Counted from the stretch's first letter, positions 1-64,000 are shown. The stretch: 64,000 nucleotides of DNA from Verrucomicrobiota bacterium (GCA_046346705.1 JAXMHR010000012.1:109131-173130); one strand, 5' to 3'. The notes: generated from the letters alone by a model not told the origin. A program made the numbers and translations.

Positions 1-1
1 A

Positions 2-3000
2 CTGCTTGCGGATCGGCTGGGCGACCTTCTTGTGACGGTTCCGCGGACGGACGGAATGCCGTTGAAGGTGACCAATGCGCGTGGCAATGCGACGGAGACC
101 CAACATACGGCACTCGGGGAGCTTCAACGAAGGAGGCGGGCGGACGGAATGGAGTTTCGATTTGAGCATGACCCCCGTCGGCAGATTCGCCGGGAAGGAG
201 ACCCGGAAGGCGGTTTCGGCTTTGAATACGACGAGCAATTCCGTATGACGAAACGTACGCTTCGAAATGGAGCGGCAATCGTCTATGGCCAGTTTGACGC
301 CAGAAATCAGCCGAAATCTGTGACGATCCCCGGGGGTAAGCAGGAATACGTTTACGACCTGCAGACGCGTCCGACCTCCATCCGGACCACCTACGAAGGA
401 ACCTCCTATGTCTCCACCTCGGAGTATGACGCGTTGAGCCGAATCCGGCGCCGGACTTACGTCCAGGACGGTGGACCGGAGAATGTCGCCACCGCGAAGT
501 ACGACACGGCAGGGCCGGTTTTGGAGACCCGGTTCGAGGAGGACGGCATGGATTTCAAGGTTCGCTACACCTATGAATCCGACGCGAGACGCCGCACGGT
601 GGAATACCCGTCCGGAGTTGTAGTGACCGAGGATCGGGACGCCACGGGTCGTTTGACCGGGATTTCGGATGCCCGCGGACCGGTCTACCAAGTCTCCAAA
701 TGGAATGGCAGCCGTCAACCGGGTGTCATCCGGATCGGGGGCGTGATGCAGCAGGTACGAACGTACGACAACCGAGGCCGGGCAATTGGTAGTCGCACGA
801 TTCGGTTGTCCGATGGCGTCGTTTTGACCCATCTGCGGTATAAATATGATTCCGCCAATAATATTGAGATTGCCCAGTCCCTCCATCGACTGGGGAAGGC
901 GGAGAATTTCTCCTATGATGCAGGCGAGCGTGTCAGTAGAGCCTCCTTTGGTGTGATCCCGCTCGTTGGGGGCGGCTTCAGCGCGGCGGAATATGCCCGT
1001 ACCTACGGGTATGACGCGATCGGAAGGGATTTCCTGGTGGTCTCCGGGGCCACCGGTCCGGTGGGTGGGAGGGCGCCGCCGTTTTCAAGATCCTGGTCGG
1101 CTCAGGATGCCTTCCTGCAGCCGGGACTTGTGGACGGTTTTGCGCGTGGAGATGCGGATCCCCTGGGGAATGTTCGAAAAGCCCTGTTGTATACCCGGGG
1201 CATCAGTAGTGGGGACCTCGTTCCGGTGGCTGCGGATTTGACCCATAATGGGCTTGGGAACCTGGTGCGGATCAGCCGTGCGGATGGCATCACAGTGGAG
1301 AACCGGTACCAGCCGGGGCTTCTCCGCCACGGGCGCACTGTGCGTCAGGGAGGGACGGTTCTCGACCAGAGATCTTTTGTCTATGACGTGGAGGATCGAC
1401 TCCTGGAGGAATACGACGTTTCCAGTGGCACTGCCGCACTCCTCGCCCGGTATTACTATTTTTCGAGCGATATTCCGGTTGCGGCGGATCTGCGGGACGC
1501 CGATGGCGCTACATTTAATCGCTATTATTACCTCCAGGATCTTGTTGGTTCCGTCATCGCGGTGGCGGACGCTTCCGGACAGGTCATTGAACGGGTTCGT
1601 TACGAGACCTTCGGGCAGCCGCAAATTGAAACGGCGGATTCCCTACCGCCCACAATTCGTTCGATCGTCGCAGGACCGCAGGGGGCATTGATCGTGCAAT
1701 TCTCTGAGGCGGTGGCAGTGCCTCTGGTCGATCCGGGTCCGGGCGGCGGGATTGTTCGGCTGAGTCCCCAGTCTGAAGGACTCGGCCTTGCCCTGACAAT
1801 CACTGCGGGGAGTCCGCCGACCAACTTGGTTGGATCGTTCGAACTTCTTTCCGCGGATTCTAATGCGGGGTTCGACACCCGCCTTCAATTTACCCCGGAG
1901 CAAAATGTTGGGGGAAGGTTTCACCTGTCCGTGGCGAAGGGCGTCCTGGTGGACGAATGGGGCAACAGCAATGCGGCCATTGATCTGATATTTACCAACG
2001 TTGCCTCAGTCGAGGGGACCGTTCTCTTTGCCGGGGGGGCGGCGACGTCAGCAAGGCAGGTGGCTCGCAGCACAGTGGGATCTCCCTTCCTCTTTCAGGG
2101 GCAATACTTCGACTATGAAACGGGCCTGATTTATCTCCGGGCCCGGTACTATGACCCGTTCTCAGGGATGTTTTTGGAGCCGGATCCCAGTGGCTACGAG
2201 GACAGCGTCAATCCCTACGCGGGATTCGGCAACAATCCGGTCACTCTGCGCGATCCGTCAGGAACGTCGTATTTCTGGGAGGACTTCGTCGCGGAGTCCG
2301 CGGGGCCTCCGCTCGCGTTCAAAGCGAACTGGTCCGAGGCGGGGCTCAGACGGCAGAGCAGCACCCAATGGTATCTGGCGCGGCATGTCGCCGCCCGCGC
2401 GCAACCGGTTATCCGGGGTGAAGATCGGGGCCCGGGATTTGCGTCGGTGGTTGACCCGGATCCCGCACCTGTATTCAAACAGACCCGCGAGGAGCGGCTT
2501 GCGAAGTTTGAGCGCGGGACTCACGAGGGCTGGTTGGGGGATTTTGATACCTACGTGGGCGGCAGGTTGGTTCCGGGTGGATACAATGCCGAAGCAAACC
2601 GGATCTACCGAGGCTCGAGAACCATCAACCTGGGGTTGTATGATAAAGTCACCGAGACGACCGCGAAGAGGGGCGGGATGAACTTCCTTTCCCATTATAG
2701 TACGGATGCCGACGCGCGCGTGGACCGTGCAATTGAAATCGCGGCGGGGAGCGAACCAGAGCGTCTCAAACCGAAGTTTGTCGTCAATGTTCAGGGTTGG
2801 AAGGGGGACACCTTGGAGGAGAAGGTCAATTTTGCGATCTTGCGCGGGGCGCGGGGTATTGATGATGGCCAAGGATTGAAGCTTGCCCCGTTGGAGCTTC
2901 AGCATGCTCCAAACTTTGAGTTTCATGCGGGGCGGGAAGGATGGATCCGCCCTGGCTTGGCCCCCGGTGATCTGACTCCGGGTGTCACGGATCGCGAGAT

Positions 3001-3130
3001 GTTCCGGATGTACAAGTCTGGCGTCCTTCACCGCGCCGTATTTGTGGAAGGCGAGGATGGACTGAAAGCGGTTAAGGGACAACGGCAGTTCCGGATGAAG
3101 CTTCAAAAGGTGAAGCCGTTCACTTGGTAG
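2..3130 (+). CDS. RHS/YD-repeat polymorphic-toxin-type protein, 5'-partial (reading frame open to window edge), with an RHS repeat-associated core and a ~287-aa unrecognised C-terminal domain
   Basis: No stop in frame from nt 2. YD-type repeats are present (YDALSRIRRRTY, YTYESDARRR, YKYDSANN, YYYLQDLVGSV). The core-terminating motif FQGQYFDYETGLIYLRARYYDPFSGMFLEPDPSG...NPVTLRDPSGT lies at ~2090-2265. It is followed by ~287 aa without a motif I recognise. Confidence 0.85.
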   Translation: MLADRLGDLLVTVPRTDGMPLKVTNARGNATETQHTALGELQRRRRADGMEFRFEHDPRRQIRREGDPEGGFGFEYDEQFRMTKRTLRNGAAIVYGQFDARNQPKSVTIPGGKQEYVYDLQTRPTSIRTTYEGTSYVSTSEYDALSRIRRRTYVQDGGPENVATAKYDTAGPVLETRFEEDGMDFKVRYTYESDARRRTVEYPSGVVVTEDRDATGRLTGISDARGPVYQVSKWNGSRQPGVIRIGGVMQQVRTYDNRGRAIGSRTIRLSDGVVLTHLRYKYDSANNIEIAQSLHRLGKAENFSYDAGERVSRASFGVIPLVGGGFSAAEYARTYGYDAIGRDFLVVSGATGPVGGRAPPFSRSWSAQDAFLQPGLVDGFARGDADPLGNVRKALLYTRGISSGDLVPVAADLTHNGLGNLVRISRADGITVENRYQPGLLRHGRTVRQGGTVLDQRSFVYDVEDRLLEEYDVSSGTAALLARYYYFSSDIPVAADLRDADGATFNRYYYLQDLVGSVIAVADASGQVIERVRYETFGQPQIETADSLPPTIRSIVAGPQGALIVQFSEAVAVPLVDPGPGGGIVRLSPQSEGLGLALTITAGSPPTNLVGSFELLSADSNAGFDTRLQFTPEQNVGGRFHLSVAKGVLVDEWGNSNAAIDLIFTNVASVEGTVLFAGGAATSARQVARSTVGSPFLFQGQYFDYETGLIYLRARYYDPFSGMFLEPDPSGYEDSVNPYAGFGNNPVTLRDPSGTSYFWEDFVAESAGPPLAFKANWSEAGLRRQSSTQWYLARHVAARAQPVIRGEDRGPGFASVVDPDPAPVFKQTREERLAKFERGTHEGWLGDFDTYVGGRLVPGGYNAEANRIYRGSRTINLGLYDKVTETTAKRGGMNFLSHYSTDADARVDRAIEIAAGSEPERLKPKFVVNVQGWKGDTLEEKVNFAILRGARGIDDGQGLKLAPLELQHAPNFEFHAGREGWIRPGLAPGDLTPGVTDREMFRMYKSGVLHRAVFVEGEDGLKAVKGQRQFRMKLQKVKPFTW

Positions 3131-3140
3131 GAGATCGCGA

Positions 3141-6100
3141 ATGAGTACTCTGATTTCTATCCTACCGGGTCGGACGGTCTGCCGGAGCGGACTTTGGTTC
3201 CGGGTGTTCAGGCTGCTCCGCTGGGTCTTGTTGGCCTTTATTGCCGGAGTGAAAATTTCGATTCCGATGCACGGCTCGGACGTGTTGACGACTCTCGAAT
3301 ATCGCATCGCTGGCACTGGGCTCCAGGTGTCGCCGCCCGCAGTGTCGGTACCCAAGGGGATTGCGGGCTCGGTATTGGTGACCCTGGTCGGCGGAGAGGC
3401 GGCAGGTGGGCAGACCAATGGAACCTATGTGGAGGCTTTTTTGCGCGGCCCGGGCATTCCTGAACCGCGGCGGATTGTCAGTCCGGTAAATCAGCCTCTT
3501 TTGTTTCCTCCGCTTAATCTGGTCGGGGATTATCAGTTGGATTCCATTCGCCTGGTGGACGGCACGACTGGGGACACGCTGATGGAAGGTTCGCCGTCCA
3601 TTGTGCCCGTTCGGGTATTTGATGATATCCTGGTGTCGCGGGTCACTTCGCGTCCGCTGACCTACGAGGAGATCCAGGAGAAGGGTATCTTCATTGATGA
3701 ATCGAACTTCCGAGTCGTTGAGTTTGAGGCGGCCTTTGTCCTCGATGGGAAGACCATTCCGGTGACGTTCCCCGTGGTCTCCCCGAAATTCACCGACTCC
3801 GTCGAACTCATACCCGCAGCGGAACTGGAGGAGAAGCTTGCCCGCGCCGCGGCTCTGAATCAGCAGATCGCGTCCACCACGGCCCTACCGCCGGAATTTG
3901 AAGTCAGTCAGCTCAACATTCAGGTTCAGGGGATCAATTTCCAGGTGGTGGACCCCGGTGAGGACGAGCCACTCGGACTACGCGTGCCTCCGATTCCGGC
4001 GTTGATGGTGATTCCCGGAAACATCGGTTACCTCAACCAGTTCTTCAGCGTTCAAATCTTTACGGAGAATGGGGCTCCGCGGGGATCCGGGCTCTCGGTG
4101 TATAACATCCAGGCCACCCTGAAACTTCCTCCGGGTCCTGACCAGATTCCCGCGGCTGACTACACGCACCCGGGTGATGATCCGCTTCGCTTCGCCCGGG
4201 TGGGACCGGACAAGCTCATCCAGCCTGTCCAGCAGATCGTGCAGCCGGGATCGGATGGAAAGACGGGAACGCCGGACGATTCGCCACGGCTTCAACCGGG
4301 GGAGTCTGGGCAGGCGGAGTTTCTCGTGGAGGGGCTGCAGGAAGGTCTGCATGTCATGGACCTCGATTTGGTTGCGGATATGGACGGGCTCGCTGCGGGC
4401 CCGGTTCAGGTTAGGGGTAAGGCGGCCGGTTCGGTGCTGGTTCGCAATCCCCGATTCTCGATGGCGTTCAGCCATCCGCGCACGGTCCGCGTTGGGGAAC
4501 CGTACGAAGCCAGCGTCACCTTGTTGAACACGGGCATCACGCCGGCGAACCTGGTCCAGATTACGCTTAACAAGAATTCCATCAGCGGGGCTCGGCTGGA
4601 GGATGAAACTCGGCAGACCGTGGAACTGGGGACCCTGCTGCCGGGGGAATCGAAGACGGCAACGTTCCGGATGCGGTCGCTGCGCACGGGAGCCGTCAGT
4701 TTCTCGAATCTCACGACCAGCGACGACAGCGTCGTCGGACGTTTTCGGCTGAGCATGGGGGTCGATGAGCGGGGCGTGGCACTGTCGCCGGATTCCCTGG
4801 CGATGCCGGATCAGGTGAATTCGCTCCCTGAGGGTTTGCTGTTTGCCGCCAATCGGGTGCTCGGACAGGCGTTGAGCGTCGCCACGGCGGGTCAATTACC
4901 GCCAGGAATTCTGCGGGTTGGACGATCGATCATCACGCGCCGGGTTCTCGACCTGGCGGAAGCCGGTCAGCGGCTCAGCTATGGGGATCCTCCGAAGCGG
5001 GTCTTCACCGATTTGTTGCGGGACTGGCAGGGGGGGCGGGAGGCCAGCGCGGGATTCGACCAGATCCTAAGGGAAACGGACGCTGGTCGCGAATGGCGGG
5101 ATGCCCTGTTCGCCGTCATTGAGTCTTCCGACGGTTTTACGGCTTCCGCGCGCCTGGCGGACCGGGCGGCCGATCTGGCTGGTTTGGGTCAGGAGTTTGC
5201 GCTGGCCAGTGCCGACAGCGGTCAATTGCGACTTCAGTTTGGCGAGGATTTGGCCTCGGTGGAACGCAGCACCCGGCCGTTTGCATTGGTGTACTCCGGC
5301 ACAAACGGCAGTTGGGCGAACGGGTTGTTGGAGACCAATGGCGTCGTGATTTGGACCTTCACGAATGCGCCTGCATCCGCCGAGATCGGAGTTCTTCTGG
5401 TGGGAACCAACGGCATTGCCCGTCAGTTCCGGTGGAATCTCAGCCACCCCCCGGGGGATGCGACGTATCGGTTTGCATTCGGGGATCCCGCCAGCGGCTT
5501 GAAGGTGGATCTTGGGTCTGACGGAACCCAGGATTCGTCAATCGCGGCAACAGTATTGGAAGTCCGGGAGCTCCTTCCTTCCGTCCTGGCTGTTGAGCAG
5601 GATCTCTATGTTCTTGCCGGTCGTCCGGGCTCCCCATGCATCGGACCGGAGTATCGCAACTACGGAACCGTGGTCGCGGTGGTATTCAGCAAGCCAATGA
5701 CCCAGCAGATGGCTGGCGATCCCGTTTCCTATTCTGTGGATGGGGACAATGGGGCGAATTCAGTGCAGGTCCAGCCAGGGGGCCGTGTGGCGTACCTGAA
5801 CCTGCGGAAGGGCATCAGCGGGATTCGGCCACGAACCCTGACGCTGTCGGGTGTGGCAGATGTTCGGGGGAACGCACTCCCAACGGCAATCTTGCCCATC
5901 CGATCGGTGGAACGGGGTACTTCGGTTCCCTTTACCGGTGGAGTTGCAATTCGGGGACGTGCACTCAAAGGGGATGGAACACCGGCGGTCGGGATTCCCG
6001 TCACGCTGACCATGTATGACCAAGCCTTTGGTCCGAATTCCTGTGAACCCTGGACGCGAAGAGTCAGCCAGGTCCTCACCGACTCCGGAGGGAATTTCGA

Positions 6101-9100
6101 TTTCGACTTTGTGATGTCCGGGATTCCGTACTCGATCTCCGCCACCGACACGAGCGGGCTCTCCCAGGAGGCGCTGACGCTGATCGCAGGCAACACCGCG
6201 GAGGGACAGGTGGAACGCGAACGCATTCTTCAGCTGGCGACATCAGCCGCGACCCGGGACACGTTGCTGGGTCTGTTTGCATCCGGATCCATTCCGGAGG
6301 CGATCGCCAAGGTGGAGGGATTGGACCGGGCCTTGGTTCGCGACTTCGTTGCGGAGAATTCTCCCCGAGAAGGGCAGACGGTGCCCATGGCATTGCGGTT
6401 CCGCGGCCGGGCGACCGTCGTTGGGCGCGTCGTGGCTGAGGATGGGGTGACCCCGGTGGCTCGACCCGCGGTGAACCTTTTCCCAGATTCCGGATCCCGC
6501 GAATTGGGTCGGGGGATTTTTGCGGATGCCGACGGTCGCTTCGTTTTTTACGGCGTCCCCCTGGGTGTCTATACCGTTTCCGTTGAGACGTCCGACCATC
6601 GGACACGGACGGTGGCGGGGCTCCTTTCCACGCCGGGAGAAGTGGCAACCCTGACTGTGGCGCTCCCCAGCACCATCACTCCCCAGGGGAACCTGCGCGG
6701 AACGGTGTTTGAAGCGGACGGAGTCACACCCCATGCCAACGCCCGGGTATTCATCGGAAGATATGGGGGTAATCAGGTGACGGATGTCGTCCGCATTGTG
6801 GAGGCCGATTCCGACGGAAACTGGCGGGCGGACACTCTCCCTGCGGGTAAGTGGGATATCGTCGCGATCACTTTTGACGGACGGCGCAAGGCTCTTCGCC
6901 TGGGCTATTCCGTGATTGCAGATGCGACACTGGTGGCGAACCTGACACTGGAGTCCACGACGCAATTGTTGGGTCGCGTTCAGTTCGAGGATGGCCGCCC
7001 CGCCGCCAACGCGCTCGTCGCGGGAGGACTGACACTGGTCCGAACCGATGCGACCGGGAATTTCACGCTCGAGGGAGTGCCGGTGGGGAATCGTGTCATC
7101 AGCGCGGGCGTTGAGCGGAACCCTGATGCTGGAATCGATTTCCCGAGACTGGGTTCCGCGGCCGTGCAGGTGGTGCCCGGTGCCAACAACTACGTGGTGG
7201 TGAAGCTGCGCGCCGTAGGGCGGATCTATGGCAAGGTGATCGACCTCAAAGGGGCGGGCATCGGCGGCGTTCGTGTGGCCATCCCGGTCGAAGGTGGCTT
7301 TTTTTGGACCGATGCCGACAGCCAGGGGAACTACGTCTTCGAGGGATTGTCCCTCGGCAATTACACGCTGAGCGCCCCGGCAAACACCACGGCGCCTCAG
7401 TTGGACACTGCGTCATTGAATGAAAGCATCCGCTCCGGAAACGAGGAGGAGATCCTGACGGCATTTGAGGAGGCGGTTCGCGTCTTTGTGGGGGCGGACG
7501 ATCCCTTGATCAACGGCTCCCAGCTCAACTTCCGGCCGATTACCTGGGGCTTCACCGGGGCGAATCTCAAATTCGACGGCGAATCGGTTCAGGCCAACAT
7601 TCGGATGCTCCACGAGGGAACGGTTCGAGGAAAGGTGCTGAATCACCAAGGCGTTCCTATTGGGGCGCGTGTCCGCTTGACGGGACTCGGACCCGCCCGC
7701 AATGGAGATCCGAAGATCACCATCCGCGGGGAACGGGACAGTGATCCTGCCACCGGTGAGTTTATTTTCCCGGGAGAATTGCTGACTGGGCCATGGTCCG
7801 TCCAGGCGGCGTCGCCATTCTATCCTTCGGTCATCCAGGTGAACGGTTTCACCACGGAAATCGACCCCAACGTCAAGGATGTGGTTCTGCAGTTCCCGCC
7901 CATTCGTGACACCAACGGCCGCCTCGCCGGCCGGGTTTTGAAATCGGATGGCACCCCCGCCGGGGAGGGAATCCGGGTCAAAATCAATTTCTCTGCAGAC
8001 TACGAGATCCGAACGGGCACCAATGGATTCTTCGACACCCAGATCGCGGTGCCGGCCGGGGGATATCGCGCGGAGGCGTTGGACGAAGCCACCGGTCTGC
8101 GGGGGGAAGCCTATGTCACCGTGGCAGCGGGACGGACCAATTTGGTGGATGTTCCCCTGTTGACACGCAATTCCTCGGTGTCGGTCACTGTCCTTCGGGG
8201 TAACGGATTACCTGCGTCCGGCGCCCAGGTGGATCTGGAGCAGGGGACGTTCCCGCGCGACGCCCGGGTGACGGTCTTTGCCGATGCGAATGGAAGGGCG
8301 GTGTTCGGGGGCCTGTGGGAAGGGCGTTACGCGGTGAGTGCGCAATATGTGGAGTCGTCCACGAGGGTCTATAGTCGCGGCGGTGCTTCGGTCGGGCCTG
8401 ACGAGACGGCATCCGTTTCCCTCAGGTTGGGAGCCACGGGTTCCATTACGGGCCAGTTTGTGAAATTGGACCGGATCACACCGGTCGAGGCAGCCCAGGT
8501 TTCCATCGGAAACCTCGGATTCGCTTCTACGGATGGACAGGGGCGCTTCCGGTTCGATGGCGTGCCCCTCGGGACTTATTCGTTGATCACCTCCGATCCG
8601 GTGACTGGGGCGTTTGCGCGGGGCATCGCCGCTGTATCCGGCGCCGACCAAGTGGTGGACGTGCTGCTGGTGGAGGGTGCTCGCGGGGAGGTCAACGGGT
8701 ATGTAATCGACAGCTATGGCGCGAAGTTTTCTCCGGGGGCGACGGTTCGAATATCGTACTCGGATGGGCTGACTCCGAGCGTCACCATCACGACGGGACC
8801 GGATGGACGATTCTCATTTCCGGGATCGCCAGTGGGTGGCTTTTCGCTGGTGGCGACCGACCTGCCCAAGAGCCAGGGAGGGCGTGGGACTTCGGGTTCC
8901 GTCTCGGGTGCACTTGATGCCGCGTCCTTGGTGGCGTCGGTGAACATCCAGCTGCAACCCCTCGGTATCCTGGGAGTGAACGTGGTCAGATCCGATGGGA
9001 CGACGCCGGCCACAAATGTGACGGTACGCCTGGATGCGGCACAGCGGGACACGGATGACCGGGGTGGGGTGTCTTTTGAGGACCTGTTCCTGGGGACCCA

Positions 9101-12100
9101 CGGAATTACTGCGGTGTCGCGAGCAGAAGGGGAGCGACGGAATGGGGTGGGTGTCAGCGCATTGATCTCCGTTGCCGGGACGAATCCGCCCGTGACCCTG
9201 AGATTGCCCGGAGTCGGGACCGTGAGTGGCATTGTGGTGGGCAGCGACGGCGTGACTCCGGTAAATGGGGCGGAGGTCGTGATTAGCTTTCAGGATTCCC
9301 TATTCGCCGGGGAAAGCGTGACAGCGGTGACGGGAGGCGACGGCCGATTCTCCTTCGCCGACGTTCCCGTGGGCGGCTACCGACTCGTGGCTTCCAGCAT
9401 TTCGCTTGCGGGTTCCGTCAGCGGAACAATTGCGGGCGCTGGGGAGACGGATTCCACCACCGTCCGACTTGGAGACAGTGGGGTCATCCTGGGTCGCCTA
9501 GTTCGGTCCGACGGCGCGACGGGCGTTGGAGGTGTGGATGTCTTGGTGACGTATGCCTCTCAAAGCGCAAATCCGGGGCGTGCTTTCGTCCGCTCGGATG
9601 GCGATGGACGTTTCCGACTGGACAACATCCCCGTAGGACGTTTTCAGCTCGAAGTCGCTGCGCCTTCGTTCGGTGGATTGATCCGGACGGGAGGACTCCT
9701 CGCCTCCAATCAGCAACAGCTCGACCTGGGCGCACTCCGTTTTGATGAGAACTTCCCGGAAGTGGTTTCGATGACCCCGGCGGATACCTCGTTGGGCGTC
9801 CCGACGACTGCGGAGATCGTCCTCGAGTTCAGCGAGGCGATGGACGCAAGCACGCTGGATCCTCGGGGGATTTTCGTTCGTGTGGCCGCAACCGGGGAAC
9901 GTGTGGCGACGAACCTGGAGTTGGTCGAGACCAACGGGGTAGCGCGGCTGGTGCGCATCGTTCCCGCACGGGCCTTGGTGAGCGAGCAGTTGTATGAGGT
10001 CATTGCTCTTGCTGGGGACCTCTTGAATGCGACCGGTGGCGTGATCGGCTCGGGACCGCGCGACCTGGTGGGGCGGCCTCTCACCGCCTCGTTTGTTGGC
10101 CGCTTTATCACGGCGGACAATGACCCGCCTGTATTGCTGTCCGTCTTTCCCACCCCGGCCATGATCCAGGTTGATCCACGGGCAGTGCCAAGACTGAGCT
10201 TCAACGAGTCATTGCGGCCCACGGGCTTCAGCTTCCACTTGAGTGGACCTGCCGGCGAAGTGGCGGGCAGTGCGGCCGTGGGGGTGGATGGACGAGTCCT
10301 GAGCTTTGTCCCTGCCGATTTGCTGAAGCCCAATGCCATTTACACGCTGACGGTAAGCAACGTCTTCGACCTTGCGGGAAACCGTGCCGCTGCGGAGCCG
10401 TTCATCGTCGCGTTCAGCACCTTGGATACCATCGGGCCGACGCTGGGGGCCCTCAGGATTGCGGATGGACGAGTCCCGGCGGCGGGCGCCACGATCCCGG
10501 TGGAGGCGCTGTTGGCGGTTCAGGAGCCCGGAGTCAGCGTTCGTTTTTCCCAGGATTTCAATGCGCTGGGAACCGACACCAATGCCCCCTTCCGGGCGAA
10601 TGTCGTGCTGCCGCGAACTGGCACTACCACGGTTCGCGCCATCGCGACGGACGTCTTCGGGAACGACGGCCCCCTGGCGGAACTCGTGGTGACCGTGGTC
10701 CCGAATCAGCCTCCCACCCTCCGATTTTCCCGGGTGTCTCCCACGGAGGGGCCCGCACCCAGCGGTTCCTTCATCGCCGTGGACGTGGAGGGTGTCGACG
10801 ACTCGGGGATTTCGGAATTGAAGGCCATCGTGGCGGGCCTCGGCACCGGGGATCTCGCCCGTACAAACGCGACGAAACTTCGTGTTCAGGGATTTGTCAG
10901 TGCTGCCGCGGGACCGGGGACGGAAGTAAAGATATTTGCCGAGGCGAAGGATGAACTGGGGCAGTCGAGCGGCCAGCAGGTGTTCACTCTCCCGATTCGC
11001 GACGGAACCGCACCGTCAGTGGCAATCCTGGGTCCGACGAATAACACGCGCATCAATCCGGCCGAGCCGCTGGAGTTGTTGGTGCAGGTTTCCGATAATT
11101 TTACGAATGCCACGGTCAGGTTGGCTCTGAACGGGGCTTGGACCACCAACCTGAGCCTGTCTTTGCCCTTGATATCAGGTGAGGCGGCGTCCGGACGTTT
11201 CCTGGTGACCCTTGCGGAAGTCGCGCCGGTGGGTGGAATCCTCAATGCACGTGTCACCGCGACGGACGATGCGGGGAATGAGTCCAGCGTCACGGCGGTG
11301 TACCGGGTGTTGGATTCGACCATTCCCGTGGTCCAAAATTTTTTCCCAGCGGCCGGCGAAACAAATGCCGCGCTGTGGCCCCTCGTAGTGGCGACATTTA
11401 GCGAGGAGTTGGACACCAACTCGGTAACGGCTGCGACCTTCACGGTTTCTGATGCTGGCACGCCGGTTCCAGGTCGGTTTAGTTTTCGCCAGACGAACCA
11501 GGTCGTTCAGTGGGAGTCGTTGGCCCCCTTGGTTCCGGGTAGGGAATATGCCGTTTCACTGGGTGCGGGGATCACGGATACCAACGCCAATTCCATCGTC
11601 CCCTATACATCGACATTCACCGTCTCGTCGTTTGGAATCACATCTCCCACGAATGGGGGGCGGGTCGTTGAAGGTCAGCGCTTGATCGTTCGGGCGGGCG
11701 GGGGCAACCCGGCGGCCGTCCGGATGGTGAACTACACCACTCAGTTCGGGAGTGCGGTGGGCACGGATGCTCATTTTACGGCGGAGCTCCTGGTGCCCAG
11801 TTTGTCAGCGATTTCGGGCAGCCAATTCACGGTTTCCGCCACTGCGAAACTTGCCGGGAAGAATCGGGCGAGGGATGCATTTGTGCGGGCCTCGTCGGAA
11901 GGATTTGGGGGTTCGGTTTCCCGAATCATCGACGGGAATCGAAGCGGGAACTGGGCGGATGGTTCGGTGGCGCACACGGGTAACGGGAATGAGTTGCATC
12001 CGTGGTTTGAACTGGACCTGGGACAGGTCACGTCGTTCCAGCAGACAGCGCTCTATTTCCGCACGGATTCCAGTCCGGAACAAAGCTCCGTTGCGATCCT

Positions 12101-15100
12101 GGTTTCGGAGCAGCCGTTTGTTGCCTCGGATTTCTCAGGCGAGGATCTTCCAGCGGTCTACTCCAACGGTGCCGTCGAGTTGTTCCGGGTGACCAACGGA
12201 TTCCTGCAGGGGAGTGTGGTGGAAACGCGGGGTGCGATTTGCCGCTATGTCCGGGTCGTTCATCTCGGGAGGGGTTTTCTGTCGCTGGCGGAAATTGAGC
12301 TTCGCGACGGTCCGCAGATGGCCCTTAAGCCTGCGGCTATTTCCAGTTCTTCCCAATACGCCGGGACTCCGGACCAACGGGCTATCGACGGAAATCCGTC
12401 GACCTTCTCCCACACCGATCTCGATCTGCATGGGTTTTTGGAACTGGATTTGGGAGAGGTGACCCCGGTGAGCAGTGTGGACATCACCTGGCGAAGGGAT
12501 TGCTGCCAGTCGCGAAATCGGGTCGCGGTACTGCTCGCGGACACGCCTTTCGTGGCGACCGACTTCCAATCTGCGGATCTTCCCGCGACCTATTCCAATG
12601 GCGCCGTGGAGATTTATCGCACGTTGGCGCCATATGATCAGGGAACAACGTCGATCCTTCCGACAACTTCAGGTCGATATCTCCGCGTGGTCCAATTGGG
12701 AAGGGACTATCTCTCCATCGCTGAAATCGAAGTGGAAAAGGCGTCAGTCTCGGGGAATCTGCCGCCGGTAACAGTGGAGGTGCTGTCGCGTGCGTTGGAT
12801 TCAGATGGGGACGGCGTGTCCAATGGGGATGAGATCGACCGGGGATCCAATCCGTTCCAGCCTGACCGGATTCCGGTCATTGATGCTCCGGAGGTGATAG
12901 AGTTGGTTCAACGGGTGGTTCGTCGCGTCCCGGTTTCTGCACGGGACGAGGATGGAAACCTGCGGAGCCTTGAAATTGCGGAGTTGACTGGTGACGGGGC
13001 GCCATCGCCCGGCGCAGTGGCGGAATTCTGGAACGTCGGTTCAGGTATCGGATCCCTCTCCGCGGTGCCGTTTCAGAGTCCACCCACTTGGACCACCAAT
13101 CTCACCACCACTGAGTTCCCCTACGGCACCGAGCCGTGGTTCCCTGGAGGGCAGGTGGACCGGTTCGCGGCCCGGATCCGGGGCGATCTTCAAATTTCGC
13201 AGCAGGGTGACTACAACTTCACTCTCAACAGCGATGACGGGTCCCGGTTGAGTCTCGACGGAGCGGTCGTGATTGATTACGACGGCGAGCATGGAGCCTC
13301 GGAACGGTCGGCCACCGTGTCGCTGGCAGCAGGCAGCCATGCGCTGGAATTGCTTTATTTCGAGAACGGGGGAGGTGCCCAGTTTATCGCATCCTGGCAG
13401 GGGCCAGGATTTGCCCGCCGGCCTTTCCAGGCGTCTGACTTCCTGCAGTTCGGCACCCTGCGCTTCGCAGGGACTGACAGCAAGATGCTGAGCAGTGCAA
13501 CCGACGTGGCTCGCCTGGACGGCGAAATGGAGCTTTCAATCTTCACCACCAATTCGGTGAAAATACAGCTGGTCGCCCGTGATCGGGATGGATTGATCGC
13601 GACGCGGCGTGTGGACGTGGTGGTGCTGGGCGACTTGGACGCGGATGGCATCAGCGACCGCGACGATCCTGATGTGGACGGGGACGGGCTCGACTCCGCA
13701 GCGGAAATCGCGGCCGGCACCGACCCTCGAAATCCGGATACGGACGGGGACGGCGCGGTGGATTCTGTCGACCGGAATCCGGTGCGAATGAATCAAATCC
13801 CCATTGCCGGTTCGGGTGGAGCGTTTCGATTTGATGGTGTCGATGATGTGCTCGTCGCCGGGAGCCCGGAGCCTCTCCGGCAAACGGGCGACCAGACGAT
13901 CGAGTTTTGGATCTGGCCTGAGACGACGACACGAGTTCAAACGATCATTGCCAAATCCTACGCGGGCGAGGGTGCAATCGCTTTGCTGGATAATGGACGG
14001 CTGCGGTACCACTACGGAAATTTGGGTTTCGACAGCGGGAGCCTGAATGCGAACTACCAGTTTGCCGACACGGGTGGATCCTTGGTTCGGCGGGTCTGGA
14101 CGCATGTCGCCCTGGTCCGGGACCTCGCAGCGGGTAAATTGCGTTGGTATCTCAATGGAGAGCTGAGCTCCGAAACATCCGTCTCCTTGTCACCCGCCGT
14201 GGCAGGCTCCCAGCGATTGACCCTTGGCAATGGCTGGGCTGGGGGATTTGTAGGGGAAATGGACGAGGTGCGCATTTGGAGCACGGCACGCACCGGGGAC
14301 GAGATCCGATCATTGTGGAAATCACGCGTGACCGGTGGGGAATCCGGTTTGGCAGCCGCATGGAGTTTCGAGGGCGTTTCGGGCGGGGTTTCCCGTGACC
14401 ATTCCCCCAATCATCTGCCCCTGACCATTGGCGATTCTCTTTTTCCCGCGTCGAGGCCGTTGGCGGTGGAATCCGACGTTTTCCCGAGGGACCTGCTCGA
14501 AGTTGATGGTGAGGCGGGTTCGGACCTGACGGTGACCCTTTTGGGACAAGATGCGGATAAGGAGCCGCTAAGGGCCATCATCATTGAATTGCCGGACCGC
14601 GGGACGCTTTACCAGACGACGGACGGGAGTTCGCGGGGTTCGGCCATTACCAGCGTTCCCACGGTGGTCACCGATCCGCAGCGTCGGGTGATTTTTGCCG
14701 CTCCTGCAGGATCCTCCGGGCTCATGTCTTTCCGATATGCCGTGAGTGACACCCAGGACCAGTCCTTCCCGAGTACAGGGAGGATTTTGGTGCGTCCGCT
14801 CAATGGAGCTCCCGAAGCGGTGGCGGACAAAGTGGCCGTTTTTCAGGATACCCCTGCAGTGTTAGGACAACTGCTGGCAAATGACCGGGATCCCGACGGG
14901 GACACACTGCGGATTCATCCGTTGACCCAGCCGTCTCATGGAAGTTTGAGCCAAAACGGGCTGGGGCAGTGGGTCTACACTCCGAATGCCGGTTACACGG
15001 GTACTGATTCATTCCTTTATGAGATCGCAGACGCATTAAGTTGGAATCGCGAACGGGATTACCGTCCGGGAACAGTCAACCTTTCGACCGTCGGAAATCC

Positions 15101-18100
15101 CGGGTTGGACCAATTTGGATTCCCCTCCTGGCGGTTGGAGTATCTTCAGGGCGGTGGTTTCGGCGATCCGGCGCCCTGGTATCGACAGAATGGTGGACTG
15201 TTGTTGTGGGATAGTGATTGGTATGGCGGTGGGGGGTATTGGGCGATGCAGGACAACCTCGGAGCGATCGTCTGGGGGCAGGGCTTGTCCCACAACCTTA
15301 CTGGCGGATCGTGGTTCGAATCCATCCCGGCGGTGTCGTGGATTTCGCCCGTCTCAGGGAATGTCGATGTCCTGGGTGAGTTGGAGCTGTTGTGGTCGAG
15401 TGGCGGAAACTCGGCGGAGACGTATCCAGTCGACATCGCGTTGGTCGTCCGGCGTCGTTCCGACGGTGAGTTTATCCCCATTCTTACCAACACGGTTGTC
15501 AAGCCGACCCCATCATTGAACACCCAGGAGTCGGTTCGACTCCCGGTTGGGATCACAAACCTCAGCCTTACGGTTGGGGACGAAGTCCGGGTCACACTGC
15601 GTGGTCGAGCGCCGTTCGCCCCGATGTCTCTGAATCTGAATGATCGCCTTGAGTTCGTTCTTTCCGCTCCCAAGAGGTCCGCGGTGGTGACGCTGGACGT
15701 TGGTGCGAATGCCGTCCCGGTCGCCCAGGCGCATACCCCGACTTCGGCCCTGCGCTTCGCGGGTAACAGGGACTATTTGATGTTAGGTGGACCTGCCGCC
15801 CAGTTCCCTCCCGGAGACTTTACAGTGGAATTCTGGATGCGCTCCACCAACGGCGTGAACCGTGGGACGGTATTTTCTTACGCCGTCCCGGGTCAGGACA
15901 ACGAATTCATGATCTATGACTGCCGGAGTATTAACCTCTTTCTGAGGGGCACGGGAGTGGAAACCGGAGTCGGAGCGGTGAGCGGTACTTGGCGGCACGT
16001 TGCGGTTTCCCGCTCCGTATCCGATGGGCTGACGCGGGTTTATTTGGACGGGGTTCTCGCTTCCGAGGTCATTCTGCGTGCCGGGGATGGGGTCCGGGAG
16101 GGGGGATATTGGATTGCCGGGCAGGACCAGGACAATCTTGCGGGAGGATTTGATGAACGGGAGGCTTTTGATGGAGAACTGGATGATCTCCGCGTCTGGG
16201 GCGTCGTCCGGTCATCCGGGGAAATTGCAGAAGGTCGTTTTGTTCGGTTGGCGGGCAATGAACCCGGATTGATTGCCTCATGGAACTTCGATCAGGTGAA
16301 CAACGGGGAATCACCGAATCAGGTGGCGGGCGGATTCCCCGCGGTGTTGGGAAGCGCCGATCAGGCGCCGTCCCCGGTTCCCGGCTTTGCGCCGTTTGAC
16401 GTGGCCTTTGCAACCGACGAGGAAACCCCGGTCGCAGTGACCCTGGCTGGGACTGACGCCGATGGAGATCCGCTAACTCGGATCGTGACGTCCCTTCCGG
16501 AACACGGGACCTTGTTTCAGACCTCGGATGGTTCGAATCCGACAACGCCCTTGGGTGGGAACAGGTCTCGCCGATTCGACGGGGTTAATGATATCATCAC
16601 CATTGCCGAAAACCCCTCCGGGGACTTGTCGGCTAGCCCTGCGTGGACTGTTTCTGCTTGGATCCGTCCGCGATCTGCGGGCAACACGTATCCGGTCATT
16701 TATTCCGAGGGTCACTGGGCTCTTTCCCTGGGATTGCAGCAGGGAACCGGCCGGCTGGATTCCTGGGTGAATAACAACAATCAGGCCGTCAGCGACCGGG
16801 CAGTCACCTTTGGCGAATGGCAGCACGTGGCATTAACCTCGGATGGTACGTCCCGGGTCTTCTATATCAATGGGCAGCCTGCCGGTTCCGGGAATGCAGC
16901 TGCGGTCGTCCCCAATGCCTCGGGCGCCGCCATTGGTGGCACCATCTCGGAGTTGACGGGCACGCGGAATCGCTTCGATGGAGACATTGACGATGTCGCG
17001 TTGTGGAACCGGGCGTTGACCCCTGCCGAATTGGCGGTTCTTGCTGTTGCCCCTTTGAAGGGCTCGGAGTCCGGCTTGATTGCGTGGTGGCCGCTGGACG
17101 AGATTTCCGGGAATGCGGTTGCGGATGCCACGGGGCGGGGTTCGGATGGCGTGGCTGGTGGAGGAAATCCTGCTTCGGACGGCGCCTGGCTTCCCGAATT
17201 CTCCCTGAATACCTCCCCGGCGTTTGCGGCTACCTTGCCGAGGGCAACGCATCCCGGAGGAAAACTCATCTATGTTCCGGATCAGGAATGGTCCGGGCTG
17301 GACGTGTTCGAGTATCGCGTCAATGACGGGAAGGTCGATTCCACGATCGCTTCGTTGTTTGTGCGGACACGCACCGTGAATGACCCCCCGACTGCGGTGG
17401 CGGATGTTGTGTCTGCGATTTCGGGTCTGCCCGAGTATATGTCCGGGATTTTGTCCAATGACTTCGATGTCGAGGGCGCCAAGGTGTCCCTCCTGGACTA
17501 TACGAATCCATCCCACGGTGCTCTTGCCAAGGGAGAGGGCGGCGTCCTGATCTACACTGCGGAGGTCGGATTTGCCGGTACGGATTCGTTTACCTACCGA
17601 ATTTCGGATGGTGTCGGGGCGAGCGTCCCCGCGACTGTGACGATTCATGTGGCGACGCCGGGGCAGTTCCGGTGGATCAACGTCGCGGGTGGAGATTGGA
17701 GCGTTGCCTCCAATTGGAGCGGCAACCGAGTTCCTTCGGCGGATGACGATGTTTTCATCACTGAGCCGGGGACCTATACCGTCAATCTGGATGTCGATGC
17801 CACCGTGCGACGACTTATCTTGGGTGGTGGTGGAACCGGCCAGCAGACTTTGTCCATTGGCAGCCGAACGCTAACCGTTCTCGGCGACAGTTTTGTTCAG
17901 GACCGGGGAGAGCTGGTGCAATCGGGCGGTCAAATCATCACTGACGGAGCCCACTGGAGCGTATCGGGGAAGCTTCGATGGACGGGGGGTACGATTGCGG
18001 GTTTGGGGACAACCGAGTTTTTGCCGGGCACCGATGTCCAGGTAGGGGCGCCGGGGATTGATGTTACGGCAACCACGGGTCGCCAGTTTCTCAATCGCGG

Positions 18101-19568
18101 GCGAATGACTGTTTCGGCTCGAACCCTGTTCCTGAGAAATCAGGCAGGAGGGGGGACGTCACTTGTGAACCGGGGAGTCCTCGTGTTTGAGGGGGACTCC
18201 GCGATTGAAGTGAGTTTTCCTCCGTCGGGTGTGACACCGCCCCTGATCAACGAGGGAACGCTTCAGAAGACCGGTGCCGGGACATCCGTGCTGGACACTC
18301 CGCTTTCGGGGCCGGGGGACATCATTGTCTCATCAGGTTCACTTCGATTCAACGGTGGCGCGGAGATTGTGGGGGCTGTCACGCTGGAGGCGGAGACCGC
18401 GATGCAATTGGGGCGCGGCACATTGGTCGTGAATTCCGGAAGTGTTATTTCCGGAGACGGGGTGCTCCAGGTTGACTCCGGGAATATGATTTTTTCCGGC
18501 AACCAGACCGTTTCTCGATTTACCCAGAATGGGGGCGATGTGACCGGTTCAGGAAATTTGGTGGTGACTCGGGGGTTAAGGTGGGCGAATGGTCGTCAGA
18601 TGGGTGCCTTTGTCACAGAGTTGGCGGAAACGGCGGCCTCAAGCATCGAAGGCGGAGGCATAAAGCAGTTGGTTTCCGGCCGAAGGTTGATCAATCGCGG
18701 AACTCTCGGCATTAGCGGAAACTGGGTTTATCTGGATAACGACTCCGCCGGGGGGGCGGGCATTGAAAACTTCGGAACCATCCGTTTCGATCAGGCCGCA
18801 GGAATACATCAAACCTCATCCAACGCGGGGAATCCCGTTGTATTCAACAATCAGGGCACCATCGAAGTGATGGGAACTTCGAGCGATGGAACGCGTTGGC
18901 GCCCGCCGTTCAACAGCTCCGGCACCGTTCGAGTTCATGGGGGTCAGGTCATTCTGGAGCGCGATTCCGTACAATCCGGCGCCCTCTCCGTCACAAACGG
19001 GGCCGCCTATGTGTTTTTCACGGGAAATCACTCATTCCCAGCAGGCAGTTCCCTCAGTGGCAGTGGGGATTTTGTCACCTACTACGGGAACGTGACTGTG
19101 GAGCCGCGCATGAACTGGACGGGGCGGATTCGCACCTTTGGAGGGACGACGAGCTTTGCCACCGATCAGACGTTTTCAGAGTTCATTCAGGGACAGGAGG
19201 TCGGGCTCAGCGTGGTCCGGTGTGCTGGAACCATCCTGATCACCAATTCGTACGCGTGGAACGGGGGTATTCTGTCGGGTCCCGGCCGGTTCGAGATTGG
19301 CGAGAAGGTCCCAGTGGTCTGGGGTGGGGGAAATAAGACACTTACTGGAGACGTTACTCTGGTGAATCGTTCCACTCTGACGCTCGGGGGGGCACCGGGA
19401 CCTGGCGGGAGACGGGAATGGGAGTTCGGGGTTCGAGAATCGAGGCACCGTGATCATGCCCGCAGGAGAGTCGATTCCGTACGCCGATCGCTACGGTGCG
19501 CAACCCATGGTCATTTCCAATTTGGGCCGTTGGGTGAAACAGGGAACGGGTGCGGATTCCTACGTTGA
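3141..19568 (+). CDS. Giant mosaic cell-surface/adhesin-like protein (5,475-codon ORF). The true gene probably continues in the +1 frame to 20355 after a G7 run at 19386-19392
   Basis: Uninterrupted ORF with GGAG 7 nt upstream of ATG 3141 and an N-terminal hydrophobic anchor (LLRWVLLAFIAGV). Recognisable modules: at least 13 CarboxypepD_reg-like units and SbsA-type Ig units (~9.7-11.6 kb). Two discoidin/F5-8-type-C-like units follow (IDGNRSGNWADGS, IDGNPSTFSHTD; ~11.9-12.7 kb). Next come a PA14-like unit (GDYNFTLNSDDGSRLSLDG; ~13.0-13.4 kb) and thrombospondin-type-3-like Asp repeats (DADGISDRDDPDVDGDGLD..DTDGDGAVD; ~13.62-13.79 kb). There are three LamG-like units (MDEVRIWS, LDDLRVWG, IDDVALWN) and cadherin/VCBS-like units (NDRDPDGDTL). 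Beta-helix passenger-type repeats run from ~17.67 kb. The last ~60 codons look like out-of-frame read-through. Confidence 0.9.
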   Translation: MSTLISILPGRTVCRSGLWFRVFRLLRWVLLAFIAGVKISIPMHGSDVLTTLEYRIAGTGLQVSPPAVSVPKGIAGSVLVTLVGGEAAGGQTNGTYVEAFLRGPGIPEPRRIVSPVNQPLLFPPLNLVGDYQLDSIRLVDGTTGDTLMEGSPSIVPVRVFDDILVSRVTSRPLTYEEIQEKGIFIDESNFRVVEFEAAFVLDGKTIPVTFPVVSPKFTDSVELIPAAELEEKLARAAALNQQIASTTALPPEFEVSQLNIQVQGINFQVVDPGEDEPLGLRVPPIPALMVIPGNIGYLNQFFSVQIFTENGAPRGSGLSVYNIQATLKLPPGPDQIPAADYTHPGDDPLRFARVGPDKLIQPVQQIVQPGSDGKTGTPDDSPRLQPGESGQAEFLVEGLQEGLHVMDLDLVADMDGLAAGPVQVRGKAAGSVLVRNPRFSMAFSHPRTVRVGEPYEASVTLLNTGITPANLVQITLNKNSISGARLEDETRQTVELGTLLPGESKTATFRMRSLRTGAVSFSNLTTSDDSVVGRFRLSMGVDERGVALSPDSLAMPDQVNSLPEGLLFAANRVLGQALSVATAGQLPPGILRVGRSIITRRVLDLAEAGQRLSYGDPPKRVFTDLLRDWQGGREASAGFDQILRETDAGREWRDALFAVIESSDGFTASARLADRAADLAGLGQEFALASADSGQLRLQFGEDLASVERSTRPFALVYSGTNGSWANGLLETNGVVIWTFTNAPASAEIGVLLVGTNGIARQFRWNLSHPPGDATYRFAFGDPASGLKVDLGSDGTQDSSIAATVLEVRELLPSVLAVEQDLYVLAGRPGSPCIGPEYRNYGTVVAVVFSKPMTQQMAGDPVSYSVDGDNGANSVQVQPGGRVAYLNLRKGISGIRPRTLTLSGVADVRGNALPTAILPIRSVERGTSVPFTGGVAIRGRALKGDGTPAVGIPVTLTMYDQAFGPNSCEPWTRRVSQVLTDSGGNFDFDFVMSGIPYSISATDTSGLSQEALTLIAGNTAEGQVERERILQLATSAATRDTLLGLFASGSIPEAIAKVEGLDRALVRDFVAENSPREGQTVPMALRFRGRATVVGRVVAEDGVTPVARPAVNLFPDSGSRELGRGIFADADGRFVFYGVPLGVYTVSVETSDHRTRTVAGLLSTPGEVATLTVALPSTITPQGNLRGTVFEADGVTPHANARVFIGRYGGNQVTDVVRIVEADSDGNWRADTLPAGKWDIVAITFDGRRKALRLGYSVIADATLVANLTLESTTQLLGRVQFEDGRPAANALVAGGLTLVRTDATGNFTLEGVPVGNRVISAGVERNPDAGIDFPRLGSAAVQVVPGANNYVVVKLRAVGRIYGKVIDLKGAGIGGVRVAIPVEGGFFWTDADSQGNYVFEGLSLGNYTLSAPANTTAPQLDTASLNESIRSGNEEEILTAFEEAVRVFVGADDPLINGSQLNFRPITWGFTGANLKFDGESVQANIRMLHEGTVRGKVLNHQGVPIGARVRLTGLGPARNGDPKITIRGERDSDPATGEFIFPGELLTGPWSVQAASPFYPSVIQVNGFTTEIDPNVKDVVLQFPPIRDTNGRLAGRVLKSDGTPAGEGIRVKINFSADYEIRTGTNGFFDTQIAVPAGGYRAEALDEATGLRGEAYVTVAAGRTNLVDVPLLTRNSSVSVTVLRGNGLPASGAQVDLEQGTFPRDARVTVFADANGRAVFGGLWEGRYAVSAQYVESSTRVYSRGGASVGPDETASVSLRLGATGSITGQFVKLDRITPVEAAQVSIGNLGFASTDGQGRFRFDGVPLGTYSLITSDPVTGAFARGIAAVSGADQVVDVLLVEGARGEVNGYVIDSYGAKFSPGATVRISYSDGLTPSVTITTGPDGRFSFPGSPVGGFSLVATDLPKSQGGRGTSGSVSGALDAASLVASVNIQLQPLGILGVNVVRSDGTTPATNVTVRLDAAQRDTDDRGGVSFEDLFLGTHGITAVSRAEGERRNGVGVSALISVAGTNPPVTLRLPGVGTVSGIVVGSDGVTPVNGAEVVISFQDSLFAGESVTAVTGGDGRFSFADVPVGGYRLVASSISLAGSVSGTIAGAGETDSTTVRLGDSGVILGRLVRSDGATGVGGVDVLVTYASQSANPGRAFVRSDGDGRFRLDNIPVGRFQLEVAAPSFGGLIRTGGLLASNQQQLDLGALRFDENFPEVVSMTPADTSLGVPTTAEIVLEFSEAMDASTLDPRGIFVRVAATGERVATNLELVETNGVARLVRIVPARALVSEQLYEVIALAGDLLNATGGVIGSGPRDLVGRPLTASFVGRFITADNDPPVLLSVFPTPAMIQVDPRAVPRLSFNESLRPTGFSFHLSGPAGEVAGSAAVGVDGRVLSFVPADLLKPNAIYTLTVSNVFDLAGNRAAAEPFIVAFSTLDTIGPTLGALRIADGRVPAAGATIPVEALLAVQEPGVSVRFSQDFNALGTDTNAPFRANVVLPRTGTTTVRAIATDVFGNDGPLAELVVTVVPNQPPTLRFSRVSPTEGPAPSGSFIAVDVEGVDDSGISELKAIVAGLGTGDLARTNATKLRVQGFVSAAAGPGTEVKIFAEAKDELGQSSGQQVFTLPIRDGTAPSVAILGPTNNTRINPAEPLELLVQVSDNFTNATVRLALNGAWTTNLSLSLPLISGEAASGRFLVTLAEVAPVGGILNARVTATDDAGNESSVTAVYRVLDSTIPVVQNFFPAAGETNAALWPLVVATFSEELDTNSVTAATFTVSDAGTPVPGRFSFRQTNQVVQWESLAPLVPGREYAVSLGAGITDTNANSIVPYTSTFTVSSFGITSPTNGGRVVEGQRLIVRAGGGNPAAVRMVNYTTQFGSAVGTDAHFTAELLVPSLSAISGSQFTVSATAKLAGKNRARDAFVRASSEGFGGSVSRIIDGNRSGNWADGSVAHTGNGNELHPWFELDLGQVTSFQQTALYFRTDSSPEQSSVAILVSEQPFVASDFSGEDLPAVYSNGAVELFRVTNGFLQGSVVETRGAICRYVRVVHLGRGFLSLAEIELRDGPQMALKPAAISSSSQYAGTPDQRAIDGNPSTFSHTDLDLHGFLELDLGEVTPVSSVDITWRRDCCQSRNRVAVLLADTPFVATDFQSADLPATYSNGAVEIYRTLAPYDQGTTSILPTTSGRYLRVVQLGRDYLSIAEIEVEKASVSGNLPPVTVEVLSRALDSDGDGVSNGDEIDRGSNPFQPDRIPVIDAPEVIELVQRVVRRVPVSARDEDGNLRSLEIAELTGDGAPSPGAVAEFWNVGSGIGSLSAVPFQSPPTWTTNLTTTEFPYGTEPWFPGGQVDRFAARIRGDLQISQQGDYNFTLNSDDGSRLSLDGAVVIDYDGEHGASERSATVSLAAGSHALELLYFENGGGAQFIASWQGPGFARRPFQASDFLQFGTLRFAGTDSKMLSSATDVARLDGEMELSIFTTNSVKIQLVARDRDGLIATRRVDVVVLGDLDADGISDRDDPDVDGDGLDSAAEIAAGTDPRNPDTDGDGAVDSVDRNPVRMNQIPIAGSGGAFRFDGVDDVLVAGSPEPLRQTGDQTIEFWIWPETTTRVQTIIAKSYAGEGAIALLDNGRLRYHYGNLGFDSGSLNANYQFADTGGSLVRRVWTHVALVRDLAAGKLRWYLNGELSSETSVSLSPAVAGSQRLTLGNGWAGGFVGEMDEVRIWSTARTGDEIRSLWKSRVTGGESGLAAAWSFEGVSGGVSRDHSPNHLPLTIGDSLFPASRPLAVESDVFPRDLLEVDGEAGSDLTVTLLGQDADKEPLRAIIIELPDRGTLYQTTDGSSRGSAITSVPTVVTDPQRRVIFAAPAGSSGLMSFRYAVSDTQDQSFPSTGRILVRPLNGAPEAVADKVAVFQDTPAVLGQLLANDRDPDGDTLRIHPLTQPSHGSLSQNGLGQWVYTPNAGYTGTDSFLYEIADALSWNRERDYRPGTVNLSTVGNPGLDQFGFPSWRLEYLQGGGFGDPAPWYRQNGGLLLWDSDWYGGGGYWAMQDNLGAIVWGQGLSHNLTGGSWFESIPAVSWISPVSGNVDVLGELELLWSSGGNSAETYPVDIALVVRRRSDGEFIPILTNTVVKPTPSLNTQESVRLPVGITNLSLTVGDEVRVTLRGRAPFAPMSLNLNDRLEFVLSAPKRSAVVTLDVGANAVPVAQAHTPTSALRFAGNRDYLMLGGPAAQFPPGDFTVEFWMRSTNGVNRGTVFSYAVPGQDNEFMIYDCRSINLFLRGTGVETGVGAVSGTWRHVAVSRSVSDGLTRVYLDGVLASEVILRAGDGVREGGYWIAGQDQDNLAGGFDEREAFDGELDDLRVWGVVRSSGEIAEGRFVRLAGNEPGLIASWNFDQVNNGESPNQVAGGFPAVLGSADQAPSPVPGFAPFDVAFATDEETPVAVTLAGTDADGDPLTRIVTSLPEHGTLFQTSDGSNPTTPLGGNRSRRFDGVNDIITIAENPSGDLSASPAWTVSAWIRPRSAGNTYPVIYSEGHWALSLGLQQGTGRLDSWVNNNNQAVSDRAVTFGEWQHVALTSDGTSRVFYINGQPAGSGNAAAVVPNASGAAIGGTISELTGTRNRFDGDIDDVALWNRALTPAELAVLAVAPLKGSESGLIAWWPLDEISGNAVADATGRGSDGVAGGGNPASDGAWLPEFSLNTSPAFAATLPRATHPGGKLIYVPDQEWSGLDVFEYRVNDGKVDSTIASLFVRTRTVNDPPTAVADVVSAISGLPEYMSGILSNDFDVEGAKVSLLDYTNPSHGALAKGEGGVLIYTAEVGFAGTDSFTYRISDGVGASVPATVTIHVATPGQFRWINVAGGDWSVASNWSGNRVPSADDDVFITEPGTYTVNLDVDATVRRLILGGGGTGQQTLSIGSRTLTVLGDSFVQDRGELVQSGGQIITDGAHWSVSGKLRWTGGTIAGLGTTEFLPGTDVQVGAPGIDVTATTGRQFLNRGRMTVSARTLFLRNQAGGGTSLVNRGVLVFEGDSAIEVSFPPSGVTPPLINEGTLQKTGAGTSVLDTPLSGPGDIIVSSGSLRFNGGAEIVGAVTLEAETAMQLGRGTLVVNSGSVISGDGVLQVDSGNMIFSGNQTVSRFTQNGGDVTGSGNLVVTRGLRWANGRQMGAFVTELAETAASSIEGGGIKQLVSGRRLINRGTLGISGNWVYLDNDSAGGAGIENFGTIRFDQAAGIHQTSSNAGNPVVFNNQGTIEVMGTSSDGTRWRPPFNSSGTVRVHGGQVILERDSVQSGALSVTNGAAYVFFTGNHSFPAGSSLSGSGDFVTYYGNVTVEPRMNWTGRIRTFGGTTSFATDQTFSEFIQGQEVGLSVVRCAGTILITNSYAWNGGILSGPGRFEIGEKVPVVWGGGNKTLTGDVTLVNRSTLTLGGAPGPGGRREWEFGVRESRHRDHARRRVDSVRRSLRCATHGHFQFGPLGETGNGCGFLR
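5940..9690 (+). repeat. Tandem array of at least 13 carboxypeptidase-regulatory-like beta-sandwich modules inside the giant CDS (protein-level repeats)
   Basis: Recurring ~90-aa pattern G(R/K)V...DG.P...A.V......(D/T).(D/N)G.F.F..(V/L)P.G.Y.(L/V). Examples: GRVVAEDGVTPV..ADADGRFVFYGVPLGVYTVSV; GIVVGSDGVTPV..GGDGRFSFADVPVGGYRLVA; GRLVRSDGATGV..DGDGRFRLDNIPVGRFQLEV. Confidence 0.7.
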
Positions 19569-20355
19569 CGTGCCGTTCGAGAACTTGGGGGTTCTCGAAG
19601 TGAAGGAAGGCATGATGCGACTGAATCGGAGCGGGGAGCATTCCGGTGCCGAAGTGATTTCCGGTGGTGCACGGCTTGAGTTCACCGGGGGGCGCCATCG
19701 CCTGATGGGGGGAGTCCTTCTGAGCGGGACGGGTGCGCTGGTCCTGGACGGCATCGAATTGGAATTGCAGTCCGCTGTGGACTTTGGGGTTCTCTCGGTG
19801 ACGTTCCGCGGGGCGAGTTCGGTGACTGGCAATTTCCCGATCAGCAATTCCCCAGGTGGCGAATTGGTGCTGGAGCGGGATTTGACCATTCCCGGAGATC
19901 TCAACATTGGAGGAATCCTGCGTCTCGTGGGGACAGATCGGCAGGGAGTCGTCGGTGGGACGCTCACGCTCGCAGCGACCGGCACCATTGAGAACCCCGG
20001 GGTCCTGAGGGTCGGTGCATTTGTCGACCAGGGCGGAACCGTGAATGGAAATGCGCCGTTGGTGACGGGCCTTATTGCCCACAACACCGCGGTGATTACC
20101 AGTATCCGAAGGGAGCGGGCTCCGGCAGGCGTTGGCCCCAGCACCGAGACCGCCCTGATCATCGGTTGGAAGGCTATTTCGATGGTGAATTTTGTCGCAG
20201 AATCGAGTGATGACCTCGTCCACTGGAAGATTGTTTCTGGGGAGCCTTCTGTTGTGGGACCGGCAAGTTTCGAGACTCGGGTGGCGGTTCCGGCCGGTTC
20301 TCAACGATTCATCCGTATTCGGTGGCTGGATCCACAAGGGCAGAGCGGGAAATAG
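19450..20355 (+). CDS. C-terminal continuation of the giant surface protein (beta-helix repeats plus terminal beta-sandwich-like module), separated from it by a frameshift
   Basis: Upstream of the listed GTG this frame reads ..GFENRGTVIMPAGESIPY... That repeats the earlier in-gene pattern GIENFGTIRFDQAAGI / LVNRGVLVFEGDSAIE. There is no independent signal peptide or convincing RBS. The product ends with ..ESSDDLVHWKIV...QRFIRIRW. Confidence 0.8.
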   Translation: MIMPAGESIPYADRYGAQPMVISNLGRWVKQGTGADSYVDVPFENLGVLEVKEGMMRLNRSGEHSGAEVISGGARLEFTGGRHRLMGGVLLSGTGALVLDGIELELQSAVDFGVLSVTFRGASSVTGNFPISNSPGGELVLERDLTIPGDLNIGGILRLVGTDRQGVVGGTLTLAATGTIENPGVLRVGAFVDQGGTVNGNAPLVTGLIAHNTAVITSIRRERAPAGVGPSTETALIIGWKAISMVNFVAESSDDLVHWKIVSGEPSVVGPASFETRVAVPAGSQRFIRIRWLDPQGQSGK

Positions 20356-20744
20356 TGAGACCACGGGAACAAGGGAGTCCTCCAAGGGGCCAGGAGGCGC
20401 TCGAACAGGGAGGGGTCGAATCCCCATTTCGTGAATCTCAACCTCCGCCCGGACGACGGCGGCACGGAAATGGATTCGAAGGGATCGAGACCCGTTGACC
20501 CGGGCGGACCCGGTTCCGCGATTCGGGAACGCGACGCAGCGGAGGCCCTGGTGAGCGGTTGATAGAGGCCTGCCCATTCTGGATCTCCTTAAGGACCGGC
20601 GTGGTTGCTTGCAAGTCGTCCCGTCGGGACCTCCCGGGATTCGCCTTTGCGTTGCGAACGTCCAGAGAGTAGAGAACTCAGGGCTTGGTGCTTTTGTGGC
20701 GGCCTGTGAGCCCCCACGACCAAGGTCCAAGTCCTGACTTTCGC

Positions 20745-21848
20745 ATGAGATCCGCTCTGTCGACTCCCTTCCATAAGCTCGTTCCTCGAATTGCAACAGC
20801 AGTTCTCGGGACTTGGGTGTTCGGGATGTCCGCGGCCAGCATCGGACTCAATTTTCAAGACGACTGGGTAGATGATGGCGGCGCCCTGGTGACGCGAGAA
20901 GCCTTTGGGGTTCCGGCGGCGCGATGGTTCAATATGCCCCGGGTATTGGGCTCGGCCATTGCGTCCGGGGTGTCCACCAATGCAGTGATCACTCTTCCTG
21001 AGGGTGGAGATCTTCGGATTGAATGGGCTTGTACGATCACTCGAAGCCTGACGGGGGATATCCCGACGGAGGTGGGGAGGGACGAAGTTATTTACGGGTA
21101 CCTCGACGACGCCAATACTGGATATAGGGTCCGCATGAGCGGGTTTAGGAATGTGGCCGCTCAATACTCTCTTCAGCTGATTGCGTCTACGGACGATGGG
21201 CAGGGTTTCGCGGATGCCCGACTGGAGTACGGGAGCGGGGAGGAACTGCTTTCCTATGGAGAGGCGCAGGATTCGGGGTTCGCCAGCGGCGTCTTCAGCA
21301 CGTCTATGGTGAGTGCCCCGATTTCCACGCTGGCCACAAACAATTCACTCGTCATCGATGGTGGTGCCAGAAGTGGAGCCCTTCGGGCCACCCTGGCGGG
21401 GATCATCATTGAGTACACCCCCGGGGGCGCAAATCCTCCAGTCGTCGAAATGCAATCGGTGTCCCCTTCCGAGACCGTCTACGAAGGGGCCACCCTGACG
21501 TTTCGATCCGCCGCATCGGGAAGCCCGCCGTTGCGCTATCAGTGGATGCTGGGGGGCAAGGCGATCGACGGTGCCACGGGGAGTTCGTTCACGAAGGAGA
21601 ATGTAAAAGCCGGGGATGGGGGGCTCTATTCAGTCGTGGTCTCGAATGGCTTTGGATCCGTCCCGAGTCAGGCGATGGAAGTTTCTGTGCTCCCTGTGGA
21701 ACCCCCTCAAATCGTCCAACCGCCCCGGTCGGAAGACGTCTACCTGGGATTCCCTGTTTCCTTCGAAGTCGTCGCGACCGGAGGAAGGCTTGATTACCAA
21801 TGGAAGCACCGGGGGCAGGAGTTGAAGGGGAGACAAACACCGTGTTGA
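20745..21848 (+). CDS. Secreted Ig-like (I-set type) domain protein, N-terminal part of a gene interrupted by a frameshift near 21827-21830
   Basis: Signal-like N-terminus MRSALSTPFHKLVPRIATAVLGTWVFGMSAASIG (ATG 20745 within ORF 20685..21848). Ig-type strands are present (YQWMLGGKAIDGATGSSF..GDGGLYSVVVSN). A second unit starts YQWKHRGQELKG and is then cut by an out-of-frame stop. Confidence 0.75.
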   Translation: MRSALSTPFHKLVPRIATAVLGTWVFGMSAASIGLNFQDDWVDDGGALVTREAFGVPAARWFNMPRVLGSAIASGVSTNAVITLPEGGDLRIEWACTITRSLTGDIPTEVGRDEVIYGYLDDANTGYRVRMSGFRNVAAQYSLQLIASTDDGQGFADARLEYGSGEELLSYGEAQDSGFASGVFSTSMVSAPISTLATNNSLVIDGGARSGALRATLAGIIIEYTPGGANPPVVEMQSVSPSETVYEGATLTFRSAASGSPPLRYQWMLGGKAIDGATGSSFTKENVKAGDGGLYSVVVSNGFGSVPSQAMEVSVLPVEPPQIVQPPRSEDVYLGFPVSFEVVATGGRLDYQWKHRGQELKGRQTPC

Positions 21849-23602
21849 AACTGCCTTCGGTTGGCATGGAGGACCGGGGCGTCTATTCGGTGGTGGTCCG
21901 CAATCCGCGTGGGACCGCAGAAGCGTCCGCCACGTTGGGAGTGCGAACGCCGCGATCTCACTACGAGGCTGCCGTGGCGTCCTCAAAGCCGCTCGTATAC
22001 TTTCGAATGTCGGAGCCCGGCCCGGTTGTTCAGGACATTGCGGCCAACGAAGGAATTCTCGGTGCGACGGGCACCGGGGTTTATGTGGGTGCCGTTCGTC
22101 ATGGCGTTCCGGGGGCTCTCGTGGGCAATGAAGATGCCGCCATCTCTTTGGAAGGGGGACGTCTGACCGTGGGATTCAATTCCATCCTCAATCCTCCGGG
22201 TTCATTTACGGTGGAATGTTGGGCGAACCCTTTGGACGTCGATTCGGGTCCCCGGGTCCTGGTGCAATCGATGATCAACGGTGAAAATCCTGAGAATTCC
22301 AGTGATCGGTCAGGTTGGTCGTTGCGGCAGAACGGAGCCAGCCTTGAGTTTTTGATTGGGGGAACCACCGGGAATCCGGGATATACGACCGTTGCCACGG
22401 CCCGGGAGGCCGTGAAAGCAGGAGAGTGGAGGCAATACTCGGCGATCTACGATAGTGTAACTCTGCAAGTCTCCCTGCTGGTTAACGGAATCGTGGTCAC
22501 GAACGTTGAGGCCGCGGAGGCCTTGATTCCAAACTACGCCGCGCCGCTTCTGATCGGAAATCGCGGATACGGCGGGTGGATCTTCCGCGGCCATGTGGAT
22601 GAAGTGGCCCTGTATCCGGCTGCATTGCCTCCAGCAAGGCTTGCCTCCCACTATCGCACAGCGACCAATGCAGCGACGTCCGCGACCTATCGGGCACAAG
22701 TGCGAGGAGACGGTGCCGTGGAATATCTTCGACTCGATGACGCGGGACTGCCTCCACAGGCCAATGCCACTGCGAACCAGGGTGTCCTGGGACAAATATG
22801 GACGGGCACCTATGTCGGGGCGGGGCCGAACCTGGGAAACCCACTGGCGTTGCCGGGAATCGCCGGACCCCGACCCTCCGAACTGCCGGGACTGGATGCC
22901 ACCAATGCCTCCCTATCGTTGACGAACGGTTGGGTGACGTCGCCCCCGCTTCCCTTGTCGGATCATGTGACGGCGGTTTGCTGGCTGAACCGTGCCGAGG
23001 TTTCCACGACCGGTGATCTCAGTTGGCCGGCATGGCTCGGGGGTGGGGGACTTCATTTGGACGGCGGTACCGCATCGAATCCAGATGCGGAACTGCGGTA
23101 TCACTGGAACGGATTGCAGTGGGATTGGGGATCCGGACTCAAGGTGCCAGCCAATGTTTGGACCTGGGTTGCCCTGGTGGTGGAACCCGATCAGGCGACG
23201 ATCTACATGTCCGACTCGGGCGTTCTTACGTCCTCCGCGCACACCGAGGTGATGCACGCACCCATGATCGTGTCCTCGCCGCCGGGATTTGGCGGCAACC
23301 AACCGGATCGCAGTGATCGGAATTACATCGGCTTGATCGACGAGGTCGCAGTTTATGATCGTGCCCTAGCGAAGAGTGAGATCGAAACCTTGTATGCGAG
23401 CGCGCTGTCGGCGGTACCCGGTTCCCCGAGCCCATTGGAAATCTCCGAGGAGGATGGACGCCATGTTCTCACATGGACCTCGGGGGCACTTCAATCTTCT
23501 TCGTCCCTGAGCGATGCCTTTCGCGATGTTGATGGTGCCACATCGCCGTATCCGGTGAATTCGTTCGGGGCGAACATTTACTACCGGTTGCGACCGAATT
23601 GA
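21800..23602 (+). CDS. Continuation of the Ig-like protein: rest of the second Ig unit, two LamG (Laminin_G_3)-like domains and a terminal beta-sandwich-like module
   Basis: The frame begins mid-domain (..ETNTVLKLPSVGMEDRGVYSVVVRN), completing the Ig unit begun in the previous ORF. LamG-type motifs are present (HVDEVALYPAAL, LIDEVAVYDRAL). The tail reads ..LQSSSSLSDAF....NIYYRLRPN. Confidence 0.8.
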   Translation: MEAPGAGVEGETNTVLKLPSVGMEDRGVYSVVVRNPRGTAEASATLGVRTPRSHYEAAVASSKPLVYFRMSEPGPVVQDIAANEGILGATGTGVYVGAVRHGVPGALVGNEDAAISLEGGRLTVGFNSILNPPGSFTVECWANPLDVDSGPRVLVQSMINGENPENSSDRSGWSLRQNGASLEFLIGGTTGNPGYTTVATAREAVKAGEWRQYSAIYDSVTLQVSLLVNGIVVTNVEAAEALIPNYAAPLLIGNRGYGGWIFRGHVDEVALYPAALPPARLASHYRTATNAATSATYRAQVRGDGAVEYLRLDDAGLPPQANATANQGVLGQIWTGTYVGAGPNLGNPLALPGIAGPRPSELPGLDATNASLSLTNGWVTSPPLPLSDHVTAVCWLNRAEVSTTGDLSWPAWLGGGGLHLDGGTASNPDAELRYHWNGLQWDWGSGLKVPANVWTWVALVVEPDQATIYMSDSGVLTSSAHTEVMHAPMIVSSPPGFGGNQPDRSDRNYIGLIDEVAVYDRALAKSEIETLYASALSAVPGSPSPLEISEEDGRHVLTWTSGALQSSSSLSDAFRDVDGATSPYPVNSFGANIYYRLRPN

Positions 23603-23670
23603 TGGTCGGGGCGGATGTGGAAACGATTCCCGAGGCCGAACCCCGCGGCCAGGGAGTGCCTGCCCCAGCC

Positions 23671-24441
23671 TCAACGTGCCCGGACGGGCGCTACATTGAG
23701 ATCCCAGTCGTAGTTCGTGTATTCAATCCGTACGGTTTTGGCGCCGTCCAATTCGGAGCGCATTGAAGCGGAAAGATAGGGGCGCAAATAGATGGCAAGA
23801 CCGCTCTCGGCGGGGGCGAAATCCTTCCCGTACCACTTGAATATCGGAGAAAGCCAGAGGGTTCCCGATTTCGCGTCGAATCGATTCTTGTCGGATTGCG
23901 CGAGAAATGTTCTAGCCTGATCGTCGAGTTGATCGTCCAGTTCCTTCCCTAGATAGGGTTCCAAACGAAGGGGTGGGCATCCTCGAGCGGCACAGACGAG
24001 CGCGAAATGAATCCGCGGGTCCCCATAGTCCGGCCGAAGTATTTTATGTTCGAGGTGATCCAGGGACATGGATTGTCCTGCCAGCAAAACTTCCGTTTCG
24101 CGCCACGCAGCCCCAGGAAGCACGCCGATGCTGCGGATGCTGCGGACGGGATAGTGATCGCGGACGACTCGGAGAGTGGTCGCATTGTACAGATTGATCA
24201 GCAGAGCCAGTCGGTCCTTGCGGTCCCAGTTGGAGAATGCAGTGGCATCCAGGTGCGCAATCTCCCCGAGATAGGTGTTCAGGGTTTCCGGCGCCCGTGT
24301 TAAGCGGACGTAGTCCACCCCTTCAGGATTTGCGACCTCGCTCAGTACCCGTTGGTATTTGGAATGGGTTCGATCGAAGGGCTCCTCTCCATAGCTCTCA
24401 AACGCGCTGATGAGGTCCCCGAAACTCAGGAGGATCAGCAT
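23671..24441 (-). CDS. DUF547 domain-containing protein
   Basis: Motifs LLINLYNATTL, HLEHKILRP, DPRIHFALVCAARGCPPL and SPIFKWYGKDF are typical of DUF547. The start is set at ATG 24441 (MLILLSFGDLISA) because the long upstream extension of ORF 23671..24855 overlaps the preceding gene. A TTG a few codons upstream is also possible. Confidence 0.8.
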   Translation of the reverse strand: MLILLSFGDLISAFESYGEEPFDRTHSKYQRVLSEVANPEGVDYVRLTRAPETLNTYLGEIAHLDATAFSNWDRKDRLALLINLYNATTLRVVRDHYPVRSIRSIGVLPGAAWRETEVLLAGQSMSLDHLEHKILRPDYGDPRIHFALVCAARGCPPLRLEPYLGKELDDQLDDQARTFLAQSDKNRFDAKSGTLWLSPIFKWYGKDFAPAESGLAIYLRPYLSASMRSELDGAKTVRIEYTNYDWDLNVAPVRAR

Positions 24442-24680
24442 GGGGAACAGCAAAACTCGGAACTCGGGTGCTTGTCCGACTTCGTGGGAGCCTTCAGGCG
24501 GGTGCACGCGACCAGCGTGGAACAGAATCCCGGGAGACGCACCTGGGAAATCAGGACGCCGGATTCCGTTCCTTCTGGGCCTCAAATCCGGAGTATATTT
24601 CCGGAATGAGGGATTCAAACGAGTGGCGGTGGCCGATGAATTCGAGTTTACGTCCAGCGACGAACCGCGGGAGCCGGGTT

Positions 24681-25802
24681 CTATTCCCCGGAGAAGAGCA
24701 ATGGAGCGACTTCGACCAGATGGCGTCGCCAGAGAGAGAAATTGTGGAGACCGTCGGATTCCCGGAAGGAGACTCGGATCTGATGTGCGGACAGGAGTTC
24801 CACTAGTTGTTGATTGCGTGGAAATGCTGCGTCTTGGCGTCCACATCCGACCCATAGGAGTCTTAGTTTTTGGTTGGTTCCCGCAGGGTCTGAAAGGATC
24901 GACTGAAATCGCGAGGAAAAGTCAGCAGGCACCGCGGTGCTGAAGGCGGCGATCGCGCTAAAATTATCCAGATGACCCAGGCCTATCTGCAGCGCCTGCC
25001 CGCCGCCCATGGAGAGCCCTACGATGGCCCTGTGATTGCGTCCCGGGAATGTTCGGTAGCGATGGTCGACCTCCGGCAGTACTTCGTTCAGGAGATGTTG
25101 TTCGAAGAGTTCCGAGTTTCGGTCCTGCGGGCCGTCAAACGGAACCGCGTGGCCCCAGGGCATGACGAGGATCATGGGCACCGCGCGGTGTGCTGCGATG
25201 AGGTTGTCGAGGATGACCTGGGCTCGTCCCACGTCCGTCCAGCCGGCGGCGGTGTCGTTGCTTCCGTGGAGGAGGCAGACCACGGGAAAGCGGCGGGTCG
25301 AATCCGTGTCATATCCGGGGGGGATATAGACCCGGTAAGCTCTGGTTTCACCGAGCACTTCGGATAGAATCCAGTGGATGGCGACGGTTCCATGGGGGAC
25401 ATTGCGAATCTGCCACCAGTCCGAAGGATCTCCGGGAATGTCCACGAGGCTTGCCGAGGTGCGGGCACGAAGTTTGACCTGGGGATTGACAGGGTCGGGA
25501 GTGGTGACGCCGTCCACAGTGACGGTGTAAATGGCAGGACCTGGTTCCAAGGGACCCTGGGTCAGGCTCCAGACCCCCTGGTCATCCCGCACCATGGGCA
25601 TCGGTGCGTTGGTGGGCATCCAGTCGCCCCAGAGACCGACATCCGCGGCCCTGGGCGCTTCGACCCGGAATACAACCCGTCGGTCGGGAAGAATTTCCGG
25701 TGAAGTGACGAGGGGTTTGGTCCGAGGTCCAGGACTGGCGTCAGTCGTGAACCCGAGGAAGGCTGCAGCCCCGAGGAGGACGAGAATGCGACAATGTACC
25801 AT
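24681..25802 (-). CDS. Secreted esterase (Esterase/PF00756-type, CE1-like) with an N-terminal Ig-like/CBM48-like domain
   Basis: Signal peptide MVHCRILVLLGAAAFLGF (ATG 25802). The N-terminal beta domain reads VVFRVEAPRAADVGLWGDW..DDQGVWSL. The esterase core shows YRVYIPPGYD, VVCLLHGSNDT, GLSMGGGQAL (GxSxG) and a late His region. The 200-codon upstream ORF extension was rejected. Confidence 0.85.
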   Translation of the reverse strand: MVHCRILVLLGAAAFLGFTTDASPGPRTKPLVTSPEILPDRRVVFRVEAPRAADVGLWGDWMPTNAPMPMVRDDQGVWSLTQGPLEPGPAIYTVTVDGVTTPDPVNPQVKLRARTSASLVDIPGDPSDWWQIRNVPHGTVAIHWILSEVLGETRAYRVYIPPGYDTDSTRRFPVVCLLHGSNDTAAGWTDVGRAQVILDNLIAAHRAVPMILVMPWGHAVPFDGPQDRNSELFEQHLLNEVLPEVDHRYRTFPGRNHRAIVGLSMGGGQALQIGLGHLDNFSAIAAFSTAVPADFSSRFQSILSDPAGTNQKLRLLWVGCGRQDAAFPRNQQLVELLSAHQIRVSFRESDGLHNFSLWRRHLVEVAPLLFSGE

Positions 25803-26077
25803 GGGAATCCCTTGGAACGCCAGATCCTCTCCAGAATCGAGGGGATCCATCCAGATGTTTTCCATTCGATGGCCATGCGCTGTAAGCGTGGAAGAATTCG
25901 TATCGATCGTCGAACGTCGATCAGACCTTGCGTTTGCATTGCACCGTGGGATGCGATGAGGGCGAGCTCGACAGGTCTTACAAAATAGGTAAGTATTTTT
26001 GCGTTGAACCCGTAGTGTCTGCAGGAATCGCCCATGGCCCTGTGTCGATTGGCATGCGGACTGCAACCGGATCATGT

Positions 26078-27226
26078 ATGTCATATGGAATTCTTCGCTG
26101 GAGCATGGTGTTGATCCGGACCGGGCTGGTCGCGATGGCCGTATTCGGGTTTGCGAATGTCGGTGCCGTTGAAACCGAATTCCGGTCTGAAGGAGGGAGG
26201 CTTTGGCTGGAAGTCCGGGGTACTCCGAATGCACGGGTTGACGTACTGACCCAGGGGCAGGTGGATGGAGGTCCTTGGCAGCCGGCAGGTCAGATGTATC
26301 TCCATCAGGGAACCGCGGAAGTGGAATTGTCAGTCGGACAAGAGACGGGGTTCTTTCAAGTGGTGGAAGATCCGGAGGATTTGAAGCCGGCGGCCGATCC
26401 ACTCCGTCTTGTTTGGTGTCGCGCCGGCACCTTCACCATGGGGAGCCAGGAGGATGAGGTGAGGCCAAACCGCAACTGGCACATGGTTTCGGAAGTGCCC
26501 GCGACGGTGGTGACGCTGACCCAGGGTTTCTGGATTGGAGCCTACGAATTGACGCAGCGGGAATACCTGGACGTGGTGGGGAACAATCCCAGTTATTTTA
26601 CGAACGCCCCCAATCATCTTGACCTGCCCAGTGACCGGCTCACTTGGAATCAGGCCAGCAACTATTGCGCATTGCTATCCCGTCGGGAACGGCAGGCCGG
26701 GCGGCTCCCCGAAGGATATACCTATCGGTTGCCCACCGAAGCGGAATGGGAGTACGCCTGCCGGGCCGGGACTACCAACCGGTTCTACTTCGGAGACTAT
26801 CCGGATTATTGGAATCGCCCGAGCACCACCCCCCTTGGGGAGCATTCCTGGTACTACCAAAACAGCAAAAAGACGGTGCATCCTCCGGGGGAGAAGCTTC
26901 CAAACCCCTGGGGGATCTACGACCTCTACGGCAATGTCTGCGAATGGGTGATCGATCATGCCGCACCGTATCCAGGTGGACACGTGACCAATTACGTGGC
27001 GACCAGTGCGATCAACATCCGGGGCGAGACTTTTACCAACGCGGCTCCGGCTCCGTGGTCCACGATGTCGATTTATCGGTCCGGCAACTGGAACGATACC
27101 GACCTTCGGGGCCAGGGATCGTCGGCGCGGATCGCGGGGTGGCGAACCACGTTCTGGCAAAATCTCGGATTGAGGATCGTCCTGGGGCCCGTCCTTCCCG
27201 GGGTTTGGACCTACCGCGGAGAGTGA
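26078..27226 (+). CDS. Formylglycine-generating-enzyme family (SUMF1/FGE-sulfatase domain) protein with an N-terminal beta-sandwich-like module
   Basis: Signal-like MSYGILRWSMVLIRTGLVAMAVFGFANVGA (ATG 26078). FGE-family motifs are present: WCRAGTFTMGS, LTQGFWIGAYELTQREY, RLPTEAEWEYACRAGT, NPWGIYDLYGNVCEWV, RSGNW. Confidence 0.85.
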   Translation: MSYGILRWSMVLIRTGLVAMAVFGFANVGAVETEFRSEGGRLWLEVRGTPNARVDVLTQGQVDGGPWQPAGQMYLHQGTAEVELSVGQETGFFQVVEDPEDLKPAADPLRLVWCRAGTFTMGSQEDEVRPNRNWHMVSEVPATVVTLTQGFWIGAYELTQREYLDVVGNNPSYFTNAPNHLDLPSDRLTWNQASNYCALLSRRERQAGRLPEGYTYRLPTEAEWEYACRAGTTNRFYFGDYPDYWNRPSTTPLGEHSWYYQNSKKTVHPPGEKLPNPWGIYDLYGNVCEWVIDHAAPYPGGHVTNYVATSAINIRGETFTNAAPAPWSTMSIYRSGNWNDTDLRGQGSSARIAGWRTTFWQNLGLRIVLGPVLPGVWTYRGE

Positions 27227-27233
27227 CTCAGCG

Positions 27234-27250
27234 TTGAGGGGGCCGCCTCA
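27234..27250. terminator. Candidate bidirectional hairpin between convergent genes (FGE-family + strand, GH32 - strand)
   Basis: TTGAGG-ggccg-CCTCAA (6-bp stem, 5-nt loop) lies in the 21-nt gap between the stop at 27226 and the minus-strand stop at 27248-27250. It has no clear U-tract, so support is weak. Confidence 0.3.
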
Positions 27251-29551
27251 AGGCGTAGGCCACGCCGATCCGAGCTCATACACATCGAGGGAACGGAATT
27301 CCGAGGTTCCGCCACGACTTTCGACCGACAGGGAACGATTTGCTGAGGCGGGTTGGAAGGGGACCGGAACGTAGGTGAGTCCATCGCTCGCGAAGATTTC
27401 GAGTCCGGTCCGATCACAATACACGGTCAGGCGCTGGCGACCGTTCCTGAGCGGCGCGGGTACCCTGAGTCCCTGTACCTCGAGTTCCTGAGTCCTGGCG
27501 TTGTACGTGATCTGGACGCCGCGAATGGAGAACCTTGTTTCGGCGCTCGCGCCGGGCTCTAAGTCCGCCCGAAGTTCCACCAATTCCCCGGAAACGCCAG
27601 CGAGGGGATTCGCGGTGCCGGGGTCCAGACGGATCGGGCCAAAAGATCTGGAGGTTCTGCGGAGCGACTCGAGTTCCCGCACCGGTGTCCAGGTGAGCCG
27701 CGGTCCCTCCGGGGTGGCAGTCAGACGTAGTTCAAGGGGGATGGTCATGGACTGGTTGAACGGCATGCCCTTGGTCTCGGTTTGAAACCATCCGATCTGG
27801 ATGCGCCGGCCGTCCGATGGAGGAAGATCGCTGAACGTTTGTGCGGCGTAGAATCCGCGACCGCGGTGGCCGGGAAGTTTGGGCGTTTCCGGATTGAATC
27901 GAATCCCATCAAACGTCCCGACCTGATACTCGCTGCTGGCGGCGGTCAGGACCCATTTTTTTGTTCCCGCGGAACCGTTCACGGGCAGTTCAAAGAAGTC
28001 CGGGCATTCATAGTATCCGTCGCTGCGGCTGAGAAAGGTCCAGTCCTTTAGGTTTGGGGATCCGAAGAAATGGATGGTGTGGACCTTGTTGGTTTCGACA
28101 TAGAGCGGCATGACCCATCGTTTTGACGGGACGTGCCAGAACACTTTGGGGTCCCGGTTGCCGCCTGTGACCTGGCGCAGGACGGGGTTTCCAGGATACT
28201 TGGTGAACCGGCGGCCATCGGTGCTGGACGCGATGCACTGAACCGTCGGATCTCCCGCCGCGGTATAGATGAGCACCAGGGGCGGATGATCCGCGGAACC
28301 CAGTCCGCTGGTATTCTGTGAATCCACAACGGCGCTGCCGCTGAACATGGGGCCCAGGGAATCGGGGGCGAGAACGTCCCCCAACTCCTCCCAGTGGACG
28401 AGGTCGCGACTGACGGCGTGGCCCCAGTGCATGTTTCCCCAGCCCCATCCATAGGGATTGTGTTGGAAGAAGAGGTGGTATTCGCCGTTGAAATAGACCA
28501 GCCCATTCGGGTCATTGTTCCAGCCCCTGCGCGGCGAGAAATGGAACTGGCCGCGCAGTGGTTCGCGGTAGAGTCCCCCGGCATCCGGATAGGCTTCGCT
28601 CGATTGGACACTGCTCAGTGCAACGGAGCCAGGCGGCAGCCGATCCACCTGCAGCGTGACGGTCTGATTCCTGAACGTGCCGACGTCCATCGGAGCCCAC
28701 CAGTCCGGGGTCCCGTCCGCCAACTCGATGTCGTTCCTTACGACCTGCGCACCGTTCGCGAGCAGGGTGACGACACGCTTCGGCGCTCCATTTCGGATGG
28801 GGAGGAGAAGGTAGCGATCCTTGACTGGAAACTCCCGAGAGGCATTGAGGGTGGGACCCGCGGGCTTTCGATCCGTCTGGAGGATCTGGTCCACGTTGAT
28901 ATGTCCCCAGCCTCCGGTCGCTTGATCCACAATCTGGAGTCGCGCCGTCTTTCCCTGGAGGCTGGAGACGTCCCAGAAGTCAGGGCTGAGGGTTTCGGTT
29001 CCGCCCGGCTGGGTATTGGATCCCGAGGCTTCCCTTACCATCAAGTCGTCCACCAGCAGACGGAGGGCGGTCTTGCCAGGAATTCGACCTCCACCGATCA
29101 GGAACGCGATATAGGGGCGCTCGATCCGGAACTCAGGCGAGGTTAATGTACCCGTGGATCCATCCCCATTCAGGAAGGAGTTGACGAGTCCGTTCCCCTG
29201 GAATCCGTCCACGGCCATTTGCCCGGGCAGCGCGCCGTGGGCAGGACCTTTGCCAAAGGCTTCGCCGGTGGCGGTCCAACCTCCGTAGTCGGAACCTTCA
29301 AAATCGGCAATGACCAGATCTTCGGCCGCCTGGAGATAAAAAGCCGAGGTCGCGAAGGCAATTGTCAGAAGAAGTGCGGCGAGCCGGCAACGCCGTTGGC
29401 GACGGCCTTGGGCCCGATGCTGAAATGGATTGGGAGTGGTCACTGGAGGTAAGGAGTCAGGAAGGCGACGGGGAGAGTTGTTCGAAGCCAAGGGCGTGTC
29501 GGGCAAAAAGGCGGAGAACTGATCCGGAACGGGTGGGTTCCCCGCGCGCAC
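27248..29551 (-). CDS. Glycoside hydrolase family 32 (fructan beta-fructosidase/levanase-like) with a ~300-aa N-terminal accessory domain
   Basis: GH32 catalytic motifs are present: WNNDPNG (WMNDPNG type), FSGSAVVD, RDPKVFWH, YECPDFFEL. The signal-like segment is RRCRLAALLLTIAFATSAFYLQA. The true start may be GTG 29443 rather than ATG 29551. Confidence 0.9.
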   Translation of the reverse strand: MRAGNPPVPDQFSAFLPDTPLASNNSPRRLPDSLPPVTTPNPFQHRAQGRRQRRCRLAALLLTIAFATSAFYLQAAEDLVIADFEGSDYGGWTATGEAFGKGPAHGALPGQMAVDGFQGNGLVNSFLNGDGSTGTLTSPEFRIERPYIAFLIGGGRIPGKTALRLLVDDLMVREASGSNTQPGGTETLSPDFWDVSSLQGKTARLQIVDQATGGWGHINVDQILQTDRKPAGPTLNASREFPVKDRYLLLPIRNGAPKRVVTLLANGAQVVRNDIELADGTPDWWAPMDVGTFRNQTVTLQVDRLPPGSVALSSVQSSEAYPDAGGLYREPLRGQFHFSPRRGWNNDPNGLVYFNGEYHLFFQHNPYGWGWGNMHWGHAVSRDLVHWEELGDVLAPDSLGPMFSGSAVVDSQNTSGLGSADHPPLVLIYTAAGDPTVQCIASSTDGRRFTKYPGNPVLRQVTGGNRDPKVFWHVPSKRWVMPLYVETNKVHTIHFFGSPNLKDWTFLSRSDGYYECPDFFELPVNGSAGTKKWVLTAASSEYQVGTFDGIRFNPETPKLPGHRGRGFYAAQTFSDLPPSDGRRIQIGWFQTETKGMPFNQSMTIPLELRLTATPEGPRLTWTPVRELESLRRTSRSFGPIRLDPGTANPLAGVSGELVELRADLEPGASAETRFSIRGVQITYNARTQELEVQGLRVPAPLRNGRQRLTVYCDRTGLEIFASDGLTYVPVPFQPASANRSLSVESRGGTSEFRSLDVYELGSAWPTP

Positions 29552-29563
29552 GGGTTTCGACGT

Positions 29564-30604
29564 TCAGGGTGACGTCAGCCAGCACAACATCGTCCGGGTC
29601 ACCCGGTCGGGGGCATCCAGATGGACCCAGTGGGACGCGTTTGGAATCGTTACCAAAGTGAGGTCCTGATCCACCCAGTTCCAGGTGTCATTGAGGGCAT
29701 CCGCGAGAAGCGCGGTGTCTTTGAGGCCATGGAAAAGGAGCACCGGGCACCGGACTTTGGGGAAGGGTTGCGTTGGGAGTGTGTAAGGCTCCCTGGGATA
29801 GTTCGCCTTGTAAAAATTAAGCATTCCCTCGAAGGAGGACCGTTGAAAGGCGGCCACGTAATTGGAGCGCGATCCCGTGTCCGGCAGCCAGGACGCCATT
29901 TGTTCGGCCTTCAGGGTGGCCGCGGCTCCGGGTTCCTGGAAGTGGCGCGCATAGGCGCTGTTGCTTTGTTGGCGGGGGTTGGTCGCCAGTTCCCTGAGGA
30001 AACCCGCGGGGTGGGGCAGGTTTAGGACCACCAGCCGTTCCGTCTTTTCCGGGTGCCGCATGGCAAATTGCCAGGCCACCGCGCCGCCCCAGTCGTGTCC
30101 AATCACAATGGCCTTCTCACGACCGAAGTGCCGGATCACTGCGCCGACGTCTTCGACCAACAGATCCATGGAGTATTGGGAGACACCCGTCGGCTGGCTG
30201 CTGAGGTTGAACCCCCGTTGATCCATGGCCACGACCTGAAATTGGCGCGCGAGCGCCGGCATCTGATAACGCCAGGAGTACCAGTAGTCCGGGAACCCAT
30301 GGATCATCACCACGAGGGGACCGGAGCCCTTCGTGACGTAGTGGATCCTGACGTCACCGGAGTTTGCAAATCCGTGGGTTCCAAGTTCGGACTCTGCGGG
30401 AGCCGCATCAGGGACTTGTGCCTGGATTCCGAGCAAAACCGCGGATGCAAGTCCCAAACCGATGAGCGCCCGACGCAAAGGACCCGGATGGGCGGAAGCA
30501 GGAGTTCCCGTGCAGGAAGAGCATTGACGGAGGGAGGGCATGGCGACGTAGGGATATTTCGGGACCGGCCGTTGATCCTCCACGAAATGCCTCCGAAGGA
30601 CCAT
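29564..30604 (-). CDS. Alpha/beta hydrolase, epoxide-hydrolase-like subfamily
   Basis: Motifs: [16 protein letters not shown] (HGxP oxyanion motif plus WYSWR), [12 protein letters not shown] (nucleophile elbow with Asp), LVVLNLPHP, and C-terminal ..[11 protein letters not shown] (His). The start is ATG 30604 or ATG 30541 (MPSLRQ.., followed by [16 protein letters not shown]). Confidence 0.85.
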
Positions 30605-30640
30605 TCCGCTTTTGAGTTTCAGCCAGGGCGCTTCCCCGGA

Positions 30641-32833
30641 TCAATAAAGGCCCGCGTCCTTTAATTGCCGAATAACGACTCCGGTCCGAGCTGGAAAGTA
30701 TTGTTCGAGGAGTCGCTTGACCTCGGGCTGCCAGTGGTCGTCCACGGTGTACAATTCGTAAGGTCCCTCCCGGTACGGATGGACGTCCCGGCGGTAATCC
30801 CCCCAGCGAGCGGACTCAGCCACCATGGCTGGTTTGAGCATCCCGGCGAGTCGGGCATACCGTTGGCCCGTCGACTCCGGGGAGAGTGCGCCGCCGCTGG
30901 AAAGCTGCCGACGAGCGATTTCGCTGAACGCGGCCCGAAATCGTGGGTTCCTTCGAAGCGCCTGGAACAATCGGGTGGGGGACTGGTCGTCATCGGCGGC
31001 GAGGATGTTAGCATCCACCGCCTCCAGGCTGCGTTCGGAGTCCCACAGGTAAAATTCGTACTTCCCCTGCGGACGAATGCGCCGGCCGGCGTACCAATTG
31101 GAGGCAGCGTCCCAGTCCGAGGTTCCGCCGTAAATCTGGACCAGCATGTAACGGCAAAACCCGTCGATGTCGACCAGTCGGGAAATTTCGTCGTAACGCT
31201 GAGGGTCCTCCAGTCCGGAGTTGGCGAGTTCGAAAATCCGGTTCCAAGTTTTTTCAGTCCCGGAGAGAACCTTGCCTGCATTGCGGCTTTCGTAGTCCTC
31301 GGGCGATCCACCGAGGTGTTGGGCGAGAAAATCAGCGTCCGGGCGTTCGCAGAGATTGTAAATTCCCCAGTAGAGTCCATCGAGATAGAGATGCGCGAAG
31401 CGGCCCCGGGCGGTGAGGTGCCCCAGTTCCCGCAGGGATTCGCGCATAAACTCGTCCCGCAGCAATTCCCCCCGGCGACGCTCCTCGGAACTCCAATGGA
31501 GCCAGCTGTTGTTGCAGCCGGCACGCAGCACGAGGGATTTCAAGCGCGGAGGACCGGTCGGGCCAAACAGGGATTGATTGAGGTAGGCCGCGCCATACCG
31601 CTCGCGAAATTCCAGGCGGAAGGAATGCTTGGGGCTCTCCTCAGGGCGGCGGCTCCAGCCGCCTTGGATCCGGACTCCACACCGGGCGTGGAATTCATCG
31701 GTGCCGTCCGCAGGGATCCATTCAACGGAGGCGGAGCGTTCCCAGGCGGATCCGGTCTCCAGGGGATTTGAATAGATTCCCGTCTCTGGAGCAAAGAGAT
31801 CCTTCCGGTCGAGGACGAGGGACAGCGTTGGCAGCCTTTCCAGGCTCTCGTCGAGTCGACGTCGGTAACGGATGTCGCCGGCAATTTCCGGATCCATTTC
31901 GTAGTCGGCGACGACAGGCACGTCGTTCCGGCTGCCCCAAAACTTGGGGAAACCCTCGCCGGTCTGGTTCGGCACCTGAGCCAGAAACAGGTAGGTCTGG
32001 GTGTCTATGTCGGAGGGCTTGTAGTTCTCCCGGAAGGCTGCGGCGCGAAGGATGGTGGTGGTCCGGATCGGGATGGGCGCCGTGTAGCGGCTTCCGTGGT
32101 TGGGAAGGGGCCGGGAACCGTCCGTGGTGTAATAGATCTCCGCTTCCGGTGTGGCGGTGGAAATGGCCACCTCAAAGGGATGCGAATAGAAACCCCGGGT
32201 GTGACTGAATCGAGTGTCCGCGACCCGCCCAATCATCTCCTGGGCATTGGTGCGACCGGGAGTCGAGGCGATGAAGAAGGCATGACGACGCAGGCCGCGG
32301 GTCATCGCAGCGGCTCCACCCGCTCCAAATTGCGCGCTGCGAAGCCCGAAGGACACGTCGGCGTCCATGGCGGGATACTTGGGGAGATATTCGTGCGCCA
32401 CCGTCAATCCGTCGGGTTCAATCAGGGCGAGGTATTCTCCCTTGGGACTCAACCGGAAATTGGTGTGCAGATCGGTGGTGCGGTTGGTGCGGTTTTTTCC
32501 CGAAGCAAACACGATCGCGAAACCGCCGGGTTCCAGTTCCATGGGCGGAAACGTCCACTTCCGCGGAGCGCGAAAATCATCCGTCAAATGCCAGCCACCG
32601 AGCTTCTGGGGGTGGTCTCCCGGGTTGTGGATTTCAATCCATCCCGAAAACTCGCCATCGGAATCGGGAAGGGTCGAGTGATTCACGGCCATGATCTCCG
32701 AAATGAGCAGGGCCGGTTCGCGGATGGAGCGGTAAAGATCGCGGTTAAACAGCACCAGCAGCAGGCTCAGGGCCCCGGCTAGAATCAGGCCGAATCCGGC
32801 CGGCGTGAGTGTGCGGGAAGGGGATGGCTTCAT
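30641..32833 (-). CDS. Secreted CotH-family atypical kinase-fold protein with an N-terminal lamin-tail domain (LTD) and a chitobiase/beta-hexosaminidase-C-like Ig module
   Basis: Signal anchor: FGLILAGALSLLLVLF. LTD motifs: LLISEIMAVNHSTLPDSDGEFSGWIEIHN..GGWHLTDD..GGFAIVFASGK..FRLSPKGEYLALIEPDG. Ig module: IYYTTDGSRP..YTAPIPI..TTILRAAAF. CotH core: CGVRIQGGWSRR..PKHSFRLEFR, LVLRAGCNNSW, RGRFAHLYLDGLYWGIYNLCERPD. Confidence 0.85.
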   Translation of the reverse strand: MKPSPSRTLTPAGFGLILAGALSLLLVLFNRDLYRSIREPALLISEIMAVNHSTLPDSDGEFSGWIEIHNPGDHPQKLGGWHLTDDFRAPRKWTFPPMELEPGGFAIVFASGKNRTNRTTDLHTNFRLSPKGEYLALIEPDGLTVAHEYLPKYPAMDADVSFGLRSAQFGAGGAAAMTRGLRRHAFFIASTPGRTNAQEMIGRVADTRFSHTRGFYSHPFEVAISTATPEAEIYYTTDGSRPLPNHGSRYTAPIPIRTTTILRAAAFRENYKPSDIDTQTYLFLAQVPNQTGEGFPKFWGSRNDVPVVADYEMDPEIAGDIRYRRRLDESLERLPTLSLVLDRKDLFAPETGIYSNPLETGSAWERSASVEWIPADGTDEFHARCGVRIQGGWSRRPEESPKHSFRLEFRERYGAAYLNQSLFGPTGPPRLKSLVLRAGCNNSWLHWSSEERRRGELLRDEFMRESLRELGHLTARGRFAHLYLDGLYWGIYNLCERPDADFLAQHLGGSPEDYESRNAGKVLSGTEKTWNRIFELANSGLEDPQRYDEISRLVDIDGFCRYMLVQIYGGTSDWDAASNWYAGRRIRPQGKYEFYLWDSERSLEAVDANILAADDDQSPTRLFQALRRNPRFRAAFSEIARRQLSSGGALSPESTGQRYARLAGMLKPAMVAESARWGDYRRDVHPYREGPYELYTVDDHWQPEVKRLLEQYFPARTGVVIRQLKDAGLY

Positions 32834-32848
32834 GCGGCGCCGGCGATG

Positions 32849-33538
32849 CTACCCCTCGACTCCGTCCATGCCGGTCACGTACTTGGACATCCGGGTGACG
32901 CGGAACGGAAAATAGTTGGTGATGCGATCATCGATGTCCGCGATGTCTCCCGAGTACTTCAGTTCCATCACCGTGCTGTCGGAAAGTTCCATCCGGCTGA
33001 GGAACTGGTTGTCATGGCGATGGACCCGGTAGAACTCCAGATGATCATCGATTGTGATTCGGTAATGGCCGTCCGCCGACAGGAAATATTTCCGGTGATA
33101 GCGGTTGATCAGGGCGGGTTCGAGTCCGTCGAGATGATATCGAACCGCGTCGGGAAGTTTGGATGCCTCTAGGGCCTTGCGAAGGATGTTCACTCCGAAG
33201 CCCCGGCCGATGGAAATGGGGCTGAGGGGATGGGACGCCTTGGTTCCCACCATGCCGCGCTTGATCTTGAATTCCAGCACCGGTCGTGCGGCGGTGCCGA
33301 GCAGGGGTCCGTACCACCGGATCCGCATTTTCGTCCGGTCGGCCATGCCGTCCACGTTCTCGAAGTAGGAGCCGAGTCCCGGGTCGTCGAGGTAGATGTT
33401 GTTGATGGAACGCGGGGCGTAGACCTCGTAAAACAGGGCGGGACATCGCCGCACCCAGTGTTCCACCTCCCAGGTTGGGACCTCGCGGATATGGTACTTC
33501 CGCTCAAACCGGTATTCGCTGTCCCCGCCTTCGCTCAT
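32849..33538 (-). CDS. VTC domain (polyphosphate-polymerase-type CYTH-like tunnel domain) protein
   Basis: Motifs: YRFERKYHI, INNIYLDD, KMRIRWYG, VLEFKIKRG, NRYHRKYF, YRITIDDHLEFYRV, VMELKY..MSKYV. The start is ATG 33538 (MSEGGDSEYRF), 16 nt after the stop of the DUF4956 gene. Confidence 0.8.
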   Translation of the reverse strand: MSEGGDSEYRFERKYHIREVPTWEVEHWVRRCPALFYEVYAPRSINNIYLDDPGLGSYFENVDGMADRTKMRIRWYGPLLGTAARPVLEFKIKRGMVGTKASHPLSPISIGRGFGVNILRKALEASKLPDAVRYHLDGLEPALINRYHRKYFLSADGHYRITIDDHLEFYRVHRHDNQFLSRMELSDSTVMELKYSGDIADIDDRITNYFPFRVTRMSKYVTGMDGVEG

Positions 33539-33554
33539 GCCGGACTCCGGGATC

Positions 33555-34241
33555 TCAGTTCCCGATCCCGCGTTCGTCAACAAACCGGACCCGGGTGTCT
33601 CCCAGACTCGTGCGGAAATCCTGGAGGCACGATTCGACCCGGGTGACATCCGCGAATGCGACCTGGAACGAGGCCTCCAGATGATCGTCCGTCTCATCAA
33701 ACCGGCGCAGTTTCACCTCGCGGGCATGCTTCTGAAGCCCGGCCAACAATTCCGGGAGTCCCGTGCCGGCCTTGCGGGGACTGGATAACGTGACGTAGAG
33801 ATTGGGGCCGGGTTCCCGCTGCTGGACAACGTGGCTGAGCGCGATAATGGCGATCAAGACCGCGAAGGCGATCAGGGTGATCACCGTCTGCTGCGCTCCG
33901 AGACCCAGGCCGATGGCGATGCAGATGAAAAGATAGCTCAGTTCCTCAGGCTCCTTGATCGCCGCGCGAAACCGGATGATCGACAGGGCTCCAACCAGTC
34001 CCAGGGACAGGGCCAGGGAGGATTTCACGATGGTGATGATCAGCATCGTGGTCATGGTCAGGACGACAAAGTTTCGACCAAAGATGTCCCGGTTGGAGAG
34101 CGCGCGTCCAAACCGCGCATAGGCGCGGCCGAGCAAGTGGGCCAGCAGCGCCGCGAGGAGGAAATTGATGAGGAACAGTCCGTAGTGGATCTCGGCGCTT
34201 TGTGCGGAGAAAAACTGGAGCAGGGATTCGTTCTTGTTCAT
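33555..34241 (-). CDS. DUF4956 domain-containing multi-pass membrane protein
   Basis: Starts MNKNESLLQFFS. Hydrophobic helices (LFLINFLLAALLAHLL, VVLTMTTMLIITIV, LSYLFICIAIGLGLG, ITLIAFAVLIAIIAL) surround the conserved GALSIIRFRAAIKEPEE motif. The tail is soluble. Confidence 0.8.
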   Translation of the reverse strand: MNKNESLLQFFSAQSAEIHYGLFLINFLLAALLAHLLGRAYARFGRALSNRDIFGRNFVVLTMTTMLIITIVKSSLALSLGLVGALSIIRFRAAIKEPEELSYLFICIAIGLGLGAQQTVITLIAFAVLIAIIALSHVVQQREPGPNLYVTLSSPRKAGTGLPELLAGLQKHAREVKLRRFDETDDHLEASFQVAFADVTRVESCLQDFRTSLGDTRVRFVDERGIGN

Positions 34242-34357
34242 GCGGGGAACAGTGCGCCGGGGAACGCTCGGGCGCCGCGGACGTCCTGAAAGGATACTGG
34301 AAGTGACGAAAAGGTTACAGGGAACTTTGGGAAGCGGATTGGCGCGACGGGAAGGCC

Positions 34358-36943
34358 TCAATTCCCGGGCGGGAGCGCCGAGGCTGGGGTTCCGGGCGGC
34401 CCCGTTTGCGAGAGGGCGCTCCAGTCGCCGTCCTTCAGGGCCCGGGCCGTGACTTTGCCTCCCGGTGGAACGAACACCGGATCGCCGGACTTCCGGGCCA
34501 TTGGGGAGGGAGTTCCGCCGACCCGCCGCGGATCGGTTCCATCCGTGGTGTAATAGATGTCTCCCGCCGGCGCGGAGATTCGGATCCGAACGGGTTGGGA
34601 ACCGTCTCCCGATACGGGGCTGAATTCCGGGGCGGCGATGTCGGGAAGAAGTCCCTGCGAATAAAGCTGGGCGAGGACAATGTCACCCCGGTGCGGGATA
34701 TAGTCGTCCAGGATCCGTGTGATTTCCGGACGCCAATCCTCCTCTCGATTCAAGGGGCTGGTTTTGGGTTTTCCGTCGGGTCCCAATCGCGGGGGAGCCC
34801 CCATGGGGATGGTTTGCTTTACGTCGCCCCAGCGGGCGGACTCGGCGAGTACCGCTGATTCGATCTGGCGGGCCCGGCGTTGAAACCGCTCGCGGAGAGA
34901 CTGGGCATTCAAGGCGCCTCCCGAGGAGAAGTGGCGCTGGACCCGGTCGGCCACGCGGAGCCGGAACTCGGGATTCTCGACGCACTGTTGCCAAAGCCAC
35001 TGGGGACTGCTGGTCTCGAGCCGGTCTCCAGTCTTGAAGGGGCCTGTGCGGTCCTCCTCCACCTTGAGCATGGTGTGTTCCGCATCCCAGACGAAGAACT
35101 GGAAGCCCCGGTCACCCTTCCGCTTTCGGAGCGCGTGGAAGTTGTTCGGGTTCCGGTTGTCCCCAAACGCGGATATCGGGGCGTCCAGATTGCCGCCCCA
35201 GAAAATGACCAGCATGTAGTCGATAAGATTGTCCACGTCGAGCAGGGCTTCCTGACCGGGGTTGACGGAGCCGTCCGGATTTCGCCCCTGGAGCGCGAAG
35301 TAGTTCGTGACATTTCCAAGGCGGTTGGAGGCTCCCAAATACAGCCGGGTCCATGCCTCCAGGTTTCCGTCGGTGGCCATGACCGTGTAGGTGCTTTCCC
35401 GGGTGGTGAATCCGGAGTCCACCTTGACGGCGTCGAAATCCGATTTCCGGCCGCCGAGGTAGGTGGCGCCGAAGGAGGCTTCCGGACGCTCACAGGTATC
35501 GTAAAGGCCCCAGTATTGACCATTGATGTAGAGGTGGCAGAAGTCGCCGCGGGCCGCCGGCTGTCCCATGGCCCGTTGCAGGTCGCGGTTGAACTGGTCC
35601 CGGAGAAAGGTCGCCCGCGGATCCCCGCAGAGGCTCCACGAATAGTTATGCGAAGTGCGAAGATCGAGGGCCTCAAACGACTGCGCGCCCTCTTTACCGA
35701 ACAACGGATACTTCAGAGGGCCGTCCCCATACTCCTCCCGGAAGAAAAGGCGGAATGCGTGTTTCGGATTCACCGGCATTCGGCTGAAGCCTCCGCGGAT
35801 CCGGACGCCACAATGTATCTGGAAGCCCGGCGCACCGTGGGGATCCAGGAACTCAATCGAACAGGGACGCTCGGACTCGCGTCCCTGCTCGCCCGCATGG
35901 GAATAGACCCCGCGGACGGGGCCAAACAAGTCATCCATGTCGGCGACGAGGGACACGCTGGGGATGGCCTTCAATCCGGCGATCAGCTCCTCCCGGAATT
36001 TCGGGTCCCTGGTGATGCGCGGATCCATTCCGTAATCGACCTGGTTTTTATCCCAAAGATAGGGAAACCCAATGGGAGGGAGGCCGTCGGAAGACTGTTG
36101 GATCACGTCGTGAACAAAGAGAAAGGTGTGCGTCTTGACCTTGGATGGGCGGTATCCGGGTTTGAACGCCGCCACCCGGAGGACGGTGGTCCCGTCGATA
36201 GGGATGGGTGCCGCGTACGTCATCCCGCGTTCAGGCGTGGGAAGGGAACCATTGGTGGTATAGCGGATCGTCGCACCGTCGGTGCGCGTTGTCAGGACGA
36301 GACTAAACGGCTCCTCATAGAACCCCCGCTTGCTCCCGAGTTTGACTTCCGCCACCTCACCCAGAAGTCCACCGGAATTGGGGGCACCCGGCGTGGGGCG
36401 GTCGAGGATCCGGGCGTAATCCGCCGGATTCAGTCCCGGATGCCATTCTGACGAGACGCCAAAACTGACGTCCCGGTCGAGACTGGGGTACTTCGGGTCG
36501 TAGTCGTGGACCACCGTTTTCCCGTTCCGGGCCAGAAGGGCGAGGTATTCGCCCTTCGATTCGAGCTTGAAGGCCGCGTGGAGCGGTTTGTCGCCATCGC
36601 CGCGGTCCTTTCCGGAAGCGAAGACGACGCGGAATCCTCCCGGCGAAATCGTGCCCGAGGGGAGGATCCAGCGGGACGGCTTCTTCCTTCCCACGGAGAG
36701 GATCAGACCCCTCAGTTCGACCGGTGTGTCGCCATAGTTGTACAGTTCGATCCAGTCTGGAGTGTCGCCGTCCTCGTCCTTGAGTGTGGAGCCATTGGAC
36801 GGCATGACCTCGCTGATCAGCAGTTTCGGGGGTGTCGTGTCCTGTCCGTGACCCGGCGAAAGCAGTCCCATGGCGAGGTGGATTGCCAGGACGAGTGCCC
36901 AGACCGGCCGCAAGCGGGATAGGAGTGGAGACGGGGGAGTCAT
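34358..36943 (-). CDS. Second secreted LTD-CotH family protein (paralog of 30641..32833) with an extra C-terminal Ig-like module
   Basis: Signal peptide: MTPPSPLLSRLRPVWALVLAIHLAMGLL. LTD motifs: LLISEVMPSNGSTLKDEDGDTPDWIELYN..GGFRVVFASGK..FKLESKGEYLALLARNG. CotH core: CGVRIRGGFSR..PKHAFRLFFR, RGDFCHLYINGQYWGLYDTCERPE. C-terminal module: IYYTTDGTDP. The ATG at 36943 overlaps the upstream stop (ATGA). Confidence 0.85.
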   Translation of the reverse strand: MTPPSPLLSRLRPVWALVLAIHLAMGLLSPGHGQDTTPPKLLISEVMPSNGSTLKDEDGDTPDWIELYNYGDTPVELRGLILSVGRKKPSRWILPSGTISPGGFRVVFASGKDRGDGDKPLHAAFKLESKGEYLALLARNGKTVVHDYDPKYPSLDRDVSFGVSSEWHPGLNPADYARILDRPTPGAPNSGGLLGEVAEVKLGSKRGFYEEPFSLVLTTRTDGATIRYTTNGSLPTPERGMTYAAPIPIDGTTVLRVAAFKPGYRPSKVKTHTFLFVHDVIQQSSDGLPPIGFPYLWDKNQVDYGMDPRITRDPKFREELIAGLKAIPSVSLVADMDDLFGPVRGVYSHAGEQGRESERPCSIEFLDPHGAPGFQIHCGVRIRGGFSRMPVNPKHAFRLFFREEYGDGPLKYPLFGKEGAQSFEALDLRTSHNYSWSLCGDPRATFLRDQFNRDLQRAMGQPAARGDFCHLYINGQYWGLYDTCERPEASFGATYLGGRKSDFDAVKVDSGFTTRESTYTVMATDGNLEAWTRLYLGASNRLGNVTNYFALQGRNPDGSVNPGQEALLDVDNLIDYMLVIFWGGNLDAPISAFGDNRNPNNFHALRKRKGDRGFQFFVWDAEHTMLKVEEDRTGPFKTGDRLETSSPQWLWQQCVENPEFRLRVADRVQRHFSSGGALNAQSLRERFQRRARQIESAVLAESARWGDVKQTIPMGAPPRLGPDGKPKTSPLNREEDWRPEITRILDDYIPHRGDIVLAQLYSQGLLPDIAAPEFSPVSGDGSQPVRIRISAPAGDIYYTTDGTDPRRVGGTPSPMARKSGDPVFVPPGGKVTARALKDGDWSALSQTGPPGTPASALPPGN

Positions 36944-37602
36944 TGGGACTTCTGCCGCGAGTTGCGGATTTGGAGCAGTTCGTCGGCGTCGGCCAGTCCG
37001 TTGCCATTCGTATCGAAATGTAGGAGTGCCTTTTGTTCCTCCAGATACCCAGGAGTCGGAGAAGCCGGATCGTTGGCCATGCGGCCGGCGAAGTAAGCGG
37101 GGATGCCGGTGATCTTTCCTGCGGCGACATCCTTCATCATGACCTTGGTCTCCTCCTTGCTCAGTTTGCCGTCCTTGTCTGCGTCGTACGTTTCCCGAAG
37201 AATCCTGGTTTCCGCCTCCCACGCCACACGCCATTCATCGCCGGCCATCTCCCCGTCCTTGTAGCGATCATACTTGGCGAGGAAGTCCGCGGGGATCTGG
37301 AATTCCGCACGCTTGGACAACCGCTCTGCCTTCAGGTCCAGTCGCATGCTTTCCCGCTCCGAAGGATCCAGTCGCCCGTCGCCATTCTTGTCGTACTTCA
37401 CGAGCAGATCGGCCCGCACCTTCTTTGGGTCCGGAGGTGGATCATCCGCCAGGATGCTGGACGCCAAGGCGAGGAACAGGAATGCCTGGAGCCCGGTGGC
37501 CGGGTTCCTCCTTGCCCAAGGAAGGGAGTGGGAATGGGGATGGAAAATCATGGCGTGGCACGCGTGAGTCTGAAGGAAACTCAACAGGGATCCCAGAGAC
37601 AA
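36940..37602 (-). CDS. Secreted EF-hand calcium-binding protein
   Basis: Three canonical 12-residue EF loops are present: DKNGDGRLDPSE, DADKDGKLSKEE, DTNGNGLADADE. A degenerate loop DRYKDGEMAGDE is also present. The signal-like segment is GLQAFLFLALASSILA. The start is ATG 37602 or ATG 37551. Confidence 0.8.
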   Translation of the reverse strand: MSLGSLLSFLQTHACHAMIFHPHSHSLPWARRNPATGLQAFLFLALASSILADDPPPDPKKVRADLLVKYDKNGDGRLDPSERESMRLDLKAERLSKRAEFQIPADFLAKYDRYKDGEMAGDEWRVAWEAETRILRETYDADKDGKLSKEETKVMMKDVAAGKITGIPAYFAGRMANDPASPTPGYLEEQKALLHFDTNGNGLADADELLQIRNSRQKSQ

Positions 37603-37683
37603 CGAGCGTTGGGAGGAATTCCTGACCTGGGCCTAGCGGATGAGGATTCCTAGGGTCGACTGCGGAGGGTTGGGAGTTCGGCG

Positions 37684-39066
37684 TCAGGGGTTTCGAGATT
37701 CCAGAGCGCTGGCAGACGGCTGGATGCAATACAGTCGGGACGCGGACCGGATCAGGAGTCGGTTTCCGGAGATGGCGGGCGTGGCCATGCACATGTCGTC
37801 GTCGGACAGCCGGTTGATGCGCAGCAACTCGAATCGGTCTCCGGCCCGAACCACGTAGCAGGCGCCGTCTTCGTTCAGGCAGTAGATTCGTCCGTCGACA
37901 GCCCACGGGGAGGCGGTGAAGGCGAAGCCGTCGGGAAGGCGCTCGCGGTCGTAGAGGACTTTTCCCGTCTTGGCGTTCACGGCACTCAGAAGTCCGCGGT
38001 CGAACAACACGTAAAGCCTTCCCTCATAGTACAGCGGGGACGGATTGTAGGGGCCCCCGGTCGGATCCGACCAGGCCACGAAGGCATTGTTGGTTTCTCC
38101 CGGCTTCAGGGAAATGTCGCCTTGGGCACCCGGCCGCAGGGCGTAGAGCGGACGGAATTTGTCCCCGACATAGCCGGACGAGACAAAGAGCAGGTCATCG
38201 CCGGCGCAGGGCGTTGGAATGGCAATGCTCGACATGCCCCGCAGCGACCAGAGTTCCTGTCCGTCGAGGGTGTAGCTGCGGACCGCCCGGGTTCCGGTCG
38301 TCACCAATTCGGTGCGGCCGGAATGTTCCCAAACGAACGGAGTGGACCAGTTGCTCTTTTCGTCCCGGTTCACGCGCCAGAGTTCGCGCCCGGTTGCGGC
38401 GTCGAGGGCGAGGAGTTCGGCTTGGTCTTCATTGTCGTTGAGGAGAAAGAGTCTCCCCTGATGCAGGACTGGTGAAGCGGCGGTTCCCCATCCGTACCGG
38501 GTTAAACGGGGGTCAAGTGGGCGTGACCAGACGGGCTCGCCGGCGGTGGTCAGGGCGAACACACCAACGCCTCCGAAGAGGGCGTAGATGCGTTCGCCGT
38601 CTGTCACCGGCGTCTCCGCGCCATAGCTGCTCTTGAGGTGAATGGACGTTTTCGGGACACCGCGATGGACGGTCCGGTCCCACGCTATGGAACCCGTCGC
38701 GAGATCGAGACCGATGACTCTCCATTGGTGCTCCGATTTGGGCGGCTCGGGACGATCACCACCAAAGTAGAGCCCTTTTCGAGGCGGTTCCGAATCCCCG
38801 GAATTGACCACGGTGGAAACAAAGACGAGGGGACCCCAGGTCACCGGCGACGACCAGCTGCGACCGGGGATCGCGGTCTTCCACGCCACCGAATTCGTCG
38901 CCGACCAGTCGTCCGGGAGCTTCGCGGTCGTGGCAACTCCGGCGCTGTGGGGTCCTCGGAACTGGGGCCAGTTTTCCTGGGCCTCTACTTCGGAGTGGCG
39001 AGACCACGCGAGACAGGCTGCGGACATCCAGAGAACGCGAAGCAGTCGGGCCTGGGGGGTGAACAC
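37684..39066 (-). CDS. PQQ-like (BamB/YVTN-type) beta-propeller repeat protein, secreted
   Basis: The N-terminal motif NWPQFRGP.. is followed by repeated propeller blades (..VYALFGG.., ..LLALDAATGRELWR.., ..LSAVNAKTGKVLY.., ..IYCLNEDGACYVV). The start is uncertain: GTG 39066 (signal-like FTPQARLLRVLWMSAACLAWS), ATG 39027 or ATG 39189. Confidence 0.75.
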   Translation of the reverse strand: MFTPQARLLRVLWMSAACLAWSRHSEVEAQENWPQFRGPHSAGVATTAKLPDDWSATNSVAWKTAIPGRSWSSPVTWGPLVFVSTVVNSGDSEPPRKGLYFGGDRPEPPKSEHQWRVIGLDLATGSIAWDRTVHRGVPKTSIHLKSSYGAETPVTDGERIYALFGGVGVFALTTAGEPVWSRPLDPRLTRYGWGTAASPVLHQGRLFLLNDNEDQAELLALDAATGRELWRVNRDEKSNWSTPFVWEHSGRTELVTTGTRAVRSYTLDGQELWSLRGMSSIAIPTPCAGDDLLFVSSGYVGDKFRPLYALRPGAQGDISLKPGETNNAFVAWSDPTGGPYNPSPLYYEGRLYVLFDRGLLSAVNAKTGKVLYDRERLPDGFAFTASPWAVDGRIYCLNEDGACYVVRAGDRFELLRINRLSDDDMCMATPAISGNRLLIRSASRLYCIQPSASALESRNP

Positions 39067-39200
39067 TTCGAAACCAAGGCACACGGATCCCGGGCTCGGA
39101 AGGGAAAAATGGCGGTTCCGACTCGGTCCGTGTTCGTTGGGGAACCGGGCGGGGTCAGCAAAGGATTGATGATGTCGCGGACTTGGCAAACGCTGCGCGC

Positions 39201-40010
39201 ATGCTTCGTCCGAGAAAAAAATACACGGTGTACGACCTTCAGCAGCTCAAGGGGCGGCGTGTCCTGACCCATGTCCATGTGAAGTCGCCGGAGGAGGCTG
39301 CCGCGGCGGAGTCGGCCGGGGTGGACCTGATGAGCTGCAGCTTTGATTCCCCGGAGGCACAGGCGCGCCTTCCGAAGCTCGTGTCCGCGGCGCCCAACAG
39401 CTTTCTTTCCGCCGCGACTCCCCACGGGATGGCGTCGCCCGAGGAGGCGATCCGGACCGGATTCCGTGCGATCGAACTGGGCGCCAGCTCGGTTTATTGC
39501 TCGGCGAGTCCGCGGATGATCGAGGCGATGGCGCGCGAGGGATTGCCGGTGGTGGGGCATCTCGGACTGGTGCCGCGGCATGTCACCTGGACAGGATACC
39601 GCGCCATCGGAAAGACGGAGGCCGAGGCGCGACAATTGTTCGACCGGATGAAAGCCCTGGAGAGTGCAGGGGCGTATGCCGCGGAACTGGAATGCGTCCC
39701 GCACAACCTGGCGCGATTCCTGAGTTCCCGGACGCGAATGCTGTTGATGTCCCTGGGTTCCGGAAGCGGGTGTGACACCCAGTTCCTGTTTTCGGACGAC
39801 ATCCTCGGAGACTACGAGGAGCGCCCGCCGCGCCATGCGAAGGCCTATCGAAATTTTTTGGAGGAACACCGCCGCCTGCAGCGGGAGCGCATCTCCGCGT
39901 TTGGGGAGTACGTGGCGGATGTCCGGGAAGGACGGTTTCCGGAGCGTTCCCACCTGATCGAGATGGATTCCGACGTGCTCCAGAAGGTGATCGATTCCCT
40001 CGGGACGTGA
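39201..40010 (+). CDS. panB: 3-methyl-2-oxobutanoate hydroxymethyltransferase (PanB) family protein, divergent
   Basis: The C-terminal two-thirds align by eye with E. coli PanB: VVGHLGLVPRHV (GHLGLTPQ), ELECVP (LECVP), MSLGSGSGCDTQFLFSDDILG (IGIGAG..DGQILV.HD.LG), and the VREGRFPE tail. The N-terminal half is much less canonical. Confidence 0.6.
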   Translation: MLRPRKKYTVYDLQQLKGRRVLTHVHVKSPEEAAAAESAGVDLMSCSFDSPEAQARLPKLVSAAPNSFLSAATPHGMASPEEAIRTGFRAIELGASSVYCSASPRMIEAMAREGLPVVGHLGLVPRHVTWTGYRAIGKTEAEARQLFDRMKALESAGAYAAELECVPHNLARFLSSRTRMLLMSLGSGSGCDTQFLFSDDILGDYEERPPRHAKAYRNFLEEHRRLQRERISAFGEYVADVREGRFPERSHLIEMDSDVLQKVIDSLGT

Positions 40011-40014
40011 AGCA

Positions 40015-41532
40015 CTACGGCACCGTCGCGAGTTCGTAGCAAACCGCCTCCTGATCATTACGCACCAGGAGATACGGTCCTGCGACGGCCGGGTTGTTCC
40101 AGGTCTTGCTGCTGAGGGCGGGGATGCGTCCCAATTCGCGATAGGTGTCCGGGCGGGCTTCAACGAGGGCGACAAAGCCTGGTTCGGATTGAACCAGGAT
40201 CAGGTCGTCAACCAGCAGGGTCTGGCCGGATCCGTAGCGGCCGTCCTTCCAGAGACGCTTCCCGGTCGCCACTTCACACGAGCCGGCGCGATGTCAATGT
40301 CGAGCCCCGCGAGCGCTCGAAGCGCATGCCGGCCATTGATGAACTGATCGCTTCATCGACTTGCCGCGCCGGTGTTCGGTGGCGGCGGCCTATCAGCAAC
40401 GAAGAGCTTCACCTGATCAGGACACAGCCGGCTCCATACCCGCGGAAAGAAGGCCGATCCTCGTCCAGGACGACCGGGTTGGGAACACTTGGGATTCTTT
40501 TTCGTTTCCCCACGCAAAACGCCACCAGGAGCGGCCACGCTGTCCGGGGTCAATCCGGCAACGCCCTGGCGACCCGATCACGAGAATCTGCCGGCGTCCG
40601 CCGAGTGGCCTCGGACGCCAAGCACGCCGTAGCCGTCTCGCTGTTCCCGGACCAGAGCAGCTGTCCAGTCCAGCAGCATAGGCCCAGCCGGCGCCGCCTC
40701 GAGGAGTTCGTTCCTCCACTGACGATAAGCTTTCCGCCGGTCACCAGCGGGGCGGAACTCTTGCCCCAGGTGTCGTTGTTTAGGTGGTTGGTCTTGAGGA
40801 CATCCACGGTCCAGATCCGGCGACCCGTGGTGAGATCCGAACAATCGAGGATTCCCGTGGCTCCGAAGGCGTACACGCGTTGCTGGCGATGGTGGGGGTC
40901 GCTCGCGGACCATCGCCGCCGAGGAACTCGGTGAAGCGGGCGAGGTTGGTGTGGGACCAGACGAGGGTGCCGGTGCGCAGGACCCGCGCCGTGACGAGTT
41001 CATCCCCGGCGGCCTGCTCCTGGGTGATGGCGGGCGGAGGCCACGAACCCGGACCATCAATCCGACCGGAATCACCAAAGTTCACGGGGAGGCGAGGCGC
41101 TCCGGAAATCCCGGGCCAGACGGGCCCCTTCCGGCCGTTGCGCTGGGGACCGAGGAATTGGGGGAACTGATATTGGAGGTCGGGAACTGGCGGCCGGGGG
41201 CGCGGGCGGTGGGGTGGGTTCTGGAGGCGGGCTCGCGCGAAGGGTTGCCATCCTTGAATTACGGTGCCCAGCGCCAAACCAGTTTCGGGATTCCCGTCCC
41301 GCTCCCGGCGTTCTCGGGGCGGGTTGTCCGATCTGACGGCAAGCACGGCGGCCGCGACCGCACCCAACCACGCGAGACGCTTCCACCGCAGTCCGCTGCC
41401 GAGGGCATGTCCAGGCGGCATCAGGATGGCCCCGAGCAGGACCGCGGCGAGGTTCAGCCAGGCGCGGGGGAAATTTGCGGTCCAGATCCCCGGGAACCTG
41501 CAGCAGGACCGAAGCAGAATCGTGAACCCCAC
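40015..41532 (-). pseudogene. PQQ-like beta-propeller gene broken into at least 3-4 reading frames (possible 5' extension to ~41794)
   Basis: Collinear fragments lie in different minus-strand frames. ORF 40780..41532 carries TM helices plus FPQFLGPQRNG..ELVTARVLRTGTLVW. ORF 40550..40876 carries YAFGATGILDCSDLTTGRRIWTV..APLVTGGKLIVSGG. ORF 40417..40719 carries ..GGRRQILVIGSPG... ORF 40015..40272 carries the C-terminal blade ..LILVQSEPGFVALVEA..PAVAGPYLLVRNDQEAVCYEL. Confidence 0.7.
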
Positions 41533-42027
41533 GATGATCCAGGGACCTCGCCGGCGGGGCGGGAACTGTTGGGAGAGGGGACGTCGTTCAAGCCGGCTGC
41601 TGTTGAAGTGGAGGGGACCGTTGTCAATGGATTTCCGGGGGAAGGGGTGGCCGGGCGCAGCCGTTCGTGGTCCGGCCTTCAGGCTGCTCCCCCGCCCAAT
41701 GGGCGACGCTGATTACCAGGGAACAGGCTAAAGCCTGCACTACCAACACTCGCGGCGCCCGGGGGGAATTTTCACCGCCCGGATCCTTCCTCATCTCGAC
41801 AGCCCGTGCCGGGATTTCGTTGGCTCGGTGAAAAAAGAGCGTCTCATCTTCGAAAGGCTGCGCGGACTGCGCGCCAGCGACGAGGAGCGTCTCAGTTGGC
41901 GAGAAGCCTCGCCGCCAGCCCCGCCGAGCAGGTGGGCGCGCCACAGAGACTTCCTCCGCTCGGCTTGTCTCGGCGCTCGAAGGGGAAGGGATTCGTTAAC
42001 TCGTAATGCCTTGAAGTTAGCTCCGGC

Positions 42028-43278
42028 TTACTTCCGCCTCAGGTGGAATTCGGCGAATTCCAGAAACTTGATCCAGTCGAACATCTCGATGGAATGGCCA
42101 CCGGGACGATTGTGGTAACCGACATCGGATTGGACGATGGCTTCGCCGACTGCCGGAGAGGCTTCCATGGTGAGCCCCTTCTTCCCCAGCAACCGATACA
42201 CGGCGCTGGCGTAATAGGCGGAAAGGTACTCGCCGCGGGGATCCGCCCATGTGTCGTCCACACCGCTGTGGACATAGACCGGACGTGGTGCGATGCACGC
42301 GAGCAACATGTGCTGATCGACTGGCAGGTCGTCCTCGTTGCGGACAAACTTCCACGCATTCCGGCAGAGCCAGTACGGAAAGCGGGTGACCATCTTCTCC
42401 ATGTTCTCCCCGAAGTTTCGTTTCCATAGCGCCGCACCTGCGCAGCCGGATTCGGCGGAAATCACGAGGGCAAACCGCGTGTCCTGGGCGGCGGTCCAGA
42501 GCGTCGCCTTGCCCATTTTGGAGTGGCCCATGATCGCCACGCGTCGGGCGTCGATATCCCGGTCGGTCTCCAGGTAGTCCATCGACCGGGACGCACCCCA
42601 GGCGGCCATGGAAATGCAGCCCCATTCGTAGGCTTTCGGGAAGCTTTGTCCGGTGTGATAGAACAATGGCGCAATCCCCGAAAGAAACTCGACCTCGTTG
42701 TGGCGCACGAGATCGCCGTTCGGAACTACGACGAAGCCGAATCCCCGCTGGAGGAATTCGCCGAGTGGAATTCCGTTCCGCAGAAACCCGGGGCGATCCG
42801 GATTCGCGTCATGTCCCGTGTCCTTGGTGTTGGCGAAGCTGTGGAGCAGGAATGCGGGTGCCGGTCCCGAAACACCGTTGGGAGTGAAGACCAGAATCTG
42901 CATCTCCACCTTGCCTCTCGCGTTTTCGAAGCGGAGACGGACGTCCTTCCGGGTGGCTTTCCCTCCCATGAACTCACGGTCGATCTTTACCACTTCGAAT
43001 GTGGTTCGGATCGGGGATTCCGGCTCCGGGACCACGCCGTAAACGAGGTTTCCAAACAGCGCCAGGATTTGGGGGCGGCGAATTTGGAACCACTCCTCGG
43101 GCGAGGTGATGGGTTTGCCCTCGGTGGAGACGAGCAGCGGAGGCAGATCGTAGGGAGGGACTTTGGCCTCGTCGTAAACAACATCCCGGTCGTGGTTCTT
43201 GGGTTCGTCGGACTGGAGTAAGGGCGCAACCAACAGGAGGCCCATAATCAAGGTCAGGTGTTTCAAGGAGAGATTCAT
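42028..43278 (-). CDS. Carbohydrate esterase family 15 (glucuronoyl esterase-like) alpha/beta hydrolase
   Basis: Signal peptide: MNLSLKHLTLIMGLLLVAPLL. The CE15-type nucleophile context is VAIMGHSKMGKATLWTAAQDTRFALVIS (GHS(R/K)xGK). The C-terminal motif is ..GYHNRPGGH... Confidence 0.75.
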   Translation of the reverse strand: MNLSLKHLTLIMGLLLVAPLLQSDEPKNHDRDVVYDEAKVPPYDLPPLLVSTEGKPITSPEEWFQIRRPQILALFGNLVYGVVPEPESPIRTTFEVVKIDREFMGGKATRKDVRLRFENARGKVEMQILVFTPNGVSGPAPAFLLHSFANTKDTGHDANPDRPGFLRNGIPLGEFLQRGFGFVVVPNGDLVRHNEVEFLSGIAPLFYHTGQSFPKAYEWGCISMAAWGASRSMDYLETDRDIDARRVAIMGHSKMGKATLWTAAQDTRFALVISAESGCAGAALWKRNFGENMEKMVTRFPYWLCRNAWKFVRNEDDLPVDQHMLLACIAPRPVYVHSGVDDTWADPRGEYLSAYYASAVYRLLGKKGLTMEASPAVGEAIVQSDVGYHNRPGGHSIEMFDWIKFLEFAEFHLRRK

Positions 43279-43298
43279 GGTGGGAGAAGGTAGGTGAG

Positions 43299-43883
43299 TT
43301 AGGACCCAGTTTTGCGGGAGTGGCTCCAGTCACATTCGTTTTGGCCAACGGCCTTCGCGAACTCCAGAAGGGACGCGGCGACTTCCGGCGTCCAGTTCAG
43401 CTGTCTGCGAAAGAGCCGCCGGGGCGCGCGAATCGTGAACTGGAGGCGAGGCCGGGAGTCATGGCCCACGACGAGGGCCCATTCGACGGTCGATCCAAGG
43501 TGTCGGTCGGGCAGCGGGTCCATGGCGACGAGCATGCGCGAAGGGCGGAACAACCCCAGAAACCGAGGCCAAAATCCGGGAGGATGGGCATCCGGCACCG
43601 GATCCGTCCCCACGTCCCCACTCTGTTGAAGGAATCGCTGCAGGCAGTCCCGGTTTCCCGGGGTACAGGGAAAAAATCCGATCCAGTGGTCTCCCGCCGA
43701 CACCGTCTTGAAGACGATCTGGGTCCTTCCGTCGGGAAGCTGACACAGGGTCGGGGACAGTTCGCCGTGGCCATTTGAAAACGCCAGGGGCGGGAACTCC
43801 CGGAGCGGGACGCCGAGGAGACGGTCGTTGCGGATGGAATCCAGCCCCAAACCGGTCAGCAATCGGTCATACCAGTCGGGCAC
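43299..43883 (-). CDS. Hypothetical protein (no recognisable domain)
   Basis: 194-codon ORF packed between the PEP-CTERM gene (30-nt gap) and the CE15 gene (20-nt gap) on the same strand. Composition is coding-like, but I recognise no motif. Confidence 0.5.
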   Translation of the reverse strand: MPDWYDRLLTGLGLDSIRNDRLLGVPLREFPPLAFSNGHGELSPTLCQLPDGRTQIVFKTVSAGDHWIGFFPCTPGNRDCLQRFLQQSGDVGTDPVPDAHPPGFWPRFLGLFRPSRMLVAMDPLPDRHLGSTVEWALVVGHDSRPRLQFTIRAPRRLFRRQLNWTPEVAASLLEFAKAVGQNECDWSHSRKTGS

Positions 43884-43913
43884 AACGTGGGGATCGTGCT
43901 CAGGAAATGCGGT

Positions 43914-44627
43914 TCAGCGGGCGCAGTTCGTCCTGCGCGACCGTCGCACTGCGGCTCCAAAGAGGAGAAGTCCTCCCGCAATCCAACCCGTTGTAAAGGG
44001 CTCGGGAATCGCACTGAGCATTTCGTCGGACGACGCGAAGGAGATTCCGTTGAGCTTCAGGAAGAAGGGGGAGGAGTCGGTTCCCTGAAGGGCAAAGATG
44101 AAGGTGTTGGCGCCGGATAGGATGCCGGGTTGGTAGCCGGCGAAGGTCCGGACGTCGAAAAACAGGGTTGAAGGCGTCGAGGAGTTTACCGTGATCGCCG
44201 TGTTTCCGAGGGTGTACGGACTGACGGAACTCTGGATCTCGAGGGCGACGGTTCCATTGCCATTGACCTCCGGGATATCGAGGCGAAGGAAGGGCGTCGC
44301 GGTGAGGTCCACGGTGAAGCCATCGTAGGATAGGTTGGCGAGTCCAGCCTTGCCGGGATCGCAAACGTATCCGAAGGCATGGTTGAGGATCTGACCTTGG
44401 AACAGTCCCCCGGTGGCGCCCGCCATGAAGGTGCGGGTGGCGGATTGGCCGTCGATCTGCACAGTCTGGGCGGTGGAAACCGGAATGGGGCTGCCTCCCG
44501 AATTGATGACGACCGGACTATCCACGGAGAAATCGTCAATCAGGACCGAGGCTTCCAGGGTTGGGACGGAAAGCAGCAGCGTCGCAAAAAGGGATGGGAA
44601 GTGGGACAGGGTGGGGTTCGTGTTCAC
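43914..44627 (-). CDS. PEP-CTERM sorting-domain protein
   Basis: The C-terminus is IPEPFTTGWIAGGLLLFGAAVRRSRR (PEP motif, TM helix, Arg cluster). The signal-like N-terminus from GTG 44627 is (M)NTNPTLSHFPSLFATLLLSVPTLEA. ATG 44723 is a possible alternative start. Confidence 0.8.
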   Translation of the reverse strand: MNTNPTLSHFPSLFATLLLSVPTLEASVLIDDFSVDSPVVINSGGSPIPVSTAQTVQIDGQSATRTFMAGATGGLFQGQILNHAFGYVCDPGKAGLANLSYDGFTVDLTATPFLRLDIPEVNGNGTVALEIQSSVSPYTLGNTAITVNSSTPSTLFFDVRTFAGYQPGILSGANTFIFALQGTDSSPFFLKLNGISFASSDEMLSAIPEPFTTGWIAGGLLLFGAAVRRSRRTNCAR

Positions 44628-44822
44628 GGAAAGCCGGATGGGAGGTATTGTTGAAGCGCCTAAATCGGAAACCATCGAAGAAATTGGGTAAACCCTGACC
44701 CGCCGCCCGAAAGCGTCAAGCAACCGTGTCAGGTTGGACGTCTACACAGTCGGAACCGGGTGCGACAAGGTGTCATTCCAATTGTCCGGTTCGCGAATCG
44801 GCGGCCATATATCCCATAAACC

Positions 44823-46004
44823 GTGACATCGGATGCTCAGCTGCTGCGGGAATTCGCGGCTACGGGATCGGAGGCAGCCTTCACTGAACTGGTGGGGCGG
44901 CACGGTCCGGTGGTTTTCGCGGCCGCCCTGCGGCAGACGGGCAATCCCCATCTTGCCGAGGAGGTGACCCAGGCGGTCTTTCTCCTCCTCGCCCGAAAGG
45001 CGGCTTCGCTGTCCGGCGAGGCGGTCCTGATCGGATGGCTGATGAAGGCCACCCGGTTTGCCGCCCGGGACCTGCTTCGGAGCGAGCGCCGACGGCTGGA
45101 ACGGGAAACGACCGCCTATCACATGAATGAATCCCATTCCTCTTCGATTCCTGACGCCGATGGCGGACGCCTGTGGGACCGCATTGCGCCCGTTCTGGAC
45201 GGCTGTCTTGCCCGCCTGCGGGAGGCGGACCGCAACGCGATCCTTCTGCGCTTCTTTCAAAACAGGCCGCTGGCGGAAGTGGGCAGTGCGCTGGGGATCG
45301 CGGAGGAAGCCGCCCGAAAACGCGTGACCCGGGCGCTCGAACGTCTTCGTGAGGAACTCCGGCGGGACGGTGCCGTGGCCTCCCTGGCGGTCCTTCCAGA
45401 CTTGTTGTCCCGCCAGGCGGTCCCTGTTGGCCCGGTGGAATTGGTGGGCACGACGGTGTCAACGGTCCTGGGGACCAATGGAGGAGCACCTGTCCGGGCG
45501 ACGATTTTGTCCAAGGTCCTCGCCCGGGACCTCGCATGGTCGGGACTCCGGATCTGGTTTGCCACCGCGGCGACCGCGGTCGCGCTCGTAGGCGGGGCGC
45601 TCTGGGTCCGTGAGACCGTCGGTTCCCGGGATCTGGCGCCGAAGGTGACGGCGGAAGGGGATTACCGGGTCGCCGGATTTCCGGATCCGTTGGTGGTGCA
45701 CCGCTTCATCCGCAACCTCCAACGGGAGTTGCGGGCGGGCGAGCGTGAGACCGTGGCTTCCTGGGTTCGGTACCCCCTGCGGGTGCAGGGCGCGGCTTTG
45801 GAGTCCCGGGTGGAAAGTCCCGCAGCCGTCCTCGCCATGTTCGAGCGGGTGTTCACAGAATCCGTGGCGGGGGAGATTCTCAAATGTCCCGCCCAGCGGC
45901 TGCATTGTACGGCCGAGGGGGTCATGATTGGAGGAGGCTCGGTCTGGATTGCGCCCGAGCCCAAAACGGGTGAGCCTCGGATCACGCTGGTGAATCTCCC
46001 ATGA
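44823..46004 (+). CDS. ECF-type sigma-70 family factor fused to a transmembrane helix and a ~130-aa C-terminal domain
   Basis: Region 2 reads FTELVGRHGPVVFAAALRQTGNPHLAEEVTQAVFLLLARK. Region 4 reads LREADRNAILLRFFQNRPLAEVGSALGIAEEAARKRVTRALERLR. A TM helix (LRIWFATAATAVALVGGALWV) and a further soluble domain follow in the same ORF. Confidence 0.85.
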   Translation: MTSDAQLLREFAATGSEAAFTELVGRHGPVVFAAALRQTGNPHLAEEVTQAVFLLLARKAASLSGEAVLIGWLMKATRFAARDLLRSERRRLERETTAYHMNESHSSSIPDADGGRLWDRIAPVLDGCLARLREADRNAILLRFFQNRPLAEVGSALGIAEEAARKRVTRALERLREELRRDGAVASLAVLPDLLSRQAVPVGPVELVGTTVSTVLGTNGGAPVRATILSKVLARDLAWSGLRIWFATAATAVALVGGALWVRETVGSRDLAPKVTAEGDYRVAGFPDPLVVHRFIRNLQRELRAGERETVASWVRYPLRVQGAALESRVESPAAVLAMFERVFTESVAGEILKCPAQRLHCTAEGVMIGGGSVWIAPEPKTGEPRITLVNLP

Positions 46005-46037
46005 GCTGAACCCTCATCGTCTCCTCCAAGGTCTCCC

Positions 46038-46832
46038 GTGCAAATGTTGCGTTCTCAATCTGAACCCCGCCGCGGCGACAGGCTCCGCCGGTCGGGGTTT
46101 TCGATGGTGGAGATGCTGATCGTCACCGCCGTGGTTGCGACGCTGGCGGCGATGCTGCTGCCGGCGGTTTCCAAGGCGCGGGGTCGGGCGAAGGCCGTGA
46201 ACTGCGTGTCGAACCTGCGCCAGCTGGGACTCGGGTTGCGCATGTATGCGGAGACGGATCCCCTGGGTCGCCTGCCGGTGGATCCCGTCGGCGACCAGGA
46301 ACCGGCCTGGGTCTATTCCCTGACGTCCCATCTCGGCTCCGTGGAAGGCGTTCGGATTTGTCCGTCGGATGCCTTCGGGGCGGCCCGGAAAAAATGGAAC
46401 CGCACGAGTTATGTCCGGAACCAATACACTTCCCGGGATCTGGGGGTGACCGCGGACAGCACAGGGTTGACTCCGGGCGACGTGGGGACCATGGGCCCCG
46501 ATGGACAACCCCTCGTCCTGCATCCGTCGAGCCTCCGCCTGGCTTCGTATCGGCAGCCGTCCGAAACATTCCTGGCGTTCGAAGGCTCAAACGTCGGGGT
46601 CCTGTTTCCTCCGGCCTTGGACGATCGGGCGCCCGTCCCAGCGTTTGACGACCATACCCATCCCGACACGTGGATCTTCGGCTGGGCGCATGTCGTTGCC
46701 GATATTGATCCGGAACGGCATGGCCGTTCCTCCAATTACCTCTTTGCCGATGGCCATGTGGCTCCCATCCCCTCCGTTGTCCTCAGAAAGCGTCTTGAGG
46801 CGGGTGAAAACTTTGCCGTGATTCCCGAATAA
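46038..46832 (+). CDS. Prepilin-type N-terminal cleavage/methylation domain protein with DUF1559 / H-X9-DG C-terminus (pseudopilin-like)
   Basis: The N-terminus is GFSMVEMLIVTAVVATLAAMLLPAVSKAR, followed by NCVSNLRQLGLGLRMY. The C-terminus HGRSSNYLFADGHVAPI is the H-X9-DG motif. The start is GTG 46038 or ATG 46044. Confidence 0.9.
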   Translation: MQMLRSQSEPRRGDRLRRSGFSMVEMLIVTAVVATLAAMLLPAVSKARGRAKAVNCVSNLRQLGLGLRMYAETDPLGRLPVDPVGDQEPAWVYSLTSHLGSVEGVRICPSDAFGAARKKWNRTSYVRNQYTSRDLGVTADSTGLTPGDVGTMGPDGQPLVLHPSSLRLASYRQPSETFLAFEGSNVGVLFPPALDDRAPVPAFDDHTHPDTWIFGWAHVVADIDPERHGRSSNYLFADGHVAPIPSVVLRKRLEAGENFAVIPE

Positions 46833-46849
46833 GTTCGAAGTGATCGACC

Positions 46850-49800
46850 ATGAAATCCGCACGTTGGCTTTTGTCGGTACTCCTGGCCCTGACGATTCCC
46901 GTCGGCGCCTGGGGCGAGGATGTCGAGTTGGATCCCGTGGACGACTTCTACTTGTGGAGCGTGTCGAATGCGGAAGGCGCTCCGCTGCTGACGCCTTCGA
47001 GCGCAGATCCCGCCGGGCCTTCGGTCTCCTGGGTGAAACCTTCGCACGGAGACCATTTTCAGTTGCCCGATTCGGTATCACTCGTCGCCGTCGCCATGGA
47101 TCCCAACGGCCTGTTGGACGTTGTCGAGTTCCTGGCCAACGGGGAGTTGGTGGGCACGTCCCGGGTGGATTTTTGTCCGCCCTGTCCGAACCCGCCCATT
47201 TGTCCCATGGGCCCCTGCATCCTTCCCCCGGTGGGAACCCCCTTGAAGCATCAGGTCGAATGGGTGCGTCCGAAGCCGGGCTTCTATGAACTGGTGGCCC
47301 GGGCGGTTCGTGCGGACGGGTCCGTGGCGACGTCGCCTGCCATTGGCATCACGGTTGGGGCGGTCGATCCCACGTCGCTGGTCTGGGTCGAGACCGTCCA
47401 GGGCCGCGCGGTTGAGGGTCGGGTGCGGGATGATGGCACACGGGACTTCATTTCCTTCCGGGTCCATCGGCAGGGCAACACCCAACGAAACCTGCAGGTG
47501 TTTTATCATTTGAAGGGCGAGGCCATTCCCGGTGCCGACTACCTGGCGTTTCCCGGCCCAATTTCCTTTCTTCCGGGAGTGGAGGCTCAGGAAGTACGGT
47601 ATGAGGTTTTGGAGGATTTTCTGCTCGAGGGAGAGGAATCCCTGGTTTTCGTGCTCGACCCATCCCCCACGATGGGGCCGGCGTCTCCCTACGAAGTGGA
47701 TCCCAATCGCGCGTCCGCCACGGGTTTCATTGAGGATTCAGGATCCGAGATTCCGGTGGTGACGGTCCAAACGCGACTGCCCTATGCGCTGGAAGGGGAC
47801 CGCCTCAATCGCGGGGAATTTCTCCTGAACCGGACGGGAGATCTCTCCCAGGCATTGTCGGTTAATTTTGAGGTTTCGGGGACTGCGAACCGCGGCTCCG
47901 ACTACCGACTGGTGCTGAACCCGTGTGATGACTGCGCGGCTCCGGACCAGGAGGTGAGTGGAAACACCCTGGTCTTCCCCGAAGGACAGGGAAGCCTGGT
48001 GATTGGAGTTTTCGCAAACTTTGACGGTTTGCCCCCGCACGCGGAGGCGTTTGTCGAGGATCTCCAGTTCCAGATCTCCTCACCGATGATTCCCGCGGTC
48101 CTCGGTGCACGCCCGCCGTACCTCGTGGGAAATCCCGACCGGGCTTCCGTCTCCGTGATTGAGCGGAGGAATCCCGGGGGCCCGGAGGTGATCCTGATTC
48201 AGCCCTCCGAAGGAGAGATATTGCCGCTCGGTGTTCCCAATGGGCTCCGGGCGTTGGCGGTGGATCCGAAGGGCTCGATCCGCCGGGTGGAATTTCTCGC
48301 CAACGGCGCGCTGGTGGGCGTTTCCGAGATCACGACCGAGGAGGTCGATGTTCCCGGCCGGATTCGGGTTCATTCCGCATCGTGGACGGTGGCGGACGTC
48401 GCGCAGTCCGGACAGTACGTCCTGAGCGCACAGGCCGGGTCCGTGGTTTCGGGGTTGGTTCCGGTGACCGTGGAGGGCGGAAGCTCCCTGTTGCCAACGG
48501 TGACCCTCGCCACCCGCAGGACTCCTGTGCAGGAATCGGGGGATGCCCAGAGCCGCACGGGAGGATTCGTCCTTCATCGCTCGGGAGGCGGGGGACTGGA
48601 CGGGGCTCTGACGGTCTTCGTGCTCGCCTCCGGTTCCGCCATTCCGGGTCTCGACTATCAGTGGAATGGCGGGCCACGGGTCGATTTCCCGGGAAGCCTT
48701 CCCTATTTTGGCGCGTTCCAACCCGTCGTTTTCAAACCGGGCGAGACTGAAGCCACCCTTGAATTCACGGCGCTCCAGGACGGCCTCGTCGAGGGGCGCG
48801 AGACGGTGGAGGTGCAGGTGGTCGAGCCTCCCGTGCTGGCGCTGGATGCCGCGGGACTCCCCGGAATCCTGCCGATGTACCTGATTGGAGTGCCCGACAA
48901 GGCCCAGGCCGATATTGAAGATGCGGATTTGAAGGGCGCCCTCGTCGTTGTCTCGGAACCCGGGGCAGGTTCCCGCTTCCATCCGGGGGATGTGATTCCA
49001 ATCACGGCAACCGCGATCCGGCCCGACGCCGGGATTGAGTCCATCCAGTTTCTCGCCGACGGCCAGGTGATTGGGACGGTGAATTACTGCTGCGAGGTGT
49101 GTGACTGCGCGCCGGCGCCGGTGGGACGGGCGTTCACCGCCCGGTTCGCCTGGTCGTCCGCGCCCGCAGGGACGCATGTCCTGACCGCGCGGACCGTGGC
49201 CGGGCCGAACGAATTCGCGGAATCGGCGCCCGTGACGATTACCGTGGAGGCCGGGGAAGGGGCGAATTTGGTCATCGTATCGCCTACCGAGGGAGCGGTT
49301 CTCCCGGCGGGAGTGCCGGTCACGGTGGATACCGTGGGAGTGGATCCCTCCTCGCTGGTGACAACGGTGGAGTTTTTCGCCAATGGGGAGAAGATCGGGG
49401 AGAGCTGCTTCCTGTGCGTGGTGGATGGGATCTTCCCGCCCGGCACCCCGATTCACAATCACCTGGATTGGACCCCCAAGGCGCCGGGCTCCTACGTGTT
49501 GACGGCGTTGGGGTGGTTCTCGGATGCCGCGGGAAATTTGCGCAAGGTGCCGTCGTCACCGGTGACGCTCCGGGTGAAAGAGAATTCCCAGGGGGCTCGG
49601 CTGACTCTCCTGGAACCCGTAAATGGGGCTCAGGTCACTTCGGGCGAAGACGTGTCGGTGACCTGCGTGGGCGTGGGCCGCGAAGGTGGAATCACCGACG
49701 TGGCACTGCGCGTGGATGGGGTATCCGTCGCCGAGTCGCACCTGTCGTTTTTCCGTCCCCCGGGGGCCGACGAGGAGGTGCGTCATTCCTTTGTGATCCG

Positions 49801-51400
49801 TCTCGCGCCGGGAACCCATCGATTGGACGTTCAGGATCTGAAGGACCCTGCAATCCAATCCCCCCCGGTGACTGTGGTGGCCGTGGCCTCGGGCGCGCGG
49901 ATCACCTGGGTCCAGCCGGTGGAAGGTGCGGAGTTCGCGTTCGGAAAGCCCATCGAACTGGAGGTTCAGACGGTGGATCCCGCGGGACTCCTGTTCCTCG
50001 TCGAATACCTCGCGGACGGCATCAAGATCGGGGAGTCCACCTACGACTGCATCACCTGTCGTCCCGCCCCCGGCGCAACCCTCGTGCAACGGTTCACCTG
50101 GGTCGGGGCTCCCGTGGGGCTTCATACGTTGGTGGCGCGGTCGCAGAAGGCGGATGGCACCTGGGTCGAATCCGAACCCCGGGTGATCTCGGTTCGGGAG
50201 ATCGGGGAAACACCGTCGTTTGTCCGGCGGGTGCTCCCGACCACGTATGCCGCCGACAGCCCTTTCACCGTGACCTTGATTGTGTCGCCGGCGGATTCGG
50301 TGGCTGCGTATGTGGTGGAGGAGGTGCCTCCGTTTGCCCGGCCGACCTTTGGGATTCCCGAAAACCTGCCGCCGTTTTGGCGGGTGGTGGCGATCAGCGA
50401 TGGCGGGGTGTTCGATTCGGTCACGGGCAGGATCAAGTATGGTCCGTTCCTGGATTCGGCACCCAGGACGTTGTCGTATCAGGTGCTCCCGGACCGCGTT
50501 GTGGACGTCGCCCCGTTTGAGGGCGTTGGAGTTGCCGATGGGGTCCGTTCTTCCATCACGGGCGACCGTGAGCTCCGCGGTGCCGTGCAGCATCCGGCGG
50601 ACCGGGATCCGGCCGACAATGCGTTGGGGGCCGGAGAACTCACCCGATACGCCGCCGCCTGGAAGCGGGAAGAGCTCTGGCCCGGCGGTCCTAATCCCAT
50701 CCCCCTCGATTACGTGACCCGGGCCGCCGCCTTGTGGAAGGGGGGCGAACGCTACTCGTATGATCCGACCGCGGGTGCTCCTCCCTTCTGCTGGGTGTAC
50801 GGGCCGTTCCCGGTTCCGGGGGCGGCATCCGCAGCCTTGAGTCCAACGTTCGCCGGCATGGCGGTGCGCACCGTGGAGACCCGGGCCGACGGGACCCGCC
50901 ATGTCACGGTCCGCTTGACGCCGGCGCCGGGCATCCGGGCGTTTGCCCTGGAGGAATCCCTTGCGGTCACCGGCGCGGTCCTGGGCATGACGCCCGAAGG
51001 GGCGCTGGCGCCCTCCGGACGCGTGATTCGTTGGGGGCCGTTCTATGGTCCGGACCGCGTGGAGGTTTCCTATGACGTCGCGGCCGGGATTCCCGGGTTC
51101 GTGGTCTCGGGGCGGGCGTCGTTCGACGGACAATCCGTCGCCGTACATGAACGTACCGAGTCGGGGGATGGGGAAAGCAGCCCCCGGATCGGCATGGATG
51201 TCCTACACGACGGGGCTCATCAATTCTCGATGGACCTCAGCGGGATGCCGCCAGGGAAGGGACTGGTCCTCGAGATGAGCACGGACCTTCAGCACTGGAC
51301 TCTCGTGGACACCTTCACCCAAGGAGCCGGTGCGGCATTCGCACGGGATGTCCTCGTTCTGGGGGACGCCGTACGCTTCTACCGGGCCGTGTCCCGCTGA
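46850..51400 (+). CDS. Large secreted Ig-like/Calx-beta repeat protein (1,516 aa) with a terminal beta-sandwich-like module
   Basis: Signal peptide: [22 protein letters not shown]. Six Ig-like units are marked by (V/I)EF(L/F)A(N/D)G..(V/I)G(T/V/E)S. Calx-beta-like units are present ([31 protein letters not shown]; [27 protein letters not shown]). The tail reads ..[12 protein letters not shown]...[10 protein letters not shown]. Confidence 0.85.
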
Positions 51401-51456
51401 ATTGGAATCACCGCCTGGGCTCGACGCCGGGCCTGGGGAACCGGCAGTCTTGGCGG

Positions 51457-52473
51457 GTGAACTCCCTCGATCTGAAGTGCGTCCGGACGTTCGCGTCCCG
51501 GGCCTTGGCGTCCCTCGTGTTCCTGGCGGTCTGCCTCTCCGGTTCGACGTGGGCGGGGCCTCTGGATGACGTGTATCGGTTGGGTCCGGATTCCCTGCCG
51601 CAGGAAGGCGTGCCGAAGGGCAGGGTGATCGGGCCGCTCACGCTGCCGAGCCAGGTATTCACCAACACGACGCGGAACTACTGGATCTATGTGCCGGCGC
51701 AATACGATCCGAAGAAGCCCGCGGCGCTGATGATTTTTCAGGACGGGCATGCCTTTGTCGGGCCCGAGGGCGAATACCGGATTCCCAACGTCTTCGACAA
51801 CCTGATCTACCGGCGCGAGATGCCGGTGACGATCGGCGTCTTTGTGAATCCGGGCCGCACGCCGGACCAGAAGGAGGCCTCGTCGTCCGACTGGGGCGAC
51901 CGGGTGAACAACCGGGCGACGGAGTATAATGAGCTTAACGACCGTTACGCGCGCATGATTGTTGAGGAGTTGATCCCCACCCTGAAGAAGGACTACGCGA
52001 TCTCGGACAACCCGGATGACCGCGCCATTGCCGGGGCCAGTTCCGGGGCGATCTGTGCGTTCACCGTCGCGTGGCAGCGTCCGGACCAGTTTCACAAGGT
52101 CATCAGCACCATCGGGAGTTTCACCAACATCCGCGGCGGACATGTCTATCCCGACCTGGTGAAATCCTCGGATCGGAAGCCCATTCGCATCTTCCTCCAG
52201 GACGGCTTGAACGACAACCGGGGAAGCCGTCGCGACGGCGGCTACGACGCGACCTGGGACTGGCACACGCAGAACCGGAAGATGGTGGAGGCGCTGACGG
52301 CCAAAGGCTACGACGTGAACTATTGCTGGGGCATTGGAACCCACTCCAACAAACAGGGCGGCGCGATGATGCCCGAAATGCTCCGCTGGCTCTGGCGGGA
52401 CTATCCCCGTCCCGACGACCCCGCGGACGATTCCAACCGGAAGCTCCTGCCCGCCGTGTCCCCGGCGCCCTGA
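51457..52473 (+). CDS. Secreted esterase (Esterase/PF00756, enterochelin-esterase-like alpha/beta hydrolase)
   Basis: Signal peptide: [18 protein letters not shown]. Motifs: [41 protein letters not shown] (GxSxG), ISTIGSF. Confidence 0.8.
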
Positions 52474-52699
52474 GGCGGTTCGATAAGATGGGAGGGATGG
52501 CATGTTGCCGTCCGAAAACAGATCCGCGGTTGGGCGCGAGGATGGAATTGCGTGTGAATCCCCGTACGAAGGGCGTGACTTGAATGGGGCTCGCAGCATG
52601 CAAGCCCTCCCGTGGGAAGGAGGGGAGGGGCGGCGTCCCGCCGTCCGTAAACAATTCCGGGACCTCGCGGCTAAGAGCAAAGCGGAGCGGGGGCAACTC

Positions 52700-53325
52700 G
52701 AAGAAACGCATGAACCTTGAAGAGGAAATTCAGCGACCCCAGACCGCAGGGAGATGATCCGCGCCCGTGTCATAGCAATACCTTCCATCGCGAAGCGTCT
52801 TGGACTGCGGTAGTCCCCGCTTTCCGACGTGACGGGACGCGCTCCGGAGTCACTGGACCCTATTCCCACGGACGCCACCCGAGTCCCTCGTGGAAGGACG
52901 GTGGAACCTGGGGGGAAGGTCAGTGGGCCTGGCACCTTCTCCATTGCACCTCGCGACTCAAGGGCGGCCGGAACCCGAGTCGGGCGCTTGGACCAACTCA
53001 AGCCTTCGTCCTCAATGGTCCATGAAGGACGTCCCTGGTAGAGGAAGATAAGCGCACACAAAGGCCTGGTTCTGGGTGGACGGCCCCACTCGCTCCGCCG
53101 CGAGATGGGAGTCGAGGCCTTGCACCTCATCCGCACCCCCATCTCGCGGGGATGCCGGCGGCCATTCCAGACGATGAACCGCCGGATCCAATCCACATAA
53201 GCCTCCTCGGTGCGCAGGGAAAGCTGCCGGAAGCGGATCACTTCCCGACATTGATCCAGGAACCGGAGCTTCGGATTGGGGATGTAGCGTTCCAACGGTC
53301 TCTGGGGTGCGGAGCGCCGCTCCAT
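52700..53325 (-). pseudogene. Decayed, truncated integron-type tyrosine recombinase (IntI-like N-terminal SAM-like domain plus start of catalytic domain)
   Basis: MERRSAPQRPLERYIPNPKLRFLDQCREVIRFRQLSLRTEEAYVDWIRRFIVWNGRRHPREMG matches by eye the IntI1 N-terminus ([42 protein letters not shown]). The next segment (EVQGLDSHLAAERVGPSTQNQA) lies in another frame. The frame then returns (LCALIFLYQG..WSKRPTRVPAAL). Similarity fades after ~200 aa and the catalytic RHRY core is not recoverable. Confidence 0.65.
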
Positions 53326-53769
53326 CCGACCCCGGCCGGACCTGGGTGGGATCCTGCCCACCAGCGACGACCGACCTTCCCCATCCGCTTCGGCATTCAT
53401 CCCCGAACTCTATCCCGACCTTGGTCTCCACCGGCCATCCGAAACGCCTCCCGAGAAATGAGGAGCGGAGGCGGATTCGCGACGCGCAGCGTCGAGTTGG
53501 GCGGAACTTCTTCGATCTCAAATCGGTGAAAACCGTTCTCTTGCAGCGAATGGGAGATCCTGTTGGACGGCGGGGTTCCGAGTTGGACCGAAGAAGGCGC
53601 TTCCCGTCAGACCCGCCCACCCCTCCGGACTCAAGTTAGGTGGATGATGCGTCGCTCAAGTGCCCAATAATCCCCTCTTTCGCATAGACATAGCGAGCGT
53701 ATTAGGCTTCGCTCTACTGAGTTAGGCGGATCCTGCTTCCGTCCAATAATAGTTCGCCAGAAGGATGCC

Positions 53770-54561
53770 ATGCCACGTAGAAGTCGATGGAGTCAAAAAT
53801 CGTTTGAGAAGGGAGTTCAAGAGATTGAGCTCTTCTCATGGGACTATTTCGGTGACTACATCTACGACAGGTTGCTGGACTTCAAGACCTACGTCTTTCG
53901 AGGCCATCGACGGTCCGATTGGAAGCTTGAGTCGACGCTAGACAGGGAACTTAGGGGGACGCTTCCAAATTTGCGCCAATCGCGCATGCAGGCCCACCTT
54001 GAAACCTTCAAGCACGCCGCGCGGGGCAGGCGCGGTCAGAACCCACCACGGCTGGACACCGAGAATGATTGGTGGGCACTTGGTCAGCATTACGGTCTTT
54101 ACACCCCACTCCTGGACTGGACCACGTCGCCATACGTTGCCGCCTTCTTTGCATTTGAAAAGACCAAGCACGACGATTCCCACCGCCGCGCGATCTGGTG
54201 CCTCGCGCAGAAGAGCATCGCAGATCGTTCCACCGAAATCGCGTCCCAGCACAGCGGGAATGATCGCCCCCCGATCGTAGAGTTCATCCGTCCGTTCTCA
54301 GATGAAAACTCACGCCTCGTCAATCAGGGCGGTCTGTTTACTCGTAGTCCATTGGGCGTCGATCTTGAGACGTGGGTAAAGCAGCAGTTTCCAAATGAGA
54401 CCAAGAGTTGCCTCCTGATCAAGATCACTGCTCCATCTCATAGTCGTCACAAATGCCTTCAAGAGCTGAATCGCATGAATATTAACTACCTGACTTTGTT
54501 CCCAGACCTTTACGGAGCTTCGTTGCACTGTAATACAGCTCACAAGATCCAAAACTACTAA
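53770..54561 (+). CDS. FRG domain-containing protein
   Basis: Motifs: YVFRGHRRSDWKLESTLDR (FRG motif), WWALGQHYGLYTPLLDWTTSPYVAAFFAF, NSRLVNQGGLFT. AGGA lies 4 nt upstream of the ATG. GC is visibly lower than in flanking genes. Confidence 0.85.
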   Translation: MPRRSRWSQKSFEKGVQEIELFSWDYFGDYIYDRLLDFKTYVFRGHRRSDWKLESTLDRELRGTLPNLRQSRMQAHLETFKHAARGRRGQNPPRLDTENDWWALGQHYGLYTPLLDWTTSPYVAAFFAFEKTKHDDSHRRAIWCLAQKSIADRSTEIASQHSGNDRPPIVEFIRPFSDENSRLVNQGGLFTRSPLGVDLETWVKQQFPNETKSCLLIKITAPSHSRHKCLQELNRMNINYLTLFPDLYGASLHCNTAHKIQNY

Positions 54562-54563
54562 CT

Positions 54564-54665
54564 GTGCGAACCAGACGGTGCAGCGAACGGGAGCCAGCCG
54601 ATTCGCTTGGAGACAAATCCAACGTCATCGGCGGCTGGCTTCCGTCGCTGACCTTTTCGTTGGGC
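54564..54665 (+). other. attC-like imperfect palindrome 5 nt after the FRG stop, ending in a perfect GTTRRRY core (GTTGGGC 54659-54665)
   Basis: The left arm is TGCAGCGAACGGGAGCCAGCCGAT (54581-54602). The right arm is ATCGGCGGCTGGCTTCCGTCGCTGA (54627-54651). They pair with bulged G and A on the left arm and a 3-nt bulge on the right. The outer boxes are tGCGAAC (54565-71) and GTTGGGC. It could alternatively act as a terminator (TTTT follows the stem). Confidence 0.5.
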
Positions 54666-54681
54666 ATCAACACACAGGCCA

Positions 54682-54954
54682 ATGAATCACTTGCCCGCAA
54701 ACCAAGGCGACATCGGTTGGCGAAGGTTCTTCATCTGCGTGGAGGTGGGGTTGGCCTTGTCGTGGTTCGGGGCCGAGGGTTGCAAGGGGAGGATCTCGGA
54801 CATGTGCTTCGCTGTTATGGGGATGACCACGGTTGTCCTTCTATTCGTGCTCCCCTGGTTCTGGGCCAGACTTCGCCACGTGGCGCTATTGGGCTGGCTC
54901 ATGGGCGTTGGCTCAGTCTTCCTCTTGGCACTTCGGTCCCCTGGTCACCGATGA
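54682..54954 (+). CDS. Small (90-aa) predicted three-helix membrane protein
   Basis: Three hydrophobic stretches are present: FFICVEVGLALSWFGA, MGMTTVVLLFVLPWFWA, VALLGWLMGVGSVFLLAL. Its stop overlaps the ATG of the next gene (ATGA at 54951-54954). It starts 23 nt after the GTTGGGC core. I recognise no homology. Confidence 0.45.
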   Translation: MNHLPANQGDIGWRRFFICVEVGLALSWFGAEGCKGRISDMCFAVMGMTTVVLLFVLPWFWARLRHVALLGWLMGVGSVFLLALRSPGHR

Positions 54955-55607
54955 ATACGAATTTGCCCAACAAAGCGGCTGCACTCGAACGCCTCGATGC
55001 ACCCTGGTTCCAGTCGAGTATCATGGGCGCGGCGTCGGTGAGCCGAGACGTTGGGCAAATTATGAATGTCCCCGAATTTATCATCGCATTCCTTCAAGCT
55101 GTAGCATGGCCCGCAGTTGTGGTGACACTCGCCCTAACTTTCCGCAGCGACTTGGCGGCGCTGCTCGGCCGAATCAGCACGTTCAAACACAAAGAGACGG
55201 AACTTCAGTTCGGGCGCGAACTCGCAGAGGCAGCCGATGAGGTGAGGAGAGAGTCGAGCGCTGGAGCCGAGTATCTATCAACTCCGGAAGCCAGGAAGAT
55301 TCTCGCGGTCCTAGAGATTGATCCTAAGGCCGCGATTATCGCCGCGTGGGTTGAGTTCGAATCCGCTGCCCGCGCTGCTTTGCCGCAGAAGCTAGGTTCG
55401 GAGAGACCGTCTCCGATTCCGCATGTTATCGACGCACTCTTGGCGAGCGGACGATTGCACAAATCCGACGCTGAGTTTCTGGGTGTATTGCGCAGGCTTC
55501 GGAATGCCGTTCTGCACTCCGCTGAGGCACCTGTAGATCAAGAAATGGGTTACAAGGCGGTGACCGCGTTACTAGTGATGGCGTGGGAACTGCGTCATCC
55601 GGAATGA
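54951..55607 (+). CDS. Membrane-anchored protein with a C-terminal HEPN-like (DUF4145-like, R-N-x3-H) motif
   Basis: The N-terminal TM helix is FIIAFLQAVAWPAVVVTLALTF. The C-terminal helical domain carries LGVLRRLRNAVLHS (Rx4H with Asn after Arg, the HEPN signature). ATG 54951 was chosen over the long ORF start at 54564, which would read through the hairpin. Confidence 0.55.
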   Translation: MNTNLPNKAAALERLDAPWFQSSIMGAASVSRDVGQIMNVPEFIIAFLQAVAWPAVVVTLALTFRSDLAALLGRISTFKHKETELQFGRELAEAADEVRRESSAGAEYLSTPEARKILAVLEIDPKAAIIAAWVEFESAARAALPQKLGSERPSPIPHVIDALLASGRLHKSDAEFLGVLRRLRNAVLHSAEAPVDQEMGYKAVTALLVMAWELRHPE

Positions 55608-55613
55608 CAAACG

Positions 55614-55705
55614 GCCCAACATGCACTGCAGCGAACCCGGCGGGGGCTTCGTGGTTGCAATCGTTGTGTCTCGTGCGCCGGGTCGCTGAGCTTGGGTCGT
55701 TCGGC
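55614..55705 (+). other. Second attC-like imperfect palindrome 7 nt after the HEPN-gene stop, starting with a perfect RYYYAAC inverse core (GCCCAAC 55614-55620)
   Basis: The arms are TGCAGCGAACCCGGCG (55628-55642) and CGCCGGGTCGCTGA (55676-55689). They have the same bulged G and A as the first site. GCCCAAC is the exact reverse complement of GTTGGGC at 54659-54665. The candidate 3' core is GTTCGGC (55699-55705). Confidence 0.5.
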
Positions 55706-55830
55706 GTGTTGACCATGAGCACCCAACCTCGATCACACCTCAGCAAAAGACAACGTGAGCGTTGCATGATCGAAGCAGCATGGGCGGCTTTTGCTCACGC
55801 GTATCCGGCACGTAGTGGAAAGGCAATGGG

Positions 55831-56090
55831 GTCAGATCTGTATCTTTTACAATTGACTGCTTTTTGCGACGGACTCGAGCGGGGAATGCATGGACTGCGG
55901 GCCTTGGTGCACCGGCGTTCCGGAACCTTGGATCCCGCGATTCGGAAAGGCTCGCGCCAGCCGTGTTCGGCCCTTCTGAAGTCGTCTGCGGTGACAAAAG
56001 TTTCCGGTCATTCGCTGGATTCAGGATTGTTCATCGCGTTTGAAGGATGCCGTGACTGTTGACTTCGTATGTCGCCGGAATCGAAGGCAG
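55831..56090 (+). repeat. Direct repeat copy 1 (260 bp), ~97% identical to 61397..61655
   Basis: Manual alignment to copy 2 gives about 6 substitutions and one 1-nt indel (CTTTTTGCG vs CTTTTGCG). The indel breaks any shared reading frame, so the repeat is most likely non-coding. Confidence 0.9.
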
Positions 56091-56093
56091 GAG

Positions 56094-56149
56094 CAACGGG
56101 GTCGGATCTGTATCTTTGGGGGGGGCAACGGGGTCTGATCTGTATCTTT
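56094..56149 (+). repeat. Two tandem partial copies of the repeat 5' end (CAACGGGGTCNGATCTGTATCTTT) separated by a G8 run
   Basis: The copies are CAACGGGGTCGGATCTGTATCTTT (56094-56117), GGGGGGGG (56118-56125) and CAACGGGGTCTGATCTGTATCTTT (56126-56149). Compare CAATGGGGTCAGATCTGTATCTTT at 55824-55847 and ..ACAGATCTGTATCTTT at 61398-61413. Confidence 0.85.
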
Positions 56150-56412
56150 GACTTTCTGGAGGGACAACTGTGATAGCGAGTAAGAGTTCGCGTGCGCCAT
56201 GGGTCCGGATGGATCGCGTTCTTAGGACGCTTGTACTCCTGGGGTTCGGTGCTCAAAGAGCCCCTTGGATCAGTTCGGGAATCTCGGTGGCCACCGGTAG
56301 GAGTTTCTGGACTGCAGCCTGTCGCCGGGGGGGGCTTTGCATTAAACTTTAGTCGCGTTTCGGTTGAGGTCCGGAGTCCACGAAAGCCCTGAACGATGCC
56401 GCTGCAAACCGG

Positions 56413-57957
56413 TTATGCGGTCAATCGCTCGCGGAGTGGCGCCCGATTGAGGTCGCGCTTCACGCTCTCGTCGTTCACCACCGCTTCAAGCTGGGCGAAG
56501 GTGTCCGCGGCCTGGGTCGATTCGGTTTTCAACCGGTCGCGCATCTTGGACCAGTAATTGTTCAGCGCCTTGGTGACGCTGTCCTGCATGTCCTGCGGCA
56601 GATAGCGAATCCTCTCGAACACCTGACTCGAAGCCGTGGAGAAGATATCATTGACCTCGATGGTTCCCTTTCGCCACTCGCGCAATCGGTCGTCCATGCC
56701 GATGTCCATCAAACCCTGCGTCCTATCCACCCAGACGTCAGTGAAGATGAGCTCATTTTCGACGGACTTGCTTACCGAGCCGATGAAGCGTCCCTGGTTC
56801 GCTTGGACAAACATTCCAAACGTGTTGGCCATCCGCTCGTAGCGGGCCTTGAACGCCTCCTTCACGGCTTCTGCCCACTCGCGGGCATCGGCCTTTTGCC
56901 CATCCGTGGGCAGATCATTGGCCCAGCGATCCAGTGAAGCCTCCGCCTTTTCGTACATCTCGCGGGCACGGTCGAGTCCGTTGACCTTGAGAAAGTCGTC
57001 GACGTCGCGCCGGGTCTGCGACACGGAAACGAGGATTGCTCCCTGGTTTGGCACCAGGCGTTGCAGGTCGTCCAGCTGGGCGCGGTATTCGGAGCTCAGA
57101 TTGGTCAAATCCTTGTAGAGCGCGTTGACCGCGGTGATGAAGCCCTCGAATTCCGGTCCGATGGCTTTCTGGATGGTTTCGGAGACGGCCATGCCTGGAT
57201 CGCGGCAGAGTTCGGGATTATATGCAGCGAGGTCCTTTGCGGAGACTCCGAGCTCCTTGCCCTTGGCGAAGTAATCCTTGCCCAGCAGCGAGATCTTCGG
57301 GACCAGCTTCGCCAGCTGCTCGGGAAGGCCGGCCTCGATGAGCAGGTAGACCACGGCATCGTTTGCCAGGTCGGGCACTTTCATAAAGTAGTCGAGAAGA
57401 CGCTTCAGGCTGTCCGAGTACCGCAGGTAGGCGTCAGTGCCCCTGGAAAGCCCCTTTTTCATGATGTCCGACATCTTCCGGCAGGCTTCGGCCTCGAGGC
57501 CCTCGATGCGTTTCGACTCCTCGCTCATCGTGCCCCATTTCTTCGTCAGGTCCGCGACGAGCTGATTCAGTTTCACCTCGAGAGCCGCAAAATCGTCGCG
57601 CATTCCCTCAATATTGAGGTTCACAAGTCCCTGCAGGAACTTCATCTCCTGGGTGACCTCATGCTCGCGCCACCAGTTGACCTCATCACCAGGATAGACC
57701 AGGCCGGTGGTTACTTTTGAGAACGGCAGGACCCAACGATCAAGGACCAGTTGCATTTTGTCTTCGACCGCCCGCGCCTTGGGTTCCAGGCCCTGATCGA
57801 TCAGCGGTGGAAGGATGTCCGCAAGTGCGGAGGCGCGCGCCTGATAGAGGGGGCTCATGCGAAGCGGCACCTCGACGCGCTCGCCCGGCTTGAACGTCTC
57901 CTTGTCCTTTTCGAAACTGGCACGCAGTTCCTTTTCGCGATGGCTTAGATCGGGCAT
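56413..57957 (-). CDS. Hypothetical all-alpha protein (514 aa), third gene of an unknown three-gene module
   Basis: Start ATG 57957 (MPDLSHREKELRAS) lies 10 nt after the upstream stop. Composition is helical and charged throughout. I recognise no TM segment, signal peptide, Walker A motif or nuclease motif. Confidence 0.7.
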   Translation of the reverse strand: MPDLSHREKELRASFEKDKETFKPGERVEVPLRMSPLYQARASALADILPPLIDQGLEPKARAVEDKMQLVLDRWVLPFSKVTTGLVYPGDEVNWWREHEVTQEMKFLQGLVNLNIEGMRDDFAALEVKLNQLVADLTKKWGTMSEESKRIEGLEAEACRKMSDIMKKGLSRGTDAYLRYSDSLKRLLDYFMKVPDLANDAVVYLLIEAGLPEQLAKLVPKISLLGKDYFAKGKELGVSAKDLAAYNPELCRDPGMAVSETIQKAIGPEFEGFITAVNALYKDLTNLSSEYRAQLDDLQRLVPNQGAILVSVSQTRRDVDDFLKVNGLDRAREMYEKAEASLDRWANDLPTDGQKADAREWAEAVKEAFKARYERMANTFGMFVQANQGRFIGSVSKSVENELIFTDVWVDRTQGLMDIGMDDRLREWRKGTIEVNDIFSTASSQVFERIRYLPQDMQDSVTKALNNYWSKMRDRLKTESTQAADTFAQLEAVVNDESVKRDLNRAPLRERLTA

Positions 57958-57967
57958 GGGATTCGCC

Positions 57968-59599
57968 TTAGATTGGCTGGACCGTGGCGATCCGCCAGGG
58001 ACCTCCGTTGATGCGCTGCAGAGTCCACTTCGGGCGGACGGTGGTGTCGCAAAAGGTCCGTCGTTCCCCCTCAAATTCGCCGACGTGTTCGAGCCAGACC
58101 TCCACCTCCTCGATCACGCTCGCTCCTTTGAACCGCGTGGCATCCACGAGCGTCTTGGGATCGTCCACCCAGGCGACCTGGGCGTCGAGGACGCGGCCCA
58201 TGATGGATCGTCGTGCCTCCTCAAACATCGATTCATCCGGCGAGGGCGCGCACGGATGCACCACGAGTTTTTCCGTTCCATCCTCCGCACTGAGACGTTC
58301 GACCTCCCACGAAACGTGGAGCGCCCGCCATAGTGCGAGATCGTCGTTCTTCACCGCGCCGACCAATGCCAACATGACCTCGGCGGGAGATGCATCCGGC
58401 GGCGGCAGCTTTGGGGATTCATCGACGAGGCCCTCCTCGCCGGCGAAGGGCACCGTGGCATCCGATGGTTGCGTCAAGTCGACGTACAGGGCGCCGCCGA
58501 CCAGTGCCGCCACTGGCTCCGCAACCAGGCCGTACTCGGCGCGTTCCCCCACGACAATAAGCCGCGATTCCCCAGTGATGCGGGCGACGAATTCCCACTG
58601 AGGCTGGAGATTGGGGTCGACCAGCTTGGCGTATCGACGTTGAGCCTTGAGCATCGCCCTCGCTCGCGCGGATTCCGCATCGAGGAAATACCAACCGCTG
58701 CCGCCCGCGGCAAACCAGCCGTGGCCGGCATCCGAGATCCAATCGCTGTTTCTGAGCGGCGGCAACACGACGAGTTTTCCGGTGACTGTTCGGACGTCGT
58801 CGCGCACCGGATTGACCGCGGGAAAAGCGGGAACGATTTCGCTTCGGCGACTTTCCTGAAACGCCGACCACGCGGTTTGCGCCTTGGTGCGGACCTCGGC
58901 GGCCAATTCTTCGCCTCGTCTTCGGAAATCGAGCGCGTTTGGGGGAAGCAACACCCGGCGCCCGTCACACACGGCCACCGCGGCATCGAAGTCGGCACCC
59001 AGCGCGCTCGCCCAAGCGCCTGGATACGCTTTTCGCGCGAAGGCGACCTGGGCGCCGTGGGTCTCGCGGAGATTCCGTGCCTCGAAGCGGCTCACGAATG
59101 AGGAGGTCTGGCGCCGGTCGGCGTCCAGAATCCGCGAAAGCGCCGCCACCATGGTTTCGTCATACCATCCCCCCCAACACGCGGAGAAGCCGTCGGAAGT
59201 CATCGTATTCGGCCCGCCCTCCCCAAACACGACGGCGTTGTTTTCGTCGCGGTAGTAACGCTTCTCCGCAAGCCGGGCCGAAATGGTCAACTCGATCCAT
59301 CCATTCAAGGGCGCCCGTCGGCGGACTTTCAGGGTGATGGGGGATCCTGCAGTCAATCCCAGCCGCGCGAATCCCTGGGATTCCGAGTACAGGCCAATCG
59401 AATCCGCTTCCCGACGCTTCGCGGCCTCGAGGTCCCCGGGTGGCACGATCGGCGCACCATTTACCATCAAGATGCGATCACCGATCTCGAGTCCACTTCC
59501 GCGAAATGGGCTATCCCAGGCGATCCATGTGACCCGAACGCAAGGCGGCGACTGGCCAAGAGCCGAAGCCGTAACGAGCCCGCTGGTCAGATCGGCCAT
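57968..59599 (-). CDS. Hypothetical protein with an N-terminal PDZ-like domain (543 aa), second gene of the module
   Basis: The PDZ-like segment is FRGSGLEIGDRILMVNGAPIVPPGD..GSPITLKVRR. The remainder is unrecognised; the C-terminal ~120 aa are alpha+beta-like (..WTLQRINGGPWRIATVQPI). The start is ATG 59599 (MADLTSG) or ATG 59665. Confidence 0.65.
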   Translation of the reverse strand: MADLTSGLVTASALGQSPPCVRVTWIAWDSPFRGSGLEIGDRILMVNGAPIVPPGDLEAAKRREADSIGLYSESQGFARLGLTAGSPITLKVRRRAPLNGWIELTISARLAEKRYYRDENNAVVFGEGGPNTMTSDGFSACWGGWYDETMVAALSRILDADRRQTSSFVSRFEARNLRETHGAQVAFARKAYPGAWASALGADFDAAVAVCDGRRVLLPPNALDFRRRGEELAAEVRTKAQTAWSAFQESRRSEIVPAFPAVNPVRDDVRTVTGKLVVLPPLRNSDWISDAGHGWFAAGGSGWYFLDAESARARAMLKAQRRYAKLVDPNLQPQWEFVARITGESRLIVVGERAEYGLVAEPVAALVGGALYVDLTQPSDATVPFAGEEGLVDESPKLPPPDASPAEVMLALVGAVKNDDLALWRALHVSWEVERLSAEDGTEKLVVHPCAPSPDESMFEEARRSIMGRVLDAQVAWVDDPKTLVDATRFKGASVIEEVEVWLEHVGEFEGERRTFCDTTVRPKWTLQRINGGPWRIATVQPI

Positions 59600-59908
59600 A
59601 AACTTCGGGCAACGATTGAATTGTTCACGGCGTCCAATCAACAGGAGTTGTCCCGATAATTTCAATCGCAGAGGTTACAGGCCGGACGACTGAGGCTGTG
59701 GCAAGAATCGGGGTTTCGAATGGGAGGCTTCCGACGTCCGAGGCTCGCCACGGGCACCCGGTACGGTCAAGCGGTTGGGCTCGACTCGAACGGATTGCAC
59801 TCGGTGGGACCCACGGGGGCCGACCTTTACGTCTGGAAACTGGAGCTTGCCTTCGTTTTTCGACGCGGACACCGCTGCTTTTGAGAATCGACTCCGGAAT
59901 TGAAGGTC

Positions 59909-61318
59909 TTACCCCGGGCCGATCCCGGGAGCGTCCGTCTGCGTTGAAGTCTCTTTCAATCGAAGGGAAGCAGTCTCTCGAACCTCGGAGTCCACCCAGG
60001 GAGCCGCGGATAGCTCCTTGAGTCGCGGGGGAACGCCCAAGGCGCCGAGGGACACCACTTCCGCTCCCGCGAGTTGCACGTCGTCCTCGCAGTCCCAAAG
60101 ACATTCCTCGGAGAACCGATCTTGAAAGCTCTCCGGGTGGGTGCTCCGCATGGCCGGAACGAGATACCAGCGGGCGCAGGAATGTAGGGCCGTCTCGAAG
60201 GCGAGGCCCAATTCAGGGACGGGACCGACGCCTTCGAGTCGCTCCATCGCCGTTGCGAGATCGCAAATCCGGTAGGACGTCTCAGGTTCATTTCCGAGGG
60301 AATTCTGGAGCGCAGATCGAAGAAGTGAAAGGTCCTCCGGAGCCGCATGGACCTTCATGAGGGCATCCGCCATGTCGCTGAGGTTGCTGTCGTCGTGATC
60401 AAACCATTCCCGGGCGAGAGGCAGGACTGTCTGAGCGGGGAGGGCGACCATCGCGTCCTGCAACGCGCATCGGAGAGGGCGCCAAAGGTCGGCGTTGGCG
60501 CGGTAGATGTCGCGCAACCAGCCAAACAGGGAAGGGTCGGCAATTTTGGCCAACGCCCAGAGCGCGCCCACGGCTCTTTCCCGGTGTTCCAGGACGACCT
60601 GGCTTTGCAGGAATCCCAGATCGTCCGGACTAACCGCCGCCTCAATAAAGCGCCGGAGTCCAAAGATCCGTTTCCAATTGTCTGCGAAGTCCAATAGTCC
60701 AGGAAGATCGAGGGAGGTGAACTGGAACCGAAACGCATCCGCCTGTTCCCGGCGAGTAGCCCTGTGATTCGGACTGCTTACAATCTCGCGAATCCTCGCG
60801 CTGTGGTTGCCCAGGACCTGCCATTCCGGTTTGTCGAGAAATGCGTACTGTAAAGCCTCCTGGAGAGCGATGGCGGTTGGGAATCGGGATTCGATAATTC
60901 CGGCCAGTCGTACCGTCACCTCCGGGTCGGGAAACGACACGAGGGACTCCACGTGGTGCGTCCAGTCCTGATACGTGCGGCAATCTTCGAGGAGAATCTC
61001 GGCAGCCTCCCTGGATCCCCGGCGGCTGAGCGCCCGCAACGTCTTCCAAGTCAGTCCATGTTCCTCGCAGCCGTCGTCCTCCCGAATCCGGTTCGCGAGC
61101 GGTTCGAGGGGAAGCCCGACCCGGAGGGCCAGTTCCGCGTAATAGTCGCTGCGATTCTCGCACTGGTAGTCTATGCGAGGGTCCTGAAGGATGCAGTGGG
61201 TCAGTAGCCGATGCGCCACCGGTTGTGGTTCCCGGATGAGCCGGAGAAATCCGAGTCCGCGGCCGCGCTGGAGTTGTCCCAGCAGGGAGTCCGGTGGTGC
61301 ATGAATTGTATCGGACAT
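59909..61318 (-). CDS. Hypothetical helical-repeat (HEAT/ARM-like) protein (469 aa), first gene of the module
   Basis: The sequence has helix-turn-helix repeat character throughout (e.g. AAEILLEDCRTYQDW, RAVGALWALAKIADPSLFGWLRDIY, LSLLRSALQNSLGNE). I recognise no catalytic motif. Confidence 0.65.
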   Translation of the reverse strand: MSDTIHAPPDSLLGQLQRGRGLGFLRLIREPQPVAHRLLTHCILQDPRIDYQCENRSDYYAELALRVGLPLEPLANRIREDDGCEEHGLTWKTLRALSRRGSREAAEILLEDCRTYQDWTHHVESLVSFPDPEVTVRLAGIIESRFPTAIALQEALQYAFLDKPEWQVLGNHSARIREIVSSPNHRATRREQADAFRFQFTSLDLPGLLDFADNWKRIFGLRRFIEAAVSPDDLGFLQSQVVLEHRERAVGALWALAKIADPSLFGWLRDIYRANADLWRPLRCALQDAMVALPAQTVLPLAREWFDHDDSNLSDMADALMKVHAAPEDLSLLRSALQNSLGNEPETSYRICDLATAMERLEGVGPVPELGLAFETALHSCARWYLVPAMRSTHPESFQDRFSEECLWDCEDDVQLAGAEVVSLGALGVPPRLKELSAAPWVDSEVRETASLRLKETSTQTDAPGIGPG

Positions 61319-61396
61319 GGCAGCGTTGCGGATCCGTGCTGATCGCGGCGGATTCGCCTTGGCGGGTCAAGCAGACAAGCCGGGGGGCAACTTCAT

Positions 61397-61655
61397 GACA
61401 GATCTGTATCTTTTACAATTGACTGCTTTTGCGACGGTCTCGAGCGGGGAATGCGTGGACTGCGGGCCTTGGTGCACCGGCGTTCCGGAACCTTGGATCC
61501 CGCGATTCGGAAAGGCTCGCGTCAGCCTTGTTCGGCCCTTCTGAAGTCGTCTGCGGTGACAAGAGTTTCCGGTCATTCGCTGGATTCAGGATTGTTCATC
61601 GCGTTTGAAGGATGCCGTGACTGTTGACTTCGTATGTCGCCGGAATCGAAGGCAG
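61397..61655 (+). repeat. Direct repeat copy 2 (259 bp), directly upstream of the Phd/VapC pair
   Basis: See copy 1. It is preceded by GGGGGGCAAC (61382-61391), the same G-run+CAAC prefix seen at 56118-56129. Confidence 0.9.
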
Positions 61656-61722
61656 CCGGCGCTGTCCTGTTCGACCCTTGGGTGCTATTGACCTCGTGCG
61701 GAAAGTGACCATTATTCTGGTC

Positions 61723-61965
61723 ATGCAAGCTTCCGTTGCGCAGGCGAAAAGCCAATTGGCCGATTTGCTTCGGCGGGCCGAACGTGGCGAGGAGGTTGTG
61801 ATCGCCCGGCATGGATTACCCGTAGCGCGCTTGGTGGCCATTCGATCCTCTGGCCCGCCGCCTGTTTCTGCGACGCCCTTGGATCCAAAAGATTATGCGG
61901 GAATTGACCTGGATGAACCGGCATTCCCCTCATGGGAGAAAGGTGGCAATGCGAGCCTTGATTGA
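61723..61965 (+). CDS. Type II antitoxin, Phd/YefM family
   Basis: MQASVAQAKSQLADLLRRAERGEEVVIARHGLPVARLVAI is the canonical Phd/YefM N-terminal fold signature. The gene overlaps the toxin gene by 17 nt. Confidence 0.85.
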   Translation: MQASVAQAKSQLADLLRRAERGEEVVIARHGLPVARLVAIRSSGPPPVSATPLDPKDYAGIDLDEPAFPSWEKGGNASLD

Positions 61966-62347
61966 TTCCGGATTGTGGTGGCGGCGTTACCACGGATTGC
62001 CAATGGGCCGGCGGCTCGCCCGTTTCCTGGAACAGGAGGTCAGCGAGTTCTGGCTTTGTCCGGTCTCGGTTCAGGAGATGCTCTACAAGTGGCGGCATCG
62101 GAAGTTGCCGGCACCGGATCCTGCCGAATGGCTCGCGGAGGCCACGGAAGGTTATCGGGCGGCACCGGTCACCCTTGAAGCTGCCCGGGTGGCCGGGCTT
62201 TGGGAATGGGCGCATGGGGATCCCGTGGACCGCTTGCTCGCCGCGGTGGCGAACACCGAGGGTTTGACGCTGGTGCATACGGATCAGAGGCTTCGGTCAT
62301 TGTCTGGATTTCCCCAGCGATACTTTCCGAATATTGGAATGGTGTAG
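61949..62347 (+). CDS. vapC: Type II toxin, PIN-domain VapC family
   Basis: The N-terminal acidic motif is MRALIDSG. The C-terminal motif GDPVDRLLAAVANTEGLTLVHTDQRL is the DP.DR..IA.A....L.L.T.D PIN signature. Its position immediately after the Phd antitoxin also fits. Confidence 0.85.
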   Translation: MRALIDSGLWWRRYHGLPMGRRLARFLEQEVSEFWLCPVSVQEMLYKWRHRKLPAPDPAEWLAEATEGYRAAPVTLEAARVAGLWEWAHGDPVDRLLAAVANTEGLTLVHTDQRLRSLSGFPQRYFPNIGMV

Positions 62348-62495
62348 GACGAATATTCCAGGAACTTCAACCAATGGGTCGGGCTCGGCCTCCGTGAAGG
62401 GCGATCTCCTCCCAGGGTGAATTTCGGACGCGGAGGACCCGGAATCGCCGCTGAGGGCTTGCGTTGCGGACCGGGTCCGGGCTACTCGCAGGGCT

Positions 62496-63761
62496 GTGAG
62501 TTCCCCCACCCCTCCCGGCGTGACTTCGGCCGAGACCGTTGCCGGCACTGCGTCCGTGCGCTGGCCGTCGCAGATCAAGTTCATCATCGGCAACGAAGCC
62601 TGCGAACGGTTCAGCTTTTACGGGATGAAGGGCATCCTGGCGGGCTACATCACCGGGGAGGTGGCCCGCGGGGCTCTGGGACAGTCCAAGGACCGGGCCA
62701 CGGAGTGGATCCACCTGTTCATCATGGTGAGCTACTTCACGCCGCTCCTGGGGGGCTACCTCGCGGATCGGGTGTGGGGACGCTATCGCACCATTCTTTG
62801 GATTTCGCTCCTGTACTGCGTCGGACACGGGGTGCTGGCGCTGAGTGAGTTCACCGCCAGCGTGGATGCCAAAATCGGGATGTTGGGGACGGGCATGGCG
62901 CTCATCGCCCTGGGTGCGGGCGGCATCAAGCCGTGCGTGTCGGCGTTCATGGGCGACCAGTTTCTGGCGGGGCAGACGCGGCTGTATCAAAAGGCGTTCG
63001 GGGCGTTTTATTTCTCGGTCAACTTCGGGTCCTTCTTCGCCTTCCTGACCATTCCGTATCTCGCCCGCACGGTGGGATATGGCTGGGCCTTCGGGGTTCC
63101 CGGCATCCTCATGGGGATTGCCACCTTGATTTTCTGGCTGGGAACGCCGCGGTATGTCCGGGTGCCTCCCGCGCGGGAGACGCGCACGGCTGGACTACTT
63201 TCGGTTTTCATGGAGGCGTGGAAGAACCGTCTTCCCGGGCAGGATTTCTGGGGAGGCGCGTCTCCCAGGTATTCGGAGGAGGAGATTTCCGCCGCGCGTT
63301 CGATCCTGCCAGTGCTGAGCATTTTCATCCTCATCCCGCCCTTCTGGGCCATGTTCGACCAGCACGCGTCCACCTGGGTGCTCCAGGCCCGGCAGATGGT
63401 GCCGCTGCGCGTGACCGAGTCCTACTCAATTGGGGGAGAGGAGATGCAGTCCTTGAATCCTCTTCTCGTGATGATCCTGGTCCCGCTCCTGACGGGCGTG
63501 GTGTATCCGCTGGGCGGGCGGCACGTCACCCTTCTCCGGAGGATCGGGGTGGGGATGTTCATTGCGGGGGCCTCGTATGTGATCGTGGCCTGGATCCAAC
63601 AGCGGCTCGATTCCGGAGTGACAATGAGCGTGCTGTGGCAGGCCCTGCCGTATCTGGTCCTGACCACCGCCGAGGTGTTGGTGTCCACGGCCGGACTCGA
63701 ATTCGCCTACACCCAGGCGTCGAAGAGCATGAAGAGTACGATCATGAGTTTCAGTACCTGA
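62496..63761 (+). CDS. POT/PTR2-family proton-dependent oligopeptide transporter (MFS). The 3' end is disrupted by at least 3 frame changes between ~63745 and ~63900
   Basis: Motifs: GNEACERFSFYGMKGIL, YFTPLLGGYLADRVWGRYRTI, LIALGAGGIKPCVSAFMGDQF, FYFSVNFGSF, GLEFAYTQASKSMKSTIMSF. The expected continuation (LTVAAGMVCGLVTRF; FLGYAVLTFLVSVIFV; VAMRYRYRE) appears successively in other frames. Confidence 0.85.
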   Translation: MSSPTPPGVTSAETVAGTASVRWPSQIKFIIGNEACERFSFYGMKGILAGYITGEVARGALGQSKDRATEWIHLFIMVSYFTPLLGGYLADRVWGRYRTILWISLLYCVGHGVLALSEFTASVDAKIGMLGTGMALIALGAGGIKPCVSAFMGDQFLAGQTRLYQKAFGAFYFSVNFGSFFAFLTIPYLARTVGYGWAFGVPGILMGIATLIFWLGTPRYVRVPPARETRTAGLLSVFMEAWKNRLPGQDFWGGASPRYSEEEISAARSILPVLSIFILIPPFWAMFDQHASTWVLQARQMVPLRVTESYSIGGEEMQSLNPLLVMILVPLLTGVVYPLGGRHVTLLRRIGVGMFIAGASYVIVAWIQQRLDSGVTMSVLWQALPYLVLTTAEVLVSTAGLEFAYTQASKSMKSTIMSFST

Positions 63762-64000
63762 CGGTGGCGGCGGGAATGGTATGTGGCCTGGTCACCCGAT
63801 TTGGCGGGGCGGGAGCCACGATGCATCGGTGACGCCGGGGAGGTTTCTGGGTTATGCGGTGCTGACGTTTCTCGTGTCGGTGATCTTTGTCGGGGGTCGC
63901 GATGCGGTATCGCTACCGGGAGATTCCGGCCGTGCCACGGCCGGATAATTCCTTCCACTCGGGTTCACCACTGAGGCCTCGACTCCATCGACACGAAACC

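Follow-up and report, generated by a model that had tools for sequence, protein, structure and literature searches.

The window, a 64,000-nt stretch of DNA from a Verrucomicrobiota bacterium, holds three minus-strand genes, here called A, B and C, which are enclosed by two direct repeats (Table 1). In the ORF list B and C lie 10 nt apart and 309 nt separate A from B, and the gene lengths, strand and spacings claimed in the initial annotation match that list exactly. The boundaries of all three genes are identical in NCBI and in the output of other gene callers (P0054, P0001 and P0033, 100% identical), and the same arrangement and gene order recur in L022, an independent assembly of this genome that is error-prone (95.8% nucleotide identity). 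Because full-length homologues of A, B and C are present across many lineages, they are not chance reading frames of a GC-rich genome. Kyte-Doolittle hydropathy over 19 residues stays below 1.5 in each protein, so none has a transmembrane helix or signal peptide, and catalytic-type motifs (Walker A, HExxH, GxSxG) were found in none of them; hydropathy and motif check thus agree with what had been judged by eye. Recent acquisition of the genes was considered and rejected, as a compositional test finds all three to be host-like. The gap between A and B presumably holds the promoter of B and C; it has no Rfam match and no promoter or terminator consensus site.

Table 1. Positions, in window coordinates, of the genes, domains, repeats and sites discussed in the text.
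Feature	Position	Strand	Basis or remark
attC-like sites (three)	54566-54665, 54965-55056, 55614-55697		hairpin and box scan
Left direct repeat, 258 nt	55833..56090	+	repeat comparison
25-nt motif GCAACGGGGTCNGATCTGTATCTTT, two tandem copies	56093..56149	+	32 nt apart
Gene C ORF	56413-58074	-	from ATG at 57957: 56413..57957, 514 aa
Gene B ORF	57968-59665	-	from ATG at 59599: 57968..59599, 543 aa
B, two alpha+beta domains	58010..58774	-	residues 276-374 and 405-530; AF2 secondary structure
B, four-helix bundle	58850..59176	-	residues 142-250; AF2 model
B, PDZ domain	59270..59599	-	residues 1-110; AF2, Foldseek, Pfam
A-B intergenic gap	59600..59908	.	309 nt; putative B-C promoter
Gene A ORF	59909-61318	-	469 aa; ORF list
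Right direct repeat	61399..61655	+	repeat comparison
Phd/PIN toxin-antitoxin pair	61624-62347		one pair in window

The flanking repeats, first described as near-identical and 260 bp long, are indeed so, with 258 nt, 97.7% identity and a single indel, and the inverted orientation of the block relative to its neighbours likewise stands. Both copies are also carried by the L022 assembly. They are direct and non-coding, reading frames differ between them owing to the indel, and inverted repeats of at least 40 nt are absent from 50-64 kb. The right copy ends 68 nt upstream of the likely Phd/YefM start codon (ATG 61723). The tandem motif GCAACGGGGTCNGATCTGTATCTTT also opens the left repeat (55823-55847), and a degenerate version opens the right one (about 61389-61413). 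That the repeat encodes a structured RNA, forms an attC site or is coding we reject on the evidence of fold, Rfam and frame: the fold, computed for the right copy, shows no significant structure on either strand (z 0.07 and 1.11), and the left copy has no Rfam match. The window contains no third copy of the repeat. Three plus-strand ORFs diverge from an intI-type pseudogene, and behind each of them is an attC-like hairpin with GCCCAAC/GTTGGGC-type boxes (z -3.97, -3.02 and -2.1). The same hairpin and box scan found no attC-like hairpin at 56091-56412, at 61319-61398, in the A-B gap or within the 258-nt repeat; a GTTGGGC box at 59774, tried as an attC splitting two cassettes, forms no hairpin (z +0.9). 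When the block was compared with composite transposons and insertion-sequence ends, neither a transposase ORF within it nor terminal inverted repeats were found. There is no empty site without the insert among L019-L022, the other assemblies that carry B being of the same genome and having the same arrangement. The idea of mobile cargo therefore fares poorly, for the borders of the block are without attC, transposase or recombinase, the composition is host-like, and the repeats are all that speaks for mobility. Our preferred reading of them is a scar of local duplication or recombination beside the decayed integron, and not the ends of a defined mobile element.

The three genes do not form one unit. 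Gene A has a family of 607 representative clusters at E<=1e-3, Streptomyces included, and its Streptomyces homologues are named 'HEAT repeat domain-containing'; many homologues carry PF13646. HEAT_2 is matched in 19 of 42 aligned full-length homologues (25-51% identity; best E 9.3e-11), and the family profile matches the alphaRep HEAT designs (E 4.8e-11), whose template was the PBS-lyase-type HEAT repeat; the original label 'HEAT-like' is borne out by these matches, the window copy itself lying below Pfam detection, with no match at E<=1. With the HEAT-repeat proteins of PF13646 (HEAT_2) the family shares HEAT_2 repeats in its central third, and it differs from them in adding a conserved N-terminal QRGRGxG and a C-terminal CLWDC motif, and in consisting of stand-alone proteins of fixed length (about 460-475 aa). 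Four relatives, the nearest (66% identity) and three further removed, occur singly in unrelated settings. A was not found in any of the ten other B-C loci, nor B-C beside A in four A-family loci. Its absence from every other B-C locus and its membership of a different, large family place A outside the conserved pair; it is a new but ordinary member of a large stand-alone HEAT-repeat family, with no link to B-C. The initial annotation, which had proposed a three-gene module, had named dispersed homologues that never co-localise as the finding that would speak against it, and in those ten B-C loci and four A-family loci this is what we see for A. The unit is B-C, and the block is two independent things side by side between a duplicated 258-nt sequence.

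B and C, by contrast with A, keep company wherever they occur. C lies immediately downstream of B in every locus seen, and the two are adjacent on the same strand in ten of ten other loci with room (L001, L003, L004, L006, L008, L009, L010, L012, L014 and L023), at spacings from a 1-nt overlap to a 19-nt gap, so that the conserved multi-gene unit first suspected here does exist, as a pair. An all-against-all ORF comparison shows B and C to be the sole genes common to these loci, and homologues of B and of C follow much the same order of identity to the window proteins (Spearman 0.83, p 0.005, n=9). The sample comprises about 10 independent neighbourhoods, several of them on short contigs, so that a weak link to defence or mobile genes may have escaped notice. 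The pair is rare, with about 20-30 clusters at 90% identity among 5.8 billion, and is scattered over Verrucomicrobiota, Sphingomonadales and unclassified bacteria or metagenome-assembled genomes; pattern-based scans returned only three loci in GTDB genomes and three in JGI metagenomes. Searches with tblastn returned no match for A, B or C in 72,556 plasmids and none for B or C in 50,697 phages, and a scan of IMG/VR returned no relatives of B. B-C is an operon of two tightly coupled genes that travel together, both by inheritance and by transfer. PHROGs and NCBIfam gave no match for A, B or C, and, as first stated, the content of B-C is not assignable to a described system (PADLOC, Pfam, NCBIfam, PHROGs and PDB, with PDZ alone matched): no described family or system accommodates it.

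The 32 homologues of B are all about 540 aa long, and the AF2 model of the window protein is confident (pLDDT 89.4, pTM 0.74). The PDZ-like element noticed by eye proves to be a PDZ domain, by PDZ_6 matches in 26 of 29 family members (best E 3e-7) and by Foldseek matches at probability 1.0 to the PDZ domains of HtrA, DegS, CtpA and HtrA2; window B itself scores 21.7 bits against PDZ_6, under the 27-bit gathering cut-off. The domain (residues 1-110, pLDDT about 90) contains a near-invariant N-terminal T/S-G-L-x-T strand and the segment GLEIGDRILMVNG, and its TM-scores against isolated PDZ targets, normalised to the target, are 0.56-0.65. Against PDZ-proteases the alignments span just 110-130 columns, with a query-normalised TM-score of 0.15, so a protease domain is absent from B; Pfam and PDB searches gave no match to one, and GxSxG is absent. 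B is thus without protease, ATPase or nuclease module, as it is without signal peptide or transmembrane helix. Beyond PDZ, the B model has no match in Foldseek against PDB and BFVD, and a PDB sequence-profile search with B finds PDZ only. The most conserved motif of the family, ALDFRRRGEELA, sits in the four-helix bundle. The second alpha+beta domain carries the invariant residues K417, W424, W431, D472, W477, H505, W525 and R529, and we read it as NTF2/SnoaL-like from the order of its predicted secondary-structure elements, together with a weak DUF4440 match in one family member (E 0.032). The last residue of B is Ile or Leu in 29 of 29 family members, a strictly hydrophobic end (...Q-x-I-COOH).

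For C, with 21 homologues, the AF2 model has helices throughout (pLDDT 67.8), which upholds its earlier description as all-alpha; the low confidence of the model falls in exactly the most conserved region of the protein. The conserved core (residues 195-320 and 380-430) bears the motifs RDPGMxxSE, PNQGxILVSxSQTRxDVD and FVQANQGRF, and L-x-A/S is the C-terminus of most full-length C proteins. Among the conserved stretches, residues 194-235 are the most hydrophobic; no segment of transmembrane grade was found in C. Relatives by fold or sequence were sought by PDB profile, Pfam, PADLOC and Foldseek against PDB, and none was significant, the best Foldseek match having an E of 0.33. The PADLOC model PDC-S13 matches window C at E 8e-4 over 34 residues and is seen in one of the 21 family members. 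This and the other weak matches (AbiZ, DUF3106, OmpH, F-BAR and Tc/Smh toxins) we set aside as chance similarities of helical or low-complexity sequence, because they occur in few family members or lie far above significance.

What surrounds the pair differs from locus to locus. Elsewhere its neighbours include efflux pumps, TetR/LysR regulators, rpoN, ftsK, thioredoxins, EamA transporters and two-component systems, and at least six of the ten loci lie among housekeeping or metabolic genes. Judged by reading the precomputed Pfam annotation of the neighbours at ten loci, which is not a formal defence score, clear defence-type neighbours occur at the locus in this window only, and recurrence of B-C in defence islands is not borne out; the loci suggest that roughly 10-20% lie near known defence systems. 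L004 has a DDE transposase and RepA near the pair, and L023 a weak HNH gene downstream of it. Even the window is less of a defence island than was proposed: the description of an island filled with defence and toxin-antitoxin genes holds for one FRG gene, the PADLOC candidate PDC-S15 (E 6.5e-96), and for the Phd/PIN pair, and fails for two small ORFs without assigned function. Neither A nor B, nor the B family, matches any of the 5027 models of PADLOC-DB v2.0.0. Apart from the local setting nothing suggests phage defence, and an anti-phage or other conflict role for B-C is possible, being allowed by these data and not indicated by them.

We lean, with somewhat better than even confidence, toward B-C being a rare paired operon whose products form a cytoplasmic complex with capture of a tail by the PDZ domain, and toward A being an unrelated neighbour. 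B and C would be made in fixed proportion and would join in the cytoplasm, the PDZ groove of B gripping a free C-terminal tail, which may be its own ...Q-x-I-COOH end, in cis or head-to-tail, or alternatively the ...L-x-A/S-COOH end of C. Both the B-C contact and the binding of a tail we infer from the operon structure and the conservation of the termini. A terminal Ala or Ser, as in C, is a weak PDZ ligand, and the terminal Ile of B may be buried in its last beta-sheet. In the last, putatively NTF2-like domain the conserved Asp, His, Arg and Trp residues would line a pocket for a small ligand, and B would serve as sensor or tether, holding the helical subunit C or letting it go.

Readings that take the block as a whole seem to us very improbable. 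One would unite all three genes in an accessory or anti-phage system that travels as mobile cargo within the repeats: the genes are all co-directional, they lie within 97.7%-identical direct repeats, and a PDC-S15 candidate, a Phd/PIN pair and an integrase pseudogene with attC-like sites are nearby. Yet the gene neighbourhoods already contradict it: A comes from a separate large family and is never with B-C elsewhere, the A-B gap is 309 nt against 10 nt for B-C, PADLOC has no match for A, B or their families and matches C through PDC-S13 in one family member of 21, the other B-C loci are not defence islands, and a block of host-like composition has no mobility gene or attC at its borders. We give just as little credence to the block being an oversized inverted cassette, or cassette pair, of the neighbouring decayed integron. 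It does start soon after the third attC-like site, just downstream of the intI pseudogene and three attC-bounded cassettes, but attC-like hairpins are missing from its borders, from the A-B gap and from the repeat, its flanks carry the 258-nt direct repeats instead, its 5.3 kb and three large genes are far beyond the usual cassette size, and B-C homologues elsewhere are not in integrons.

Where B-C alone is concerned, an accessory metabolic or physiological function, in which B would be an enzyme or ligand binder using its NTF2/SnoaL-like pocket and C a structural or regulatory partner with no conflict role, is a minority possibility that we take seriously. Invariant D472, H505 and R529, with several Trp, occur in the C-terminal alpha+beta domain of B, as such residues do in SnoaL/LEH-type pockets; the neighbours are often small-molecule genes (SDR, Cupin, EamA, TetR, LysR, monooxygenases), and the composition is host-like. 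Conserved pathway genes are nonetheless lacking nearby, B matches no enzyme family, and a PDZ domain with a 514-aa helical partner is atypical for NTF2-fold enzymes. Rather unlikely, in our estimate, is a new two-gene conflict system, abortive-infection-like or of the toxin-regulator kind, in which C would be a helical effector that targets membranes or macromolecules and the PDZ/NTF2 protein B would keep it inactive until a trigger is sensed. The rare, patchy, cross-phylum spread with variable neighbourhoods, the tight coupling of the genes, the mobility-linked or defence-like settings in this window, at L004 (DDE transposase, RepA) and at L023 (weak HNH), and the hydrophobic conserved stretch of C at residues 194-235 are consistent with such a system. 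Against it, PADLOC homology is lacking, the pair is absent from sequenced plasmids, phages and IMG/VR contigs, at least six of ten loci lie amid housekeeping or metabolic genes, C has no segment of transmembrane grade, and its Foldseek matches to pore-forming toxins are insignificant (E > 0.3). More specific, and in our view improbable, is an undescribed cytoplasmic sensor-effector system in which B, a PDZ/NTF2 protein without a protease, would use C-terminal tail capture to cage the large helical effector C, letting it go when triggered, for example by phage infection or by a small-molecule signal; such a module, if real, would represent a new class in conflict or defence, spreading as a two-gene unit across phyla.

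A cytoplasmic B-C complex is thus our best guess, and a defence role is possible but unsupported; context alone does not warrant a defence label for the pair. The present value of the analysis is mainly corrective, turning a three-gene defence candidate into a two-gene operon and an unrelated HEAT-repeat neighbour. The novelty of B-C consists in the absence of a family or system that would accommodate it, and no new mechanism is demonstrated. If the pair were shown to work as one unit and its role were defined, two new protein families would be gained, together with an unusual use of a bacterial PDZ domain that is cytoplasmic, N-terminal and free of a protease.

Set beside known systems, B-C resembles the two-gene anti-phage systems of PADLOC-DB in being a small, patchily distributed operon, here next to a PDC-S15 gene and a toxin-antitoxin pair, and departs from them in that B and its family match not one of the 5027 models, and C has only PDC-S13, in that single member of 21. 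Nor does B-C fit a type II toxin-antitoxin pair, B (543 aa) and C (514 aa) being far above about 150 aa and without a match to a toxin-antitoxin family; the true pair of this kind here is Phd/PIN. With the NTF2-like, SnoaL and DUF4440 proteins, residues 405-530 of B appear to share the helix-helix-strand...curved-sheet order and the conserved Asp, His, Arg and Trp, and they differ in the absence of a significant sequence or whole-chain fold match; to our knowledge, no family has an NTF2-like domain in tandem or fused to PDZ. B also resembles HtrA/DegP/DegS, the S41 proteases (CtpA/CtpB/Prc) and RseP, which have the same PDZ fold as residues 1-110 of B (Foldseek E down to 4e-4; PDB profile E about 3e-3; PDZ_6/PDZ_2 in 26 of 29), and with which B probably shares the basic PDZ activity of binding a free C-terminal peptide. 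B differs from those proteins in having no protease domain of any kind, no signal peptide and no membrane anchor. It is a cytoplasmic protein that starts with its PDZ domain, and a helical bundle and two alpha+beta domains come after.

We suggest that the block between the two direct-repeat copies be read as a composite: it is very probable that genes B (PDZ-containing) and C (all-alpha) form a two-gene unit, that gene A (HEAT-repeat) is unrelated to it, and that the block belongs to no known system. The gene layout described in the initial annotation stands, as the ORF list returns three minus-strand genes with 10 nt between B and C and 309 nt between A and B; public gene calls give the same boundaries, and NCBI U1G08_15110, U1G08_15105 and U1G08_15100 (Verrucomicrobiota MAG) are 100% identical to the three proteins. 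All three are host-like in GC content and codon usage, and a sequence scan of A, B and C agrees with the earlier reading in finding no TM-grade hydrophobic segment, signal peptide, Walker A or simple catalytic motif.

Features of the block, its surroundings and protein B (window positions unless given as residues)
Feature	Position	Strand	Remarks
Gene A	59909-61318	-	469 aa (ORF list)
Gene B	ORF 57968-59665; ATG at 59599	-	543 aa from that ATG (ORF list)
Gene C	ORF 56413-58074; ATG at 57957	-	514 aa from that ATG (ORF list)
Direct repeat, left copy	55833-56090		258 nt
Direct repeat, right copy	61399-61655		directly upstream of phd
25-nt motif GCAACGGGGTCNGATCTGTATCTTT	55823-55847, 56093-56117, 56125-56149; about 61389-61413		last copy degenerate
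673-aa ORF	51379-53400	-	mostly spurious, antisense to real esterase-like gene
Esterase-like gene	51457-52473	+	real gene
Tyrosine-recombinase gene	about 53000-53330	-	frameshifted, truncated; integron-type Phage_int_SAM_4 N-terminus
FRG-domain gene	53770-54561	+	Pfam E 1.6e-26
attC-like imperfect hairpin 1	54566-54665		z -3.97
attC-like imperfect hairpin 2	54965-55056		z -3.02; perfect GCCCAAC...GTTGGGC boxes
attC-like imperfect hairpin 3	55614-55697		z -2.1
Called 218-aa ORF	54951-55607	+	overlaps attC-like site 54965-55056
Phd/YefM antitoxin and PIN-domain toxin	61624-62347	+	overlapping; Phd likely start 61723
B, PDZ domain	residues 1-110		AlphaFold2 model
B, four-helix bundle	residues 142-250		AlphaFold2 model
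B, alpha+beta domain	residues 276-374		AlphaFold2 model
B, C-terminal alpha+beta domain	residues 405-530		AlphaFold2 model

A database of 5.8 billion clusters holds 32 relatives of B and 21 of C, nearly all full length, the best annotation among them being 'PDZ domain-containing'. In every locus with room, a C-type gene lies downstream of the B-type gene on the same strand, and the junction is anything between a 1-nt overlap and a 19-nt gap (other loci or contigs L001/L002/L007; L003; L004/L005; L006; L008, which is a Sphingomonadales MAG; L009; L010; L012; L014/L015; and L023). When every ORF of at least 70 aa from nine B-C loci and the window was compared all against all, B and C were the only genes in common, and their identities to the window proteins follow the same ranking (Spearman 0.83, p 0.005, n = 9). 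B and C thus make up an operon that is inherited as one, its genes overlapping or set only a short distance apart. An A-type gene occurs in none of the other B-C loci, and the relatives of A at L013 (nearest, 66% identical) and L016-L018 each stand alone in unrelated neighbourhoods. The initial annotation had treated the three genes as one module, against which dispersed homologs would count; since A is absent from the other B-C loci and solitary elsewhere, that dispersal holds for A, whereas B and C are kept together across genomes.

Gene A is a further member of the HEAT-repeat kind. Its family comprises 607 representative clusters at E<=1e-3, falling to 79 at E<=1e-30, with many Streptomyces members named 'HEAT repeat domain-containing'; Pfam HEAT_2 matches 19 of 42 aligned members, and the family profile matches the alphaRep HEAT designs (E 4.8e-11). 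Strictly conserved non-repeat motifs at the N-terminus (Q17-R18-G19-x-G21) and C-terminus (C406-L407-W408-D409-C410), together with a nearly invariant C42, suggest that this widespread uncharacterised family has a specific role, possibly one tied to metals or redox chemistry.

The near-identical bracketing repeats initially reported are borne out, the copies being 97.7% identical with one indel. L022, an error-prone contig that was assembled separately from the same genome and is 95.8% identical to the window in nucleotides over 14 kb, retains both copies and the same gene order, so the block with its repeats is not a short-read assembly artefact. Short-read unitigs carrying A-B-C (L019, and L020, window 56061-61428, from the same genome) end 30 nt into each copy, which is the k-1 overlap, and the assembly graph hence branches at the repeat. 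Such branching would fit a further occurrence of the repeat outside this site, or a block that is variably present or takes circular form. No significant fold and no Rfam match came up for the 258-nt repeat, and the simplest reading of the two copies is a scar left by duplication or recombination. Each is opened by GCAACGGGGTCNGATCTGTATCTTT, present in three copies and one degenerate copy (0 expected by chance) and twice in tandem just past the left repeat, 32 nt apart and preceded by G-runs; the motif could serve in recombination or be bound by some factor.

The block sits in a 9-kb stretch, bounded by the esterase-like gene on one side and a POT transporter gene on the other, in which 53000-55700 is a decayed integron. 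The recombinase remnant, which accounts for only the first ~95 codons (about 53400-53115) of the 673-aa ORF, is divergent from three plus-strand ORFs, each with one attC-like hairpin on its 3' side, and the interval from the remnant to the first ORF holds a further GTTGGGC box at 53496. The FRG-domain gene (GC content 0.53, below its surroundings) encodes a full-length match to the PADLOC phage-defence candidate PDC-S15 (E 6.5e-96); the other two ORFs encode 90 aa and about 181-218 aa. Given its overlap with an attC-like site, the called 218-aa ORF probably starts at the ATG at 55063 (MNVPEF...); its product matches phrog_18019 (unknown function, E 9.8e-10). The earlier word 'cassettes' is hence apt for 53.5-55.7 kb. 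The A-B-C block differs: a hairpin and box scan found no attC-like site at its two borders or between A and B. It contains no transposase, and right after the second repeat copy comes the Phd/PIN pair. Elsewhere in the window, a giant 5475-aa ORF (3141-19568, +) and a 1516-aa protein (46850-51400, +), the latter carrying Big_7 and Calx-beta domains behind an N-terminus that resembles a signal peptide, are large surface or adhesin-type products, unrelated to the block.

The AlphaFold2 model of B, built from a 29-sequence alignment, is confident (pLDDT 89.4, pTM 0.74). Foldseek against the PDB bore out the suspected PDZ-like element, matching the PDZ domains of HtrA, DegP, DegS, CtpA, CtpB and HtrA2 and nothing else (probability 1.0, E down to 4e-4); the alignment is limited to 110-130 columns, all PDZ, with no protease domain, and BFVD returned nothing significant. 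B carries a PDZ fold, and neither its sequence nor its structure model reveals an enzymatic module. Its N-terminal T/S-G-L-x-T, nearly invariant, is the first PDZ strand, and the family's most conserved motif, ALDFRRRGEELA, sits in the four-helix bundle. From the order of helices and strands in the model, we read the C-terminal domain as probably NTF2/SnoaL-like; K417, W424, W431, D472, W477, H505, W525 and R529 are invariant there, and one family member weakly matches DUF4440. The last residue of B is Ile or Leu in 29/29 sequences, mostly within Q-P-I. C, as first read, is all-helical in its predicted model, which is confident at residues 1-140 (the N-terminus) and 330-385 and poor at 195-320 and 388-435, exactly the most conserved sequence. 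Fold, PDB-profile and Pfam searches gave C no significant relative; L-x-A/S is the usual ending of its full-length family members.

Both B and C lack export and membrane signals, and we posit that they would assemble into a complex in the cytoplasm. A free C-terminus would sit in the PDZ groove of B, be it the invariant hydrophobic tail of B itself or the L-x-A/S of C, and the putative NTF2-like pocket would bind a ligand; with complex, tail and ligand combined, B would tether or gate the helical subunit C. Such tail capture is a tentative and rather doubtful proposal.

As to role, the initial annotation had looked to defence islands, and this does not carry over to the other B-C loci, where the neighbours are RND efflux, TetR, SDR, rpoN, ftsK, thioredoxin, EamA and LysR genes and a two-component system with a TPR protein. 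Two loci depart from this: L004 (6212-10642), the most divergent B-C locus, whose setting looks plasmid-like, with a DDE transposase and RepA nearby and a 399-aa HATPase_c gene after the pair, and L023, where a weakly HNH-like 296-aa gene (13484-14374) follows it; these two following genes may be lineage-specific add-ons. Neither B nor C turned up in 72,556 plasmids or 50,697 phage genomes, a scan of IMG/VR for relatives of B gave none, and the two proteins match nothing in PADLOC or PHROGs. A part in accessory metabolism or physiology is fairly unlikely, one in conflict or defence unlikely, and a sensor-effector or defence function quite improbable.

Hypothetical-protein pairs of this type are common in metagenome-derived genomes, and B-C is so far mechanistically unremarkable; it would become more interesting were a sensor-effector or defence function true. 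As a known defence system, TA module, integron cassette or transposon, B-C failed every test run, and it is therefore unassigned and new in the sense of undescribed, in keeping with the earlier statement that the content could be assigned to no described system. The nearest comparison is with the PDZ-protease families: B stands outside them because it lacks the catalytic domain that defines them, and what it has in common with them is the PDZ peptide-binding module.
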